The translations under genes were made by a program, and so were the position numbers. Below are positions 1 to 64,000 of a stretch of 64,000 nucleotides of DNA, in pieces. The DNA comes from Nitrospirota bacterium (GTDB lineage: Bacteria; Nitrospirota; UBA9217): positions 2,528,001 through 2,592,000 of the forward strand of contig CAVTRN010000002.1 of NCBI GenBank assembly GCA_963737155.1, read 5' to 3'. Every line of letters begins with the position of its first letter. The first letter of the stretch is position 1. The notes beneath the pieces are model-generated. The model was not told the DNA's origin. It ran no database searches and saw only the letters and a list, made by a program, of their open reading frames with translations.

Positions 1-471
1 ACGGCACTGGACACCGTGAAGCTCAGGATTCCGCTCCTCCGGTCGCTCATCACGCAGTATTTCCTTGCGCAGATCACCCGGACACTCGCGACCGTGCTTC
101 GGGGAGGCATACCGCTTGTCCAGGCTTTGGACACCACCGCAGGGGTGATCAACAACAAAGTCCTAGCGCGCAGACTTTCGGAGGTTCAATCGCTCGTTAC
201 GGAAGGAGTAAGCTTCGCGGACGCATGCGAGCGGACCCGGCTAGCATCGGATATGACCGTGCGCATGATCGAGGTCGGAGAATCGTCGGGAGACCTTCCC
301 CAGATGCTTGAAGACGTTGCTGATTTCTATGACCAGGAGGTCGAGAACAGGCTAACGGCGCTAACGACGCTAATAGAGCCCGTGCTCATGCTCTGCATGG
401 GACTGGTGATGGCAGTAATCGTCGTCGCTCTCTACCTGCCAATATTTGAAATGGGGGCGAACATTAAATGA
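1..471 (+). CDS. Type II secretion/type IV pilus platform protein (GspF/PilC family), C-terminal part; 5' end probably outside the window
   Basis: Motifs 'TLATVLRGGIPL', 'MIEVGESSGDL' and 'LIEPVLM...LYLPIF' typical of T2SSF domains; overlaps the downstream ATPase start. Confidence 0.9.
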   Translation, partial: TALDTVKLRIPLLRSLITQYFLAQITRTLATVLRGGIPLVQALDTTAGVINNKVLARRLSEVQSLVTEGVSFADACERTRLASDMTVRMIEVGESSGDLPQMLEDVADFYDQEVENRLTALTTLIEPVLMLCMGLVMAVIVVALYLPIFEMGANIK

Positions 472-2192
472 CGGCGTTCCGCAGAAGACGAGTAGGCGAT
501 ATCCTCACGTCCAAGGGCGTCGTGAGTCAGGACCAGATCAACGACCTTTTGTTGAAAAGTGAAAGCCGCCAGAGGCGAATCGGCGAGATGCTCGTTGCCG
601 AGGGGTTGGTGACGGAAGAGGTTCTCTTTGAGTCACTGGCGGAACAGCGCGGTTTGCGCTATGTTGCCCTGACAGATTTCCACATACCCGCCACCCTCTT
701 TGAAGACATCCCCGTCGAATTGATGCAGCGGTATCAGTTCGTTCCCATAGAAAAATCCGGCGATGTGCTTATCATCGCTTTGGCGGACCCTAGCAACCTG
801 CCCGCCATAGATGAGCTGGAAATGATCCTGAACAGGCAGGTCGAGATCACCGTGAGCACACCCTCGGCCATCGGAGCAGTATTGCAGCGAAGCGGATCGT
901 CGGAGCAGGTTATGCATGCCGTTTCCGAGGATTTCAAGTTCCACCTTGTCAAGGAGCAGGAGGACGGAGAAAGAGAAGAAATCCTCTCCTTCGAAACGAT
1001 TGACAAGGATGAGAGCCCCATCATCAAACTCATGCATACCACCATTTTTGACGCCATCCAGCGCCGTGCCAGCGACATCCACATCGAGTCTACCGACAAA
1101 AATGTGCTGATCAAATACCGCATCGACGGTGTGCTATACCCCGCAACGGACCCGATTGATATTAGGTTCCACAATTCCATCGTATCTCGCATCAAGGTCA
1201 TGAGCGAACTGGATATTGCCGAACGCCGTGTGCCACAGGACGGCCGCTTCAAGCTCCGCACCTCCGGCAAAACCATCGACTTCCGAGTCTCGATCCTACC
1301 CTCCGCCTTCGGCGAAGACGTAGTCATCCGCATCCTTGACAAGGAGTCGATCACTGCGGGCGTCAATTCTCTCCGGCTCGATAGCCTCGGGTTCGATGAA
1401 CGCGACCTTACCAGGTTCCGCAAGAGTATTCGTGAACCCTACGGAATGGTCCTGGTGACGGGGCCAACAGGAAGCGGTAAAACAACATCGCTCTATGCGG
1501 CCATTACCGAGATCAACACCGGCGAAGACAAGATGATCACCATCGAGGACCCGGTGGAGTATCAGCTCCGGGGAGTGGTGCAGATCCCCGTAAATGAAAA
1601 GAAAGGTCTGACATTTTCGCGGGGCCTGCGTTCGATTCTCCGGCACGATCCAGACAAGATCATGGTTGGTGAAATCCGCGATGCTGAAACAGGGCAGATC
1701 GCGGTCCAGTCCGCGCTCACCGGTCACCTGGTTTTTACCACGGTGCATGCCAACAATGCTTTCGACGTGCTTGGCAGGTTTCTGAACATGGGGATCGAGC
1801 CCTACAATTTCGTATCATCGCTTAACTGCATTCTAGCCCAGAGACTTGTCAGGATACTCTGCGTCAGGTGCAAAAAGCCCGTCATCCATACGCGCAAAGA
1901 GCTCGAGGAGTCAGCGGTTGATTACGAGCAGCACAAGGACCACCACTATTACGACGCTGCGGGGTGCAAGGAGTGCAACTTTACCGGCTTCCGGGGCAGG
2001 AAAGCCATCACCGAGTTTCTCGATCTCTCGGACCCCATTCGGGAGATGATTCTGGAAAAAAGACCATCGTCGGAAATCCGAAAAGCCGCCATTGCGGAAG
2101 GCATGACAACGCTTCGCCAGTCCGCTCTTGCCAAAGTTTTCGCGGGTGATACCACTTTCAAGGAAATCAACCGGGTGACCTTTATAGAATAA
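468..2192 (+). CDS. Type II secretion/type IV pilus assembly ATPase (GspE/PilB family)
   Basis: N-terminal 'RRVGDIL/RIGEML' repeats, 'RASDIHIE', Walker A GPTGSGKTT, 'LRHDPDKIMVGEIRD', 'TGHLVFTTVH' and a tetracysteine motif. Confidence 0.95.
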   Translation: MTAFRRRRVGDILTSKGVVSQDQINDLLLKSESRQRRIGEMLVAEGLVTEEVLFESLAEQRGLRYVALTDFHIPATLFEDIPVELMQRYQFVPIEKSGDVLIIALADPSNLPAIDELEMILNRQVEITVSTPSAIGAVLQRSGSSEQVMHAVSEDFKFHLVKEQEDGEREEILSFETIDKDESPIIKLMHTTIFDAIQRRASDIHIESTDKNVLIKYRIDGVLYPATDPIDIRFHNSIVSRIKVMSELDIAERRVPQDGRFKLRTSGKTIDFRVSILPSAFGEDVVIRILDKESITAGVNSLRLDSLGFDERDLTRFRKSIREPYGMVLVTGPTGSGKTTSLYAAITEINTGEDKMITIEDPVEYQLRGVVQIPVNEKKGLTFSRGLRSILRHDPDKIMVGEIRDAETGQIAVQSALTGHLVFTTVHANNAFDVLGRFLNMGIEPYNFVSSLNCILAQRLVRILCVRCKKPVIHTRKELEESAVDYEQHKDHHYYDAAGCKECNFTGFRGRKAITEFLDLSDPIREMILEKRPSSEIRKAAIAEGMTTLRQSALAKVFAGDTTFKEINRVTFIE

Positions 2193-2215
2193 TAGGGTGT
2201 CACGAGGGTGACAGA

Positions 2216-2806
2216 ATGAGCAGTTCGACGTTCGGGTTTCAGGAATCACATTTTTTCACAGCTCGCGAGCTTCACCATCAGCCCGGGAAATCAGCGGGTT
2301 TCACATACATCGCGCTCCTGGTAATTATTGTGATCATCGGCATCAGTCTCGGCGCCGCGGGAAAGTATTGGCAGAATGTCATGACCCGCGATAAGGAGGA
2401 GGAACTGCTTTTTCGGGGCGATCAGTACCGTCTGGCCATTGAGCACTATTTTCTGGCGATTCCCGGAGCTCCGCAGTATCCCCAGACCATCGATGATCTG
2501 CTGACGGACGGCCGGACTGAAGTGGGCATGCACTATTTGCGCCGGAAATACAAGGACCCGATGACGGGAAAGGATTTTAAGGAGATCCGCGATCCACTCA
2601 GTAACCGCATTACCGGCGTGTATAGCGAAAGCAACATGACACCGTTGAAACAGGCCAATTTCCCAGGACTCTATAAGGACTTTGAGGGGAAACAGCAGTA
2701 CAGTGATTGGCGATTCATTTCGAGCATAATAACTGCTCCGACAGCGAGCGTCGGTTATAACCCGAGAAGAATGCGCGCGATGCCCACACCTCAGCCAACG
2801 CACTAG
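2216..2806 (+). CDS. Minor pseudopilin/pilin-like protein
   Basis: Prepilin cleavage site G|FTYIA followed by a hydrophobic helix; no Glu at +5; 'YLRRKYKDPMTG' GspG-like motif. Confidence 0.8.
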   Translation: MSSSTFGFQESHFFTARELHHQPGKSAGFTYIALLVIIVIIGISLGAAGKYWQNVMTRDKEEELLFRGDQYRLAIEHYFLAIPGAPQYPQTIDDLLTDGRTEVGMHYLRRKYKDPMTGKDFKEIRDPLSNRITGVYSESNMTPLKQANFPGLYKDFEGKQQYSDWRFISSIITAPTASVGYNPRRMRAMPTPQPTH

Positions 2807-2916
2807 TTGCAGCGAGTCGGACAACAATAATAAATCCCCGATTATATCGTATACCACGCAACGCTGATGTATTCGGAACAAACCATAAAAGCGCAGAAAA
2901 AGGACACTGGATTTTT

Positions 2917-3132
2917 ATGGTATTCATGCAGAAGCTGCCTTGGGGACTGCTCATTATCGCCTGTTTGACTTTGGGGCTTGCCCCCTTTGCACCTCCCCAT
3001 ATCTGGGAAAAGCTCCAGATGTTGGCTAAAGGCAGGCTGGTCAAGCCCATTGACTGGTTCGATCTTATTTTACATGGTACACCATGGGTCCTGCTCATCG
3101 TCAAGGTAGTGGGAACGTTGGTGCAGCAATGA
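2917..3132 (+). CDS. Small hypothetical membrane protein
   Basis: Two hydrophobic segments with 'LGLAPFAPPHIWEKL' and 'DWFDLILHGTPW'. Confidence 0.7.
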   Translation: MVFMQKLPWGLLIIACLTLGLAPFAPPHIWEKLQMLAKGRLVKPIDWFDLILHGTPWVLLIVKVVGTLVQQ

Positions 3133-3178
3133 TTGCCATAGAAGGCTAACCTTCAGAGCGCGCTCCTCCGGTTCACTC

Positions 3179-3373
3179 TCAGTCCTTCAGCATGTCATCC
3201 AATATTTTCGCTGCATCCTGAACATATTTCGGACAACGCTTTTTGAAATGTTTATCCTTCCGCGCTTGCTGCCATCCTTCCTCCATGGACAAATCACCTT
3301 CCCAGCAGAGGGTCGTCTTGTCTCGGGCTTGGAATTTACGCATAAACTTGGCTGCAAGCGCATTGGAAAACAC
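3179..3373 (-). pseudogene. C-terminal fragment of a C-GCAxxG-C-C family putative redox protein
   Basis: 'F...TLC...DLSMEEG...F..RCPKYVQDAAKIL' resembles the family C-terminus; N-terminal C-GCAxxG part not found. Confidence 0.5.
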
Positions 3374-3627
3374 GCTACGGATTCTCCTTCATAAGTCCAA
3401 TTCCTCGGTGTCCTATCATCGGATATTGCAACACTCATTCCGGAGAAACTCTATCTTTTCAGGAATCACACACGCAGGAAATTGTCATTAAATATATGCA
3501 TTTGATAATTTTTTTTTCAAACGGCCCGTTGGCAGCCTGCCATTTTCCCCTTGATTTATCGCGATGCTTGCATTAGATTATATTTTGTTTGCTCATATTT
3601 CTTTATGGGCCGCAAGGAGGCAGATTG

Positions 3628-4503
3628 ATGGCAGAGCAAGATTTTTCAAAAAAAGAAAAAAATTACCATACCGACATCCCTCAAAAAAGCGAAGCTTTCT
3701 TTCTAAAGGGATCGAATGCCTATGACTGGGGCATGAAAAACAGGCTTGCCCGAATTTTCAATCCCCAGTCCGGGAAAACCGTCATGCTGGCCTTCGACCA
3801 TGGATATTTTCAGGGCCCCACGACCGGTCTTGAGCGAGTCGACGTTTCGATCCTGCCGCTCATCCCTCATGCCGACGCGCTCATGCTTACCCGCGGAATT
3901 TTGCGCTCCGTCATAGAGCCATCGGTAACCAACTCGATCGTTATGCGCGCCAGCGGCGGTCCGAGCATCCTGAAAGAGCTCTCTGATGAGCGCATTGCCG
4001 TAGACATAGAAGATGCGCTGCGCATGAACGTGTCCGCCGTGGCCGTGCAGGTCTTCATCGGCGGGCCCTTCGAAACTCAGACTGTGAACAACATGACCCG
4101 CCTCATCGACATGGGCATGCGATACGGCATGCCGGTGCTCGGCGTTACCGCGGTGGGCAAGGAACTCATCCGCGATGCCCGGTACATAGGCCTTGCAAGC
4201 CGTATCCTGGCAGAACTGGGTGCATCTTTCGTAAAAACGTATTTCGTTCCGAATTTCGAGCAGGTCACAGCCTCCTGTCCGGTACCGATCGTGATCGCAG
4301 GGGGCACGAAACTTCCCGAACGGGACGCCCTTCAGATGGCCCGCGATGCCATAGACCAAGGCGCTTCGGGAGTGGATATGGGGAGGAATATTTTCCAGTC
4401 TGATTCACCGGTTGCTATGATCGGTGCTGTTCGCAAGGTTGTTCATGATGGCATAAGCGTGAAAGAAGCATACGAGTACTACTTGGACATGAAGAAAAAA
4501 TGA
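3628..4503 (+). CDS. lsrF: LsrF-type class I aldolase/thiolase
   Basis: '[12 protein letters not shown]', '[18 protein letters not shown]' and '[11 protein letters not shown]'; AAGGAGG RBS before ATG 3628. Confidence 0.9.
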
Positions 4504-5543
4504 AAGTCGGTGTCTATTATAGCAATAGCGACGTCCGGGTTGAGGAGCGTCCCAACCCGAAAATCGGTGACCATGATATCCTCGTCGAGGTCATAGCCTG
4601 CGGTCTTTGCGGAAGCGATCTTCTGGAATGGTATCGGATCAAACGCGCGCCACTTGTGCTGGGACATGAACCTGCCGGGGTCGTCGTAAAAACCGGGAAT
4701 CTAGTCACAAGCGTCAAGCCCGGAGACCGTGTTTTTGTGACCCACCATGTCCCCTGCAACGCTTGTCACTACTGCCTGACTGGTCACGAAACTGCATGCA
4801 CCATGTTCCAGAGCAGGAATAATTTCGACCCAGGCGGCTTTTCACAACTGCTGCGCGTTACCGGGAAGAGCGTTGAAACAGGAACGTTCATTTTACCTGA
4901 CTCAGTGACATTCGAGCAGGCAACCTTTATTGAACCTCTCGGGACGGCTGTCCGGGCCATGAGGACCGTCGTGCTGAGACCTACGCAGAGCGTTCTGGTA
5001 CTTGGCAGCGGCGTCGCCGGATTGCTTATCATCAAACTAGCCCGAGCGCTTGGCGCCGGCAGAATTATCGCAACCGACGTCAGCTCCTCCCGACTTGAGA
5101 AGGCGAAGCAGTTCGGGGCTGACCACATCATTCCCGCCCACGCAGATATCCCTACGTTCATCAAAAAGGTGAATGAAAATAGGCTTGCTGATGTTGTTGT
5201 CGTTTCAGTAGGCGCCCTGGCAGCAGCACGGTCCGCCTTTCAATGTGCCGAACGCGGTGGTACGATACTCTTTTTCGCGGTCCCCAAACCGGATGAAACC
5301 GTAAACGTGGATTTAAATCCCTTCTGGCGCGATGACATAACGATCAAGACTTGCTACGGCGCCGCCCCCCTCGACAATCAACAAGCAATTGATCTCATCA
5401 GACACAGAACAGTGACGGTGACCGACATGGTCACGCATCGTTTCAGCATTGATGAAATCGGTAAGGCATTCGCAATTGGGGCCCACCCTGACGATTGCAT
5501 GAAGGTCATCATCGAACCGAACACAAACCCTAACCACGCCTGA
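4500..5543 (+). CDS. Zn-dependent medium-chain alcohol/polyol dehydrogenase
   Basis: 'CGLCGSD', 'LGHEPAG', structural Zn motif CxxCxxCx7C and GSGVAG; ATGA overlap with lsrF. Confidence 0.9.
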
Positions 5544-6182
5544 CTCGTAGCCCCCCTGCTTTAATTCTTTGGATCATATCATTAACCTAGCTTGAAATGC
5601 TCATGAATGCAGTTATTGATTCCCGCAATACCGTAGCGCCGAGCTGCCCATCAAACACATTTTATTAAAAACTGCACAGCTCGGTCTTTGAGCAAAGAAG
5701 ACTCAACGATTCGCTTTTGACCCAGCAGGCCTGTATTTATACAGTACTGATCATCAGGTCGTTGATAGCAAGGGATGCACTGTAGGTGGAGGAGTTCGCC
5801 ATTTGGCTTCCACGAGATTAACATGAAAGCGTTTGCGGGCCACAATCGCATATCGACATCTTTTGTCGGATAGATTACCCGTCACTAAATCGTTTAAACA
5901 ATGGCAATGGGGTTCACGGTTGTCGGTTTGAAAGCATTTGCCCTCAGATCGTCTTAGCTCCATCACCGCGCGTTACTTCGTCCGACTCTCGACTTAATTG
6001 TTGTTTTTCTATAACCGCATGACATACTTTTTTTGCTTTTCAGTAATCTCGACAACATCCCAATACTTCTCTATTAATGATGCAAGGAAGCGTTGAGTTC
6101 GGCGTTTCCGGCAAGAAAAGCAACAACCTGGTTGCTTTCATATGTCGATAGCCGCCGAACCAGCCTAGGCCATACAATTCTT

Positions 6183-6211
6183 TTGACTCTTTCGGCTGTT
6201 CCCTTTATAAT
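6183..6211 (+). promoter_or_regulatory. Sigma70-type promoter of gpsA
   Basis: TTGACT-N17-TATAAT ending 8 nt before ATG 6220. Confidence 0.6.
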
Positions 6212-6219
6212 TCGCCATC

Positions 6220-7221
6220 ATGAACGAAAAAATCGCAGTTATCGGCGGAGGGGCCTGGGGTACGGTACTGGCCATACTTCTTGCAAACAAAGGGCATGAG
6301 GTGTCCCTTTGGATGTACGAAAATGAACTGGCCGAGGAAACTGCTTGCACGCGTGAAAACCGGGTCTACCTCCCCGGGTTTACCCTCCCCCTTTCCATTA
6401 ACATAACCTCCTCTCTCGGAACTGCAGTCATAGGAAAACCCATTCTCCTCTCCGTCGTTCCGTCACATACAGTGCGAGCGGTAACTGGACAGTACGTATC
6501 CTTTCTTAATAAGGATACAATTATAATCAGTGCGTCAAAAGGCATCGAAATCGACACGCTGATGCCGCTTTCCGATGTTTTCAGGGATATCTTACCCAAG
6601 GAAATGCACGGCCGCATTTGCTTCCTCTCCGGCCCCAGCTTCGCAACAGAGGTGGCTCGCAGGATGCCTACCGCAATCGCCCTCGCCTCCTCCGATCCCG
6701 TCCACGGCAAAAAAGCGCAGTCAATCTTGAGTAATGATTATTTCCGCGTGTACACCAACGACGACATCATCGGGGTGGAAGTCGCGGGCGCACTCAAAAA
6801 CGTAGTTGCGATTGCAGCAGGCGTTCTCGAAGGTATGGGCTACGGTTACAACACCATGGCAGCGCTGCTCACGCGCGGGCTCGCCGAAATGACGCGTCTC
6901 GGAGAAGCCATGGGTGGGAAGCCTTCCACCTTTGCGGGTCTTGCTGGCATGGGTGACCTTGTCCTGACTTGCACTGGTGGCTTGTCGCGAAACCGCACCC
7001 TCGGCACAAGACTCGGCAGAGGCGAAAAGCTCGATACCATCATGAAACAAACCAGGACCGTTGCAGAGGGCGTAAAAACGGCCAAGGCGGCCAGAGATCT
7101 CGCCCGAAAATACGAGATCGATATGCCGATTGTTGATGAAGTCTACCAGCTGCTCTATGAGGGCAAAGACCGGAAACTGGCCCTGAAGGATCTTATGGCG
7201 AGGGAATTAAAAAACGAATAA
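6220..7221 (+). CDS. gpsA: NAD(P)H-dependent glycerol-3-phosphate dehydrogenase
   Basis: GGGAWG, 'SGPSFATEV', 'GALKNVVAIAAG' and 'GDLVLTCTG..SRN'. Confidence 0.97.
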   Translation: MNEKIAVIGGGAWGTVLAILLANKGHEVSLWMYENELAEETACTRENRVYLPGFTLPLSINITSSLGTAVIGKPILLSVVPSHTVRAVTGQYVSFLNKDTIIISASKGIEIDTLMPLSDVFRDILPKEMHGRICFLSGPSFATEVARRMPTAIALASSDPVHGKKAQSILSNDYFRVYTNDDIIGVEVAGALKNVVAIAAGVLEGMGYGYNTMAALLTRGLAEMTRLGEAMGGKPSTFAGLAGMGDLVLTCTGGLSRNRTLGTRLGRGEKLDTIMKQTRTVAEGVKTAKAARDLARKYEIDMPIVDEVYQLLYEGKDRKLALKDLMARELKNE

Positions 7222-7249
7222 GCAATCCGCTTCTTCAGATTGACTCCTT

Positions 7250-8005
7250 ATGAATAAATCAGAGATTATTAAGCTCCTGCAAAACGTACGCACCGGCAAA
7301 ACCGACGTGGAAACCGCGCTCAAGCGGCTCAAGCACCTGCCCTTCGAGGACATGTCGTACGCCCATATTGACCATCATCGCCATTTGCGCCATGGGATGC
7401 CCGAGGTAATCTACTGCGAAGGGAAAACCCTTGAACAGATCGTGGGAATCACGAAGCGTATGCTCAAGGTGGGAAGCGATATCCTTGCCACTCGGTCTAG
7501 TGAGGTGATCTACAAAGCAGTCAAAAAGCTGGATCGCCGAGCCATATATCATAAAGCTTCCCGCGCCATCGTCATAAAGCATAATGAAAATAAACCCACA
7601 AGAGGCGTCATCCTTATTCTGACGGCGGGAACATCGGATATTCCGGCGGCCGAAGAAGCGGCCGTCACCGCCGACATGCTCGGTAGCACAGTGCAGACGG
7701 TGTTCGATGTCGGTGTGGCAGGAGTCCACCGCGTTCTAAGCAAGCGGGACATCCTAGACGACGCACGGGTGATCATTGTCGTTGCCGGCATGGATGGTGC
7801 ACTCCCTTCTGTCGTGGGCGGCCTCGTGGACAAACCCATGATCGCTGTACCCACCAGTGTTGGCTACGGAGCAGGCTTTCAAGGTCTGGCCCCGCTCCTC
7901 ACCATGCTCAACTCCTGTGCTTCAGGCATCGCCGTCATGAACATCGACAACGGCTTCGGCGCCGGGGTGCTGGCACATAGAATCAATCTGCTTGGAGAGC
8001 GGTAA
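7250..8005 (+). CDS. larB: Nickel-pincer nucleotide cofactor biosynthesis protein LarB
   Basis: 'DHHRHLRHGMPEVIYCEGKT', 'AGTSDIP', 'DVGVAG', 'AVPTSVGYG' and 'NIDNGFGA'. Confidence 0.95.
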   Translation: MNKSEIIKLLQNVRTGKTDVETALKRLKHLPFEDMSYAHIDHHRHLRHGMPEVIYCEGKTLEQIVGITKRMLKVGSDILATRSSEVIYKAVKKLDRRAIYHKASRAIVIKHNENKPTRGVILILTAGTSDIPAAEEAAVTADMLGSTVQTVFDVGVAGVHRVLSKRDILDDARVIIVVAGMDGALPSVVGGLVDKPMIAVPTSVGYGAGFQGLAPLLTMLNSCASGIAVMNIDNGFGAGVLAHRINLLGER

Positions 8006-8058
8006 GCTTTGGCGATTATTGCAGTCGTGACGAAACGCAAGCAGATAGGTAGAAACTT

Positions 8059-9243
8059 ATGATCATTGCCTACTTCGACTGTTTTTCAGGCATTTCCGGA
8101 GATATGACGCTCGGCGCGCTCGTGGATGCAGGTGTCCCCATCGAAGCCCTGCGTGCGGAGCTTGAGAAACTCAGCGTTGCCGGATACGAGATCACCGCTC
8201 TGAATGTGATGCGTTCGGGTGTATCAGCAACAAAGGTGCATGTATGCCTTCAGGACAAGGAGCAGCCGGCACGACATCTGGCTGAGATCCTCAGGATCAT
8301 CGGTGACTCCTCGCTGTCTCCGGCCATTAAACAGAAAAGCACAAAGATCTTCGAACAGTTGGCGCGGGCCGAAGCCAAGGTTCACGGCACAACGTCGGAC
8401 CATATCCATTTCCATGAGGTCGGGGCTGTCGATGCGATTGTAGATATCGTCGGATCGGTCATCGGTCTTGATATGCTCGGCATCGATTCAATAGTTGGTT
8501 CTCCGATCAATCTCGGTTCGGGATTAATCACAACCGCTCACGGAACATTACCGGTACCTGCACCCGCCACTGCGGAGTTGCTCAAGGGCATTCCAACCTA
8601 CGGGTCTTCAATTCCCTTTGAGCTTACCACGCCCACTGGAGCCGTTATATTGAGTACTCTCTGCACTTCCTTTGGGCCTATGCCTCGCACGAAGTTGACC
8701 CGCATAGCGTATGGCGCGGGAGGAAAAGACATTGCGAGCCAGCCAAACGTGCTCAGGCTCATGATCGGTGAACAGACGGCCGGCTATGATGAAGATACTT
8801 CAGTGGTAATCGAGACCAATATTGACGACATGAACCCGCAGGTTTATGATTATCTGATAGAAAAGCTCATGCTACAGGGAGCTCATGACGTTTATCTCAC
8901 ACCTATTATTATGAAAAAAGGACGCCCGGCGATTCTGGTTTCGGTGCTCACCGATGCCGGTCAGACTGAAGCATTGTTGGATACCCTTTTTCGGGAAACA
9001 TCAAGCATCGGGGTCCGCATCCAAGAAGTCGGACGGAAAAAACTGATCCGCGAGATACAGGAAGTCAATACGCCCTACGGAAAAGTAAGGATTAAATTGA
9101 GCAGGCGGGGAAACGATATTCTTACGGCCACACCAGAGTACGAGGATTGCAGAAAATTAGCGGCAGAGAAACAAATGGCTCTCAAAACGATAATTGACGA
9201 GGCAAAAGCTTCATATTACCGCAAAGACATAAAGAAGAAGTGA
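8059..9243 (+). CDS. larC: Nickel insertion protein LarC
   Basis: 'FSGISGDM', 'HFHEVGAVD', 'ELTTPTGA', 'ETNIDD', 'MKKGRP' and 'PEYEDC'. Confidence 0.95.
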   Translation: MIIAYFDCFSGISGDMTLGALVDAGVPIEALRAELEKLSVAGYEITALNVMRSGVSATKVHVCLQDKEQPARHLAEILRIIGDSSLSPAIKQKSTKIFEQLARAEAKVHGTTSDHIHFHEVGAVDAIVDIVGSVIGLDMLGIDSIVGSPINLGSGLITTAHGTLPVPAPATAELLKGIPTYGSSIPFELTTPTGAVILSTLCTSFGPMPRTKLTRIAYGAGGKDIASQPNVLRLMIGEQTAGYDEDTSVVIETNIDDMNPQVYDYLIEKLMLQGAHDVYLTPIIMKKGRPAILVSVLTDAGQTEALLDTLFRETSSIGVRIQEVGRKKLIREIQEVNTPYGKVRIKLSRRGNDILTATPEYEDCRKLAAEKQMALKTIIDEAKASYYRKDIKKK

Positions 9244-9259
9244 AGAGGAAATCCGGGCA

Positions 9260-9280
9260 GGTGAAAAGTCACCCTTTTTT
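9260..9280 (+). terminator. Possible weak intrinsic terminator after larC
   Basis: GGTGA-AAAG-TCACC hairpin followed by CTTTTTT; stem only 5 bp. Confidence 0.3.
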
Positions 9281-9330
9281 AAACATGTGAAGCAATTTTT
9301 TTTTGATTTCCATATCCAAACGAGACACTC

Positions 9331-11052
9331 ATGAGAACGATCCGCATATCCCTGGCCCAAATGAATCCGACCGTAGGCGACCTCAAGGGCAACCGGGACA
9401 AGATCATCGACTGCATCAACCGCGCCCGGAAAGTCGGCTCCGATATCGTCGCATTTCCCGAACTTGCACTGACAGGCTACCCACCCGAAGACCTGGTGTT
9501 GAAACCACAGTTTGTAAAAGACAATCTGCGGACACTCAAGCAGGTCGTCAAAGCGTCACGAGGGATCACCACCGTAGTCGGGTTTGTTGATTCCCGGGAG
9601 CATATCCATAATAGCGCGGCGATCATCCATAACGGCAAACTCACTCATGTCTATCATAAGATGCTGCTGCCGAATTACGGCGTTTTCGATGAGTACAGGT
9701 ATTTTAAGCCGGGCAAACGTTATCCCATCATCGCGGTCAAGGGCGTGAACATTGGTGTGAACATCTGTGAGGACATCTGGTACGCTGACGGCCCTGCCCG
9801 AACCCAGTCGCTGGCCGGCGCAGAAATCATACTCAACATAAACGGCTCCCCTTATCACAAGGGTAAAGGTTGGGAACGCCGGCATATGCTTGCCTCGCGT
9901 GCGGAAGAAAACAATGTTTACGTGGTCTATGCCAATATGGTGGGCGGCCAGGACGAGCTCGTTTTTGACGGTCACAGCATGATACTGAACCCCAGGGGTA
10001 AGCTGATTGCGTCGGGAAAGCAGTTTGAGGAAGATCTGCTTACCTGCGACCTCAAACTGCCGGGTAGATATAAGCATGTGGATCTGTCATCGGAGCAAAT
10101 TCTCGATGAGCATCGGGATTTCATTGACACCGTCGAGCTATCGGCCCGTCCAGCGGGGGATAGGAAACCTCTTCCCCCTATCCGAAGCATAAAACCTTAT
10201 CCCATGTGCGAAGAAGTCTATCATGCCCTTGTGCTCGGGACCAGAGATTATGTGAAAAAAACCGGATTCAAATCTGTGGTCATTGGGCTTTCAGGTGGAA
10301 TTGATTCGTCGCTGGTGGCAGCCATTGCTGTTGCAGCCATCGGGAGGGACAACGTCACCGGCGTGTTCATGCCGTCGCAATACAGTTCCGACCAAAGTCG
10401 TGAAGATGCTTCTGATCTAGCTGATCGCCTAGGCATCAAGATGCTTACCATCCCTATCCATCAGCCCTATCAGGCTTATCTGGAGACACTCCGCCTCGCA
10501 TTTACACACACGAAGCAGGACGTGACTGAAGAAAACCTTCAGGCCCGCATCCGTGGCAATATTCTCATGGCGCTCTCAAATAAATTTGGATGGCTCGTAC
10601 TCACTACCGGAAATAAGAGCGAAATGTCCACAGGCTATGCCACGCTCTACGGTGATATGGCCGGTGGCTTTGCCGTCATCAAGGATGTACCCAAGACCTT
10701 GGTCTACGATATCTGCAAATGCATCAATCGTCTTGCCAGGAAAATAATAGTCCCAAAACGCGTATTGACCAAGGCGCCAACTGCCGAACTCCGTCCGAAC
10801 CAGAAGGATAGCGATTCCCTGCCGGCATATCCCCTCCTGGATCCGATTCTGAAAGCCTATGTCGAGGATAACAAGGAATTCGAAGAAATGTTCAGGATGG
10901 GCTTTGACCGCAAAACCGTTGAGCGCGTGATCCGCCTTGTGGACACCAGCGAGTACAAGCGCCGCCAAGCGCCGCCGGGCGTCAAGATAACGCCGCGCAG
11001 CCTCGGTAAAGACAGACGCTTTCCGATAACAAATCGGTATAAAAGCTTTTAA
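9331..11052 (+). CDS. nadE: Glutamine-dependent NAD+ synthetase
   Basis: Nitrilase domain (FPEL, K..LPNYGVFDE, ICEDIW) plus synthetase domain (GLSGGIDS, ENLQARIRG, TGNKSE, SEYKRRQ). Confidence 0.97.
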   Translation: MRTIRISLAQMNPTVGDLKGNRDKIIDCINRARKVGSDIVAFPELALTGYPPEDLVLKPQFVKDNLRTLKQVVKASRGITTVVGFVDSREHIHNSAAIIHNGKLTHVYHKMLLPNYGVFDEYRYFKPGKRYPIIAVKGVNIGVNICEDIWYADGPARTQSLAGAEIILNINGSPYHKGKGWERRHMLASRAEENNVYVVYANMVGGQDELVFDGHSMILNPRGKLIASGKQFEEDLLTCDLKLPGRYKHVDLSSEQILDEHRDFIDTVELSARPAGDRKPLPPIRSIKPYPMCEEVYHALVLGTRDYVKKTGFKSVVIGLSGGIDSSLVAAIAVAAIGRDNVTGVFMPSQYSSDQSREDASDLADRLGIKMLTIPIHQPYQAYLETLRLAFTHTKQDVTEENLQARIRGNILMALSNKFGWLVLTTGNKSEMSTGYATLYGDMAGGFAVIKDVPKTLVYDICKCINRLARKIIVPKRVLTKAPTAELRPNQKDSDSLPAYPLLDPILKAYVEDNKEFEEMFRMGFDRKTVERVIRLVDTSEYKRRQAPPGVKITPRSLGKDRRFPITNRYKSF

Positions 11053-11102
11053 TACCGAGGCAGGAACGGTATATATTTCACTTGCTGCTTGATAAGTGAC
11101 CA

Positions 11103-11930
11103 ATGCCCACAGGCACTCTCTACATAGTAGCCACTCCCATCGGGAACCTCGAAGACATCACTCTCCGCGCGATCCGTGTCCTGAAAGAAGTCGATCTTAT
11201 CGCAGCCGAGGACACCCGACATACCAAGCACCTTCTCGATCGCTATGAGATTGAGACGCAGATTACGAGTTACCACGATCACAACAAGGAAGAAAAAGCA
11301 CCCGTGCTCATTGCGCGCATACAAGACGGAAACAACGTGGCGCTCGTATCCGACGCAGGTACGCCCGGCATCTCCGACCCCGGCTATTTTCTCATAAACC
11401 TCGCCATAGACCGGAATATATCCGTAGTCCCGATCCCTGGCGCAACCGCCGCCATCGCGGCGCTTTCGGTTTCCGGAATGCCCACAGACAACTTCATATT
11501 CGAAGGATTCTTTCCAGCCAAGCATCAAGGCCGGATCAGGCGGCTCAAGGAACTTGCCAAAGAAGAGCGTACCATCATTTTCTACGAGGCACCACATAGA
11601 ATAATCAGGACTATGAAAGACATGATCGAAGTATTCGGCGACCGTCGTGCAGTCATCACCCGTGAATTGACCAAGATTCATGAGGAGACTATACGGGGAA
11701 CGCTCCCAGAAATTCTGGTGCATCTTCAGACTGGATCGATCAAAGGTGAGTTTACGATCATACTGCACGGCGCTTCAACAAAACCACTGCAGCAGGACGT
11801 AGACGCTGCCGAATATCTTAAAAACCTCATGCTCCATCGTGGATTGAGCAAAAAAGAAGCTATTTCCACCGCAGCGGAGGAGTTGGGAATGCCCAAGAAG
11901 GACGTTTATAAGGAAAGTTTGAAGCTCTGA
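11103..11930 (+). CDS. rsmI: 16S rRNA C1402 2'-O-methyltransferase
   Basis: 'LYIVATPIGNLEDIT', 'VSDAGTPGISDPG' and 'RELTKIHEE'. Confidence 0.97.
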   Translation: MPTGTLYIVATPIGNLEDITLRAIRVLKEVDLIAAEDTRHTKHLLDRYEIETQITSYHDHNKEEKAPVLIARIQDGNNVALVSDAGTPGISDPGYFLINLAIDRNISVVPIPGATAAIAALSVSGMPTDNFIFEGFFPAKHQGRIRRLKELAKEERTIIFYEAPHRIIRTMKDMIEVFGDRRAVITRELTKIHEETIRGTLPEILVHLQTGSIKGEFTIILHGASTKPLQQDVDAAEYLKNLMLHRGLSKKEAISTAAEELGMPKKDVYKESLKL

Positions 11931-12252
11931 CCGGAAAATGGTTCTTTTTGCGGTCTTTGCAAATACTAATGCGCTGCCAATGGCCGCCATTGTCTGCAGA
12001 CCAGCTCTTTAGCCCTCATCTTTAGCAAGCATGTCAGAGAGACGGTCATTTGTCCCATGTCACACTAATTCAATATTTATCTGGTTGTCGTGTAAACAGC
12101 GCCTTATATTCCCACCCTGAAGAGTGATAATAGGGCATCCAGATGGCATGCGTTATTTTTTGCCTGTCGAAATGAATGCGGTTTCTAATTCATCGTTGGC
12201 ATAAGTTCCTGCTCTTTTGAAGCGATGTGAACTCCCATATAGTGAGGTTCCT

Positions 12253-13377
12253 ATGTCTAAAGTGTATTATTCCACCGCCCGCACCCTTCGCTGGGACTAC
12301 AATCACAGTATTCCTGGCAAACTCGAAGCAATGCTCGATAAGATGAGTTTCTCAGCCCGCTACAAAGAGGACGAATGGGTCGCGATCAAAACCCATTGGG
12401 GATCGCAGGGTGCCTTCAGAATCGTGCCGCCAGTCATGATCCGGAAGGTGGTGGAAGCAGTGCAGAATGTCGGGGCAAAACCCTTTGTCACGGACACGGT
12501 CAGGATAACGGGATTGAATTATCTCGAGGTTGCCAATCAGAATGGGCTGAACCACCTTTCCTGTGGAGCGCCGCTCGTTCTGGCCGATGGACTCTACGGC
12601 AAGGACAGCATCCTCGTCAAAGCGGGCCCTATCCTCGGAGAAATAGCCGTTGCCTCGGCGATCCATGACGTGCCTGCCATGGTTGTCTGCTCCCACACTA
12701 AAGGCCACATCAACTCCGGTTATGCCGGTGCTCTTAAGAACCTTGCTATGGGTTGCGTGAGTTCCCGTCATCGCACCCAGGGCTGGGAAAAGGGCCGCGG
12801 TGGCATGCACTGCCACGGAGAAATGGGACTTCAGTGGAACCCCGAAATCTGCACCTTCTGTGAACAGTGTAAAAACATCTGCCCGCTCCACGCAATCGAT
12901 TTCGCGAAAGGTACCTTTGTCTTGGATCAGAACAGTTGCTGGCACTGCGGTCGATGCAGCCGGGTGTGCCAGGAAGGCGCGCTCACCCTTCCCCAGGATG
13001 ATGTAACGTTCCAAAAAAGTCTCGCAGAGGCAGCGTCAGCCGTGCTTTCAACATTCAAAAAAGGCAAGGTCATATATGTTAACTTCCTCTTCGAAATTCA
13101 GCCCGAGTGCGACTGCATGCCCGTAGCCGACGTGCCGGTTGTCCAGGACCAGGGCATCATGATCTCCGACGACGTCGTTGCAATCGAACAGGCCTCTCTC
13201 GACATGATTAAAACCGCCTTTCCCCTGCCTCAATCAGCGGCCGAAGACATGAAGCTGAAACCGGGAGATGACATTCTAGCGAAGCTCAACCCCCGTCCCA
13301 TGCATATTCAAATCGAAGAAGCGGAGAGATTGGGGTTGGGAACGAGGAGTTACGAGCTGGTGCGAATAGTACCATAA
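12253..13377 (+). CDS. DUF362 domain protein with two [4Fe-4S] motifs
   Basis: 'VAIKTHWG', 'SHTKGH', 'GALKNLAMG', CTFCEQC...CP, CWHCGRC...C and 'PECDC'; start placed at ATG 12253 after GAGG. Confidence 0.85.
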   Translation: MSKVYYSTARTLRWDYNHSIPGKLEAMLDKMSFSARYKEDEWVAIKTHWGSQGAFRIVPPVMIRKVVEAVQNVGAKPFVTDTVRITGLNYLEVANQNGLNHLSCGAPLVLADGLYGKDSILVKAGPILGEIAVASAIHDVPAMVVCSHTKGHINSGYAGALKNLAMGCVSSRHRTQGWEKGRGGMHCHGEMGLQWNPEICTFCEQCKNICPLHAIDFAKGTFVLDQNSCWHCGRCSRVCQEGALTLPQDDVTFQKSLAEAASAVLSTFKKGKVIYVNFLFEIQPECDCMPVADVPVVQDQGIMISDDVVAIEQASLDMIKTAFPLPQSAAEDMKLKPGDDILAKLNPRPMHIQIEEAERLGLGTRSYELVRIVP

Positions 13378-13560
13378 AAAACAGTAAACAGCAGATTGCA
13401 AATGATTAACAGTAGAAGCATATACGGGAAGAGAATATGGCACCTGCTCGTTTTCTAATACCTTTTGCCTCCTGCTTTTCAAATGTGCTATACTCTAGCA
13501 TGATTTTCTTATCCGCCAGCTACTATCCGCTGTCTACTTCCTTGAAGGAGTCTCCCTCTC

Positions 13561-14982
13561 ATGCATAAACGCACAAAGATCATTGCCACCATCGGCCCGG
13601 CATCAAGCTCTCCAACAATCATCGCAAAACTTATCCATGCCGGCATGGATGCCGCGCGGTTGAACTTTTCCCATGGGGACTGGGATGACCATACCAAACG
13701 CGTGAGGTTCATCCGGCGTGAGGCGGAAAAGGCAGGAAAACAGATTGCAATCATCCAAGACCTGCAGGGTCCGAAGCTTCGCATAGGCATAATAAAAAAC
13801 GATGTAGTCATGCTCAGGCGAGCAGAAGAGATTTCACTGACCACGCGCAAAGTTCTCGGCACGAACCAGATTATCTCCGTTACCTACCCTCAACTTACGA
13901 AATCCTTGAAACCCGGAGACCGAGTGCTTCTGGATGACGGCAGACTCAAACTCGAAGTGATCAGGAAGATCGCATACGGCCTACGTTGCAAGGTTGTCAA
14001 TGGCGGCTTGCTCGGGAGCCACAAGGGAGTGAACCTGCCGGGCGCCTCGCTTGCACTTCCCTCGCTCTCTCCGAAAGACAGGGACGACCTCCGTTTCGGC
14101 ATCGCGCGAGGCGTGGATTATATCGCTCTTTCCTTCGTGCGCAAGGCCGCCGACATCGAAGCCGTCCGTCTCTTCCTTCAAGCACACGGGGGCGACATCC
14201 CGATCATCGCGAAAATCGAAAAACCCGAAGCTGTTCAAAACCTTGAGGAGATTATCGAGGCGGCCGACGGGATCATGGTGGCGCGCGGTGACCTAGGTGT
14301 GGAAATGTCCCCGGAGCAGGTGCCTTTGCTTCAGAAAAAAATCATCGAGGCTTGTAACCAGGCCGAAAAGCCGGTAATAACGGCCACCCAGATGCTCGAA
14401 AGTATGATCGAGAACCCCCAACCTACTCGTGCTGAGGCGTCGGATGTGGCGAATGCTATCCTCGACGGCACGGACTGCGTCATGCTTTCCGGTGAAACCG
14501 CTATAGGTAAATACCCTGTCCAAGCCGTCGAAGTCATGACGAGAATCGCAATTCAGGCGGAAACCTCTGTTCGTCCCCGGCAACCCAACTCCGATCTCTC
14601 CGGCACTGATGAAAGCGTGGCCCATGCATCCTGCAAGGCAGCCGAGGAGCAGAAGGCGAGGGCGATCGTGACCTTCACCCAATCCGGATCGACCGCCCTC
14701 CTGGTCTCTAAGCATCGTCCCACCGTGGACATCATCGCTGCAACTCCCTTTGACGTGGTTGCGCGCAAAATCTCGCTCTACTGGGGAGTGACCCCCATTA
14801 TCCTGAAAACAAGGCGCACAACTGACAGCATGATTGCTAGTGTCGAGCGCGCTATGCGCTACCGCAGACTCGTCAAGTTGAGAGATCTGATTGTAATAAC
14901 TGCTGGTGTGCCCGTCGGTGTAGCCGGGAGCACGAACATGATGAAGATCCACCGTGTTGGTGAAGACCAGTGCCTGGAATAG
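13561..14982 (+). CDS. pyk: Pyruvate kinase
   Basis: 'RTKIIATIGPA', 'RLNFSHG', 'DLQGPK', 'MVARGDLGVE' and 'MLSGETA'. Confidence 0.98.
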   Translation: MHKRTKIIATIGPASSSPTIIAKLIHAGMDAARLNFSHGDWDDHTKRVRFIRREAEKAGKQIAIIQDLQGPKLRIGIIKNDVVMLRRAEEISLTTRKVLGTNQIISVTYPQLTKSLKPGDRVLLDDGRLKLEVIRKIAYGLRCKVVNGGLLGSHKGVNLPGASLALPSLSPKDRDDLRFGIARGVDYIALSFVRKAADIEAVRLFLQAHGGDIPIIAKIEKPEAVQNLEEIIEAADGIMVARGDLGVEMSPEQVPLLQKKIIEACNQAEKPVITATQMLESMIENPQPTRAEASDVANAILDGTDCVMLSGETAIGKYPVQAVEVMTRIAIQAETSVRPRQPNSDLSGTDESVAHASCKAAEEQKARAIVTFTQSGSTALLVSKHRPTVDIIAATPFDVVARKISLYWGVTPIILKTRRTTDSMIASVERAMRYRRLVKLRDLIVITAGVPVGVAGSTNMMKIHRVGEDQCLE

Positions 14983-15141
14983 CGGTAACTGGCCTTCGTT
15001 CTGCCATGCATCATGCGAAATCCAACATCAGCCATGGATTTTCAATCGCTGACCGTTGCAATCTTATGTAGCAATTCTGAAGGCAAACCTGCTCTTCAGG
15101 TCTGAAGAAATCTTATTTTTTTAGATTTTCTCGGATCAGAG

Positions 15142-15150
15142 TGCTATAAT
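15142..15150 (+). promoter_or_regulatory. Extended -10 promoter element of the fdh operon
   Basis: TGCTATAAT 9 nt upstream of ATG 15160; no SD visible. Confidence 0.5.
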
Positions 15151-15159
15151 ATCCCTCAT

Positions 15160-17298
15160 ATGGAAAATATTTCCACCACCTGTCCCTGGTGCGGTTGTGG
15201 CTGCGGTCTATACCTCCATGTCGAAAATAACCTCATCATTGGCGTTTCACCGAGTCGCAACCACCCAGTTAATCAAGGCACGCTGTGCGTCAAAGGATGG
15301 AACTGCCATGAGTTTGTCCATCATCCTGACCGACTGATCACGCCCCTGCTCAAGGACAGCAAAACAGTCTTCCGCAGGGCGACGTGGGATGAGGCGCTGG
15401 GAGTGACCGCCACGCGGATGTCTGATATCAAAAAGAAGTATGGCCCCGATGCAATCGGCGTACTCGGCTCCGCCAAATGTACGAATGAAGATAACTTCGT
15501 GCTTATGAAGTTCGCCCGTGCAGTCATTGGCACGAACAATGTGGATCACTGCGCGAGACTCTGTCACTCCTCCACCGTAGGCGGTCTGGCTGCCGCGTTC
15601 GGTTCCGGCGCCATGACCAATTCCATCGACGAGATCCGGGACGCACGGGTCATTTTCGTAATCGGTTCAAATACCACAGAACAGCATCCCATGATCGGCA
15701 TGCACATGCTCGAAGCTAGGGACCGCGGCGCGATCATCATCGTGGCCGATCCACGACGCACGCAAATTGCTATGTTTAGCCACCTCCATATGCGCCATAA
15801 AAGCGGCACCGATGTGGCGCTGTTGAACGCTATGATGCACGTGATCATAACCGAGGGCCTTGTTGATCTTTCCTTTATCCGGCAGCGCACCGAAAACTTT
15901 GATGACTTCGAAAATCGCGTTCTGGCTTATCCGCCGGACGTCGCCGAGCGGATTACCTCGGTTCCTGCTGAGGATATACGCAAAGCGGCTCGTCTCTATG
16001 CCTCGGAAAAACGCTCCATGCTTTTTTATTCCATGGGAATCACCCAGCACATAACGGGCGTAGACAATGTGCGTTCCTGCGCCAACCTCGTGATGCTGAC
16101 CGCCCATATTGGCCAACCCATGACGGGATTGAACCCGCTGCGCGGCCAGAACAATGTGCAGGGGGCCTGCGATGTAGGCGCCTTGCCCGATGTCTATTCC
16201 GGCTACCAGAAGGTCGCCGACCCCACTGCGCGGAAGAAATTCGAGCTCGCATGGTCGAGGCCCCTGCCCGAGAAGCGCGGGCTTACGCTCACGGAAATGA
16301 TCGACGCCATCCATGAGAACCGCATTCGCGCGCTCTATATCATGGGCGAAAATCCTATAGTGTCCGATCCCGATGCTGCGCATGTGAAGGACGCATTTGC
16401 GAAGCTTGAATTTCTGGTGGTCCAAGACGTTTTCCCCACCGACACCGCGGAATACGCTCATGTGATCCTGCCCGCCGCTTCGTTCGCGGAAAAGGATGGT
16501 ACCTTCACCAATACCGAACGGCGAGTGCAGAAAATCAGAAAAGCCGTTCCGCCAGTGGGCGAGTCCAAACCCGATTATGAGATAATCTGCAGCCTAGCGA
16601 AGCTCATGGGCTATCCCATGGATTACCGCGCCGCCCATGAAATCATGGAGGAGATCGCTATCCTTACGCCATCGTACGGGGGCATCCTTCACCACCGCCT
16701 CGACTCGGGATTCGGTCTCCAGTGGCCCTGTTTCGGCATGGACCATCCCGGCACGCCCTATTTGCACAGGAAAAAATTCGCCCGAGGCATGGGCGCGTTC
16801 ATTCCCGTCGAGTTCATTCCGCCGGCCGAACCGACAGACAGTGAATATCCCTTTATCCTGACCACGGGCAGAAGCTATTTTCACTACCACACCGGCACCA
16901 TGTGCAGGCGAACTATTACACTTGAACGGGAAGAGCCTGAGTGCACCGTAGAGATCAATCCCATCGACGCAGAGCGGATCGAAATCCGGCCGAACGATCC
17001 GGTGCGGGTCAAATCCCGCCGCGGCAGCATTGAAGTGAAAGCCCGGGTTACCGCGACCGTCCCGGAGGGCATCATTTTTATCCCCTTCCACTTCCGGGAA
17101 GCGGCAGCGAACCTGCTTACAATTAATGCGGTCGATCCGAATGCCAAGATCCCGGAATTCAAGGTCTGTGCAGTGGCGGTCGAGGCCGTCAGAAGCAGGC
17201 CCGGCACACGCCAGCGACCGAGAATCGGCTATTATGAAGGAATGCGAATCGGTCTCGATCTCTATATTCCTCCCGAGGAAATGGTCCCGAAAAAGTAA
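15160..17298 (+). CDS. fdhF: Cytoplasmic Mo/W-bisPGD formate dehydrogenase catalytic subunit (FdhF-like, Cys-containing)
   Basis: CPWCGCGC...C Fe-S motif, active-site 'CARLCHSS', 'PLRGQNNVQGA' and 'PEFKVCAV'; no Tat signal. Confidence 0.9.
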   Translation: MENISTTCPWCGCGCGLYLHVENNLIIGVSPSRNHPVNQGTLCVKGWNCHEFVHHPDRLITPLLKDSKTVFRRATWDEALGVTATRMSDIKKKYGPDAIGVLGSAKCTNEDNFVLMKFARAVIGTNNVDHCARLCHSSTVGGLAAAFGSGAMTNSIDEIRDARVIFVIGSNTTEQHPMIGMHMLEARDRGAIIIVADPRRTQIAMFSHLHMRHKSGTDVALLNAMMHVIITEGLVDLSFIRQRTENFDDFENRVLAYPPDVAERITSVPAEDIRKAARLYASEKRSMLFYSMGITQHITGVDNVRSCANLVMLTAHIGQPMTGLNPLRGQNNVQGACDVGALPDVYSGYQKVADPTARKKFELAWSRPLPEKRGLTLTEMIDAIHENRIRALYIMGENPIVSDPDAAHVKDAFAKLEFLVVQDVFPTDTAEYAHVILPAASFAEKDGTFTNTERRVQKIRKAVPPVGESKPDYEIICSLAKLMGYPMDYRAAHEIMEEIAILTPSYGGILHHRLDSGFGLQWPCFGMDHPGTPYLHRKKFARGMGAFIPVEFIPPAEPTDSEYPFILTTGRSYFHYHTGTMCRRTITLEREEPECTVEINPIDAERIEIRPNDPVRVKSRRGSIEVKARVTATVPEGIIFIPFHFREAAANLLTINAVDPNAKIPEFKVCAVAVEAVRSRPGTRQRPRIGYYEGMRIGLDLYIPPEEMVPKK

Positions 17299-17306
17299 AA
17301 AAGCAT

Positions 17307-18344
17307 ATGGTCGAAATGTACGTTCTCAATAAGAACCACCTTTCTTTCTGGCTCCGCAAGCTCAAGACCTCCCATGAGCTGATCGCGCCAGTGCGGGACG
17401 TTTCGGGCGACATTGTTCTCACCGAACTGTCACGCATGCACGAGACCGCTCTCGACGGCCCCGCTCTTATGCCTTCGCCCAAGGAATACCTGCTTCCACA
17501 AATGGAACAGCTCTTCTGCTACTCCGCGGAGGGTATTGAAGAGGCGTTCAATAAACGGCCGCGGGTACTCTTCGGCATCAGGCCCTGCGACCTCTCGGCC
17601 ATCAGGATCCTCGATATCTTTTATCTGGGGAAAACGGCGGATGCCTACTATGCATCGCGGCGCAGCAGGACTTCTTTGATCTCAATTGCCTGCAACCAGC
17701 CAGATCCTACCTGTTTCTGCCTCGGTCTTGGGACCGGACCGTTCCTGAAATCGGGATTTGATCTGCAGCTTACCGACCTTGGTGAACGTTTCCTGGTCGA
17801 AACTGGATCGGAAGCAGGGCAGGCCCTGATCAGGGATTTTCCACACATCTTTACTCAGCCTGTTCAAACAGATAGCGAGGATTTATACGAAACCCGCCTT
17901 GCATCGCAGAGTCGCTTTGAAAAACACGTCAACCTCGAGCACGTACGCAGGAAAATTCAAGCAGGCGTGGTGAGCGATGCATTTTGGGAAACGGTGTCCG
18001 TCCGCTGTTTCGAGTGCGGTGGCTGCGTCTATAACTGTCCGGTATGTACCTGCTTCAACGTCATCGACCGGCCCGTGGCGCCCGACTCTGGTAAGCGCAT
18101 CAGAATCTGGGATACCTGCATGTTCAAGGGGTTTTCGCGCATGGCAGGCGGCGTGGTGCCCGCGGAAATAAAAATAAACCGCACCAAGCGGTGGTTCCAT
18201 CACAAGCTTCTTCACTGGCCCGAACAGTTCGGGACTTTCGGGTGCGTGGGCTGCGGACGCTGCGCAATCTCCTGTCCAGGGAAAATCGATATGGCCACAG
18301 TGGCGCTCAGGATCAAAGGCGCGGACCAGGTGGAAGAAAGATAA
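17307..18344 (+). CDS. AsrA/sulfhydrogenase-beta-like 4Fe-4S dicluster protein
   Basis: 'FGIRPCD', 'C...TCFC', 'CFECGGC...CPVCTCF', 'R.WDTC' and 'CVGCGRC...CP'. Confidence 0.88.
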   Translation: MVEMYVLNKNHLSFWLRKLKTSHELIAPVRDVSGDIVLTELSRMHETALDGPALMPSPKEYLLPQMEQLFCYSAEGIEEAFNKRPRVLFGIRPCDLSAIRILDIFYLGKTADAYYASRRSRTSLISIACNQPDPTCFCLGLGTGPFLKSGFDLQLTDLGERFLVETGSEAGQALIRDFPHIFTQPVQTDSEDLYETRLASQSRFEKHVNLEHVRRKIQAGVVSDAFWETVSVRCFECGGCVYNCPVCTCFNVIDRPVAPDSGKRIRIWDTCMFKGFSRMAGGVVPAEIKINRTKRWFHHKLLHWPEQFGTFGCVGCGRCAISCPGKIDMATVALRIKGADQVEER

Positions 18345-18446
18345 CCTTACACGTAACGCGCAAAGCAGGGCGTTTGCTCGGCGAAACGGCTCTGTTGTTT
18401 TTTCCGTTTTCGCTATGCCCTGTGCATTAGCAGCAATCATATTACT

Positions 18447-19286
18447 ATGAAAACGACAAACATCTATCTGCCGTTCAAAACATCTGTCCGTGATGTGAAG
18501 GAAATCGCGAAGGACGTATATCTTTTCTCGATCGTCGTCCCTGACGATTTCACTTATCAGCCCGGCCAATTCGTCATGGCATCCCTGTTCGGCGTCGGCG
18601 AAGTTCCTATTTCGATTACATCCACTCCCGGCGTGAGCAGAGATCTTGAAATTTGCGTTCGCACAGTGGGACACGTTTCATCGGCCATGAACAGCCTGAA
18701 GTCGAACGATATTATTTGGATCCGCGGACCCTACGGCAGGCCATTTCCCATTAATGGGCACCAAGAGGTCCTGTTCATTTGTGGCGGCATCGGCATTGTG
18801 CCGCTCCGGCCACTTATAAATCAGATAATCAATTTGCGAACAGCCTCAGGCGGAAAAGAGATGGTGACAATAATATACGGTTCCCGAAATCCCTCTGAAG
18901 TCCTTTTCATGGATGAAATCTCCTCTTGGACGAATCTGGGTGCCAACGTTGTATTGACCGTTGATGCCTGCCAGATTGAGAGTTGGAAAGGTTGCACGGG
19001 ACTTGTAACAGACCACTTCGGCAATGCGAGAGTAGATTTCAAGAACAGCACTGCCTACATTTGCGGCCCTCATGTCATGATCCAAGCCGCGATGCGCGAT
19101 CTGTCGCTCATGGGCATGCCTGATGATCACATCATAACGACGCTCGAAGCTCACATGAAATGCGGTGTGGGAAAATGCGGTCACTGCTACTGCGGGGGAA
19201 AGCTTATCTGCGAGGAAGGGCCGATCTTCTCACTTGAGGAAATAAAAAAATACAATATCAGACCGGGCAGGGACAGCCTCGTATAA
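18447..19286 (+). CDS. AsrB/sulfhydrogenase-gamma-like FAD/NAD(P)-binding [2Fe-2S] protein
   Basis: 'PGQFVM', 'GEVPISI', 'RGPYG', 'GGIGIVPLR' and 'MKCGVGKCGHC...C.EGP'. Confidence 0.9.
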   Translation: MKTTNIYLPFKTSVRDVKEIAKDVYLFSIVVPDDFTYQPGQFVMASLFGVGEVPISITSTPGVSRDLEICVRTVGHVSSAMNSLKSNDIIWIRGPYGRPFPINGHQEVLFICGGIGIVPLRPLINQIINLRTASGGKEMVTIIYGSRNPSEVLFMDEISSWTNLGANVVLTVDACQIESWKGCTGLVTDHFGNARVDFKNSTAYICGPHVMIQAAMRDLSLMGMPDDHIITTLEAHMKCGVGKCGHCYCGGKLICEEGPIFSLEEIKKYNIRPGRDSLV

Positions 19287-19306
19287 TAAAAAGGCTATCT
19301 CCTGGC

Positions 19307-19612
19307 TTAATCTTCATCCTTATTAGGGCTACCAGGTTTTCCGTACCTCTCCAAGTAATCGCGGCTGAATGCTGGAATTACGCCAGCCTGGCCGTCCTGG
19401 GGATGAATCATGAAACGATAGGAAACGAGTTGGCCATAGCCTTCCATCATGTGCTCCCATCCCTTTTTGAACAAAGTGCACTCGTTATTGTAACATACCC
19501 AAAGATAGGGCGAATCCCAGTCTAGGTAACGGGAATCCATCTGCTCCATTTCATGCCTGCAGTGCGGACAGGTCGGGGCCGTGGTGACCTTCCAGTCTGA
19601 TGTATCCATCAT
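19307..19612 (-). CDS. Small Zn-ribbon-like hypothetical protein
   Basis: CPHC...CYNNEC cysteine pairs; GGAGG RBS upstream of 19612. Confidence 0.65.
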   Translation of the reverse strand: MMDTSDWKVTTAPTCPHCRHEMEQMDSRYLDWDSPYLWVCYNNECTLFKKGWEHMMEGYGQLVSYRFMIHPQDGQAGVIPAFSRDYLERYGKPGSPNKDED

Positions 19613-19683
19613 AAAAACCCTCCAAAACAAATTCGACCAATATTATACGTGTCCGCAAAGTTTATTGCAACAGGAAAAGGCTT

Positions 19684-20256
19684 TCAATAATTTTCGGTCC
19701 AGAGCTCGAAAAAGCTCTTCTTATGAAGACAGGCGGGACATACATCAAGCGCATCCGTACCTTCGTGATGATAGCCGCAATTCCGGCAAATCCAGGTCGT
19801 CTTTTCGTCCTTGCTGAAAACCGTGTTCGACTCTATATTTTCAAGCAGCTTCAGAAACCGCTTCTCGTGTTCGACCTCGACCTTAGCAATATAACGGAAC
19901 GCCACGGCAACATCAGGAAAGCCCTCCAGTTCTGCCTCATCGCCGAATCCCGGATAAAGGTTCGTCCACTCCTCGTGTTCTCCTGCGGCGGCTGCCTTCA
20001 GGTTCTGGGCCGTGATCCCAATGGTGCCTGCGGGAAAGGACGCGGTAAATTCAACCATGCCTCCCTCAAGGAATTTAAAGAATCGCTTAGCATGCTCCTT
20101 TTCGTTCTCCGCCGTTTCCAGAAAAATTGCCGCTATCTGCTCATAACCTTCTTTTCTCGCCCCACTCGAGAAAAAGGTGTACCGGTTCCTTGCTTGAGAT
20201 TCGCCGGCGAAAGCTGCAAGCAGATTTTTTTCCGTTTTGGTTCCTTTCAGCCTCAT
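19684..20256 (-). CDS. rbr: Rubrerythrin
   Basis: 'AFAGESQARNRY', 'NEKEHA', 'VEVEHE' and C-terminal rubredoxin motif CRNC...CPAC; GGAGG RBS before 20256. Confidence 0.96.
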   Translation of the reverse strand: MRLKGTKTEKNLLAAFAGESQARNRYTFFSSGARKEGYEQIAAIFLETAENEKEHAKRFFKFLEGGMVEFTASFPAGTIGITAQNLKAAAAGEHEEWTNLYPGFGDEAELEGFPDVAVAFRYIAKVEVEHEKRFLKLLENIESNTVFSKDEKTTWICRNCGYHHEGTDALDVCPACLHKKSFFELWTENY

Positions 20257-20644
20257 TAATTCCTCCCTAGCATCTTTCCCGACATGCAAGCTTTAATCAC
20301 GGAATGAACAAAAACGAGTTGACTTCCCAGCTAGTACAAACATACAATATATTTCAACAGCCTGTGAGTAACTTATTAATTTTACAGAGCTACTTATACA
20401 ACATGATCACATTATTCCGCATGCTTGTAGTCCCCTGCGCATGCCACTCCAATCCTTGATTTCTGCTTGATCAAAACTTTTTCCTTGAACGCAAAGAGGC
20501 ACAAAATCCGATAATAAAATTTGCATGTGTCTCAAGTGCCTTTTTGCGGTTATTTTACCGGTGATGTATGTTCTGACCGTTAACAATTGTCTCCTCAAAC
20601 TGCTATTGTTCAATTTTATGTGTGGTCAAACAGTCACTGCACTT

Positions 20645-21784
20645 TCATGACCGGGACCGTGCTCTTAACCGATTCCTGAGGGAAGCACGGGAAAATATAA
20701 TATCTAGCCGCGCCAGCAGGCAATAGCTGAACCGCTCCTTCACCTTCTGGAAAAACGGGCGTTTCTGCCACTCGTCATAGGTAACACGGACCGATTGGGC
20801 CAAATCTGCTTCGAAATCGGCCCTCACTTTTGCCGCGAGCACCGTATCGTTCACGATAGCCACCAGTTCATAATTGAACCTTCCGCTCCGGATATCCAAA
20901 TTTGCTGAGCCGGCAATCACCGTATCGTCGGCGATTACGAGTTTCGAGTGCATCATGGAGGGAAGATACTCCCATATTTCAACGCCGCTACGGAGAAGCC
21001 TGCCGTAGAGCCCCCTGGCCGCCCAACGACTAATCGGCACGTCCGTATGCAGCGGCATCAGGAGTCTTACGCGCACACCTCGTCTCACGGCGCGCTTGAA
21101 GGCCCGCAGTATCCTTCCATGAGGATAAAAATACCCCATGGCAAGATCGATGCCGTCCACGGCATTTTCAATCGTTTGACGGTAGGCCCTGCGCACTGGC
21201 CGGGCCAGGTTGTCTGGTCCGCTTTCAAGAAACAGTATGCCGCTGTCGCTTTTCCCCTTTCGTCGGATGTTACGAAAACGTTCAATCAGTCTTCGGATCG
21301 GGGATTCTGCAATTCTCCACATATGGGAGAAAGAATTCTTCAATAAGGCGACCTCGGGGCCGGATATCTCAAGTACATTGTCGCGCCAGGGCGGTTGTGC
21401 GTGAGCCCCGCCATAGTATTCATCGGCGATATTGAGTCCGCCGGTAAACGCTACGCTATCATCGATAAGCAGAAGTTTTCGATGATTCCTGAAAGGCAGG
21501 AGCCCCTTAGTTAACGGACGAAACCAGTGCACTATGCCACCCGCAGTGCGCAACTCTTCCCAGAATGAGTCTGGCAGGTGCCAGGAACCCCAAGAGTCCA
21601 CGAGCACTCGCACAGAAACGCCTCGATTCGCGGCCTCGGTGAGATGACGACGGTATGCCCTCCCCGTTTCGTCATCCGCGATAACATACATTTCTAGCGC
21701 GATGAACAAGGCGGCCCGGTCAATAGCCGCGAACATCGCCGGGAATGCAGTTTCGCCGTTTTTGAGGAGGCGGACGGAGGTCAT
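20645..21784 (-). CDS. Cardiolipin synthase B-like phospholipase D
   Basis: Two HKD motifs (RNHRKLLLID; MMHSKLVIAD...GSANLD); no N-terminal TM helices. Confidence 0.88.
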   Translation of the reverse strand: MTSVRLLKNGETAFPAMFAAIDRAALFIALEMYVIADDETGRAYRRHLTEAANRGVSVRVLVDSWGSWHLPDSFWEELRTAGGIVHWFRPLTKGLLPFRNHRKLLLIDDSVAFTGGLNIADEYYGGAHAQPPWRDNVLEISGPEVALLKNSFSHMWRIAESPIRRLIERFRNIRRKGKSDSGILFLESGPDNLARPVRRAYRQTIENAVDGIDLAMGYFYPHGRILRAFKRAVRRGVRVRLLMPLHTDVPISRWAARGLYGRLLRSGVEIWEYLPSMMHSKLVIADDTVIAGSANLDIRSGRFNYELVAIVNDTVLAAKVRADFEADLAQSVRVTYDEWQKRPFFQKVKERFSYCLLARLDIIFSRASLRNRLRARSRS

Positions 21785-21854
21785 ACCATAACACTATCAT
21801 AGACGGATACCGAGTTTACGCTCGCGTTATCCATGCCCTGCCTTGACAACGACA

Positions 21855-22328
21855 TCAGACAGCCTCGAACGTGTAATCCACCTTCATTTTCATGTCTTTC
21901 CTGAGGGTGTGATACACGGAGCAGTATTTCTCATGAGACAGGGATATCGCCCGTTCAATCTTTTTTGCGGTAAGTCCCGTGCCGGTAACAGAGATGACCA
22001 TCTCCATGGAGGTGTAATATTGGGGCGGCGTGGGGTTTCGTTCGCCCATGATATCCATCTTGTAGGTTTTGATTTCACACTTCATTTTTTTCAGAAATGA
22101 AACCATGTCGATCGCCATGCACCCTGCCACGCTCAGGAGCAGCGTTTCCGTCGGGGAGCATCCCCATTGCTGCTGGGCATCGTATTCTACCTCGTATCCG
22201 CGGTTTGTGCGGCCGAGGAAGATCAATTCCTTGTCCCAGGTGAGGGTTGCCTTATTCACCTGCGACACTTTCGATTTATACACATCGAGTGATTCTTCAA
22301 GTTCCTTCATTTCTTTATCTTCCGCCAT
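21855..22328 (-). CDS. OsmC/YhfA family protein
   Basis: 'SPTETLLLSVAGC' and 'AISLSHEKYCSV'. Confidence 0.88.
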   Translation of the reverse strand: MAEDKEMKELEESLDVYKSKVSQVNKATLTWDKELIFLGRTNRGYEVEYDAQQQWGCSPTETLLLSVAGCMAIDMVSFLKKMKCEIKTYKMDIMGERNPTPPQYYTSMEMVISVTGTGLTAKKIERAISLSHEKYCSVYHTLRKDMKMKVDYTFEAV

Positions 22329-22412
22329 AGAACTCTCCTTCAATGTCCAAGATGGGACTTTGGAGCTTCGCTGGGGCATCGCATATATAGCTATCCCCAT
22401 GCGCCCGATCCT

Positions 22413-22742
22413 TTATTTTTCCCAGAATTTTTCCCGCAAGAATGCTAGCGCCTCGCTCTCCCTGCCGACTTCAACTTTCAGGACATAAGTCTTGATAGCG
22501 GCAGGCTCTAGCCCTAGGGAAAATGAATCGAAGGTTGCCCTGACCCCACGCGACCCGAGATAGGCCACCAGGTCCAACATGACCGAATCGTCGAACCCCC
22601 TGCCTGTATCTCCCCGAAGCACCTCAATGTATTCGATGTCTTCCTCTGCCGCAGGTTCCTCGGCCGATCCTTTCTTCCAAACGTCGCCGTAATCCCAGCC
22701 CGATTCATCCTTACTGTCGTCATTATCCCGTTTCATGATCAA
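22413..22742 (-). CDS. Hypothetical acidic protein
   Basis: Intact ORF with TTGACA-N17-TAATAT directly upstream; start could be 22742 (TTG) or 22736 (ATG). Confidence 0.6.
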   Translation of the reverse strand: MIMKRDNDDSKDESGWDYGDVWKKGSAEEPAAEEDIEYIEVLRGDTGRGFDDSVMLDLVAYLGSRGVRATFDSFSLGLEPAAIKTYVLKVEVGRESEALAFLREKFWEK

Positions 22743-23035
22743 TATTAATATTAAAGGAGAGGCCGAGTACTGTCAAATAAAAAATTCTGTTTGCTCGTTC
22801 CCGTTGCAGTGAACGAAATAAAGTCATCCCGATTGCCGCAAGATTTTCATAAACTGCGTTATAAAACTGTTTGTGGCCGTCTGTTCTCTCTCGTCTTGTC
22901 GTAATAAAAACTCTGCAAACACACAGGCTGCTGAAGAGGCCCTGATAAAATACTCAACCTAGAGAAAAGTCGGTCCCGTTGACATCCCGTTGGCATGCGT
23001 GTTGACAAGGTATTTCACATCAGATACAATTTGGT

Positions 23036-23239
23036 ATGATTGACACTATTTCCTTTCTTGCCGGTCTTAGTTTCAGCCTTCTGGTCTATGTGCTCTCCAT
23101 TAGGCCCTTGAAGGAGTCAGCATTCAGAAAGTTCGTTTATTTCTTTTTTACGCTAATTGGGATAACAGGAAGCCTGTTTCTCTTCGGGGTTCTGAGCGCC
23201 CACTTCCTGCGAAAACTCGGTTGGTGTCAATTAAAGTGA
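23036..23239 (+). CDS. Small two-TM hypothetical membrane protein
   Basis: Two hydrophobic segments; TTGACA(23002)-N17-TACAAT promoter ends 5 nt before the ATG. Confidence 0.55.
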   Translation: MIDTISFLAGLSFSLLVYVLSIRPLKESAFRKFVYFFFTLIGITGSLFLFGVLSAHFLRKLGWCQLK

Positions 23240-24034
23240 TTTAAGTTTACCGCCGATGTACGAGATCCATGAATGCCTGATGTATGCACGCTTCAATGGG
23301 TTTTTATTACGGCAGCCGAAGAAGACCAGCATGATTCCTGCCAAGAATAGCTGGAGCACACCATATCCTTCAAGACGCGGGAAACTATGATGCCGTCATC
23401 GCGTATAGCTGCGCAGATGCCACGGAGAAAGGCGCCGTTGATACGGCAGGGCTGGTTCTGATACAACGTCTTGATCATACGTACAACGAACTCGGCGTCA
23501 ACAACAGCGAGACTTTGACGACATCGGGTCTTACCGTTTACATGACCTCTCTCGTCAGATTGTCAATGAAAACACGCTGAATGACCTGGAGCGCTCATCC
23601 ACGAATACAGCGATATATCAAACACATCGGATTTGTAACCGGTCGCCCACTTCTATCTGAGCCTTGTCGACTCGATAAAAGCCTAATCCCTCATTTAGTT
23701 CGAAATTACTGACGTTACCGGGACACTGAAACGACCTGCGACATCAATTCAAATGCTGAAACGGCCGTGTTACGACGCTGAGTTGCAGCTTTTCGATGTA
23801 TGGACATCAGTAATGGATCTCCGGGTCGGCATGTATGAGGATTATCCGACACTGGTTGTGGATTTGCGTTTGTTTCCATGTTTCCATATTCCGTGTATAC
23901 AGAGGAAATCGGCGCCTATGCCGGTCAGGACAAGAATAATAGGTAGCTTTCAACGGTGAACATAGGGTGGTAAAGAATCATGTGTGCAGACACAATGAGG
24001 CCTGCTCTTGTCGATAGGAGCAAGCTTGATTATT

Positions 24035-24421
24035 TCAATCACACATCTCCGACAGAGAGTCCCTAGCCGCATCTCTCACTCCAGGGTTCCTGTCTTTCAG
24101 GCTTTCCCGCAGCGCATGTACTGCTTCTTTGTCTTTAATGATGCCAAGCACTGATGCGGCATCTCCCCGGATCGTCGGGTTTTCGTGATGGAGCAACCCG
24201 ATAAGTCCCGGAACGGCGGCCCGCAACTCCCACCGATGCTCTTTAACCAGTTCTTCAACCAGTGCCGTCGCTCCCAATCGCACCCTGATGTTATCGCTGC
24301 CTAGCATGTCGGCGATGAACGAGTACAATGTCGAATCCTGTTTGAACAGGGCAATGATGTTGTCAAGAAATCCCCTCCCCATGTAGTCGACAAGCATTTC
24401 CTTCATTTCCGCGTCGCTCAT
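24035..24421 (-). CDS. HEAT/PBS-lyase repeat protein
   Basis: Repeats 'D.IRVRLGA', 'ENPTIRGDAASVLG' and 'DRNPGVRDAARDSL'. Confidence 0.8.
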   Translation of the reverse strand: MSDAEMKEMLVDYMGRGFLDNIIALFKQDSTLYSFIADMLGSDNIRVRLGATALVEELVKEHRWELRAAVPGLIGLLHHENPTIRGDAASVLGIIKDKEAVHALRESLKDRNPGVRDAARDSLSEMCD

Positions 24422-24496
24422 AGATGATTCATTAAAGCCGGCAAAGCGCCGATCCCCTCTTGTCTTCCCCGTAGTGTGGCGATTTAATATCTGCTT

Positions 24497-25135
24497 TCAA
24501 GCTTGGGCCTTCTTTTCTTTGAGAATATTCTTCACCCGCTTCAGTCTATAGAAAGATTCCCGCTCCCGCTCTCCTATATACTGTGTAATGGATTTTATCT
24601 CTAGCTTCAAACCCGGCAACACCATCTCTTCAAGCACCTTGATTCGCCGGGTAGTATGAACGATCTCCTCACTGAGGCGTTTGAGCTTGCTCTCATATTC
24701 GGCGAGATGAAGCATGAATTCCAGCAGCTTTTCAAAAAGCCCCGCGCTTTCCTCAAGGTGCGGCGTCGTTCCCCGTTCGTCGTAGCCCCGCTTGTCCGCA
24801 GCCCTCATCGGCACGTCGTGAAAGAGAAGATCCTTGTATCGCAGGCCCCAGATGCTTTTTTCGATTACATCTATTCCAAACTCTCGCTCTGTCGCCTTGA
24901 CAATCGATTCGACGGTATTTCTCCCTTCACGGCCAAGCGTGATTGCCAGTTCCCGAATCGCTTTTCCGTATGACTGCCTGATCTCCTCCCGGGAGCGGAG
25001 GAATGGCAAGGTGGCGGCGAGAAACTCCTTGATCAGCGCCTGTTTCCTCGCCTTGAGAATTCCAATGCTATTCACCACAGACCGGGCCTTGTCCTTCAAG
25101 AGCAGCAGGTTAGTGCGGGTCGGATGGATCATCAA
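24497..25135 (-). CDS. atpD: A/V-type ATPase subunit D
   Basis: 'PTRTNLL', 'TTRRIKVLEE..LP' and 'ERERESFYRLK'; operon position. Confidence 0.93.
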   Translation of the reverse strand: MMIHPTRTNLLLLKDKARSVVNSIGILKARKQALIKEFLAATLPFLRSREEIRQSYGKAIRELAITLGREGRNTVESIVKATEREFGIDVIEKSIWGLRYKDLLFHDVPMRAADKRGYDERGTTPHLEESAGLFEKLLEFMLHLAEYESKLKRLSEEIVHTTRRIKVLEEMVLPGLKLEIKSITQYIGERERESFYRLKRVKNILKEKKAQA

Positions 25136-25153
25136 ATTGCCTCAACAAAGTAC

Positions 25154-25254
25154 AGTTCAAAGTTCAGCGTCCAGAGTTCATAATAGACGGTAGCGGTAAG
25201 AGACAACGATTATTACGATGAGTATGTTGATGTTTTTCAACTCTGAACTCTGAA
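25154..25254. repeat. Intergenic element with inverted heptamer arms (copy 1, atpB-atpD gap)
   Basis: Left arm GTTCAAAGTTCAG..TCCAGAGT, right arm ACTCTGAACTCTGAA; same arms at 59841-59932. Confidence 0.6.
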
Positions 25255-25266
25255 GCCAATTTTTCT

Positions 25267-26598
25267 TCATACCACCACTTCAAGCAAAAATTTTTTCATG
25301 AGCGCCACTCCCGCATCGAGTGTTTCGACCACGGTCCGTTTGGTCATTCCTTGTCCCACAAAATCCCGTTCAAAAGCATCAGCAAAATCGAGCATGAGAA
25401 TGTCCGCCTGGGTCATGCCATCCCTGCCCACGATAGCTTCAAGCCTGCGCAGATCCCGGCCCTTTGCATAATATTTGTAGAGATAGTTTGAGATTTTCCT
25501 GTGGTCAGAGCGCGTATGCCCTTCGCCAATCCCTTTCTGCATCAACCTAGACAGGCTCGGAAGCACGTCAATCGGTGGGAATATGCCTTTCTGGTGGAGT
25601 TCCCGGGAGAGTACGATCTGGCCCTCGGTTATGTAACCGGTCAAGTCGGGAATAGGATGAGTAATATCGTCTTCGGGCATAGTCACGACCGGCAGCATGG
25701 TGATCGAACCTTCCTTCCCGTAAATCCTTCCCGCCCGTTCGTAAAGCGACGCAAGGTCGGAGTACATATAGCCGGGGTAGCCACGCCTTCCGGGCAACTC
25801 CTCGCGGGCAGTGGATATTTCCCTCAGGGCATCGCAATAGTTCGTCATATCCGTAATAATGACAAGAATATCCATGTCCTTTTCAAAGGCAAGGTATTCA
25901 GCAACGGTCAGTGCGAACCGTGGGGCAAGAAGCCGTTCCATGACCGGTTCGTCAGCCATATTCACGAAAGCCACGAATCCCGTCTTCATTTCCTCCAGCA
26001 CTTTCAAATAAAAGGCATATTCGTAGAAGGTTAAGCCGAGCGCCGCGAAGACCACGATGAATTTCTTCGAACTATCCGCAAGGCGGGAATTCCTCAGAAT
26101 GGCGGCTACCACCTCCTTTGATGGCAGACCCGCTGCGGAAAACACAGGGAGCTTCTGGCCCCGGACGAGCGTATTCAGACCGTCGATCGCCGAAAAACCG
26201 GTCTCGATGAAATCCGCAGGCCGCGCGCGTGCCGACGGGTTGATCGGAGACCCGGTTATCGGCTTCAGCATTTCAGGGATGAACATTGGCGCGCCATCCT
26301 TGGGCTCGAAGGATCCGTTGAAAATCCTTCCCACAATGTCCGCCGACAGAGGCACCTTCTTTATGGCATCGGTGAATGATACGGACGTCCGCTCAACGTC
26401 AAGGCCCTGTGTGCCACCGTAGGCTTCGATGAGCACCGTGTCTTCATCGATTTCGAGTACCTCGGCTTCCATGTCCCGGCCATCGGGTGTATGGATCGTC
26501 ACGACCTCCCCGATCCTTGCGCTGAAAACTTTCTGCACGAACAGGAGTGGACCGGCTACGGTTGATATAGTGCGGTATATATGTTCTGAAAGTCGCAT
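25267..26598 (-). CDS. atpB: A/V-type ATPase subunit B
   Basis: 'GQKLPVFS', '[26 protein letters not shown]' and '[16 protein letters not shown]'. Confidence 0.96.
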
Positions 26599-26674
26599 AG
26601 TGAACCTCAAAAGTCAGAGGACATCTGGCATGTAACAGACACTGTGTGTGTTTTAAATCCTCACCCCTCTTTCC

Positions 26675-28303
26675 TTATTTCTCCCCCTCTGCTTTTATTG
26701 CATCGTCCAGCATCATCCCTTCTTTTATTTTCCCTAATGCCCGGTCGTGGTCTTCAACGATGCTCTTGATGAGAGCCAGCGTTTTTTCCGGCGGCGAAAA
26801 TCCATCTTCGCTGTAAGCATTCTGCTGAAGAAACTCCGTCCGTATGCGCTCTGCCGTATGCATCAGCAGTCGGTCCGCATCCTGCAGTCCTTCCGCGCCC
26901 ACGATTTCCGCCACTTCCCTGAGCGATTCCTCCTGCTGAAGAACCTGCCGACACCGAGCCAGCATTGCATCCCATTCCGTGGATATTTTTCCCCGATAAT
27001 GGGCGGCAACCTCTCCGGCGTAGAGCGAATAGCTCTGAAACCAGTTGATAGCAGGGTAGTGCCTGCGGTGTGCCAGTGAAGTGTCGAGCATGAGAAACGC
27101 GCCGGTGGTTCTCAGGCAAGCCTGCGTAACGGGCTCGGTAAAATCGCCGCCTGGCGGAGATACCGATAGAATCATGCTGAGCGATCCGATCTTGCCACTC
27201 AGGGTTTCCACAACACCCGCTCGCTCCATAAAGCCGGACAGTCGAGAGGATAGATAGGTCGGGTATCCTTCTTCTCCCGGCATTTCCTCGAGCGAGGCCG
27301 AGATCTCTCGAAGCGCCTCGGCCCAGCGAGAAAGGCTGTCCGCAAGGAACAGCACATGATATCCCATATCACGGTAGTACTCAGCCATGGTGACGGCCGT
27401 ATAAATAGAGGCCTCGCGGGCGGCAACAGGCATATTAGACGTGTTGACCACGAGAACGGTACGATCCCGAAGCGGCCGTTTTGTCCAAGGATCCCGCAAT
27501 TCCTCGAATTCAGCGATCATGTCCGCCATTTCGTTGCCGCGCTCTCCGCATCCAACGTAGACCACAATGTCGACATCAGCGAATTTCGCCACTGACTGTT
27601 CAAGGATGGTTTTCCCGGTGCCGAAGCCGCCGGGAAAAATCGCCGTCCCGCCCCGAGCCAAGGGGAAGAGAAAATCGATGCTTCGCTGGCCCGTGATGAG
27701 CGGATCGACAGGCGCCAACTTCCTTTGGAAGGGTCTTGCTATGCGCACTGGCCACTCATGACAGCCGGGAATTTCCATCCCATTGGAGTAATCGCCGAGC
27801 GGTTCATCAAGGCTGATACTTCCGGCAACAATCCTAGCTATGGTCCCGGACTCGTTGGGCCCGCTCATGATGGAATGCTGGAACTGTCCCTCCTGAACCG
27901 TCCCGAGGACCTGCCCGGGACGGACTACATCGCCGTTTTTTAGCACAGGAGCGAATTCCCAGCGCTTCATGTAATCAAGGGCATACATCTCCCTGCTCCC
28001 CGTTATGAAGGGCCCCATTTCTTCCTTGAGCCGTTCAAGAGGACGCTGAAGACCATCGAACATACCGCCGAGGAGGCCAGGCCCCAATCGTACCGTAAGC
28101 GGCATCCCCACACCTTTTACCGGCTCGCCTGCCGCAAGGCCGCGTGTGTCCTCGTAAACCTGAACCACAGCCAGATCCTTTTCTATCCTCACCACTTCCC
28201 CCGTGAGCATGGCATGCCCCACATAAACGCGTTCGTACATTTTGAGCCCTTTTAGATCGACGCTCACGGTAGGTCCTGATAAGCCCAGTATCTTTCCGAT
28301 CAT
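26675..28303 (-). CDS. atpA: A/V-type ATPase catalytic subunit A
   Basis: Walker A GGFGTGKT, 'GCGERGNE', 'NTSNMPVAAREAS' and 'EMPGEEGYPTYL'; start placed at MIGKILG. Confidence 0.96.
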   Translation of the reverse strand: MIGKILGLSGPTVSVDLKGLKMYERVYVGHAMLTGEVVRIEKDLAVVQVYEDTRGLAAGEPVKGVGMPLTVRLGPGLLGGMFDGLQRPLERLKEEMGPFITGSREMYALDYMKRWEFAPVLKNGDVVRPGQVLGTVQEGQFQHSIMSGPNESGTIARIVAGSISLDEPLGDYSNGMEIPGCHEWPVRIARPFQRKLAPVDPLITGQRSIDFLFPLARGGTAIFPGGFGTGKTILEQSVAKFADVDIVVYVGCGERGNEMADMIAEFEELRDPWTKRPLRDRTVLVVNTSNMPVAAREASIYTAVTMAEYYRDMGYHVLFLADSLSRWAEALREISASLEEMPGEEGYPTYLSSRLSGFMERAGVVETLSGKIGSLSMILSVSPPGGDFTEPVTQACLRTTGAFLMLDTSLAHRRHYPAINWFQSYSLYAGEVAAHYRGKISTEWDAMLARCRQVLQQEESLREVAEIVGAEGLQDADRLLMHTAERIRTEFLQQNAYSEDGFSPPEKTLALIKSIVEDHDRALGKIKEGMMLDDAIKAEGEK

Positions 28304-28367
28304 AAGAAATATTTTCCTTAGATGCCTGTTCTGGTATCGTTGCACATCTCATCAAAGGGATTCGATG

Positions 28368-28688
28368 TCATATCTTAAGCCTTACATGATATCCGATCGC
28401 TCTTCTGATGAGGCGCGCCGCATAATCCTCGACTTCAAAGAGAGACTTCACAGGGGACGGAAGCACCAGGAGAATCCCGTGCCAGATATTTTCAAGCTCG
28501 CGAAGCCGGTCCTCCGCCATGCCGGAGATCAGGCGTTCCTCAATGATGACGAGTCCATTCTCGGCCTCGGCCATAAGCTTTTTAAGGGTCTCCTCTGCTT
28601 CATTAGTATTCACCACATGCTGCGAGACACCGCTCAGACCGAACCCATACTTCACGTCAGGAGGCGTTAAAAAGGCTACCTTCTTCAT
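28368..28688 (-). CDS. A/V-type ATPase subunit F
   Basis: 'GFGLSGV' and C-terminal 'LIRRAIG' motif. Confidence 0.9.
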   Translation of the reverse strand: MKKVAFLTPPDVKYGFGLSGVSQHVVNTNEAEETLKKLMAEAENGLVIIEERLISGMAEDRLRELENIWHGILLVLPSPVKSLFEVEDYAARLIRRAIGYHVRLKI

Positions 28689-28904
28689 CAGGGTCTCCCC
28701 AGGATCGGCAGCACCATACTAAATAGTAACCACTGAAAGCGCAGAGAAAACCGATATATCAGGAACGACTCTATATCCCGGATTTCCTTCCGCTCCTGCC
28801 TATTTCCTGTTCCGTACGATTCCATCCATCGCCTGATCCGCATTTTCAGCTTTCACTGCGCCCCCTATTCTTTTACGGAATTGGCTCCCCATCTCGCGCC
28901 ATCA

Positions 28905-29873
28905 TCAGGGTTGCACGATTTCAGCCGCGATTGTCTCCCGCTCAAGATCTCTTCCGTAATAGAGTTCACGCAGATTCATTGCTTCAATCGAACAGCGCCA
29001 GAGATAATCAAGAATAAGACCCACACCAAGGGGGTCTTTTCCGGCTTTCCTCAGCCACCGTGTCATGCCCCGGTATAACGCTAGTTCTACGGATGTCGGG
29101 TCGGGCCGCTCAACGGGAATGCCGGTCAGCTCCTGAATTAGAGCACCCGCTTTATCGAGGTCGTCAGACCCGGCCAGTCCCAGCAGCCTTGAATCGGGGA
29201 TGGCGCCGCCGGGAATAAAGAACGGATGTGTACTCAAGTCTAATCTCAGAAATTTGTAAAGACTCATGGCGTTTCGGGCGTCTATGAGCCGAATAAAGAA
29301 ACCTTTCATGAGCGGATGGAGCTTTGATCCGGCCGTCTCAGCGAGATATCGTTCCGTGAGCTGTTGCTCAACACCGCGCATGCCTTCACTTGCCAGAATT
29401 GCAACGAGCCCTGCATACCGCGGTGAAAGCAAAGAAAAAAGTCTTTCGATCTCGGTGACGGCAATTTTTACGTCTGCGCTCTCCAGCAAGATGTCCTTCA
29501 TGGCATCGGACAGCAGACTGGTGTCGAGCAGTTCATCAAGTACTCCCGCTTTTTTGTCCTTAATATGCCTGAGACAAATGAAAATGGTCCTGAACTCTGA
29601 ATAGAAGAAAAAAGGACCGAAAATCTCACGGAGCCAAAGGTTCATCTGCTCATAAACCCAGCGGTATTCCCGCACGAGATCTGCACCAATAGAGTCAGGC
29701 GATTTTCCCTTGAACAAACCGTCCGGCAGTGAGACCGTTGCCGCGTCAAACAGCCCTGCATCAAAGGTCAGGCGTTTCCAGTCCCTAATGAGCCGGGACC
29801 TCCTCCCCTTGATCCTGACCAAGAGATAGTCCACGGGATATCCCTGGTCAGCGGGACTGCACAGAAGTTCCAT
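28905..29873 (-). CDS. A/V-type ATPase subunit C (d)
   Basis: 'YLLVRIKGRRSRL', 'IDARN' and 'EAMNL'; position between E and F; GGAGGT RBS before 29873. Confidence 0.85.
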   Translation of the reverse strand: MELLCSPADQGYPVDYLLVRIKGRRSRLIRDWKRLTFDAGLFDAATVSLPDGLFKGKSPDSIGADLVREYRWVYEQMNLWLREIFGPFFFYSEFRTIFICLRHIKDKKAGVLDELLDTSLLSDAMKDILLESADVKIAVTEIERLFSLLSPRYAGLVAILASEGMRGVEQQLTERYLAETAGSKLHPLMKGFFIRLIDARNAMSLYKFLRLDLSTHPFFIPGGAIPDSRLLGLAGSDDLDKAGALIQELTGIPVERPDPTSVELALYRGMTRWLRKAGKDPLGVGLILDYLWRCSIEAMNLRELYYGRDLERETIAAEIVQP

Positions 29874-30438
29874 CGGACACCTCCCGGTAAACATCTTTGA
29901 CCAGGAGCGGGATCAATTCGTTCCATGCCCGCTCAAGCCTTTTCTCGAGAGTATTGATAACTCTGACCGTACTGTCGGCCACTGCTGCGTCCACTCCCCC
30001 GGCAATGTTCTCCACGGGGATGATTTCAGCGTTGGGGAAATATTTTCGCGCCATGCTGAGATCGGCCGGATTGACGCGTACGAGTTTCCAGGGAAAAGAG
30101 GGCAGTTCAAGCGCCAACTTTTCAAATACCGCCGGATAGCCGTTGTCCCGAAGCAGGTGAAGTGAAGAACAGGCAATTGAGTAGAGGCGATCGGAAAGTG
30201 CTTTTTCCGCCTCCAGTCGCACTCTCCTGGCGTGATTGCCCGCCTCAGCCAGAGCGCGAAGCGTCTCATCTCCTTCCGCGGAGATTAGTTTGTCTGCGTA
30301 GTGTTTGCGCAGTTCTTCGATCTTTCCAGCCACGGCCGCCTGCAGAACTTTTGCCTCCTGCTCGGCTTCTTGCCGGATAAGACGGACCTTCCCCTCGCCG
30401 GCAAGCCGTAGCGACTCAATCAACGCCCGGGAGCTCAT
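29848..30438 (-). CDS. A/V-type ATPase subunit E
   Basis: Coiled N-terminus and 'GGV...INTLEKRL' C-terminus; position after K. Confidence 0.85.
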   Translation of the reverse strand: MSSRALIESLRLAGEGKVRLIRQEAEQEAKVLQAAVAGKIEELRKHYADKLISAEGDETLRALAEAGNHARRVRLEAEKALSDRLYSIACSSLHLLRDNGYPAVFEKLALELPSFPWKLVRVNPADLSMARKYFPNAEIIPVENIAGGVDAAVADSTVRVINTLEKRLERAWNELIPLLVKDVYREVSDGTSVQSR

Positions 30439-30440
30439 CG

Positions 30441-30665
30441 CTATTTCACCGTGAACAGGATCATCGTCGCCACAACGAAACCGAGAATAACCATAGTCTC
30501 GGGGATGGCAACGAGGATCACGATCGTACCGGTGAGTTCCGGTTTTTCGGCCAGAGATCCGGCGCCTGCAGCGCCGATCTTTGACTGGGCCCATGCCGTC
30601 GCAAGGGCGGTGAGACCGATTGCCAAGGCTGCGCTCAACGCGATAAATGCCTTTTCATAATTCAT
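30441..30665 (-). CDS. A/V-type ATPase proteolipid subunit K (c), single hairpin
   Basis: 'AQSKIGAAGAG..AEKP' and 'AIPETMVILGF' with the conserved Glu. Confidence 0.93.
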   Translation of the reverse strand: MNYEKAFIALSAALAIGLTALATAWAQSKIGAAGAGSLAEKPELTGTIVILVAIPETMVILGFVVATMILFTVK

Positions 30666-30790
30666 ATAGACCTCCCTTTTACTATTTTTTTAAGTAATAA
30701 TGGTTTCTCACAATGTCGTTATTTCCGCTTTTCGGGAAGTAAACCAGCCTACCATTAATTCAAGGGCATCATTCCGCATCTTCAAAAGCA

Positions 30791-32674
30791 TCACCCCTGT
30801 CTCTTCAACGGCTCAAACTTTCTCCCGCCGTGCTCCATGAATTTGCTGAAGAATTCGACATAATGGAGCCTCAACGAATGGATGGTGGGTGAGAACACTC
30901 CGAGAATGATGTTAAGCAGGTGGATCATCCCTGCCACGAAAACCCCGATCACGACATCTCCAGTCAAACCACCGAGGTTGTTCGCCACAAATGCGAGAAG
31001 GACGGAGGTGAGGCCTATGGCCATGATACGCACATAAGAAATGATGTTTCCGATGCTCTTCAAAAACTCCAGCGGCGCCAGCAGGCCGCCGGTAAAGAAC
31101 AGGGCCGGTGTCAGGAACAAGATGGCAATGATGACCGGCCTGGCAAGTATCTTAGGCAAGACGCCGAAGAATGATGCGAGAACAACGATCAGCGCCAGGA
31201 TGACGATGATGCTCAACAGTTTATAGACGGCCTCTTTCGTTTCCTTTTTCCGGAACTTCGCAATGACTCCGAATGCCAGCCCGAGCAGGACATGGGCCAC
31301 ACCCACTGCAAGGGTGAAAAATATCATCGGGACAACTGCGGTGCGTCGTTCTATGCAGAGTGGCTGCAAATGAAAGAGGCGTTCGGGCAGGTCTCCAAAG
31401 AACTCCCCAAAGAGCACACCGAAAAAAATGGTATACAGCGATGCGACCAGCAGGATGGAGGCGCCGTCCTTGACGAATTTTCGCTGCCTAAATTTTCGTT
31501 TCAGCACATGCGCAATGCCAGCAAGGAACAGGCCGTACCCAGCATCACCTAGAATCATGCCGAAAAACACGGGAAAGAAAATCCCGATGAACGGCGTCGG
31601 ATCGTAAGAAGTATAAGCCGGCAGCGGAAGCAGGCTCGAGAAAATTTCGAAGGGTTTAAAATAGGGAGAGTTCTTAAGGATGATCGGAACCCGTCCGAGA
31701 TCTTCCTCGCGGATTTCCTTCTCCTCCAGCATGACGCTCCCGTGATAGGACTCCACAAGATTTTTTCTCACGGCCGCCACGTCCCTTGCCGGCATCCATC
31801 CATTGATGAAGAAGCACATGCGCGTTTCGAAGGCCGCCGCGGTCGTGGAAAGAAGCGAAACCCGGTCGTCTATCCATTCACGCACACTCCGGTAGATCGG
31901 CACCCAGCGCAGGGAAAACTGGGTAAGCACGGCATCTATCCCCTCCGCCTCGCGGGTATTCTCGGCCATCCGCTTTTCGACGTAGACGACCTTTTCGAAG
32001 AAGCTGAAACTGTTGAAGGCCGGTGGAAACATGAGTTCAGGAACTTGCTCGTCGCTCAAGGTCTTTTTGACCTTGTCGGCAAGGTCCTTTTCCACCGTAA
32101 TGAGACCAACGAGTGAACCGTCCTTCGCAGACTTCGTCACAAGTTCGAATTTCCAGTCCGTTATGCGCGAAAGGGCCTCTTTCAGGCGCTGAACCATATC
32201 AGGTTCGCGGATAGTCAGGCCGATGAATTCCAGATCCGGTGTTTCTTTTACATTGCCGATGAGCGGCGATAATGTCCCGAAGAAAACGGCATAACGCTGC
32301 AATTCGCTGAGTTCTTTCCGGAGAAATTCTTTCCGTTCATTCCTCTCCTTGATAGTAGTAATATGTCTTTCGATGATTGTAGCCACAGCATCGATAACCG
32401 GACGCGGATCTAGGTAACTGCTTCTGACCGGCATTTTGGGCAAAAAGGACAGGAGTTCGTTAATCCTGGTTCGAAGTTCGTTGAGAAAGGTCCTTTCCAT
32501 CATGGCTTTTTCGTCAAGGTTATAAGATCGGATATCTTCCTCATGCCCTTCTTCGAGAAAGCCGACCGCTGCCGGCTCAATCTGGAAGACACCAAGCTCC
32601 CGCAGCCTGGAGAGTACATCCTGCAGCACGTTTTTCGCCCCGACAATTTCTATTTTTGCCATCCTGACGATCAT
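30791..32674 (-). CDS. A/V-type ATPase subunit I (a)
   Basis: 'DPTPF...FFGMILGDAGYG', 'SYVRIMA' and 'IHSLRLHYVEFF'. Confidence 0.95.
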   Translation of the reverse strand: MIVRMAKIEIVGAKNVLQDVLSRLRELGVFQIEPAAVGFLEEGHEEDIRSYNLDEKAMMERTFLNELRTRINELLSFLPKMPVRSSYLDPRPVIDAVATIIERHITTIKERNERKEFLRKELSELQRYAVFFGTLSPLIGNVKETPDLEFIGLTIREPDMVQRLKEALSRITDWKFELVTKSAKDGSLVGLITVEKDLADKVKKTLSDEQVPELMFPPAFNSFSFFEKVVYVEKRMAENTREAEGIDAVLTQFSLRWVPIYRSVREWIDDRVSLLSTTAAAFETRMCFFINGWMPARDVAAVRKNLVESYHGSVMLEEKEIREEDLGRVPIILKNSPYFKPFEIFSSLLPLPAYTSYDPTPFIGIFFPVFFGMILGDAGYGLFLAGIAHVLKRKFRQRKFVKDGASILLVASLYTIFFGVLFGEFFGDLPERLFHLQPLCIERRTAVVPMIFFTLAVGVAHVLLGLAFGVIAKFRKKETKEAVYKLLSIIVILALIVVLASFFGVLPKILARPVIIAILFLTPALFFTGGLLAPLEFLKSIGNIISYVRIMAIGLTSVLLAFVANNLGGLTGDVVIGVFVAGMIHLLNIILGVFSPTIHSLRLHYVEFFSKFMEHGGRKFEPLKRQG

Positions 32675-32677
32675 AGG

Positions 32678-32998
32678 TCATCCAGGAAGGATTTTATGGA
32701 GATGGCTCCAAACCATGCCCTTGAGCGCATCGTTTTTAATCTGCATAATCCGAGCAGCCTGCTGCTCGGTGCTTGCAATGATATTCAATGCCTTCTGTCT
32801 GGCATCTTCAATGACCGTTTCCCTGGATCGGCGAAAGGATTCCTGAATGTCAACTTCACTGCGCGCAAGTTCTTCTTCAACCTCTTTTTTTCGGGCATTA
32901 AGCCACTCACGCGTAGTAACCATGGCATGATCTACAGATTGCTGAATATCTTTCTCCACCTCTATGACTTCTCGCAGGATGTCGCTTTCCATAGTCAC
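32678..32998 (-). CDS. A/V-type ATPase peripheral stalk subunit G/H
   Basis: Charged coiled-coil of ~105 aa; first gene of the operon. Confidence 0.75.
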   Translation of the reverse strand: MTMESDILREVIEVEKDIQQSVDHAMVTTREWLNARKKEVEEELARSEVDIQESFRRSRETVIEDARQKALNIIASTEQQAARIMQIKNDALKGMVWSHLHKILPG

Positions 32999-33039
32999 AT
33001 TTTAGCAAATAAATTGCCCACTGGACCAAATTAATTTTC

Positions 33040-33450
33040 ACGTCAAAGCTGCCAGCCATGATGCCAAGACGGGAATCGGGAAAAGCGAGGTAAGGAATTA
33101 TGGAATGCCAACGAGCATAATGGCGTATTTTTGACCGCACCCGTTTTTTAAGGAAGAAGGAACGACGTTCGTTGGCTCAGTACTTAGAATTGGCTTAGAT
33201 ACCGATAAGTCCGAGAGTCAGGTGCATTTTTCGTAGTGTTGAATCGCCTGAGCGATATTACTCCGTATCCGAAGGCGCAGAATGCCCATGGCAAGATTGC
33301 GGAGCGACGCCATGACCCAGGGCGAACTTCGTTCGGATGCGGCAGCGATACTCGTCATAGGCAACATACCGGACGTAATGCACTTTATTATCAATGCCCC
33401 CTGTGTCCACGATTGATTTCAAGAAGCCGTTCCAGACAGGGTTTCTGGGT
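33040..33450 (-). mobile_element. Degenerate 3' end of an ISAs1-family transposase plus downstream flank (copy A)
   Basis: Frameshifted translation 'LLEINRGH.GIDNKVHYVR.VAYDE.RCRIRTK...VMASLRNLAMGILR...LTLGLIGI*' matches the ISAs1 C-terminal pattern RxHWxIENxxHxxxDVxxxED; homologous to 45572-45957. Confidence 0.8.
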
Positions 33451-33770
33451 GCCAAACTGGTAATACCGCTCATTACGTTATCATGGATCGTTTTGCCGAT
33501 TGGATCAGTCATGAAGCGATCGATAACTTGTTGAAAACTGGAGGGATTTATAAAGATATCACGCTTTCCGGCTGCTCTGAAAACAACTGCGGAGCAGTTG
33601 ACTTAGGGCGACCGGTGGCAATCTATCCTAAACAATGCCAATTTTAAAATTTTCAAATTACTTGGTGAAAAAAACGTTGCAGACGCCTGAATTGCAACCG
33701 TTATAATGTGGATAAGTTGCTGGGGGCAATTGCCGTTTTTAAGCGGAAAGAAATTTGGAGGTACCCAGCT

Positions 33771-34436
33771 CTATGCGTCTATCTTGATAATCCCCTTCTG
33801 GATGGCGAACTTGATCAGACCTGCCCGATTGTGGATGCCGAGTTTCTCGCCGATATTGGTCTGATGAGCGACGACAGTCTTGACGCTGATGCAGAGCAAA
33901 TCGGCCACTTCCTTGTGTGTGTACCCTTCCGCCACCAGTTTGAGTACCTGTTTTTCCCTGTCCGTAAGTTTCTCGTAGGGGTTCTCCGTATCAATATCGA
34001 GCTTTCCGTCACCGTGGAGATACCCCTTCACAACCTCGGAGGCGATGGAAGAATAGAGGTAAAGATCCCCTCTGATGATCGCCTTGAGTGCTGCAATAAG
34101 GTCGCTCCCCACCGCCTTTTTGAGCAGATATCCGGACACGCCCGCTTTCAGAAACCGCGAGATGTATTCCCGGTCTTCATACTGAGTAAGCACAAGCACC
34201 TTAATATCGGGGTGCGTTTTCTTGATCTCGATGGTCGCCTCGAGCCCGCCCAATTTAGGCATATTGATGTCCATGATGATAATATCGGGGTGCAGTTTGT
34301 TCGTTTTTTCTATCGCTTCAACCCCGTCAGACGCCTCCGCAACGACTTCGATGTCGTCGCAGAGCTTCAGAAATGCAGCGATGCCCTCGCGCACGAGGGC
34401 GTGGTCGTCGGCAATAAGGACCCTCTTCTTAAGCAT
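33771..34436 (-). CDS. NarL/FixJ-family response regulator (REC + LuxR HTH)
   Basis: 'IADDH..VREG', 'MDINMP', 'GYLLKK' and 'LTDREKQVLKLVAEG'. Confidence 0.96.
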   Translation of the reverse strand: MLKKRVLIADDHALVREGIAAFLKLCDDIEVVAEASDGVEAIEKTNKLHPDIIIMDINMPKLGGLEATIEIKKTHPDIKVLVLTQYEDREYISRFLKAGVSGYLLKKAVGSDLIAALKAIIRGDLYLYSSIASEVVKGYLHGDGKLDIDTENPYEKLTDREKQVLKLVAEGYTHKEVADLLCISVKTVVAHQTNIGEKLGIHNRAGLIKFAIQKGIIKIDA

Positions 34437-36276
34437 TTAAAACCTCCGATGATGCCAGGGGAATCTGTAGGTGTATCTTCGTGCCGATGCCGGGCTGAGA
34501 GAATATTTCGAACTTCCCCCCGAGCAAGCCCACCCGTTCCTTCATGCCCATAAGGCCCAATCCTCTGCGATCTTTCAATTCATGCGTACTTGAATGGAAG
34601 ATCGCATTGAGATCGAACCCTTCTCCATCGTCTTCAATCTCCACGTGAACCATGTCATCCGCTATCTTGAACAGGACGAAGACGTTCTCCGCCTTCGCGT
34701 GTCGCGCGATATTCATGATGGCTTCCTGTATGATTCTGAAAAGGGTGATCTCCACCACCGGGCGGAATCGCCTGTCCTTCACTCCCTCGGTATTCATGAA
34801 ATAATTGATACCCTCTTCGCCGAGGTGGGTGCCAAGGAGGGACTTAATCGCCGCGGTGAGCCCAAGATCGTCGAGCAGCGTCGGCCTCAAATTCTGGATG
34901 ATGCCAATCACGCCATTCCAGGCGCTCAGAACGATTTCCCGTATCTTGTGCACTTCTTGTTCCGTGACCTTATCGGGATGGAGCTTGCACATGTCTACCC
35001 GCATGAGAGCCGCGGAGAGATCTTGGAGCGTGGCGTCATGGAGTTCACGTGCGATCCTCTTCCGCTCATCCTCCTGCGTGGTAATGATCTTTTTCAAAAG
35101 GACCTCGGCCTGCTTCTGGCTATCCTTGATCTGCCGCGTCCTCTCCTGCACCCGATGTTCGAGATCGAGATTTTGCCGCATGATCCGGTCCAGGGACTCG
35201 ACCAATTTTACCCGCATCGTTTCAAAAGAATGGCTGAGGACCCCGATCTCGTCACTGCCTTGGGGCGAAATCGACTTCGATAGATCGCCTTTCGCGATGC
35301 GGTCGGCGCCCCGTATCAGGGTCTTCAGGGGGTTCACGATGCTGCGGTTGATCCCCACCGTTAGGAGCAGCGCGGTTCCCATGAAGAACATGCCGAGCAC
35401 AACAAAATTCCTCCTGAGCTTCGCGATGGGAGAGAACACGTCCCCTCGAGGTTCCTGAATGGCTACGCCCCAAGGTGCAGTCTCAAGCGGGGCGAATGCG
35501 ATAATGGTCGGAACTTTCACGTTCTTGTTGCCAGCAACGTGACAGGAGTAGCAGGCCGTCACCTGCTCCTGATGATTGTCGATTAAGGTGGTAAAAAAAT
35601 TATCGCGGTTGTACTGGGTAAACATTCGGGACGGGACCGACGACGCCAACACCACACCGTTGGAGTCCACGACGTCGATGTATTCGTTTCTCCCCATGTC
35701 AATCAGTCCCAGAGTCTGTAGGAAAGCAGGGTTTGTCGTGTCGATCTGCCCTCCCGCGACTCCTACGGTGAGCCCGTTCTTGTCCCGCAACGGAACAAGC
35801 ACGTAGAGCACTTTCTTCATCGTTGGCTCGACGGTATAGACATTCGAAACGACGGGTTTCCCGAGAGAAAGCATTCTGTTCACCGGTTCGATGCTCATCA
35901 CATTCAGTGAGGCCTCCCTGATTCGCTCGGGATAGGTCAGAATTACCGTACCTCCTCTGTCTAAAAGGAAAACGCCGTCGGTGAATATGGAATATCGGTA
36001 TGCTGCCTTGATTGCCTCCTTCTCTGGCCGGAAGTCACTGTTCTGTAGGTCTACGATGCCTGATAGTGAAATGTCGTAAAGACGGTTGATATTGTCTTTT
36101 ATGGCATTGTCAATATTGCTCCGCACAAGGCGTGACAGTGCGAGCTTCCTGTTCAAAGAATCATCAATGTTCTTCTCGATAATGTAATGGCTTGCGATCC
36201 CCAGACCAGACAGGATGATCGAAATGCCCATCACGACAATCAGCGTAATCCGCTTGCGCAGACTCCCCCTGTTCAT
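34429..36276 (-). CDS. Sensor histidine kinase (Cache-like sensor with CxxCH, HAMP, HisKA_3, HATPase)
   Basis: Two TM helices; 'CYSCH' at 35539-35553 between them; HAMP 'DEIGVL'; 'ERKRIARELHD', 'IEDDGEGF' and 'GLGLMGMKER'. Confidence 0.93.
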   Translation of the reverse strand: MNRGSLRKRITLIVVMGISIILSGLGIASHYIIEKNIDDSLNRKLALSRLVRSNIDNAIKDNINRLYDISLSGIVDLQNSDFRPEKEAIKAAYRYSIFTDGVFLLDRGGTVILTYPERIREASLNVMSIEPVNRMLSLGKPVVSNVYTVEPTMKKVLYVLVPLRDKNGLTVGVAGGQIDTTNPAFLQTLGLIDMGRNEYIDVVDSNGVVLASSVPSRMFTQYNRDNFFTTLIDNHQEQVTACYSCHVAGNKNVKVPTIIAFAPLETAPWGVAIQEPRGDVFSPIAKLRRNFVVLGMFFMGTALLLTVGINRSIVNPLKTLIRGADRIAKGDLSKSISPQGSDEIGVLSHSFETMRVKLVESLDRIMRQNLDLEHRVQERTRQIKDSQKQAEVLLKKIITTQEDERKRIARELHDATLQDLSAALMRVDMCKLHPDKVTEQEVHKIREIVLSAWNGVIGIIQNLRPTLLDDLGLTAAIKSLLGTHLGEEGINYFMNTEGVKDRRFRPVVEITLFRIIQEAIMNIARHAKAENVFVLFKIADDMVHVEIEDDGEGFDLNAIFHSSTHELKDRRGLGLMGMKERVGLLGGKFEIFSQPGIGTKIHLQIPLASSEVLNA

Positions 36277-36385
36277 AAATGAATTATATATCAGACACGT
36301 CCAGAATGAGTAAGAATATTATGAAGAATGTCATCAAAATTGTATGTCATTTCAATTTCTTTCAATGACAAGTAATCCTTAATTA

Positions 36386-37099
36386 CTATGCTGCGGTTGT
36401 CACATCGGGCAACCCCTCCTCCCGTTCGGTAAATTCAAGCAAGTGTTCCTGGAGCATCCGCTCCTTCGAGAGACAGCCCGTAATTATGCACGTATCGAGA
36501 GGAAACACCTCGGGGCTGAAGATCGCGTTGTAGATATGCCAGATGGAGATGATGAGTAATACAACAAGGGCTTCGTTCGCATGCAGAACTTCCGCCGCCG
36601 GGATGGCCTCTCCGGGCAAAAACTTCGTGATCATGACGGGGAACCAGAGAATAAATCCGGTAGCCATCATGATCAGAGCACCGGTGAGGATGGCCCAGTA
36701 CTCGAACTTCTGCTTATATGTATAGCGTCCCCCCTCAGAGGGTTCGATTTCAAGGCCGAGGTAATACCTGATATTATGGACAGCATCGGTAAAATCTTTT
36801 TTTGTGATGACCATGGTGGGCTGCCATTTTCTATAGACAATGCCCACAACCGCTACGGAAATATGCGTGATGACTGCGAGTGAGAAAAGGACTCCCGCGA
36901 AACGATGGATAATCCTGACGCTGTCGATTCCGCCCAGTTGGATAATGAACCATTGAGATACATCGAGCGTGTAGAATCGCTGGGAGAGTCCGGTGCAGAC
37001 AAGCGTCGCCAAAAGGAGCACGTGCACCCAGTGTTCTACGATTCGGGCAGGGTGAAATCTCCTTATCCGCTCTTCCTTTGTAGTCGTGTCTTCTTCCAT
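36386..37099 (-). CDS. Di-heme cytochrome b (FdnI/HyaC/CbcB-like)
   Basis: Four TM segments with His ligands (EHWVH, IIHR...THI, LHANEA...IWHIY); 'GRYTYKQKFEYW'. Confidence 0.9.
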   Translation of the reverse strand: MEEDTTTKEERIRRFHPARIVEHWVHVLLLATLVCTGLSQRFYTLDVSQWFIIQLGGIDSVRIIHRFAGVLFSLAVITHISVAVVGIVYRKWQPTMVITKKDFTDAVHNIRYYLGLEIEPSEGGRYTYKQKFEYWAILTGALIMMATGFILWFPVMITKFLPGEAIPAAEVLHANEALVVLLIISIWHIYNAIFSPEVFPLDTCIITGCLSKERMLQEHLLEFTEREEGLPDVTTAA

Positions 37100-37114
37100 C
37101 TCATCCCCCTTTCG

Positions 37115-38566
37115 CTACCTGTTCACCACATAGCGCCATATATGGAGCAGGATCTGTAATGTCAGCCCAACCACAAGGAAAGGGATAAATATTTTGAACA
37201 CGAGTGTCACTAAAAAGACCAGTGGGGCCCGCGTCATGCTCGGCTCGTAATGGGACAGCCATGCGTCTGGGAAATTTTCGGACGCGTTTGCATGACATTT
37301 CCGGCACCTCTTGACAAGATTGGCCTTGATGTTAATAGTCGTATTGGGTTCGACGGTGCTCATGATATTATGCGTGCCGTGACAGTCAGTGCAGACCGCC
37401 ATGGGTCTTGCCGGTTTGTTCAGCTTTTCCTTCTGCATACGGTAAAATCTCAGCGTGATGCCGTGGAAGTCTGAAAGGTAATTGTCCAAGACAGCCGATG
37501 ATAGGCCATATTTGCCAACGATCGTTTCATTGGCATGACAGCTCCCACACATATCAGGTATTTGCTCTTGAAAGGACTGAGAAAGCGGGTTTTCGATCTT
37601 ATGAGCAGTATGGCAGTCTGTGCATACCGGCACATCCTGATTGTTCTCGTCGAAGAGGGCGCTCCCGTGGACACTTTTTGCGTAGATGGCGTAGATGTCC
37701 TCATGGCACCTCTGGCAACGTTTCGCAATGAGAGTCCGCTCCTTGCCGATATGCGAGATTGCATGCGCGCCGTGGCAGTCTATGCAGACGGGGGCCTGCA
37801 TGTCCCCCTGACTGAGCATAGTATAATGGATGCTTTCAAGCGTCTTCGTGTATTTATCGAAATGGCAACGCCTGCACATCTCCGATAGCGCCAGAGTATA
37901 ATCCCGCATCGTGCTGAAATTCCGCTTCGGGTGCTCTTCAGAGGAAAAACCGTAGTGGCAGTCGGAACAGGAGAGCTTGCTGTGCACCGAGGTTTGAAGC
38001 ACGGAAATGTTTACCGTCGCGGAAAGCGTCTCTCCATTCCTGAATGTCGTCTGCATGGCACGGCCATGGCACTTCATGCAGTATTCTTCTTCGCTTGTAA
38101 ATGTCAGTGTCTCGGTGATCCGTCGTATTGCGTGAGAACCGTGACAGTTTGTACAGATCATCGCCTTGCCTTTTCGTGCTTCGTTCAAAAGAGCAGCGTG
38201 GATACCCTTCGCCCTGATCTGTTCATAGCTGTGGCACCGCGTACAGACGAGCGCGGCTCTTATCTGGTACTGCAATTTATTCCGGAATAACCGCCGGGGA
38301 TGCTTCCCTTCGGAGAAATCGGGATGGCACTGCGAGCACAGAAGCGCATGATGGACGGAGGTCTTAAACACATCCGGGTTCACATAGGCCGCTTCGATTT
38401 CGTTGTTCTGGAATTTTACCGTGATCCCGGGCCGGGCATGGCACGAGAGACATGTCTGGGCTTCTTCCGAAAGATCCCCCATTCCTGCAGCAGCGACGCC
38501 GACATACAGCAGGGATGCAGTAAGAAGAAACAGCGCGTAACTGACTGTACGCTTTCCTTTCTCCAT
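37115..38566 (-). CDS. Membrane-anchored multiheme cytochrome c (13 CxxCH)
   Basis: Signal peptide from MEKGKR; 13 CxxCH motifs counted; repeated 'SVH/SIH' units; C-terminal TM helix. Confidence 0.93.
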   Translation of the reverse strand: MEKGKRTVSYALFLLTASLLYVGVAAAGMGDLSEEAQTCLSCHARPGITVKFQNNEIEAAYVNPDVFKTSVHHALLCSQCHPDFSEGKHPRRLFRNKLQYQIRAALVCTRCHSYEQIRAKGIHAALLNEARKGKAMICTNCHGSHAIRRITETLTFTSEEEYCMKCHGRAMQTTFRNGETLSATVNISVLQTSVHSKLSCSDCHYGFSSEEHPKRNFSTMRDYTLALSEMCRRCHFDKYTKTLESIHYTMLSQGDMQAPVCIDCHGAHAISHIGKERTLIAKRCQRCHEDIYAIYAKSVHGSALFDENNQDVPVCTDCHTAHKIENPLSQSFQEQIPDMCGSCHANETIVGKYGLSSAVLDNYLSDFHGITLRFYRMQKEKLNKPARPMAVCTDCHGTHNIMSTVEPNTTINIKANLVKRCRKCHANASENFPDAWLSHYEPSMTRAPLVFLVTLVFKIFIPFLVVGLTLQILLHIWRYVVNR

Positions 38567-38749
38567 AGATACCCCGTATGCACAGCCTCGGGCGCTTTGC
38601 GCATTACTACACATCTTCAGAGGCGAGGAGAAGTGAGATAAACTCAAGGACGAATATCGAAATCTTAAAGAATATTTTATTGGATTTACGGTTTCGTGCT
38701 ATGAATTTGCCGTGATCTCCTTGCCCCCCTTGTTAACTTCTCATCGACC

Positions 38750-39997
38750 CTAGTGAGACTCATACTCCGCATCTGCATGAAGCACGGGCATACGGTTCAA
38801 AATCCATCGGAATATCAGTATATGAATCGTCACGATTGTGACCACAACCATCGTCTCTTTCCACCCGGGAATGATGGAATCGAGGTGATGCGGGAGCAGC
38901 CAGTTCAATGCAATAATCGAGACGTTGAGCCTGTTGACGATAATCCCGACCACGGCATAGAAGGCCGCAAATCGTACGACACCGACGCTCTGTTTTTTCA
39001 CTCCATAAGTGAACAGCAGCATAGGGACCAGGACGAACCCAATGAGTTCGACCAGAAACCAGTAACCGTATGGGGTGTTCAGGAGACCCCAGTTATTGTC
39101 ATGGGCAATGCCGATGATCTTGAACACAAAATAGACAAACATACCAACAGCGGCGCCCTGCCCAAGGCCAAGAGTCAGCATGGGCAGACTATCCCGAAAC
39201 CTCTGGTCTGTCCTGTTCTTCAGGAATTGGATCGCGAGGGTACTGACGACGATCACCATTGCCAAAGCCGCATAGATGCTCGAACAGAGGAAAAACACCC
39301 AAATGTACGGGCTGTACCACAGCGGGTGAAGCTTTCCCGGGACAAGCAAGTACATCGCGCCGAGCGCAGATTGATGCAGCGTCGAGAGTATGATGCCTGC
39401 TATCGTCATGCCGATCGTGACCATCACCGCCCACCTGCGAACCCTCTGCGATCTCAGCCACTCCAAGATGGCAGGGCTGAATTCAACCACTTGGACCGTT
39501 AGGTATGTGGCCACATGCCACGCCACCAGGAAGAGCACCGATTGGGTGCCGAACCCTATGATCATGGGATAGTAGATCCGCCATGGCCTGCCCAAATCGT
39601 TCAAAAGGTACACGACGGCGAAAAAATACCCCAGTAACCCGGTGAGCACGGAGAGCCTCAGGAGTGGATGGTACCTCTTGTATCCGAAGATGTAATACGC
39701 CGTAGCCATCACGAATCCCGTGGCCGACAGCGGAACACCGCCGAAAAGTCCCCATCCGAGGAACAACCCCCAAGGGTACTCGTTCGAAGCACCGGTCACC
39801 AGGTAGAGCCCGAAGAGAAAACGCATCGCAATGAGCGGCAACCCCACGCTCAGGATGATCGCGGCGACAATATTGAACGGCGTGAGCAAATTCCTAAAAT
39901 ATTCAGGCCAGGTCATGTCCATTAGCAGCTTGCTCATGAACCATGACCGGAAGTCTCTTGGCCGCTCCTCAACCTTGACAGCCATGTTCGTGCTCAT
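38750..39997 (-). CDS. NrfD/PsrC-family membrane subunit (HmcC/HybB-like)
   Basis: 'YPWGL', 'DLGRPWR' and 'LSTLHQSALG...KLHPLWYS'; about 10 TM segments. Confidence 0.92.
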   Translation of the reverse strand: MSTNMAVKVEERPRDFRSWFMSKLLMDMTWPEYFRNLLTPFNIVAAIILSVGLPLIAMRFLFGLYLVTGASNEYPWGLFLGWGLFGGVPLSATGFVMATAYYIFGYKRYHPLLRLSVLTGLLGYFFAVVYLLNDLGRPWRIYYPMIIGFGTQSVLFLVAWHVATYLTVQVVEFSPAILEWLRSQRVRRWAVMVTIGMTIAGIILSTLHQSALGAMYLLVPGKLHPLWYSPYIWVFFLCSSIYAALAMVIVVSTLAIQFLKNRTDQRFRDSLPMLTLGLGQGAAVGMFVYFVFKIIGIAHDNNWGLLNTPYGYWFLVELIGFVLVPMLLFTYGVKKQSVGVVRFAAFYAVVGIIVNRLNVSIIALNWLLPHHLDSIIPGWKETMVVVTIVTIHILIFRWILNRMPVLHADAEYESH

Positions 39998-41022
39998 TTT
40001 TTCACCTCCCTTTTAGCCTCTTCCTCTTTTTTCTCTTTCTCTTCCTTATCGAATTCTTCTCTATGTCGCAACGCTGCGTAGATCGTCCCGAAGAGTGCCG
40101 GCCATGCCGTTAATACAATGGGAACCGCAGAGAGGAAACCCTTGGTCTCTTCAATGAGCGGCGTCTTGGGAAGATTTGTTGGAAAACCTAGCTGCTCAAA
40201 GGGGATTCCCGCGATATAGATCCAGTTTGTGCCTCCCACCTCGTGCTCGCCGTAAATATGGTTCACATATTTTCCGGGATTATTGTCTATTCTCTCCCTG
40301 GCTACTTTGAGCAATTCCTCGCGCTTCCCGAAGGTGATCGCCCCCACTGGGCAGGCTTCGGAGCAAGCGGTCATTTTACCCTCTTTGATCCGCGGATAGC
40401 ACATGGTGCACTTCTGTATGCGCGGTTCGAATGCGCTCCAGTAATCATAGGCCGGGATGTAGAAAGGACAGGCTGTCATGCAGTAGCGGCACCCGAAACA
40501 CAGGTCGGGATTGTACTTGACCGCCCCTTCCGGCGTTTTCGAATAAGCGTGGATTGGGCAGGACGTGAGACAGGCCGGTTCCTTGCAGTGGTTGCACTGT
40601 ATTTTCCGGTATATCGGCTTGCTTTTGTCCTTCGGATTTTCATACCGATTGACCACTGTGTAAGCCTTCACCGTAGGCATTCGCTTCTCTTCGAAGACGG
40701 AGCCGTCATCGAAGGGCTTGTCCGGCGCTGGCAGGCCGTTGAATTCGTTGCATGCCTTCTCGCAGCTTCGGCATCCAACGCAGGCGGTTAGGTCTGTTAG
40801 CAAGCCAAAGCTATTGGGATACCCTTCGAAGTCCTCGGCGGCAAAAGATTTACCCGGACGGCCCAGAAGCAGCGTGCCACCGATCGCGCCAGCCGTCCCC
40901 AAAAAGAACCGCCTGTTCATCTGTAAACCGGGGTCTTTCTTCTCCTCGTTTTTCTTCTCATCGAGGGGGCCGTCTGCAGGTTGTTTGGTTTCTTTCTTCA
41001 TGGAAACCTCCTTAGTCATCAC
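39994..41022 (-). CDS. Tat-exported 4x[4Fe-4S] protein (HmcB/HybA-like)
   Basis: Tat motif 'NRRFFLG'; CVGCRSC, CNHC..PAC...CP, CFGCRYC...CPF and KCTMC; 'IYGEHEVGGT'; C-terminal TM; true start may be 41001 or later. Confidence 0.92.
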   Translation of the reverse strand: MMTKEVSMKKETKQPADGPLDEKKNEEKKDPGLQMNRRFFLGTAGAIGGTLLLGRPGKSFAAEDFEGYPNSFGLLTDLTACVGCRSCEKACNEFNGLPAPDKPFDDGSVFEEKRMPTVKAYTVVNRYENPKDKSKPIYRKIQCNHCKEPACLTSCPIHAYSKTPEGAVKYNPDLCFGCRYCMTACPFYIPAYDYWSAFEPRIQKCTMCYPRIKEGKMTACSEACPVGAITFGKREELLKVARERIDNNPGKYVNHIYGEHEVGGTNWIYIAGIPFEQLGFPTNLPKTPLIEETKGFLSAVPIVLTAWPALFGTIYAALRHREEFDKEEKEKKEEEAKREVKK

Positions 41023-41052
41023 GCTCTCACTTGGTTATGCACGTGTGCAGAC

Positions 41053-41538
41053 TTACCGGGTCTGCATCCCTACCTGTCTCACCTTTCTAGCATGGCATAG
41101 TTCCGTGCACCCCTTTGGATCCAGCCCCACGTCGCTCATCCCTAGGTGGCATTTGAAACACGTCTGGTGGTACGCGACCTTGAGCCCCGGCATTGTCGGA
41201 TTTCCGGGGTCAGGAGCGCTGTGGCAACCGGAACAAGGTAAAAAATTTTGGACGACCGAATTCTTGAAAACCGACGGGTTCAGGTTGTGGCACTGCTGGC
41301 ATGTCGACGCCGCGCCGTTCCCGTGATGATGGCAGGCGTCGCAATTGCCCGCTATCGGTAAATGCTTCGTGTGGTCAAACGTTACCGGTTCATACACGTC
41401 TGAAATGCTGCTCAACACACAGATCCCCGGAAGACGTGCTGCTGGGGATGAACTCGTTGGGCTCTCTCCCGCGTAGAGATATGCCGCGAACAGGATGCCC
41501 AAAGACAGCCCCAAGACGATGCATGCTCTCTTTTTCAT
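41053..41538 (-). CDS. Class III (c3-type) periplasmic cytochrome c
   Basis: Signal peptide MKKRAC...; 'PVTFDHTKH'; CDACH, CQQCH, CSGCH, CFKCH and CTELCH; 'GLKVAYH'. Confidence 0.9.
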   Translation of the reverse strand: MKKRACIVLGLSLGILFAAYLYAGESPTSSSPAARLPGICVLSSISDVYEPVTFDHTKHLPIAGNCDACHHHGNGAASTCQQCHNLNPSVFKNSVVQNFLPCSGCHSAPDPGNPTMPGLKVAYHQTCFKCHLGMSDVGLDPKGCTELCHARKVRQVGMQTR

Positions 41539-41580
41539 GTTCTTTTCTCCCTTCCTCGGTAATAGCATGGAACCTATTTC

Positions 41581-41740
41581 AGATATTTGCCTCAAATAAG
41601 CGACGCCGACGGGATTTTCAATTTTTGTTTTCCTTAGTCTTTGGCTTTTTTTTATTTGCCGAGAGGAACGCTCTCCGCCTAGGTGAGAATTATTTTCTTT
41701 TACCCTCTTTGTTCCTTATATTACTTGCTATATTCTAGCA
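41581..41740 (-). pseudogene. Internally deleted copy of the 42314-42667 gene with its upstream and downstream flanks
   Basis: 41581-41678 aligns by eye with 42275-42378, and 41680-41740 with 42657-42713; translates RRAFLSANKKKPKTKENKN* versus RSAYLSGKKKEKAKDKEDKK*. Confidence 0.75.
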
Positions 41741-41796
41741 CAATTTATTAAAGTATGAATTGCCATTACTTCCCATTTTATGTCATGGAACTTATT

Positions 41797-42210
41797 TTAT
41801 GGCATCTTTTTGGACCCGGCTTTTTCCTTTTTCCTCTTCCTTCCTGCAAGATACGCCTCCACGGGCCTCCATTCAAAGGTCATGCTCTTCCCCGCCACAG
41901 CCGCCCCGCCTTTTATGGCAAGGTTGACCACCGCAGCCGCCAAGACCGCAAAGAACCCGATCGGCAGCATCACGATATAGGCGAGGCCAATGAATGGCGC
42001 CGACACTATCTTGCCCACCGTCTTCATGAGGTGACCTATCCCGCCGGACTCCCTGATATACGTAAGATCGTCCCTCCCGGTGTTAACCACGGTCTTGAAC
42101 GGTTTGGGCTTCAGAAACTCCCAGAACACCAGGAACACACCAATAGCGAGAAGAGACAGGATGTATTCGATACCCTTGACATGAGTGATGAAATCTACGA
42201 GCGTATACAT
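41797..42210 (-). CDS. Small membrane protein: HmcD-like N-terminus fused to the shared paralog domain
   Basis: N-terminus 'MYTLVDFITHVKGIEY...FWEFL' resembles HmcD; C-terminus 'PFIGLAY...GKSMTFEWRPVEAYLAG' shared with the two upstream ORFs; AGGAGG RBS. Confidence 0.75.
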   Translation of the reverse strand: MYTLVDFITHVKGIEYILSLLAIGVFLVFWEFLKPKPFKTVVNTGRDDLTYIRESGGIGHLMKTVGKIVSAPFIGLAYIVMLPIGFFAVLAAAVVNLAIKGGAAVAGKSMTFEWRPVEAYLAGRKRKKEKAGSKKMP

Positions 42211-42313
42211 GGTATTCCTCCTTTTGTGGATGAACTTTTGTTATACTGTTTTCCCCTCTATCCCTAGCAGCCTCGGATATTATTGCCGCAAATGAGCGAC
42301 GCTAACGAGATTT

Positions 42314-42667
42314 TCACTTTTTATCTTCCTTGTCTTTGGCTTTTTCCTTCTTCTTTCCCGACAGGTACGCGCTCCGCGGCCTCCAGCCGACGGAAATGCT
42401 CTTACCGAACAGACTGACCGCCCCTCTCAGGACTTCACGGCCCGCCTCGACCGCTATCATGGCTATGCCAATGAAGGGCAGAAATACGACATACAACAAC
42501 CCAATAAACGGTCCCGACAGAAGCATTATGCCGACGGGCAGCCTGAGATATTTTGACGCCTCTCCCCCGGGCAGAACGGATTCCTGTGTCACGTCCACCC
42601 GATGTCCGCTCCGTACCTCCCAGTAAGTTCCCTTGCCAACCTTATGTCCTCCCTTGTAAGTAAGCAT
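42314..42667 (-). CDS. Hypothetical small membrane protein (paralog 2)
   Basis: 'YKGGHKVGKGTYW...YLRLP...PFIGLLYVVFLP...GKSISVGWRPRSAYLSG'. Confidence 0.8.
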   Translation of the reverse strand: MLTYKGGHKVGKGTYWEVRSGHRVDVTQESVLPGGEASKYLRLPVGIMLLSGPFIGLLYVVFLPFIGIAMIAVEAGREVLRGAVSLFGKSISVGWRPRSAYLSGKKKEKAKDKEDKK

Positions 42668-42723
42668 TTTCTTTCACCCCCTTTTCGGCTTTGTTACTTG
42701 CTCTAGTCTAGCAGTATGCGTAT

Positions 42724-43053
42724 TCACAAAAATCTCTCTTCTCCGGAAAAATACACATTCTTGTGTCTCCATCCAAAGGAGATGTTCTTCCCCGCAATTC
42801 CTGAAAGGCCGTTTAGCATCTTGACACCTACGACCAATGCAATTGTTGTCATCCCGAGGAATGGCATCAGGACTGTGTAGATCAACGCCACAATTGGTAT
42901 AGCCGCTAGCATGAAGCCTACAGGCATTTTTAGATACGTCGACGGGTTTTTCCCCATTAAGATGGCTTCACCACAAACATCTACTCTTCGCCCATCAACT
43001 ACATTCCAATATGAGCCTGCTGTTACTCTGAATCCGTTTCTATATGTGAACAT
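42724..43053 (-). CDS. Hypothetical small membrane protein (paralog 3)
   Basis: 'YRNGFRVTAGSYW...YLKMP...LIYTVLMP...GKNISFGWRHKNVYFSG'; GGAGGAGG RBS before ATG 43053. Confidence 0.78.
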   Translation of the reverse strand: MFTYRNGFRVTAGSYWNVVDGRRVDVCGEAILMGKNPSTYLKMPVGFMLAAIPIVALIYTVLMPFLGMTTIALVVGVKMLNGLSGIAGKNISFGWRHKNVYFSGEERFL

Positions 43054-43110
43054 CGTACCCACCTCCTCCCTTGTTGCTTTATATATATCAGTAATCTCTA
43101 TGCATGAAAA

Positions 43111-43147
43111 TCGGGACATAGTCCTATTCTCGTGGGAAAATAGTCCT
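43111..43147. promoter_or_regulatory. Candidate response-regulator binding sites upstream of the redox operon
   Basis: GGAC-ATA-GTCC palindrome plus a second ATAGTCCTA copy 22 bp away; near-identical TCGGGACTTAGTCC at 45242-45255. Confidence 0.4.
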
Positions 43148-43687
43148 AGAATTGTTTTTTGGCTCCTCAGCAGAATCTGTGGATAAAAAATCAGCATTTA
43201 AGGAAAAGTCTCGCATTCCGGCATAACCATTATGCTAATTTATAGTTGCATTGACGTGACATTTGCCATTGCTGTCTTTATTCATCGTTGCTTACAACGC
43301 AGGTGATAAATCTCACTGTGACATTTATTAGCCTATTCGCTAGTGATGAGATCTTGCAATCACGCGTAATTACAGAACAAATACGGAATCGTAATCTAAA
43401 AAATATCCACAGATTCAGCGGAGGAGGCTGTTTTTTAAGTGGATAAGCAAGTGAGGATAAACATCATGCTCCCGTTGGATAGAGACGAAAAGTACTGTAA
43501 TTTTAAATGATTAGGCCGTTCATACGGACAAGGTGGAAGGGCGTGTCGGTTTGTTCCGGAAGATCATAGAATCGAGGTCACACCGTCACAGACGCAGGGG
43601 GCATGTCCGCCGAAGTCCTGCTTTCGAAAAACGTGACAACGCAGACATAGCAGTGATAGACTGTCTCATCGTGAAAATGATGCGCTG

Positions 43688-44242
43688 TCACGGTACCAGG
43701 CTCTGGGCGATTTTTATAAGCTCGAAGGGCGAGGATTTCATCGTAACCGTCATCATACAGTTTCCCTCGTTCCACGAAATCCTGCTGCAGACGTCATTTT
43801 GCTCGCAAGTACCGACCTTGAGGAGCGCGTTTCTCCCTTTCAAGTCGTAAGAAACCGATTCCTTAACCTGCAGAATCCTGATCCGGTCGTCGAGGGCGGG
43901 TCGGTCTGAAGCTGTCTGCGATATGACAAGAGCGGGTTCAATCGTGCCCGCGCGGCGGAATACCATGAGCGTCGCGACATACGGTTTTGTCTGCGCCCAT
44001 ATCTCCGAAGGTGGCCACGTGACGCTCTGGGGAAAGTAGGTGGGAACCCTGATATCTCGGATGTTCAGTTTTGCTCGTACCGCCTCAACACTATCGTAGG
44101 TCCTTAGGGTACCTTGCTGCAGTACCAGAGGGAGCCAGTTGAGCGTTTTTAAAACAGTAAGAACCGCTATGATGGTCAGTGTAAAGTACACATACCTGCG
44201 GATTCTGTCGCGCATAACTTTCACCTCACGATCATACGACAA
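43688..44242 (-). CDS. Hypothetical membrane-anchored periplasmic protein
   Basis: N-terminal TM; 'VPTYFP...WPP'; overlaps the upstream peptidase gene. Confidence 0.75.
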   Translation of the reverse strand: MSYDREVKVMRDRIRRYVYFTLTIIAVLTVLKTLNWLPLVLQQGTLRTYDSVEAVRAKLNIRDIRVPTYFPQSVTWPPSEIWAQTKPYVATLMVFRRAGTIEPALVISQTASDRPALDDRIRILQVKESVSYDLKGRNALLKVGTCEQNDVCSRISWNEGNCMMTVTMKSSPFELIKIAQSLVP

Positions 44243-45221
44243 AGTAGCAGACGCCTAACATTAGGAGCAGGACAATCGTAAAGGGAAACCACCCCCCACC
44301 TCTACTCTGCAGCCGCGCCTTCTCAAGTCTCGTGATCCTACTCTCGAGCTGCAGATCATGACTGTACTCCTCAAGAGGGACGTCCTTCGCGAGAAGTTCT
44401 TTCGCAGTATTAGGAGACCGTCCATGACTTGAATAAAATTTTTTCAAAGTCTCCGCGAGAGCATCCGGTCTTCCTGTGACAGAGACGGCAATGTCGTCGC
44501 AGATTTTCTCCTCGTTCCTGACAGCCCTTCTGAATTCCACGAGCACCATAGGATTGAAGAACATGATCATCCTGAGCAAAAATGTGGCAAGGAGAACCGG
44601 CCGTCTGCTCCGTGTAATATGGGCGATCTCGTGCGCCAGGGCAGCCCGAATCTGATCTCTGCTTAGCGCCTTGAGGAGGCCGCTCGATACGAAGACTGCC
44701 GCCTCTCTCCCTGTCGATGAAAAGAGAAAAATATCGTCGTCGTCGATAATGACGGTTCTGGGCTTGTCCATGGGGAGAGACATCAATGCCTCGTCCACTA
44801 GCTCTTTTCCAACTGGGTCGCATGCTTCGACAACGTCAGTGTCAGATTCACGCATATGTCTGACTACCGGCACCAGTTCCTGAAATAAAAATACGAGGGC
44901 CGTGCCCACAAGCAGAAATATGAAAAAAAAGTGGAGCGGTACTATTCCAAACAATTCCATACCCATCCATCTTCCGCTATCGAAGAGGGCCGTTGCCCGG
45001 AAGAGAAGGGAACCACGGTCGGGATTTATCAACTGATAGAAGGGAAAAGAAAAAACGGGAAACAGCACGGTGAGAATGCGAAACCTCTGTTTCACCGCTG
45101 GATCTTCGATCTTCCATGCACGCAGAGCGCCGTCTGCTATGACCACGGCGATGAACGCATGAAGGAAAGATTGCGTCACATACCTGCCTGCAAGGGATTG
45201 TAAGATATCCGGAATATTCAT
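44232..45221 (-). CDS. Membrane Zn metallopeptidase (M56 BlaR1-like/M48)
   Basis: HEXXH 'LAHEIAH', 'FFNP...EEKICDD.A' and TM segments. Confidence 0.88.
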   Translation of the reverse strand: MNIPDILQSLAGRYVTQSFLHAFIAVVIADGALRAWKIEDPAVKQRFRILTVLFPVFSFPFYQLINPDRGSLLFRATALFDSGRWMGMELFGIVPLHFFFIFLLVGTALVFLFQELVPVVRHMRESDTDVVEACDPVGKELVDEALMSLPMDKPRTVIIDDDDIFLFSSTGREAAVFVSSGLLKALSRDQIRAALAHEIAHITRSRRPVLLATFLLRMIMFFNPMVLVEFRRAVRNEEKICDDIAVSVTGRPDALAETLKKFYSSHGRSPNTAKELLAKDVPLEEYSHDLQLESRITRLEKARLQSRGGGWFPFTIVLLLMLGVCYFVV

Positions 45222-45571
45222 ACATTTCGAATCGTCGAAAGTCGGGACTTAGTCCACAATACAGAGAGGGAACGTGCCAGACCAGTTCCAGAAACAGAAA
45301 AACCATCGTGCGAGCCTTGATTAAGATTATCCGACAGAATGGCAAGGATTTCAAGTAGTAAAAACAGATGCCTAACCATCACCGAGCGTCATATGCCCAC
45401 ATATGCACCTTTTTGCGGTCAGTTGCAGAGGAACTCTCTCGTCAGGCCTTTTCAAGCCAGTCAAAGGTGATCTTCAGACGGTCCCGGATGTCAGGACGTC
45501 CGTGCGTCGAGAGTTAACTGGTGGTCACCCATTTGAAGGAACCCTTCAAGTTAAAAAAACCCATCACGGTT

Positions 45572-45957
45572 ACATCAATTTGTTGCCAGCCATGACGCCA
45601 AGACATTAATCGGGAAATGCGAGGTGTGGATTTATGGAATGCCAATGAACAGATGGCTTTGTTTCGTGATTTTAGCGATTCCTGAGGTCATTTTTGACCG
45701 CATCTGTTTTGTAAAGAATCAAGAACGACGTTCGTTGGCTGCGTGCTAAGAAGCGACTCAGATACCGATGAGTCCGAGAGTCAGGTGCAGTTTGGCCGCG
45801 TAGAGTAAATCGTTGAGCTATGTTGCTCGGCATCTGAAAGCGTAGAATAGCCATGGCGAGATCACGGAGAGACGCCCTGACCCAGGGCTGAACTTCGTTT
45901 GGATACGGCAGCGATCTTCTTCAAAAGTGACATTAGCCGCAATGCACTTTATTTTCA
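45572..45957 (-). mobile_element. Degenerate 3' end of an ISAs1-family transposase plus downstream flank (copy B)
   Basis: 'ENKVH...VTFEEDRCRIQTK...ASLRDLAMAILR...LHLTLGLIGI*'; colinear with copy A including the non-coding sequence beyond the stop. Confidence 0.8.
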
Positions 45958-46417
45958 GGCTCAAGTCCGAAGTGAGTGGGAACTTTAAGCCTTTTTTGAT
46001 CATATGCCAGAAGCATTCAAGAGAGTACGACTACGCGAGCATGAAAATCGCCAAAGATGGCATGAATCGCTCTCTTTATCTTGCAACAGATACAAATCGG
46101 AGGGAGGTCGTATATTCGAATGTCCTCCCACATACTACTCTCCTCTTTAAGCACTTTTGCATTAGAGAATGGGGCGGACAGAAGCGGGGCACAAGGCCCG
46201 AATGAACAATTGTCTTGGATTGGCCATGCAGGTACAATATCAACCGGCTATTCAGAACCATGACAGTACTCTGATTAATTTCAATTATTGTTCTTTCGTT
46301 TTTAGCCAATCGGGCCTTAAGAACATTCCTGCCGCCGTCCCAGATGAATAATTATTTCTGAAATAACCCAGCAACTGGTGTAAAATAAAGTCATCTTGTC
46401 GAAAAGGCAGCGCAGGC

Positions 46418-47005
46418 ATGATAAAGTTCAACGGAATAAATCATTTAGCTCTAGTCACCGGCAATATCGATGAAACCATTAGATTCTGGAGGGACCTACT
46501 CGGGCTGCGGCTAATAGCAGGCTTGGGCAGGCCTGGCTACCGGCAGTATTTTTTTGCCCTTTCCGAACATGACATGGTTGTCTTCTTCGAATGGTCCAGT
46601 GTTGCGCCAATCGAGGAAAAGGAGCACGGTCGTCCTGTGTCGGGACCTTTTATTTTTGATCATGTATCTTTCGGAGTCGATACCGAGAATGACCTCTGGG
46701 AACTCAAGGACAGGCTGACTGCGGCAGGCATCTGGGTATCGGAGGTGATCGACCACGGGTTCATCCATTCCATTTATTCCTTCGATCCGAACGGAATTCC
46801 CATTGAATTCAGCCGCCGTGTCGATGGTACCGATGTCCGCGGAAACCCTCTCATGGCGGATCGGGTACCTACCATTGTCGCTCTTGAAGGGCCGGAACCC
46901 CTGTTCGAGAAATGGCCGCCCGTCGTACAACCTACACCGGAAGAGCAGAGAACTGTTTATCCCGGAGCGGGGAGCGAACTGTTTCATGGGAAAAAGAAGG
47001 CATAG
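46418..47005 (+). CDS. VOC/glyoxalase family protein
   Basis: 'GINHLAL...RFW..LLGL', 'DHVSF' and 'HSIYSFDPNGIPIEF'. Confidence 0.9.
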   Translation: MIKFNGINHLALVTGNIDETIRFWRDLLGLRLIAGLGRPGYRQYFFALSEHDMVVFFEWSSVAPIEEKEHGRPVSGPFIFDHVSFGVDTENDLWELKDRLTAAGIWVSEVIDHGFIHSIYSFDPNGIPIEFSRRVDGTDVRGNPLMADRVPTIVALEGPEPLFEKWPPVVQPTPEEQRTVYPGAGSELFHGKKKA

Positions 47006-47207
47006 CGGAGACTTGGTTCTGTTCCGGAAAAAACCATTGACGCCGGTTGGCCAGAATATATAATAAGGAAGAAGAATCACCCGTCTCATCAACCCTGTTC
47101 TAGCAGGGAAATCCTATGTATTCGGGAAGTGTCTGACCGCCGTCGGTTTCTTATTCAGCGGCACAGGTTATCGCCACCGACAGCAGAGCTAAATTCCAGG
47201 GAGTTAC

Positions 47208-48383
47208 ATGGAATATGATGTCATCATAGCCGGGGCCGGACCTGCGGGTTCAACCTGCGCGCGAGTATGTGCCCAGTCGGGGTTGAAAACCCTGCTGCTG
47301 GATCGGGACTGCTTTCCGCGATCCAAGCCCTGCGCCGGTGCAGTATCCGAGCAAGCGCTCAAAAACCTCGATTTCGAGCTACCAAAGCATCTCATAGAAG
47401 ATGAATGCTTCAGCGTTCGTGTTCATTATCAGAGCCGTTCCGTGGAAATTAAGAAGGATCAAAGGTTCGCAGTTCTGGTCACCAGAAAGGATTTCGACTC
47501 GATCCTGGTCAACAAATCAGTTGAAGCGGGCGCGCGTTTTTTCACAGGTGAAGAGGTCGTTGAGGTTCAGGACGGGCGGGACGCCGTCGAAATCTCCACC
47601 GGAACACAATCGTACCGGGGAAAGTTTCTCATAGGCGCTGACGGCATTCACAGCCGCGTCGCGCAAGCCTTGCGGCCATCCCTGCGCAAGGATGAGATTG
47701 CCATTGCATTGGTGTGCCAAGTCCCTGCCGATAGCCGGGAGATCAGCAAGAGATTGGACAAAACTCTGAATTTTTATTTTGGCGAAGCGCCCTTGGGTTA
47801 TGGATGGCTATTCCCCCACAGAGGATACTATTCCACTGGTATTGCCGGGCTCGCCTCACGTTTTTCAAAACCCCATGAATCGTTGACGGATTTCTCGCAT
47901 TCCCTTCAGCTTAAGCTTCCCTACATACAGGGTCATTTCATTCCTTTCGGGGGTATCCGTAGATCCATTGCGCGGGGAAGAATGCTGCTTGCAGGAGACG
48001 CAGCGGGATTTGCCGACCCCCTCCATGGTGAAGGGATATCCCATGCCATTCTCTCCGGTAAACTTGCGGCGCATGCAATCAGCGAAACGATTAGAAGAGG
48101 GAAGTCTCCGTCCTTCGCAGTCTCGCGCTATCGCAGCGAAACCAGCCGGCTTATTACCGGGCAGCTGCGCGTTGCGCTTCGTATGGCATGCCAGTTCGAA
48201 AGGCATCCCAACCTTTTCGTTCGCATATTCCTGGACCACCCTGAGTCCCTGAGGCGATACCTGGATATCCCCGCGGGCAGAAGCGATTACCGGAGCTTTC
48301 AGAGATGGATTCTTATTCACCTCCCTCTGCTGCTTCTTCCAAGCGGGTGCAAAGGGAAAACGGCAGTAAACAATCAATACTGA
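47208..48383 (+). CDS. Geranylgeranyl reductase-family FAD-dependent oxidoreductase
   Basis: 'GAGPAG', 'FPRSKPCAG', 'GADG', 'GYGWLFP' and 'GDAAG..DPLHGEGI'. Confidence 0.9.
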   Translation: MEYDVIIAGAGPAGSTCARVCAQSGLKTLLLDRDCFPRSKPCAGAVSEQALKNLDFELPKHLIEDECFSVRVHYQSRSVEIKKDQRFAVLVTRKDFDSILVNKSVEAGARFFTGEEVVEVQDGRDAVEISTGTQSYRGKFLIGADGIHSRVAQALRPSLRKDEIAIALVCQVPADSREISKRLDKTLNFYFGEAPLGYGWLFPHRGYYSTGIAGLASRFSKPHESLTDFSHSLQLKLPYIQGHFIPFGGIRRSIARGRMLLAGDAAGFADPLHGEGISHAILSGKLAAHAISETIRRGKSPSFAVSRYRSETSRLITGQLRVALRMACQFERHPNLFVRIFLDHPESLRRYLDIPAGRSDYRSFQRWILIHLPLLLLPSGCKGKTAVNNQY

Positions 48384-48721
48384 GGATCCGCCCCTTTGAC
48401 CGCAAAGAGCGGTTCTTTTATCGATTCCCCCCTACAAACCGGGCATCTCCCCGGCTTTTTCATGCGAGCACGTTTCGAGAATGAAAATCCGCATTTTTTG
48501 CACTCCGCGGGTCTTATGAGTAAACGCCGATCCAACGACGCAAGCGTTTTTTGGATGTGTTCGAGATGGCCATAAACTTCGCGTTCCGGAATCTTCACGG
48601 CAGCGGAAAGGTCTTTTGCGGAGCAGAATTTCTTCTCAAGCTCCTGTATGATCCCCTGTCTGACGGTGTCGTGGGATGACGGCGGCACAACGGGTTCTTT
48701 CGATTTTATTTTCACGGGCAT
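48374..48721 (-). CDS. HTH plus Zn-ribbon transcriptional regulator (COG3357-like)
   Basis: 'EREVYGHLEHIQK' and 'PAECKKCGF...PGRCPVC'. Confidence 0.8.
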   Translation of the reverse strand: MPVKIKSKEPVVPPSSHDTVRQGIIQELEKKFCSAKDLSAAVKIPEREVYGHLEHIQKTLASLDRRLLIRPAECKKCGFSFSKRARMKKPGRCPVCRGESIKEPLFAVKGADPQY

Positions 48722-48915
48722 TTTTTCCCAGAGGGAGATAACGCGAATTACTGAAGGATTCTTTGTCTCAACACAAGTCCCCATCCTTTAACATCATTCC
48801 CACTTATCGGATAATGGTAGTTGATTACTTTTACACGGTAGAGAAAGTTCTGGATGAGTTGGAATGACGGCATAAACAGATCATTGCCTCGTTAGCATGA
48901 AGCGATCCGTTTTAT

Positions 48916-50475
48916 TCATGAAAGCAGCAGTTGGTTCTCTTTTGACCTGCTCTCGCCAACGCTCGAAACGTAAATCGCCGGTCTGCCGAGCACAGGACAT
49001 TTGGATTCGCAAATGCCGCAGCCGATACAAAGTTCAAGGTCCACATGGGGCTGTTGGACAACAGTGATCCTACCATTGCGGGCCCGCACCTGAGCTTTTT
49101 CAAACCATACTGCCTTCTTCGGCGTGGGGCAGACTTCCTCGCACATAATGCACGGTCTTGCTTGCGCCCAGGGAAGACACCTGCCCTTGTCAATCATTGC
49201 GAGGCCGATCTTGACCTTTGCTTTCTCTTCCACTGTCAGCCGCTTGATCGCACCGGTGGGACAAACTTGGCCGCAGAGTGTACATCGTGCTTCGCAATAA
49301 CCTATCCGCGGCACCAGCATTGGCGACCATATGCCCTCGACGCCTGCTTCAAAAAGTGTCGGCTGAAGGCCATTGGTAGTGCAGACTTTCATACACTCGC
49401 CGCACTTCACGCACCGTTTCAGGAATTCCTTTTCCTCCAGCGCTCCCGGAGGGCGTAATAGCACGGGGTTGCCGGAGTTAGTCCGCGAAAGAGGCGTGAT
49501 ACGCAGAAGCGGAATACTCACGATACCTGCGAGAGCGGAGGTGATAATTCGCCGCCTGCTCAGATCCATGGCAACTGTCGCCTTTTTTCCGATGAACCCG
49601 AAGCTCACGGCATTCTGGGGACAGATGTCGTCGCAGTTCCTGCAAGCAAGGCATTCCGCATTGCGCCAATGCTCCCTGGCATCAGGCTGGGCGTTCCCCT
49701 GGCACACGGTGGCACAGGCGCCGCAGGAGGTGCAGCCCTCACTCACAGACCGCCTCAGGAGGGAAGACCGGGACAGAATCCCGAGGAACGCACCGAGGGG
49801 GCAGAGATATTTGCACCAGAACCGTTTCTCGATGAAATTAAAACCGAGAACCAGAAAGAAGAGAACGCCAATAAGCACACCCTGATTATAGAATGATTGC
49901 TCAAAACTGAGGACCATCTTTTTCATTACCGAGTACACCGGTTCCGAAAGACCGGCAATGCCGAAAGGATTCGCGCCGTAAAGAGTGTCGAAGACCGATC
50001 GTACACCGTAATTAAAGACCGGGAATATGCTGATTGAAAACGAGCGGATGAGGAAGGATAGCGGGTCCATAATGCCGACAGGCTGAAGCGTGAACAGGGC
50101 TGATGCCAGAATGGCAATAAGGATATAGTATTTTACACGGTACCAATTCTCATACATGCCCACAGGCTGTCTCTTCTGTATCGATCCTACGAGGTTGTTC
50201 AGTGTTCCGAGCGGGCAAACCCAGCCGCAGAATACTCTGCCGAAAAAGATGGTAGCGACGATCGTAATAAGGGATAGGACGAAGGCCTTGGCCGCCGCGT
50301 GGGCCGACAGAAGTGTTGTAACGAGGATGAGCGGATCGAAATCGAGAAAGAGACGGACCGGGTAGCCGAGATCATCATTTCCCTTGGACTCGGTCTGTAT
50401 AAATAGAAAAAGGAAGAGGAGCAGGAAGAGGCCTTGCGTTATCCTGCGCATATTTTGCACTGACGGCTTAAACAT
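48916..50475 (-). CDS. Membrane polyferredoxin (NapH/MauN-like fused to NapG/MauM-like)
   Basis: TM region with 'FCGWVCP' and 'WCKYLCP'; multiple CxxCxxCxxxC motifs; internal 'SRRRII' and 'LRPPGA' motifs. Confidence 0.88.
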   Translation of the reverse strand: MFKPSVQNMRRITQGLFLLLFLFLFIQTESKGNDDLGYPVRLFLDFDPLILVTTLLSAHAAAKAFVLSLITIVATIFFGRVFCGWVCPLGTLNNLVGSIQKRQPVGMYENWYRVKYYILIAILASALFTLQPVGIMDPLSFLIRSFSISIFPVFNYGVRSVFDTLYGANPFGIAGLSEPVYSVMKKMVLSFEQSFYNQGVLIGVLFFLVLGFNFIEKRFWCKYLCPLGAFLGILSRSSLLRRSVSEGCTSCGACATVCQGNAQPDAREHWRNAECLACRNCDDICPQNAVSFGFIGKKATVAMDLSRRRIITSALAGIVSIPLLRITPLSRTNSGNPVLLRPPGALEEKEFLKRCVKCGECMKVCTTNGLQPTLFEAGVEGIWSPMLVPRIGYCEARCTLCGQVCPTGAIKRLTVEEKAKVKIGLAMIDKGRCLPWAQARPCIMCEEVCPTPKKAVWFEKAQVRARNGRITVVQQPHVDLELCIGCGICESKCPVLGRPAIYVSSVGESRSKENQLLLS

Positions 50476-51170
50476 AAGTCCCCGATTGTCTCCACATGTA
50501 GCGCATATATTAACACATTTGGGATATCGCGGCTAGAGGGATTTTCCGGAAGAAGGGAGGTTTGAACGACTCTGAATCGAACTTTTTGGGGTTTGCATCA
50601 GCATGTCAGTAATCACGCGGGCTCTTAACTTCTTTCTCCATTTTAGCACGGACGCGATGGGTGTAGGTCTGTAGGTTGGTCTGAGCGTTCTTCGTCAAGC
50701 TCAACGTTTTAACATGAATCCTTCGTTCCTCTGATACGTAGAGAAGCAGAGATACCATGTGTCGCCGAAATTGGCTCATCCACTAAAAAGGGATTTCCAT
50801 CCTCTCTTTTCAATTCAACGATGCTCGCATGAGAGAAGAATCGTTGACTGACGGATGTCTCCCTTGAGCACAAGCTTAAAGGACAATACTCCAAAAGAAA
50901 TTTTTGAGATTTACAGGCATCCGCTCTTTTTAGAAAAACGACATCCGCAATTGAAACCTACCAGGAAATTGCATCCGCATTCTCCTTGAGCGCCATTTAA
51001 GACCTGCAGTGAAACATAATGCTTTGTCGTTTCCCGCCTTACGCCTTACCCGGAAGGAAACCTTGCTAATATCCCATGGCTATTGATATTGTTAGGCTGT
51101 TTAAGAGTATTGAGAGATAAGAAGTTATGCGAGGTGAAAATGTGCATTTATTTCGAGCTGGAATGAACCT

Positions 51171-51281
51171 CCCCACAGCAAGCTGCGGGGTATCTATAAA
51201 AAGGAAGACGATTATCTTTTGAGAAACCTGCGGTTTCTCAAACTCTTCCCTCTATGCGGTGACCCTGTAGCAAGCTACAGG
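51171..51281. mobile_element. Non-autonomous palindrome-ended mini-element related to the IS200 ends at 61806 and 62310
   Basis: Terminal hairpins CCCCACAGC-AA-GCTGCGGGG and CCTGTAGC-AA-GCTACAGG; internal hairpin TTTGAGAAACC-TGC-GGTTTCTCAAA. Confidence 0.65.
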
Positions 51282-51442
51282 CAATTGCAAGTTAAACAGC
51301 AGGCAAAATAAATAAAAGTGCATAAGCTGGGGGCAACGTATCTGTAAAAGATGCGTCAAATTCGGGAGGGGAATAATTCAGAAACTACGATCACAACCAG
51401 CGGAAGGAAGGATGAATCTGTAATCGTCGCGGAAATCCTCGT

Positions 51443-52345
51443 CTAGATATTTATTTTTTTAATTTTCAGCCTTTTCAAATCCATCTGCCCCAGCCCCATT
51501 TTGTGGCCAAGTTTAACATAACCGAGGTCGCTTCCCTGCATGCCGAAGAGCGTGGCTCCATAAGAATCTATCGCGATCTGGTCTATCCCGACGATGACCG
51601 TATCGAGTTTTTTCACGTCAGCAAGACTTCCTCCCTGCGGACCATTAGCAGTGAGAATGCGCACGGCATCGAGGATAGTTAGTGTCGGTTTGACTTTGGC
51701 TGAAAGATCCACGAGGCTCGCATCAAGCTTCTGATGAATCTGACGCCGCATGCCGCCCATGATTCCCATCCAGTTCTTCATGGACAGCGTAAGTTTTGCA
51801 AGTCCATGATGCTTCGCGATCGGGATATTAATTACTTTGTCCGCTTCAAATATTTCCGTGTAAAGTGGCCAAGACTTAAGTGTTTCACCTTTTATGTCCA
51901 TGTCCCTAAATTTCCGTTCATCCACGTAGCCCACGTCGGCACCCAGGGCTCCTGCTGCGGGCGCTATGCCGCTCTGGATATAGCAGCGCCGAGGATCATT
52001 CACAGGCCGGTCGAAGACCCGAACTTTTTTGGCGCCTGCTTCAAAGCACAGTTTGACCACTGTTGCGACCACTTCCGGGTTAGTATCCCCCGCCTGTTCA
52101 GGCGTCCTATCCCATCCGATGTTCGGTTTGATCACCACAACATCGCCGCGGGATATAAACTTTCCGATCCCGCCCATGGCATCGATTGCTGCTTTCACAA
52201 TCCTTTCGGGTGAATCACCATGTACCACAGCAAGATCAAGGGGCGCTGCTGCCTCAGCAGCCCCCGCGATCAGGTCCAGACCAGCAGGCAGGGTCACTCC
52301 AATGCCAGTTAATGCAGACAGTTTCATGAATGTTCGCCGATCCAT
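51443..52345 (-). CDS. Tat-exported DUF362 domain protein
   Basis: 'MDRRTFMK' Tat signal; 'VVIKPNIGW...TNPEVV' and 'INIPIAKHH...TLSMKNWMG'. Confidence 0.88.
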   Translation of the reverse strand: MDRRTFMKLSALTGIGVTLPAGLDLIAGAAEAAAPLDLAVVHGDSPERIVKAAIDAMGGIGKFISRGDVVVIKPNIGWDRTPEQAGDTNPEVVATVVKLCFEAGAKKVRVFDRPVNDPRRCYIQSGIAPAAGALGADVGYVDERKFRDMDIKGETLKSWPLYTEIFEADKVINIPIAKHHGLAKLTLSMKNWMGIMGGMRRQIHQKLDASLVDLSAKVKPTLTILDAVRILTANGPQGGSLADVKKLDTVIVGIDQIAIDSYGATLFGMQGSDLGYVKLGHKMGLGQMDLKRLKIKKINI

Positions 52346-52384
52346 ATGCCCCCCGCAAAAACGCTTTTTGAAGATACTCCAATC

Positions 52385-52630
52385 CTATCTGAACTTACCG
52401 ATAATATAGAGAATAAGACTAATGAGGAGGCTGAGAATGATGCACAGTCCCAAGGGAAAGTAGAATGTAAAGTTTTCCCGTTTAATAAGGATATCGCCGG
52501 GAAGCTTTCCAGGAAAAGAATATTTCTGGGAACCGAGCAGCACCAGGCCGATTACAATCAAAGCCGCCCCGAGGAAAATTAATGATTTCGCCATTTCTCC
52601 CATAGTCAGAAAAATCACCATTCCGCACAA
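52385..52630 (-). CDS. DUF2905 small membrane protein
   Basis: 'GKLPGDI......FYFPL...IILS'; start may be at MGEM (52603). Confidence 0.85.
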   Translation of the reverse strand: MCGMVIFLTMGEMAKSLIFLGAALIVIGLVLLGSQKYSFPGKLPGDILIKRENFTFYFPLGLCIILSLLISLILYIIGKFR

Positions 52631-52681
52631 GCGGGAATGACGTCAAAAATAGAAAACATCCTCGTGCAAGTCTATTATGTT

Positions 52682-53524
52682 TTACCCAGTGAAAAAATCG
52701 AGGATTTTACCCACGGTTGCACGCAATTCCCGGCGCGGAACGATCATATCAATCATGCCATGCTCCATAAGGAATTCAGCCCGCTGAAATCCCTGGGGAA
52801 GCTGCTGTTTGATCGTTTGTTCTATAACGCGAGGGCCAGCAAAACCGATGAGACTTTTGGGTTCGGCAATAATGATGTCGCCGAGCATGGCGAAACTTGC
52901 GGTAACTCCGCCAAAGGTGGGATCGGTCAGCACCGAGATGAAGGGAAGCCCTGCCTCGCCAAGCCGTGCCACCGCAGCCGAAGTCTTGGCCATCTGCATG
53001 AGGGAGAGGATGCCTTCCTGCATCCGTGCGCCACCGGAAGAGGCAACCGACACAAAGGGGGTCTTTTTTTCTATCGCCCGTTCAACGGCCCGCGCTATCT
53101 TCTCACCTACAACAGACCCCATGCTGCCGCCCATGAAGTTAAAGTCCATGATAACTACCGATACCGGCTTGCCCCCGATCCTTGCCTCGCCCGATATGAT
53201 CGCGTCCTTGAGCCCCGTCTTCTTGCGACTGCTCTTGAGTTTGTCCTTATAATCCTTGAATGACAAGAAATCCTTGGGCGACAGACCGTCTTCCACCTCA
53301 AGAAAGCTGCCTTCGTCCACGAGAAAAGGCAGCCGCTCGGACGCGGAAATACGGAAGTGGTAGTCGCATTTGGGACAAACCTTGAAATTTTTGTCCACTT
53401 CCTTGCGGTAAATAATTTCCTTGCAGTTGTCGCACTTGATCCAAAGCCCCTCGGGAATCTTAACTTTTTTTGCGGGCGCTTTCGGCGTTGCGCTCTCTGG
53501 TCGTTCTTTCTTAAACCAGGCCAT
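52682..53524 (-). CDS. accD: Acetyl-CoA carboxylase carboxyltransferase beta subunit
   Basis: 'GLWIKC..C', 'FMGGSMG', 'SGGARMQEG', 'GGVTASFA' and 'FQRAEFL..HG'. Confidence 0.97.
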
Positions 53525-53859
53525 CCTTCTCCTTTAAACTGACTACTTTGAACTATGTTCTTTCACCTCTGAACCTGTTCAGAAGTTATACGTCTCCCCT
53601 TCTGCAGCACTTTCACGCTTTTCCGTACCATGCTCACCAGTTCGCCGATCACTTTCTTTCCATGTACCCGTTTGATATGGTCGACGTAAACTGGCATATC
53701 CTGTCGACTTTTGCTAGTGCGATATGGTCATGGAGTTGCGCTGGCGTAAAATAGGCAATCCCGTCGAAACTGTTTGGGAACGATGTATCGACGATGATCG
53801 CCGGAAAGGCCTCTGGCCTTCGTTGATTTCTTCCAGAGCTTCTCCGTTCGAACCCGCAT

Positions 53860-54150
53860 CGGCATACACCACCGGCTTCTCTTTTCCCCCGGCGCTCACG
53901 GAGTCAAGCTCTATAGCAAAAAAGACATTCTTGACTTTTTCATATGCGCATTGAGATATGATGATATGATTATTATACTTCCTTGTCAAGCCTTTCAGGC
54001 GCACTTGTCAGGCGCGCGCCTCGGTCGATGTTGTCTCCAATCACAGTGTAATCCATCTTTTCACTCTCAGATCCCATTGTTGTCCACGACCATGTCGCCG
54101 GTGTTGATCCCGATGTCGATGACTAGTGTAGCGACGGTCTTCTCAATGCC
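53860..54150 (-). pseudogene. Decayed class III adenylate/guanylate cyclase catalytic-domain fragment
   Basis: Frameshifted 'IGINTGDMVV.N / MGS... / MDYTVIGDNI..GARL / RLKGLTRKY...IIIS...ELDSV...GKEKPV'. Confidence 0.75.
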
Positions 54151-54457
54151 GCGGATACTCTTGTTTATCTAGACCATTCCTGAAATCATTGTATTTTATA
54201 TCCAGATAATATGACGGCATCCGAATAGTGCTGATGCCGGTTAAAGTCAGGACTCAGCCTCTGATTCATGAAAGAGCACAGTATTCGGGGAAATTTTTTT
54301 CCAAACCGTGAACACAGCTGATTCTGAATGTCGTCCCTGCAATCCCCCTTCTCTACAGGTGTTTTTTCTAATGCCGCGCTGTCCGCATAGTTGTCACGAA
54401 AAAGCAGGGCTGGTACCAGTAGCCGGAAAACTTCTTCAGCAGTCGTTGTCCACAAAG

Positions 54458-55270
54458 CTATTCGCCTCGTCCGGCAAGCACCCCCTGCTTGAGCACCTTA
54501 ACGAACGACACAGCCCGACTGACAAGCTCGGGCGAATTGATGTTCTCTTCGATTACCTTGATGAGTGCACTGCCCACAATGACACCATCAGCCCCCCACC
54601 GCGCGATCTGCGATGCCTGATCCGGCGAAGATATGCCGAATCCGACGGCTATCGGCTTGTTTGAGACAGCCTTGATCCTCATAAGTGAGCCCTCGATAGA
54701 ACCCTGGATGCCGGTGCGGGCACCGGTCACACCGGTGAGCGATACATAATATATAAAACCCTGGCCGACTCTGCAGACGAGCTTGATCCGTTCTTCGGTG
54801 CTCGTGGGTGCAAGCAGAAAAATCAGGTCCAGCCCTGCCTTCTTTGCAAGAGGAATCAACGTGCCTGCCTCTTCAGGTGGAAGATCGGGCAGAATGATGC
54901 CATCCAGGCCTGCTGCCGTAGCATCGTTCACAAACCGCTCCTCTCCGTAGTGAAAGATCAAGTTGTAGTAGGTCATGACAATGAGCGGTATTTTACTGGT
55001 CTTCCGCACTGTGGCTACTAGACCCAGTACATCGTCGATGTTCGTATGATTCCTCAGTGAACGAATTGCAGCCTTCTGAATGGTCGGACCGTCCGCTAAA
55101 GGATCGGAAAAAGGTGCACCGAGTTCGATTATATCACAGCCCGCTTGTTCCATTTCGAGTATTAGTGTATGTGTCGTCCCAATGTCTGGATCCCCGGCCA
55201 TGATGTAGGGAATAAGCGCCACCTCATTTTTTTTCTTCAGTCTGCTGAAGGTATTCTTTATCCGCGACAT
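54458..55270 (-). CDS. trpA: Tryptophan synthase alpha subunit
   Basis: 'PFSDPLADGPTIQ', 'YYVSLTGVTG' and 'ADGVIVGSA'. Confidence 0.98.
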   Translation of the reverse strand: MSRIKNTFSRLKKKNEVALIPYIMAGDPDIGTTHTLILEMEQAGCDIIELGAPFSDPLADGPTIQKAAIRSLRNHTNIDDVLGLVATVRKTSKIPLIVMTYYNLIFHYGEERFVNDATAAGLDGIILPDLPPEEAGTLIPLAKKAGLDLIFLLAPTSTEERIKLVCRVGQGFIYYVSLTGVTGARTGIQGSIEGSLMRIKAVSNKPIAVGFGISSPDQASQIARWGADGVIVGSALIKVIEENINSPELVSRAVSFVKVLKQGVLAGRGE

Positions 55271-55313
55271 ATGCCCCGCTTTAATTAGTGAATTTTAATC
55301 AGTTCCTTATTGC

Positions 55314-56504
55314 CTACAACTCCACTCCCTTGATCTTCGCCACCTGCATGACGTCCTTGTCGCCGCGGCCCGAAAGGTTCACGATAACCACCTTGTCCCT
55401 ACCGAGTGTCGGAGCCAGTTTCAGGCAATAAGCGACTGCATGCGCACTCTCGAGCGCCGGGATGATGCCTTCGAGGCGGGACAAGAGATCGAATGCCTCC
55501 ATGGCCTCCTCATCAATTGCATAGGTGTACTCGATGCGCCCGGTATCGTGATACATCGCATGTTCAGGGCCGACAGCGGCATAATCGAGGCCTGCGGAAA
55601 CAGAATGTGTCATCTCAATCTGCCCCTGTTCGTCCTGAAGCACGAAGGTCTTGCATCCCTGCAGCACACCGAGGGAACCGCCGGCAAAGCGCGCCGCGTG
55701 TTTCCCCCGCTCGATGCCCAGGCCGCCCGCCTCAATGCCGTACATCCTGACAGAGTCATCGTGGAGGAACTCGTAAAACAGGCCCATGGCATTCGACCCA
55801 CCGCCGACGCAGGCAATAAGAGCATCCGGGAGTTTTCCTTCGAATTTTATAATTTGCTTCTTTGCCTCGCGGCCGATGACAGACTGAAAATCCCGCACCA
55901 TCATCGGAAACGGATGGGGGCCGAAGACGGTGCCGAGCACGTAATGCGTGTTCACCACGTTGGTGATCCAATCACGCATCGCTTCATTGATCGCATCCTT
56001 GAGCGTTTTACTGCCGATATCAACAGGATTCACTGTAGTGCCCAGAAGCTTCATACGGAAAACGTTCAATGACTGGCGCGCCACGTCGTTGGTACCCATG
56101 TACACATCACAATCAAGCCCGAACATGGCTGCTGCTGTAGCCGTGGCAACTCCGTGCTGGCCCGCGCCCGTCTCGGCCACCACGCGGGTTTTGCCCATGC
56201 GTTTCGCAAGAAGAGTCTGTGCCAGCGAGTTGTTAATCTTGTGCGCGCCTGTATGACAGAGATCCTCGCGCTTGAGATATATCCGCGCACCGCCAAGATG
56301 CTCCGTTAGCCGTTTCGCACAATAAAGCGGCGTCGGACGACCGATGAATTCGCGGGAATAAAACTCGAGCTCGGCCTGAAATTCTTTGTCCTTCTTCGCC
56401 GCAAGATAGGCGTCTTCAAGTTCAATCAGCGCCGGCATGAGTGTTTCAGGCGCAAACTTGCCACCGTAAATGCCAAAGTGTCCTTTTTTATTCGGAAAGA
56501 TCAT
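55314..56504 (-). CDS. trpB: Tryptophan synthase beta subunit
   Basis: '[15 protein letters not shown]', 'AETGAGQHG', 'GGGSNA' and 'NLSGRGDKD'. Confidence 0.98.
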
Positions 56505-57121
56505 TGCCGTGCAGCCCTCCGGACCTCTGTGATAAACTTCTTGATCTTAGCATGATCTTTTATCCCTTTCTCCTTTTCCACTCCACCTGTGACATCAACT
56601 CCGTAAGGCTGCACAAGTTTCACCGCTTCGGCCACATTTTCGGGCGTGAGCCCACCGGCAAGGATCACTTTGCCGAACGTCTTGGCAACCACTGCTAGAT
56701 GCCAGTCAAACGTGACCCCGGTCCCGCCGCGCACGCCATCGCGGTAGCTATCGAGCAGAAACGCACCCACGTGATAATGGGCCATATTCTTGAGGCTTTC
56801 CTTATCCTTTATCTGGAATGCCTTGATGACCCGTGCACCGAACCGCTGGCAAAACTCGGGGCTTTCATCACCGTGGAACTGAAGCGCCTGTAGACAGGCC
56901 AGTTGCTGGATCTCCCGGATTTTCTCTTCGCGCTCGTTCACAAAAATACCGACGGGCATAACGAAGGGAGGCAGCTGGCCAATGATCTCCGCCGCCTTCT
57001 CGGGCTCGATACAGCGCGGACTTTTTTTGTAAAAGTTAAACCCCAGCGCATCGACGCCGGCATCAGCCGAAGCGATCGCGTCTTCAAGATTGGTAATGCC
57101 GCAGATTTTGATTTTAATCAT
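56501..57121 (-). CDS. trpF: Phosphoribosylanthranilate isomerase
   Basis: 'KICGIT', 'QFHGDE', 'GGTG..FDW' and 'LAGGL.PENV'. Confidence 0.97.
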
Positions 57122-57249
57122 AGCGCCCTCATATCAGGTTCACCTGTCGAAATCAGATATTGAATCAATTTATAAAACCATATGGACAATACTGCGACCT
57201 TCCCTTTTGTCAATTCCCTGAATTTCGCGTTTTGTAATCCTTTTTTCCT

Positions 57250-58029
57250 TCAACTCTTTCCTAACAGTTCCTTTATTTTTCCCCCGATGTCTTTTTCCCG
57301 CATCAGGCTCTCACCAACGAGAATCGCATCCACACCCGCGTTTTCGAGCATAATCACGTCGTCACGGGTTTTGATGCCACTCTCGCTCACGACGATCCGG
57401 TCGTCAGGTATGTCCTTCAAAAGATCAAGCGTCGTCTGAAGGCTCACGTTAAAAGTCGCGAGATCGCGATTGTTTACCCCCACAAGCCTCGCTCCCGCGA
57501 GAAGCGACCTGTCCAGTTCCTTATACGTATGGGACTCTACCAGGACATCGAGCCCTTGTCCGCCAGCGATTCCGAGAAAGTCGACCATCTGCTGTTTTTC
57601 AAGACAGGCAGCAATCAGCAGAATCGCATCAGAGCCTGCGACCCGCGCTTCAAAGATCTGGTACTCGTCGATAATAAAATCCTTGCGAAGAAGCGGCAAT
57701 CTCACGGTTTTCCGTATCATGCTGAGGTATTCCAGATCACCCTGAAAAAACTTCTTTTCAGTGATCACGGAGAGGCATGATGCTCCCGACTCTTCGTATG
57801 TGTGTGCGATCTTGACCGGTTCGAAGTCCTCGCGGATAACACCCTTCGAGGGTGAGGCCTTCTTTACTTCCGCGATAAGACGAATCCCCGATCCCGCAGA
57901 AAGAGCCTTTCCAAAACCTCTCGACGGCCCGGTATCGGCTGCCCGCGCTTTTATATCGGATAAGGAGAATCGACGCTTTGTTGCCGCGAGTTCCTCTTCC
58001 TTGTTGGCAATGATGTCATCTAAAATCAT
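57250..58029 (-). CDS. trpC: Indole-3-glycerol phosphate synthase
   Basis: 'IAEVKKASPSKG', 'LRKDFI', 'GVNNRDL' and 'SESGI'. Confidence 0.97.
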   Translation of the reverse strand: MILDDIIANKEEELAATKRRFSLSDIKARAADTGPSRGFGKALSAGSGIRLIAEVKKASPSKGVIREDFEPVKIAHTYEESGASCLSVITEKKFFQGDLEYLSMIRKTVRLPLLRKDFIIDEYQIFEARVAGSDAILLIAACLEKQQMVDFLGIAGGQGLDVLVESHTYKELDRSLLAGARLVGVNNRDLATFNVSLQTTLDLLKDIPDDRIVVSESGIKTRDDVIMLENAGVDAILVGESLMREKDIGGKIKELLGKS

Positions 58030-58074
58030 AAAGAAGATTTCGCAGTGCCGTTTCTTGCAACTCGCCTCCTGACC

Positions 58075-59088
58075 CTAAGGCTTGTTCGTGAATTCTTTCA
58101 TCTGTTCCAGCTTACCGAATGCGGCTCCTGAATCTATCGATTCTGAAGCAATCCCGATTCCTTCTTTTAAATTACAGGCCTTGCCCGATGCGGCAAGACC
58201 GGCTGCGGCATTCAGCAGCACGATATCTCGATGAAAACCTTTTTCCCCCTTCAGCACATCCACGGTTATCACCGCGTTATCCTTCGCATCCCCGCCCTTC
58301 AAATCATCCTTCGTCGCTGTTGCCATACTGAAATCCGACGGATGGATGTAATAGTCCTTTACCGTTCCGGCCGCGAACTCCGCTATTTTGGTCCTATCGG
58401 TGTTGGTGATCTCATCGAGGCCATCCATGCCATGCACCACAAAAGCATGATGGGCTCCGAGTTTTCCCAGGGACTGGGCAAGAGGCACCGTCATCTCCGC
58501 TGCATAAACACCCATGATCTGCGAGGTCACTTTTGCGGGATTAGTAAGCGGGCCTAGGACGTTGAAAATGGTCCGGATGCCGATTTCCCGCCGCGGTCCA
58601 ATGGCGAATTTCATTGCCTGGTGCATCAGTGGCGCGAACAGGAAGGCAATGCCCGTTTCTTTCAAGCATTCTTCAACACGGTGCGAAGGAATCTCGATAT
58701 TGATGCCGAGCGCCTGAAGCACGTCAGCGCTGCCGCTCTTACTCGAAACCGACCGGTTGCCGTGCTTTGCCACGGTCACTCCCGCACCGGCGACAACAAA
58801 GGCCACCGTGGTGGATATATTGAAGGTATGAGCCATATCTCCACCAGTGCCGCAGGTGTCTACCTGATACTTCGCATCGAGCTTGATTGGCACGGCCTTC
58901 TCGCGCATCGCCCTCGCCGAGCCGGTTATCTCGTCAACGGTCTCGCCCTTGATCCGCAAAGCGGTGATATATGCCGCAATCTGGGCTTCAGTCGCCTCAC
59001 CCTGCATAATCTCGCGCATCACCGTCTCAGCCTCGGCTTCGTCGAGGTTTATCCGAGCGACTACTTTAGCGATTGCATCTTTGATCAC
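58075..59088 (-). CDS. trpD: Anthranilate phosphoribosyltransferase
   Basis: 'DTCGTGGD', 'NISTT', 'KHGNRSVSS' and 'GLDE'; GTG start at 59088 after GAGAGG. Confidence 0.97.
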   Translation of the reverse strand: MIKDAIAKVVARINLDEAEAETVMREIMQGEATEAQIAAYITALRIKGETVDEITGSARAMREKAVPIKLDAKYQVDTCGTGGDMAHTFNISTTVAFVVAGAGVTVAKHGNRSVSSKSGSADVLQALGINIEIPSHRVEECLKETGIAFLFAPLMHQAMKFAIGPRREIGIRTIFNVLGPLTNPAKVTSQIMGVYAAEMTVPLAQSLGKLGAHHAFVVHGMDGLDEITNTDRTKIAEFAAGTVKDYYIHPSDFSMATATKDDLKGGDAKDNAVITVDVLKGEKGFHRDIVLLNAAAGLAASGKACNLKEGIGIASESIDSGAAFGKLEQMKEFTNKP

Positions 59089-59252
59089 AGGATCCTCTCG
59101 GACAGCACATTTACCGGGAAGAACAATTAAAACCACGGGAGCTTGACTCGCCTAGGCTTCGCCTCACGGATAACTGCATTGTCTTAGTTTTAAAACATTG
59201 AATCATGCCTTTTTACATCAGAACCCCATCCATGACAAACCGTGGTTAATCA

Positions 59253-59816
59253 TTACAGCTCCAAAAAATTCCGAAGCAAATCCTTCCCCACTCCCGTCAA
59301 GATCGATTCGGGATGGAACTGCACACCCTCTAGCTTGTATTGCTTGTGACGGACGCCCATTACTACACCGTCGTCGGTCCAGGCAGATATTTCGAGGACT
59401 GCAGGCATAGTCTCCCGCTTGATAATTAGCGAGTGGTACCTCGTGGCTTCGAAGGGGTTTGGAAGACCTGCGAAGATGGTCCTGCCATCGTGATGGATCA
59501 TCGACGTCTTGCCGTGCATAAGATAAGGCGCGCGAATAACGTCCCCGCCAAAAGCGTCACCAATGGATTGATGCCCCAGACAGACTCCAAGAATCGGCAT
59601 TTTCCCGGAAAAATGCCTGATCACGTCGATTGAAATCCCCGCCTCTTTCGGCGTACACGGTCCCGGAGAAATCACGATGCGATCGGGCTCCATGTTCTCG
59701 ATCTCGGCGATCGTGATTTTGTTATTCCGGTATACCCTTAGGTCCTGACCCAGTTCTCCAAAGTACTGAACCAGGTTATAAGTGAAGGAATCATAATTAT
59801 CGATCATTAATAACAT
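59253..59816 (-). CDS. trpG: Anthranilate synthase component II (glutamine amidotransferase)
   Basis: '[10 protein letters not shown]', 'SPGP', 'GVCLGHQ' and 'QFHPES'. Confidence 0.95.
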
Positions 59817-59840
59817 GAGAACCTCTATTCCTCTAAATCC

Positions 59841-59932
59841 GTTCAAAGTTCAGGTTTCACAGTCCAGAGTAAAAAAAATCAAACCAGTGCTGGTATTTCC
59901 CTTTTTCTGCCCTTCACTCTGAACTCTGAACT
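59841..59932. repeat. Intergenic element with inverted heptamer arms (copy 2, trpE-trpG gap)
   Basis: Left arm GTTCAAAGTTCAG...GTCCAGAGT, right arm ACTCTGAACTCTGAACT. Confidence 0.6.
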
Positions 59933-59937
59933 GTCGT

Positions 59938-61419
59938 TTAATCCAGCCCCTTCTCCGCCATCTCCACGGCGCGCATCATGGCTTTAGCCTTGTTCACGGT
60001 TTCTTGGTACTCAGCGGCAGGATCGCTGTCCGCGACCACGCCACCGCCGGCCTGAATGTAGGCTATGTTGTTTTTGATCACGAGCGTCCGTATGGTGATA
60101 CAGGTATCCATGTTTCCAGAAAATCCGAAATATCCGATGGCGCCGGCGTAAGGCCCACGCTTCGTGGGCTCCAGTTCATCTATGATTTGCATGGCTCTGA
60201 TCTTCGGAGCGCCTGATACCGTGCCAGCGGGAAAGCATGCCCGGATGACATCATAGGCGTCGTTTTCCGCAGATAATCTGCCGCGCACATTCGATACAAT
60301 GTGCATGACATGAGAGTAGCGCTCAATTACCATAAGCTCGCTTACATTCACGCTTCCCGGCTCGCTCACCCTTCCAACGTCGTTCCGTCCAAGATCCACG
60401 AGCATGATGTGCTCAGCCCGCTCCTTGGGGTCCGCGAGAAGCTCCCTGGCAAGCGCCTCGTCCTCTTCCTCGTCAGCCCCGCGATGCCGCGTACCCGCTA
60501 TGGGGCGGAGATCTATCCGGCTTCCTTCGAGCCTGACCATCACCTCAGGGGAGGCTCCGACAACAGTTGTATCACCGCACCGGAGAAAATACATATACGG
60601 CGACGGATTGATTAGACGGAGGGCGCGATAAATCTCATATGGTTCAACTGAAATCTTTGTTTGGAATCGCTGGGACGGAACAACCTGGAAAATATCACCA
60701 GCCTTGATATATTCTTTTGCCTTGAGCACAGCCTGTTCATACTGCGGCTGGGTAAAGTTTGACGTCAGTGAACACTCCTTCGATTTTCCCTTGCCCTTTG
60801 ACACCTGGCCCTTGACCCCGGCTTTCAGCTTCCTAACCAGGCTGTTGATCTTCTTTACGGCTTCCCGGTAGGCGGCCTCGACAGATATTCCCTTGATGTG
60901 GGCGTTCGACACCACCTTGATCATATGGGTCACATTGTCGAAAACCACGAGCGTGTCGGTAATCATGAAGAAAATGTCGGGAGTACCCAAATCCACTTTT
61001 TCCCGCTCGGGCAGTTCTTCAAAAAAGCGGACAACGTCATAGCCCATGAATCCAACGGCTCCACCGAAAAACCGCGGTAGCGATGGATCGGGAACTGGTC
61101 TGTATTCGGACAGGACCTTTTTGATCACAGTGAGGGGATCCCGTTCAAACACTAGCTTTGCGGTCTTGCCGCCCTGAACGATCTCTGCCTTTCGGCCGAA
61201 GGTTCTGACAATGACCGAGGGTCTACTCCCCAGAAAGGAATAACGGGCCCATTTTTCGTTGCCTTCCATACTTTCAAGCAGGAAGGAATGCCGTCCGTCG
61301 TCGATCTTTTGGAATGCCGATACGGGCGTTTCCCGGTCCGCCAGTATCTCGCGGTATACGGGAATCAGGTTACCTTTTTTTGCTCTTAATTTGAATTCTT
61401 CCAGAGAAGGCTGGAACAT
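59938..61419 (-). CDS. trpE: Anthranilate synthase component I
   Basis: 'FLLES', 'NPSPYM', 'PIAGT', 'KERAEHIMLVDLGRND' and 'GAPKIRAM'. Confidence 0.97.
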   Translation of the reverse strand: MFQPSLEEFKLRAKKGNLIPVYREILADRETPVSAFQKIDDGRHSFLLESMEGNEKWARYSFLGSRPSVIVRTFGRKAEIVQGGKTAKLVFERDPLTVIKKVLSEYRPVPDPSLPRFFGGAVGFMGYDVVRFFEELPEREKVDLGTPDIFFMITDTLVVFDNVTHMIKVVSNAHIKGISVEAAYREAVKKINSLVRKLKAGVKGQVSKGKGKSKECSLTSNFTQPQYEQAVLKAKEYIKAGDIFQVVPSQRFQTKISVEPYEIYRALRLINPSPYMYFLRCGDTTVVGASPEVMVRLEGSRIDLRPIAGTRHRGADEEEDEALARELLADPKERAEHIMLVDLGRNDVGRVSEPGSVNVSELMVIERYSHVMHIVSNVRGRLSAENDAYDVIRACFPAGTVSGAPKIRAMQIIDELEPTKRGPYAGAIGYFGFSGNMDTCITIRTLVIKNNIAYIQAGGGVVADSDPAAEYQETVNKAKAMMRAVEMAEKGLD

Positions 61420-61449
61420 AAAACTCCTTGCAAAATAAGCGATTTACGT

Positions 61450-61479
61450 ACTATACCAGATAATTTCCAGAAGTGTCAA
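61450..61479 (-). promoter_or_regulatory. Sigma70-type promoter of the trp operon
   Basis: TTGACA-N18-TATAGT about 30 nt upstream of trpE; AAGGAG RBS. Confidence 0.55.
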
Positions 61480-61510
61480 TCAGAAAGACTTGCAGGTGCC
61501 TTCGTGTTTA

Positions 61511-61585
61511 GTGGGTAGAATGGCCATGTCACCACATCGACCCCCCGTTGTCACCGGACTTGCAGTTTTCCCGCATCCGACGGCC
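61511..61585 (-). ncRNA. Group II intron domain V/VI remnant (3' end)
   Basis: Minus strand reads CCGTCGGATGCGGGAAAACTGCAAGTCCGGTGA (D5-like hairpin), CAACGGGGGG, then GTGGTGACAT...CTACCCAC (D6-like, ending in AC); no RT ORF. Confidence 0.65.
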
Positions 61586-61805
61586 CAAGTAATCGCCTCG
61601 ATTTAAGGAACGGATCTGCAAGTCCTACTTATTGTTTTGTTCCCAATACCGCTATCATATTACAGTTGCGGATCGCTTTTACTTGGAACATATCCCTGTT
61701 CGCATGCGACATACGATCACTTGCCAGTGTATATGCCGGGATAGAGGGTCAACCGGTCGCCAATAGTTACATTATCGCCAATAACGGCAAAGGAGGAGTA
61801 AATAA

Positions 61806-62329
61806 CCCCGCAGCAAGCTGCGAGGCATTTTGACTAGAATCTAAAACCTATTTGCTCATCATGCTGATACCGAATATAGTTTCTAATCACTTCCGCCGTT
61901 ATTTTGTCGCCAACCGAACGGACAAAGTAACCATCGTTCCACAGTTCCCCTCCCCAGAGCTTTTTCTTTATCTCCGGGAACTCTTGGAACATTATTCTGG
62001 CGGAGATACTTTTAATCATTTGTACTACCTTCGCAGGCGCATACTTCGGAGGAACAACCAAAAACAAGTGTACATGGTCATCCATGACTTCCATCGTATC
62101 TATTTCCAAATCGTACTGTTCAGCTATCTCACGAAAGATTTCTTTCAATCGTTTCGTCATGCGATCGTCGAACAGTTTTTTACAATATTTCGGTATCCAT
62201 ACGAAATGTTACTTGAGATCATAGACACAATGTCTGCTTCTTCTCAATGGGCTCATGGCCCGTATTGTATCAGAAAATCATCCTGACTTCGTCAGGATAT
62301 CCTTTTCATCCCAGCAGCAAGCTGCTGGG
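61806..62329 (-). mobile_element. IS200/IS605-family element (tnpA only)
   Basis: HUH transposase flanked by hairpins CCCCGCAGC-AA-GCTGCGAGG (61806) and CCCAGCAGC-AA-GCTGCTGGG (62310). Confidence 0.88.
61834..62256 (-). pseudogene. tnpA: IS200-family Y1 transposase TnpA with premature stop
   Basis: MSPLRRSRHCVYDLK*HFVWIPKY (TAA at 62209-62211 where Tyr is expected); 'DHVHL', 'LW..GYF..SVG' and 'YIRYQ'. Confidence 0.88.
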
Positions 62330-62519
62330 TATTCAAGGATGTTTTTTATAAAATGTTCGATTCCGATAACCGAGGCTGCCCAGTGATTGATTTATAGCTT
62401 CTACCAATCGGTTTGGGAAGGGCTTTACATGAAGCAACTCGATTGCCTGCGCAAAGACAATCCGCATATTTTTCACCTCAAACAGGGGCAGTCGAAGTTT
62501 GGGAATGTCCGCGGGCGCA

Positions 62520-62877
62520 AATGCAGCCGATGCACCCGCGGCAAACGTAGAACGGATAGGCGTCGTTATCTCCAAACGTTTCAACTTGTCTTCACGACTT
62601 CGCAGACCCGGGAATCTCACATAATGGGTGCGATCTTGTAACTGGCAGAACAGCATAGATACGAATAGTTTCCAATAGGTAAAACAATTCGCTTTCCGCT
62701 CTGCGTTCGTTTTATTCACGGTTTTTTCATAAACAATACACGTAAAAAGAGATAGAATTTGGCGAAGATTACTGGTAAACTATTTATAATCCACCGGTCT
62801 GAGTTTTATTGTTGCTCTCAACGATTATATTACTCAGTCCGGGTTTTTATTTTCAAATTCTGTTTTGGACAAGAGTG
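62520..62877 (-). mobile_element. Decayed 5' part of an IS4-family (DUF4372-type) transposase with a possible terminal repeat
   Basis: 'F..W..FVSMLFCQL...GLRS.E.KLK.L.I..P.RST.A'; TTTTGGACAAGAGTG at 62863-62877 resembles the element end. Confidence 0.7.
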
Positions 62878-63082
62878 AAGGCAGATAAACACTTTTGGAT
62901 CCCCACTGTTATTGCACCAAGGTGAAGAAAAAGATTTTGTGCCTGGGTTGACTCAGGGGCCCGGAGATCGGTAATTTATAGCGCTATGTGAATAGACGTG
63001 ATTGATAAAGAAACTATGTGATTGGCATCTGTAGAGCTATTCTATGAACACCCATCAGAGACAACGACAGATGGTAAAGGGA

Positions 63083-64000
63083 ATGAAAAAAGTAACAGTT
63101 GCATTAACCATTGCAGTCGTTCTTGTTGCTTGTCCCGTTAGTGCCCAAGAAATCTCCGGACTCGCGGGAGCGTTGTACGAAACACCAAATCATGATGCTA
63201 CCTTTACCTGGCAACTGGAGTATCTGGAAGGCTTGGGAAAGCATTTCGCTTACAGCCTTACCTATCTGAATGAAGGTCACCTTACAACACAACACCGGGA
63301 CGGCGGGGCATTCCTGATATGGGGAAGAACGGATTTTTTTGATCAACATCTTGCCTTAGGTGCCGGTGTTGGGCCATACTACTATTTTAACACTTTGCAG
63401 GCCGGAACCAATTCCTACAACAATGACCATGGATGGGGAGCAATGAGCAGCTATACTGCTACCTGGTACATGGCCGAGAGACTATTTTACCAAATGCGCG
63501 TGAACTGGGTTGTGACCGATAGAAGTTTTGATACCCGATCGTTGCTTTTCGGATTCGGGTATCATTTCGCCCCTCCACCTTCGACGGGGCCGAGTAACAA
63601 TACACCGCCCCAGCATGTGGATACGACAAAGAATGAGGTCACGCTGTTTTTCGGCCAGACCATTTTAAACAGCTTTGGCTCAGAGCCGGCGAATTCATGT
63701 GACATCGAGTACCGGCGACATCTATCACGATACGTGGACTGGACAGTCTCGTACCTTTATGAAGGTGAAAACGACAATTTCGGACGAAGCGGGGTAATCA
63801 CGCAGCTCTGGTTGGGAAAATCGTTCTTTAGCAACCGCCTATCTTTTGGTTTCGGTGCAGGTGGCTATGCAACGCTGGAATACCGTAACGCACAAGCCGG
63901 CACTGATCATCATGATTTCTTATCCGGAATTGCCACGATGACGACCAGTTACCGATTTCTTCCTCGATGGAGCATAAGGATTTCTTGGAACCGGATTGTG
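63083..64000 (+). CDS. Outer-membrane beta-barrel protein with two tandem barrel-like domains (3' end beyond the window)
   Basis: Open frame to the window end (absent from the ORF track, no stop); signal peptide MKKVTVALT...VSA|QE; aromatic alternating strands; first domain ends LFGFGYHF. Confidence 0.8.
   Translation, partial: MKKVTVALTIAVVLVACPVSAQEISGLAGALYETPNHDATFTWQLEYLEGLGKHFAYSLTYLNEGHLTTQHRDGGAFLIWGRTDFFDQHLALGAGVGPYYYFNTLQAGTNSYNNDHGWGAMSSYTATWYMAERLFYQMRVNWVVTDRSFDTRSLLFGFGYHFAPPPSTGPSNNTPPQHVDTTKNEVTLFFGQTILNSFGSEPANSCDIEYRRHLSRYVDWTVSYLYEGENDNFGRSGVITQLWLGKSFFSNRLSFGFGAGGYATLEYRNAQAGTDHHDFLSGIATMTTSYRFLPRWSIRISWNRIV

Follow-up and report, generated by a model that had tools for sequence, protein, structure and literature searches.

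In a 64-kb window (the whole stretch of 64,000 nucleotides that was analysed), we identified an unstudied gene cluster, widely conserved in uncultured anaerobic bacteria, that joins two membrane cytochrome units with newly recognised small subunits and a haem-bearing sensor. Since both cytochrome units are expected to be quinone-reactive, the cluster probably links the quinones of the membrane to the space outside it by respiratory electron transfer. We tentatively read it as a conserved respiratory operon of two membrane cytochrome modules (A and B), both expected to react with menaquinone, with accessory and regulatory genes. The ten genes listed in a preliminary description of this DNA as one co-directional run were all found, on the minus strand (as are all features given below), and neighbouring genes in the window are separated by short gaps or overlap. 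The cluster does not end at 43053 as first described; its limit was moved to 45221 because two genes upstream of the first small-protein gene sm1 (43688..44242 and 44232..45221) belong to the conserved cluster. Consistent with that description, no hydrogenase or molybdoenzyme catalytic subunit lies within 33771-45221. Literature searches gave no paper describing this gene set.

Conservation of the cluster

We mapped the best 80 of 197 related loci, every one of which was found via the 13-haem cytochrome of module B; loci with module A alone could therefore not appear. The carriers among these 80 are chiefly metagenome-assembled genomes of Nitrospirota and Deferrimicrobiota, and many are titled Thermodesulfovibrionales, Candidatus Sulfobium or Dissulfurispiraceae. 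In 71 of the best 80 loci, the 13-haem gene is immediately preceded by the HmcC-like gene of module A, which answers the earlier proviso that the two modules might never co-occur elsewhere, and the cytochrome b gene lies downstream of the 13-haem gene in 78 of them. The kinase and regulator genes are on the same strand in 65/80 and inverted in 2, and the remaining 13 loci end too early; the pair thus adjoins the modules wherever a mapped locus has enough DNA. Considering the 44 loci with full flanks, all eleven families occur on the same strand in 33, and a protease gene is found on the same strand at most 7.5 kb upstream of the cytochrome in 38.

Module A is missing from eight short-form loci, which carry the protease, the 184-aa protein, (sm2), the 13-haem cytochrome, cytochrome b, kinase and regulator. 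These are placed among the long forms on the cytochrome tree, where only two changes are needed. Locus L053 has a second operon, sm-sm-MHC-cytochrome b, that corresponds to module B alone. Because of these eight loci and the second module B of L053, modules A and B are not obligatorily coupled. Module B is the constant core of the cluster, and the kinase-regulator and protease pairs are attached to it.

Module A

On sequence grounds, module A (sm3, a five-haem cytochrome, an HmcB-like and an HmcC-like protein) is a cut-down Nhc/Hmc-type set. Its small periplasmic cytochrome c (41053..41595, likely start 41541; Pfam Cytochrom_CIII) has four CxxCH motifs and a CxxxxCH at 163-168, and these five motifs together with five further histidines are kept at a level of at least 98% in 61 sequences. 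The protein is therefore probably pentahaem and not tetrahaem, so that its earlier designation as "c3-type" stands for the family but probably not for the haem number. The cytochrome matches the C-terminal domains of NhcA (1duw, E 3.7e-12) and HmcA (1h29, E 5.3e-12). The HmcB/HybA-like, Tat-exported Fe-S protein (39994..41022; HybA 223 bits; Fer4_11) has a twin-arginine motif (RRFFLG), a C-terminal transmembrane segment (296-314) and 16 cysteines, each present in at least 98% of 63 sequences and 15 of them in all 63; by family analogy, it would hold four [4Fe-4S] clusters. The gene of the HmcC/HybB-like, NrfD-family membrane protein (38750..39997; PF03916) overlaps the HmcB-like gene by 4 nt at its start. 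This protein has no haem motifs and is expected to provide the first quinone site.

The small protein sm3 (41797..42210) is a chimera in which an HmcD-like N-terminal transmembrane helix is joined to the C-terminal half of the sm family (40% identity to sm2 over the C-terminal 68 aa, E 7e-16). The HmcD model matches 28/33 sm3 orthologues, and sm3 is present in 56/56 long-form but 0/8 short-form loci. The Hmc likeness noted earlier is borne out by scores of 416.2 bits for HmcB (NF045715, cut-off 420), 412.5 for HmcC (NF045714, cut-off 550) and 31.9 for HmcD (cut-off 34), together with the domain match of the small cytochrome, although the NCBIfam cut-offs were missed for HmcA, HmcB, HmcC and HmcD (HmcB by 4 bits).

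The Desulfovibrio complexes NhcABCD (composition after PMC8076601) and HmcABCDEF are cytochrome c3:quinone oxidoreductases. Module A has counterparts of several of their parts: a multihaem cytochrome of the c3 lineage in the periplasm; an Fe-S protein that is Tat-exported and has a C-terminal helix and 16 conserved cysteines (four [4Fe-4S] in NhcB/HmcB); an NrfD-family subunit devoid of haem; and a small helix resembling HmcD/NhcD. The module A cytochrome differs in having 5 haem motifs instead of 9 or 16, corresponding to the C-terminal domain only, and the HmcD-like helix, unlike that of Hmc/Nhc, is fused to another module and encoded first. As the preliminary description had it, and unlike in Hmc, neither a 16-haem HmcA nor HmcF is encoded in the block. 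The only cytochrome b encoded there belongs to PF01292; HmcE, by comparison, is NarI-like.

Module B and the small membrane proteins

The 13-haem cytochrome c (37115..38647, likely start 38566) has a signal-like N-terminal hydrophobic stretch, 13 CxxCH motifs and a C-terminal transmembrane anchor. It belongs to a large, well-conserved family of ~482 aa, in which the 13 motifs and 13 further histidines are invariant (22 sequences) and the anchor helix contains a near-invariant histidine. Starting 15 nt past this gene is that of an FdnI/HydC-type dihaem cytochrome b (36386..37099; PF01292; PDB 1kqf_C, E 1e-9), with His23, 65, 173 and 188 in 81/81 sequences, which missed the cut-offs of NCBIfam equivalogs (61.9 vs 115.85). 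This cytochrome b is expected to provide the second quinone site.

The architecture of module B is that published for CbcBA (Cbc5) of Geobacter sulfurreducens, in agreement with the resemblance proposed earlier. According to 10.1101/2021.04.15.440034, CbcBA likewise combines a four-helix dihaem cytochrome b with a C-terminally anchored multihaem cytochrome (CbcA), for which a histidine in the transmembrane anchor is proposed as in the 13-haem protein, and its operon is regulated and includes hypothetical proteins and a response regulator, like this cluster. The likeness is one of architecture, with 13 haems in module B and 7 in CbcBA. Module B further differs in having four b-haem histidines within cytochrome b (three are reported for CbcB), in its NarL-type two-component system as opposed to the sigma-54/BccR of CbcBA, and in its coupling to an Nhc-like module. 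PF01292, the four histidines and a C-terminally anchored partner are common to module B, FdnI of E. coli formate dehydrogenase-N and HydC/HyaC of [NiFe] hydrogenases; in module B, however, the partner is a 13-haem cytochrome and not an enzyme Fe-S subunit, and a small subunit is added. In formate dehydrogenase-N and in hydrogenases, the role of the FdnI-type cytochrome b is to reduce quinone.

The three small membrane proteins are paralogues, as had been noted from the sequence. The 117-aa sm2 (42314..42667) matched no Pfam or NCBIfam family and represents an unnamed family with 958 representatives at E<=0.001. The 109-aa sm1 (42724..43053), read from an RBS (GGGAGGAGG) ahead of the ATG at 43053, is 45% identical to sm2 over 104 aa (E 1e-34); among the best 80 of 197 related loci, this extra copy is confined to the window and the two loci nearest to it (L001, L002). 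Fusions of sm to a multihaem cytochrome were found in P0221 and P0199 (among the 7 longest of 150 representatives listed). A complex model of the small protein with module B scored 0.70 (best of 3 controls, 0.00), a score reached by 116/157 solved complexes and 2/215 mismatched pairs in a calibration that is only rough because our own alignments and three chains were used. At least 94% of contacts are shared between model runs, the partner pLDDT is at least 72, and the modelled contacts involve residues invariant in both families. Synteny, the two fusions and the complex model suggest that module B probably has the small proteins as its third subunit.

Two-component system and promoter

The sensor histidine kinase (34429..36276) has a periplasmic dCache_1 domain (61.4 bits, cut-off 45) followed by HAMP, HisKA_3 and HATPase. 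The CxxCH of the kinase mentioned in the preliminary description is a CYSCH at 242-246, within dCache_1 and between two transmembrane segments. The motif is CxxCH in 46 of 65 full-length orthologues, CxxCK in 8 and absent in 11; the 11/65 kinases without it count against the reading of the operon proposed below. As in sCache_heme (DUF3365/Tll0287), an extracytoplasmic Cache sensor with a covalent haem c motif is fused to signalling modules; PMC12889525 describes sCache_heme as NO sensors when fused, and as the first Cache domain known to bind its cofactor covalently. The cluster kinase, with dCache_1 and no match to PF11845 even at E<=10, would therefore be a separate case.

The gene of the NarL/LuxR-type response regulator (33771..34436; Response_reg and GerE) overlaps that of the kinase by 8 nt at its start. 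Upstream of the first small-protein gene, a conserved promoter block (43082..43148) contains two exact copies of TAGGACTAT (43140-43148 and 43118-43126, 22 bp apart), the only ones in the 64-kb window, and an extended -10-like TGATATATA at 43082-43090. It is the sole conserved stretch in a 7-locus alignment of the intergenic region and represents a candidate binding site of the response regulator. From the adjacency of the genes and this conserved block, we infer that the two-component system regulates the operon.

Possible electron flow and alternative explanations

In the operon that we tentatively propose, module A would act as a minimal Nhc/Hmc-type cytochrome c:menaquinone oxidoreductase, in which electrons from low-potential periplasmic carriers would pass via the 5-haem and Fe-S proteins and reduce menaquinone at HmcC. 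The menaquinol would be re-oxidised at cytochrome b, from which the 13-haem chain would lead to periplasmic or extracellular acceptors, so that the quinone pool would connect two periplasmic redox pools. The haem-c Cache kinase may detect redox state (or NO) on the outer side of the membrane; through the NarL-type regulator, it would then drive expression from the promoter that carries the two TAGGACTAT repeats ahead of the small-protein genes. The direction of flow is suggested by analogy only: the QrcD/HybB/HmcC clade is proposed to comprise electrogenic quinone reductases, with the direction in HmcC stated as uncertain (PMC6303296), and CbcBA-like modules could, like FdnI, instead run towards quinone reduction. 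Quinol oxidation at an N-side site of cytochrome b would cancel the charge separation at HmcC, so that such a possible redox loop need not conserve energy.

It is conceivable, but unlikely, that both modules are menaquinol oxidases, parallel exits to periplasmic and extracellular acceptors such as Fe(III), humics or sulfur, like Geobacter Cbc4 (CbcSTU) and Cbc5 (CbcBA), with the kinase selecting when they are made. This would be consistent with Cbc4, a proposed quinol oxidase of an anchored tetrahaem cytochrome, a 4x[4Fe-4S] protein and a membrane subunit (10.1101/2025.04.14.648717), with CbcBA as a tightly regulated quinol oxidase used at low potential (10.1101/2021.04.15.440034), and with the Deferrimicrobiota among the carriers: one member of that group, MBNT15 SHF-111, in whose genome no sulfate or nitrate reductases were found, is predicted to reduce iron via similar clusters (PMC9386147). 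It fits less well with the HmcC-like protein, which falls closest to the HmcC/HybB group, for which a preference for quinone reduction is proposed (PMC6303296), with the c3/NhcA-type small cytochrome, as CbcS is of the NapC type (10.1101/2025.04.14.648717), and with the locus maps, which show no conserved outer-membrane conduit next to the cluster.

The opposite case, in which the two modules would both reduce menaquinone to supply sulfate or sulfur respiration and would stand in for Qrc, appears quite improbable. Periplasmic electrons would have two entry points, from H2 or formate via cytochromes and, along the 13-haem chain, from Fe(II), electrodes or partner cells. The PDB matches of cytochrome b to FdnI-type structures and the sulfur-related titles of many carriers given above argue for it, as do the finding of Qrc only in Deltaproteobacteria and the proposed role of the HmcC/HybB clade as electrogenic quinone reductases (both from PMC6303296). 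However, according to PMC9386147, carriers of the Deferrimicrobiota type lack sulfate reduction, the cluster is not accompanied by a hydrogenase or formate dehydrogenase here or in the related-locus maps, and CbcBA, the closest architectural analogue of module B, is a quinol oxidase (10.1101/2021.04.15.440034). Less probable still is that the modules are independent neighbours, kept together by descent in related genomes, and that module B alone is served by the two-component system. Module B is indeed self-sufficient in the short forms and in L053, and keeps the regulators and the protease pair where module A is missing. Nonetheless, module A is inserted within the unit in the same orientation, with the small-protein genes on one side and the 13-haem gene on the other, an arrangement kept in 71 of the best 80 of 197 loci across Nitrospirota and Deferrimicrobiota, and sm3, restricted to long forms, combines the HmcD-like helix with the module common to the module B subunit.

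Upstream gene pair

The cluster opens with an M48/M56 (BlaR1-like) membrane Zn-metalloprotease (44232..45221; Peptidase_M48 39.3 bits, Peptidase_M56 33.9 bits, cut-off 31) that has a HEIAH motif and no sensor domain. No gene is conserved upstream of it, and the best promoter-like site of the region lies at 45354-45326. As in BlaR1/MecR1 (M56) and HtpX (M48), an HExxH zinc core lies between membrane helices; unlike in these, there is no sensor domain, and the partner is a single-pass 184-aa protein. No BlaI-type repressor was found near the protease.

The gene of this 184-aa protein (43688..44242) overlaps the protease gene by 11 nt and is conserved beside it in the locus maps, where the protease gene lies directly upstream. 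The pair would have an accessory or regulatory role in the operon. The 184-aa protein has no PDB fold match at E<=0.001; its AlphaFold2 model (pLDDT 87.5) places a beta-sheet domain, presumably periplasmic, behind an N-terminal transmembrane helix. A resemblance of this protein to DUF4367 was also seen and is a lead only.

Gene content and conservation of the cluster

All genes of the co-directional ten-gene respiratory block that had been claimed from the sequence alone were found at 33771–43053 on the minus strand, and, as had also been claimed, the block contains no catalytic subunit (hydrogenase or molybdoenzyme). Two genes further upstream belong to the conserved cluster as well, namely those of a 184-aa single-pass protein (43688–44242, minus strand) and an M48/M56-type membrane protease (44232–45221, minus strand). 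We refer to the three small membrane proteins as sm1, sm2, and sm3. Module A comprises sm3, a small multihaem cytochrome, an HmcB-like Fe-S protein, and an HmcC-like NrfD protein; module B comprises an sm2-type protein, a 13-haem anchored cytochrome c, and an FdnI-type cytochrome b. A sensor kinase and a NarL/LuxR-type response regulator complete the cluster. No description of this gene set was found in the literature searched. Parts of the cluster belong to known kinds; what is new is the combination, the sm subunit family, a chimera of HmcD and sm, the haem-bearing dCache_1 kinase, and the protease pair.

A genome scan with the 13-haem alignment returned 197 relatives, and ORFs were called in the best 80 loci (up to 10 kb per side) and compared with the window proteins. 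The pairing of two putatively quinone-reactive modules, central to the preliminary description, recurs in these loci: the HmcC-like gene lies directly upstream of the 13-haem gene in 71/80, the 184-aa or sm2 gene takes that place in eight, and one locus has no upstream DNA. The cytochrome b gene follows the 13-haem gene in 78/80 loci, the contig ending in the other two. Kinase and regulator lie downstream on the same strand in 65 loci and are inverted in two (L021 and L079), and 13 of the 80 loci end too early to tell. Among the 44 loci with full flanks (at least 6.5 kb upstream and at least 3.7 kb downstream), 33 carry all eleven families on one strand, five have a short form, and six deviate, one by its inverted regulators and five in that one or both of the protease and 184-aa genes are missing within 7.5 kb.

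The short form, which we found in eight loci, consists of the protease, the 184-aa protein, in 3/8 sm2, the 13-haem cytochrome, the cytochrome b, the kinase, and the regulator; small cytochrome, HmcB, HmcC, and sm3 (0/8) are missing from it. Both sm2 and sm3 were present in 56/56 long loci with enough upstream DNA, a further 16 long loci being too short to judge. On a tree of 13-haem cytochromes from the window and 79 loci (sequences had to have 430 aa or more and 13 motifs, which excluded one locus), the short form required two changes, one in a well-supported clade of seven and one in L053, both nested among long forms. Loss of module A, not gain, is the likely origin of the short form judging from this tree, and is unproven because the root is only a midpoint. 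Given the eight short loci and their placement, the cytochrome b module, the regulators, and the protease pair form the constant part of the cluster, into which the Hmc-like module is inserted.

Judging by the record labels of the best 80 of the 197 relatives, most carriers are Nitrospirota, with Thermodesulfovibrionales, Candidatus Sulfobium, and Dissulfurispiraceae among them; Candidatus Deferrimicrobia and MAGs labelled Deltaproteobacteria also occur. The labels give groundwater, sediment, and other subsurface samples as sources of the MAGs. Almost no members of the Thermodesulfovibrionia-type Nitrospirota and of Deferrimicrobiota/MBNT15 have been cultured, and the conserved operon can serve as a marker gene set for surveys.

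Some loci carried additional copies or related sets. L045 (1–16219) holds two tandem cluster copies. The first encodes the 13-haem cytochrome, the cytochrome b, a kinase with CxxCH, and a regulator; the second has the order sm2-sm3-sm2-sm3-cytochrome-HmcB-HmcC-13-haem-cytochrome b-kinase-regulator, and its kinase lacks the motif. Beside the short form of L047 lies another set (14956–19039, minus strand) with a 355-aa multihaem cytochrome and a 307-aa cytochrome b, a layout shared by L055. The first two proteins of this set are 33–34% identical to those of the window, and a further multihaem cytochrome (692 aa) was confirmed in L047 only.

Module A in comparison with Hmc and Nhc

The small cytochrome matched Pfam Cytochrom_CIII and contains four CxxCH motifs and one CxxxxCH motif. 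Since these five motifs and five further His are conserved at 98% or more in 61 sequences, the protein likely carries five bis-His haems. The Fe-S protein combines a twin-arginine motif (RRFFLG) with 16 conserved Cys and a C-terminal helix, and the NrfD protein belongs to PF03916 and is devoid of a haem motif.

Comparison with NCBIfam models placed the Fe-S protein just under the cut-off for HmcB (NF045715; 416.2 vs. 420 bits), with a full-length match. The NrfD protein scored best with HmcC (NF045714; 412.5 bits, below the cut-off of 550), followed by HybB (180.4 bits) and QrcD (67.5 bits). The HmcD model (NF045712) matched residues 2–33 of sm3 at 31.9 bits (cut-off 34) and 28 of 33 sm3 orthologues at E ≤ 0.001. 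With regard to the small cytochrome, scores fell below the cut-offs for both HmcA (NF045713; 40.7 vs. 400 bits) and NhcA (NF045784; 39.1 vs. 640 bits), and the protein aligned to the C-terminal end of the HmcA model only (positions 474–540 of 541). It also corresponded to the C-terminal domains of two solved proteins, at residues 380–509 of the 514-residue chain of HmcA (1h29; E 5.3e-12) and at residues 167–289 only of the nine-haem cytochrome (1duw; E 3.7e-12). NhcB, NhcC, and NhcD models were not among the NCBIfam matches.

The absence of a 16-haem HmcA and of HmcF, the cytoplasmic Fe-S protein of Hmc, had been noted before and holds: no cytoplasmic Fe-S protein is encoded in 33771–45221, and a full HmcA is absent. 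No HmcE-type protein, which we take to be a NarI-like membrane cytochrome b, was found in the block, whose sole cytochrome b is PF01292/FdnI-like. Hmc, Nhc, and Ohc were reportedly defined by comparative genomics by Pereira et al. in 2011. In a review of NrfD proteins, Nhc consists of NhcA, a 4×[4Fe-4S] subunit, an NrfD-like subunit, and a small membrane subunit, and has no cytoplasmic subunit (PMC8076601). Similarly, the cluster encodes 16 conserved Cys, PF03916, and an HmcD-like helix, and it encodes no cytoplasmic partner. Based on the NCBIfam scores and the 1duw and 1h29 matches, module A has a putative counterpart for each of NhcA, NhcB, NhcC, and NhcD as the review describes them, and differs from Nhc in its much shortened cytochrome.

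Module B in comparison with CbcBA and FdnI

The 13-haem cytochrome has 13 CxxCH motifs, a signal-like N-terminus, and a C-terminal helix. Across 22 aligned sequences, the 13 motifs and 13 further His were invariant, and a His in the anchor helix was nearly so. The family is large and well conserved: the best 120 matches are 55–85% identical, most of them have ~482 aa, and the few that carry a source name come from Nitrospirae and Deltaproteobacteria MAGs. Among PDB sequences, the protein had weak local matches only (6i5b_A, 2.9e-6; NrfB, 5e-5). A fold predicted with AlphaFold2 from a 22-row alignment was too poor for use (mean pLDDT 51.3, pTM 0.26).

The cytochrome b belongs to PF01292, matched FdnI chain 1kqf_C in the PDB at E 1e-9, and retains four His in 81/81 sequences. 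It scored 61.9 bits against TIGR01583 (formate dehydrogenase gamma; cut-off 115.85), which by homology would make it a member of the FdnI superfamily outside the Fdn subunit family.

As described in a preprint, CbcBA pairs a four-helix dihaem cytochrome b with a seven-haem cytochrome on a C-terminal helix that holds a possible b-haem ligand; the operon includes two hypothetical proteins and a response regulator, and the complex serves menaquinol oxidation (10.1101/2021.04.15.440034). The same architecture, a four-helix dihaem cytochrome b adjoining a C-terminally anchored multihaem cytochrome c, was found in 78/80 of our loci. This likeness is drawn through the published description, in which CbcBA has seven haems and BccR/sigma-54 control, whereas module B has 13 haems and a NarL-type system.

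The sm proteins as putative subunits of module B

Each of the three small proteins has a hydrophobic core. sm1 and sm2 share 45% identity, and similarity of sm3 to sm2 is confined to the C-terminal 68 residues (40% identity). None of the three belongs to a Pfam family, and sm2 retrieved only unnamed clusters from the ESM Atlas. At E ≤ 0.001 this unnamed family comprises 958 representative clusters, a number that falls to 418 at E ≤ 1e-10.

The sm family is tied to module B by synteny, by a second operon in L053, by gene fusions, and by a complex model. The second operon of L053 is diverged, has the order sm-sm-multihaem cytochrome-cytochrome b, and is free of Hmc genes. It lies at 14772–18106 on the minus strand (sm of 129 and 115 aa, cytochrome of 622 aa, and PF01292 cytochrome b of 210 aa) and adjoins a divergently oriented rhomboid protease gene (18233–18919). 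The fusions are the family representatives P0221 (602 aa) and P0199 (305 aa), two of the seven longest among 150 listed representatives, in which the sm N-terminal 78–82 residues are followed by a multihaem cytochrome resembling the 13-haem protein. It is possible that these fusions are gene-calling artefacts. In both, the sm N-terminal domain and helix stand in place of the cytochrome signal peptide, so the N-terminus of the sm helix would be cytoplasmic.

We modelled sm2, as the scored partner, with the cytochrome b and residues 380–483 of the 13-haem cytochrome. The model scored 0.70, compared with 0.00 in the best of three controls. Of 157 solved complexes, 116 attained this mark, as did 2 of 215 mismatched pairs, a calibration that is only rough because our model used its own alignments and three chains. 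Runs shared at least 94% of contacts, and the partner pLDDT was at least 72. In the model, sm2 residues 45–74 and 18–25 contact cytochrome b residues 84–142 and the anchor helix (460–474). On the sm2 side, the contact residues include G56 and P64, invariant in the family, and L57 and Y59, which are nearly so; on the cytochrome b side, they include K131, F132, and W135 of its invariant K131–W135 motif. The model supports binding of sm2 to the cytochrome b and the 13-haem anchor, and by analogy the contact region would lie on the cytoplasmic side, where FdnI binds quinone. We predict that cytochrome bc-type quinone modules have a member of the sm family as their third subunit. In sm3, an HmcD-like helix is joined to the part of the sm fold that makes the modelled cytochrome b contacts, and for this reason we keep the hypothesis that sm3 bridges the two modules.

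The protease pair

The M56 core was matched in the protease at 33.9 bits (cut-off 31). Unlike BlaR1, the protein ends after its last helix and has no sensor domain, which sets it apart from BlaR1-type proteases. No BlaI-type or other conserved gene was found upstream of it, the largest upstream family occurring in 7/56 loci. Foldseek searches of the PDB with the 184-aa protein returned no match at E ≤ 0.001, the best being 1tu1_A (3.1e-3), followed by weak matches to EagT6, LpqN, PsbP, DcrB, and RseB. DUF4367 made up 29% of one of its ESM Atlas clusters and matched in Pfam with E 0.23; we treat this likeness to DUF4367 as a lead only.

Sensor kinase and putative promoter region

The kinase has a dCache_1 domain (61.4 bits, above the cut-off) between two membrane segments, followed by HAMP, HisKA_3, and ATPase domains. 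The dCache_1 match holds a CYSCH motif at residue 242, in its membrane-proximal part. Among 65 full-length orthologues including that of the window (shorter fragments were dropped), 46 have CxxCH at this motif, 8 have CxxCK, and 11 have neither. The eight CxxCK kinases (L029, L044, L049, L058, L065, L066, L077, and L080) all belong to a Deferrimicrobia-type clade and read CHRCK; NrfA has a CxxCK motif at its lysine-ligated active-site haem.

Nothing below E 0.5 was found for the sensor domain among PDB sequences, and despite the CxxCH the kinase had no match to sCache_heme (PF11845) even at E ≤ 10. A 2026 preprint presents sCache_heme (DUF3365/PF11845) as the first Cache domains to carry a covalently bound cofactor and describes NO-sensor behaviour for those fused to signalling modules (PMC12889525). 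Because dCache_1 scored above its cut-off and PF11845 was unmatched, the haem-c domain of the kinase would be an instance separate from the sCache_heme domains of that preprint, and would extend the haem-Cache principle to double Cache domains.

The 634-bp spacer before the first small-protein gene contains a single conserved stretch in seven aligned loci. This stretch holds two copies of TAGGACTAT 22 bp apart and then TGATATATA ~30 nt before the start codon, and a related repeat pattern is retained in 7/7 aligned loci. Exact TAGGACTAT occurs within the window in just these two copies, which are a candidate regulator binding site. Rfam returned no families in the whole 64-kb window. Scans yielded 12 terminator-like sites (13.7 expected) and 26 promoter-like sites (14.5 expected), the latter being uninformative except for a site before the protease gene.

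Possible electron flow through the two modules

Both membrane subunits belong to families whose characterised members are quinone-reactive. For the clade of QrcD, HybB, and HmcC, menaquinone reduction with protons from the cytoplasm has been proposed in a study that treats the direction of HmcC as uncertain (PMC6303296). From the directions in this clade and in CbcBA, we infer that module A would pass electrons from low-potential carriers in the periplasm to menaquinone and that module B would pass them on from the menaquinone pool to acceptors in the periplasm or outside the cell, with the flow perhaps controlled by a periplasmic redox or NO signal. An operon uniting Nhc-type and CbcBA-type modules is a candidate link between periplasmic electron carriers and the quinone pool.

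Both modules could be exits from the quinone pool, which we consider possible though doubtful; for an MBNT15 member, similar clusters are reported and iron reduction is proposed in one genome study (PMC9386147). It seems unlikely that both are entries, an arrangement in which module B would run opposite to CbcBA and module A along with the proposal for its clade. Although the short loci hold module B without module A, the long loci join the two modules on one strand with sm3, and we find it very improbable that modules A and B are mere neighbours. Returning to entry through module A and exit through module B, an ambitious form of this reading is a single supercomplex, in which sm3 would tie an Nhc-type menaquinone reductase to a CbcBA-type menaquinol oxidase in a private, charge-separating quinone loop from low- to higher-potential periplasmic cytochromes, switched by the first known covalent haem-c dCache sensor. 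We regard this as a long shot; if true, anaerobic respiration in Nitrospirota and Deferrimicrobiota would have a coupling site not known before.

Other genes in the window

Immediately downstream of the regulator, on the same strand and separated from it by 772 bp, comes a V/A-type ATPase operon (24497–32998, minus strand), in which Pfam and NCBIfam identify subunits I, E, C, F, A, B, and D. When its subunit I gene and the preceding 106-aa ORF were used as queries across the 80 loci, they were found beside the cluster only in L001, the closest relative. On the other side, ~1.2 kb upstream of the protease gene (45222–46417) contain no ORF of at least 100 aa and no Rfam match. A plus-strand set at 15160–19286, 18 kb from the cluster and on the opposite strand, begins with a molybdopterin oxidoreductase (712 aa) in whose Pfam layout no twin-arginine signal was seen, and continues with a Fer4_22 protein and an FAD/NAD-binding protein with a DHODB-type Fe-S domain; it looks like a cytoplasmic enzyme. 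Further away, at 7250–11052 on the plus strand, a glutamine-dependent NAD synthase is preceded by two genes, one AIR-carboxylase-like and one for nickel insertion (PF01969), presumably the LarB/LarC pair of lactate racemase cofactor synthesis. The window also encodes two DUF362 proteins (12217–13377, with Fer4, and 51443–52345) and a 519-aa polyferredoxin (48916–50475, minus strand) that has Fer4_5 along with several more 4Fe-4S motifs.
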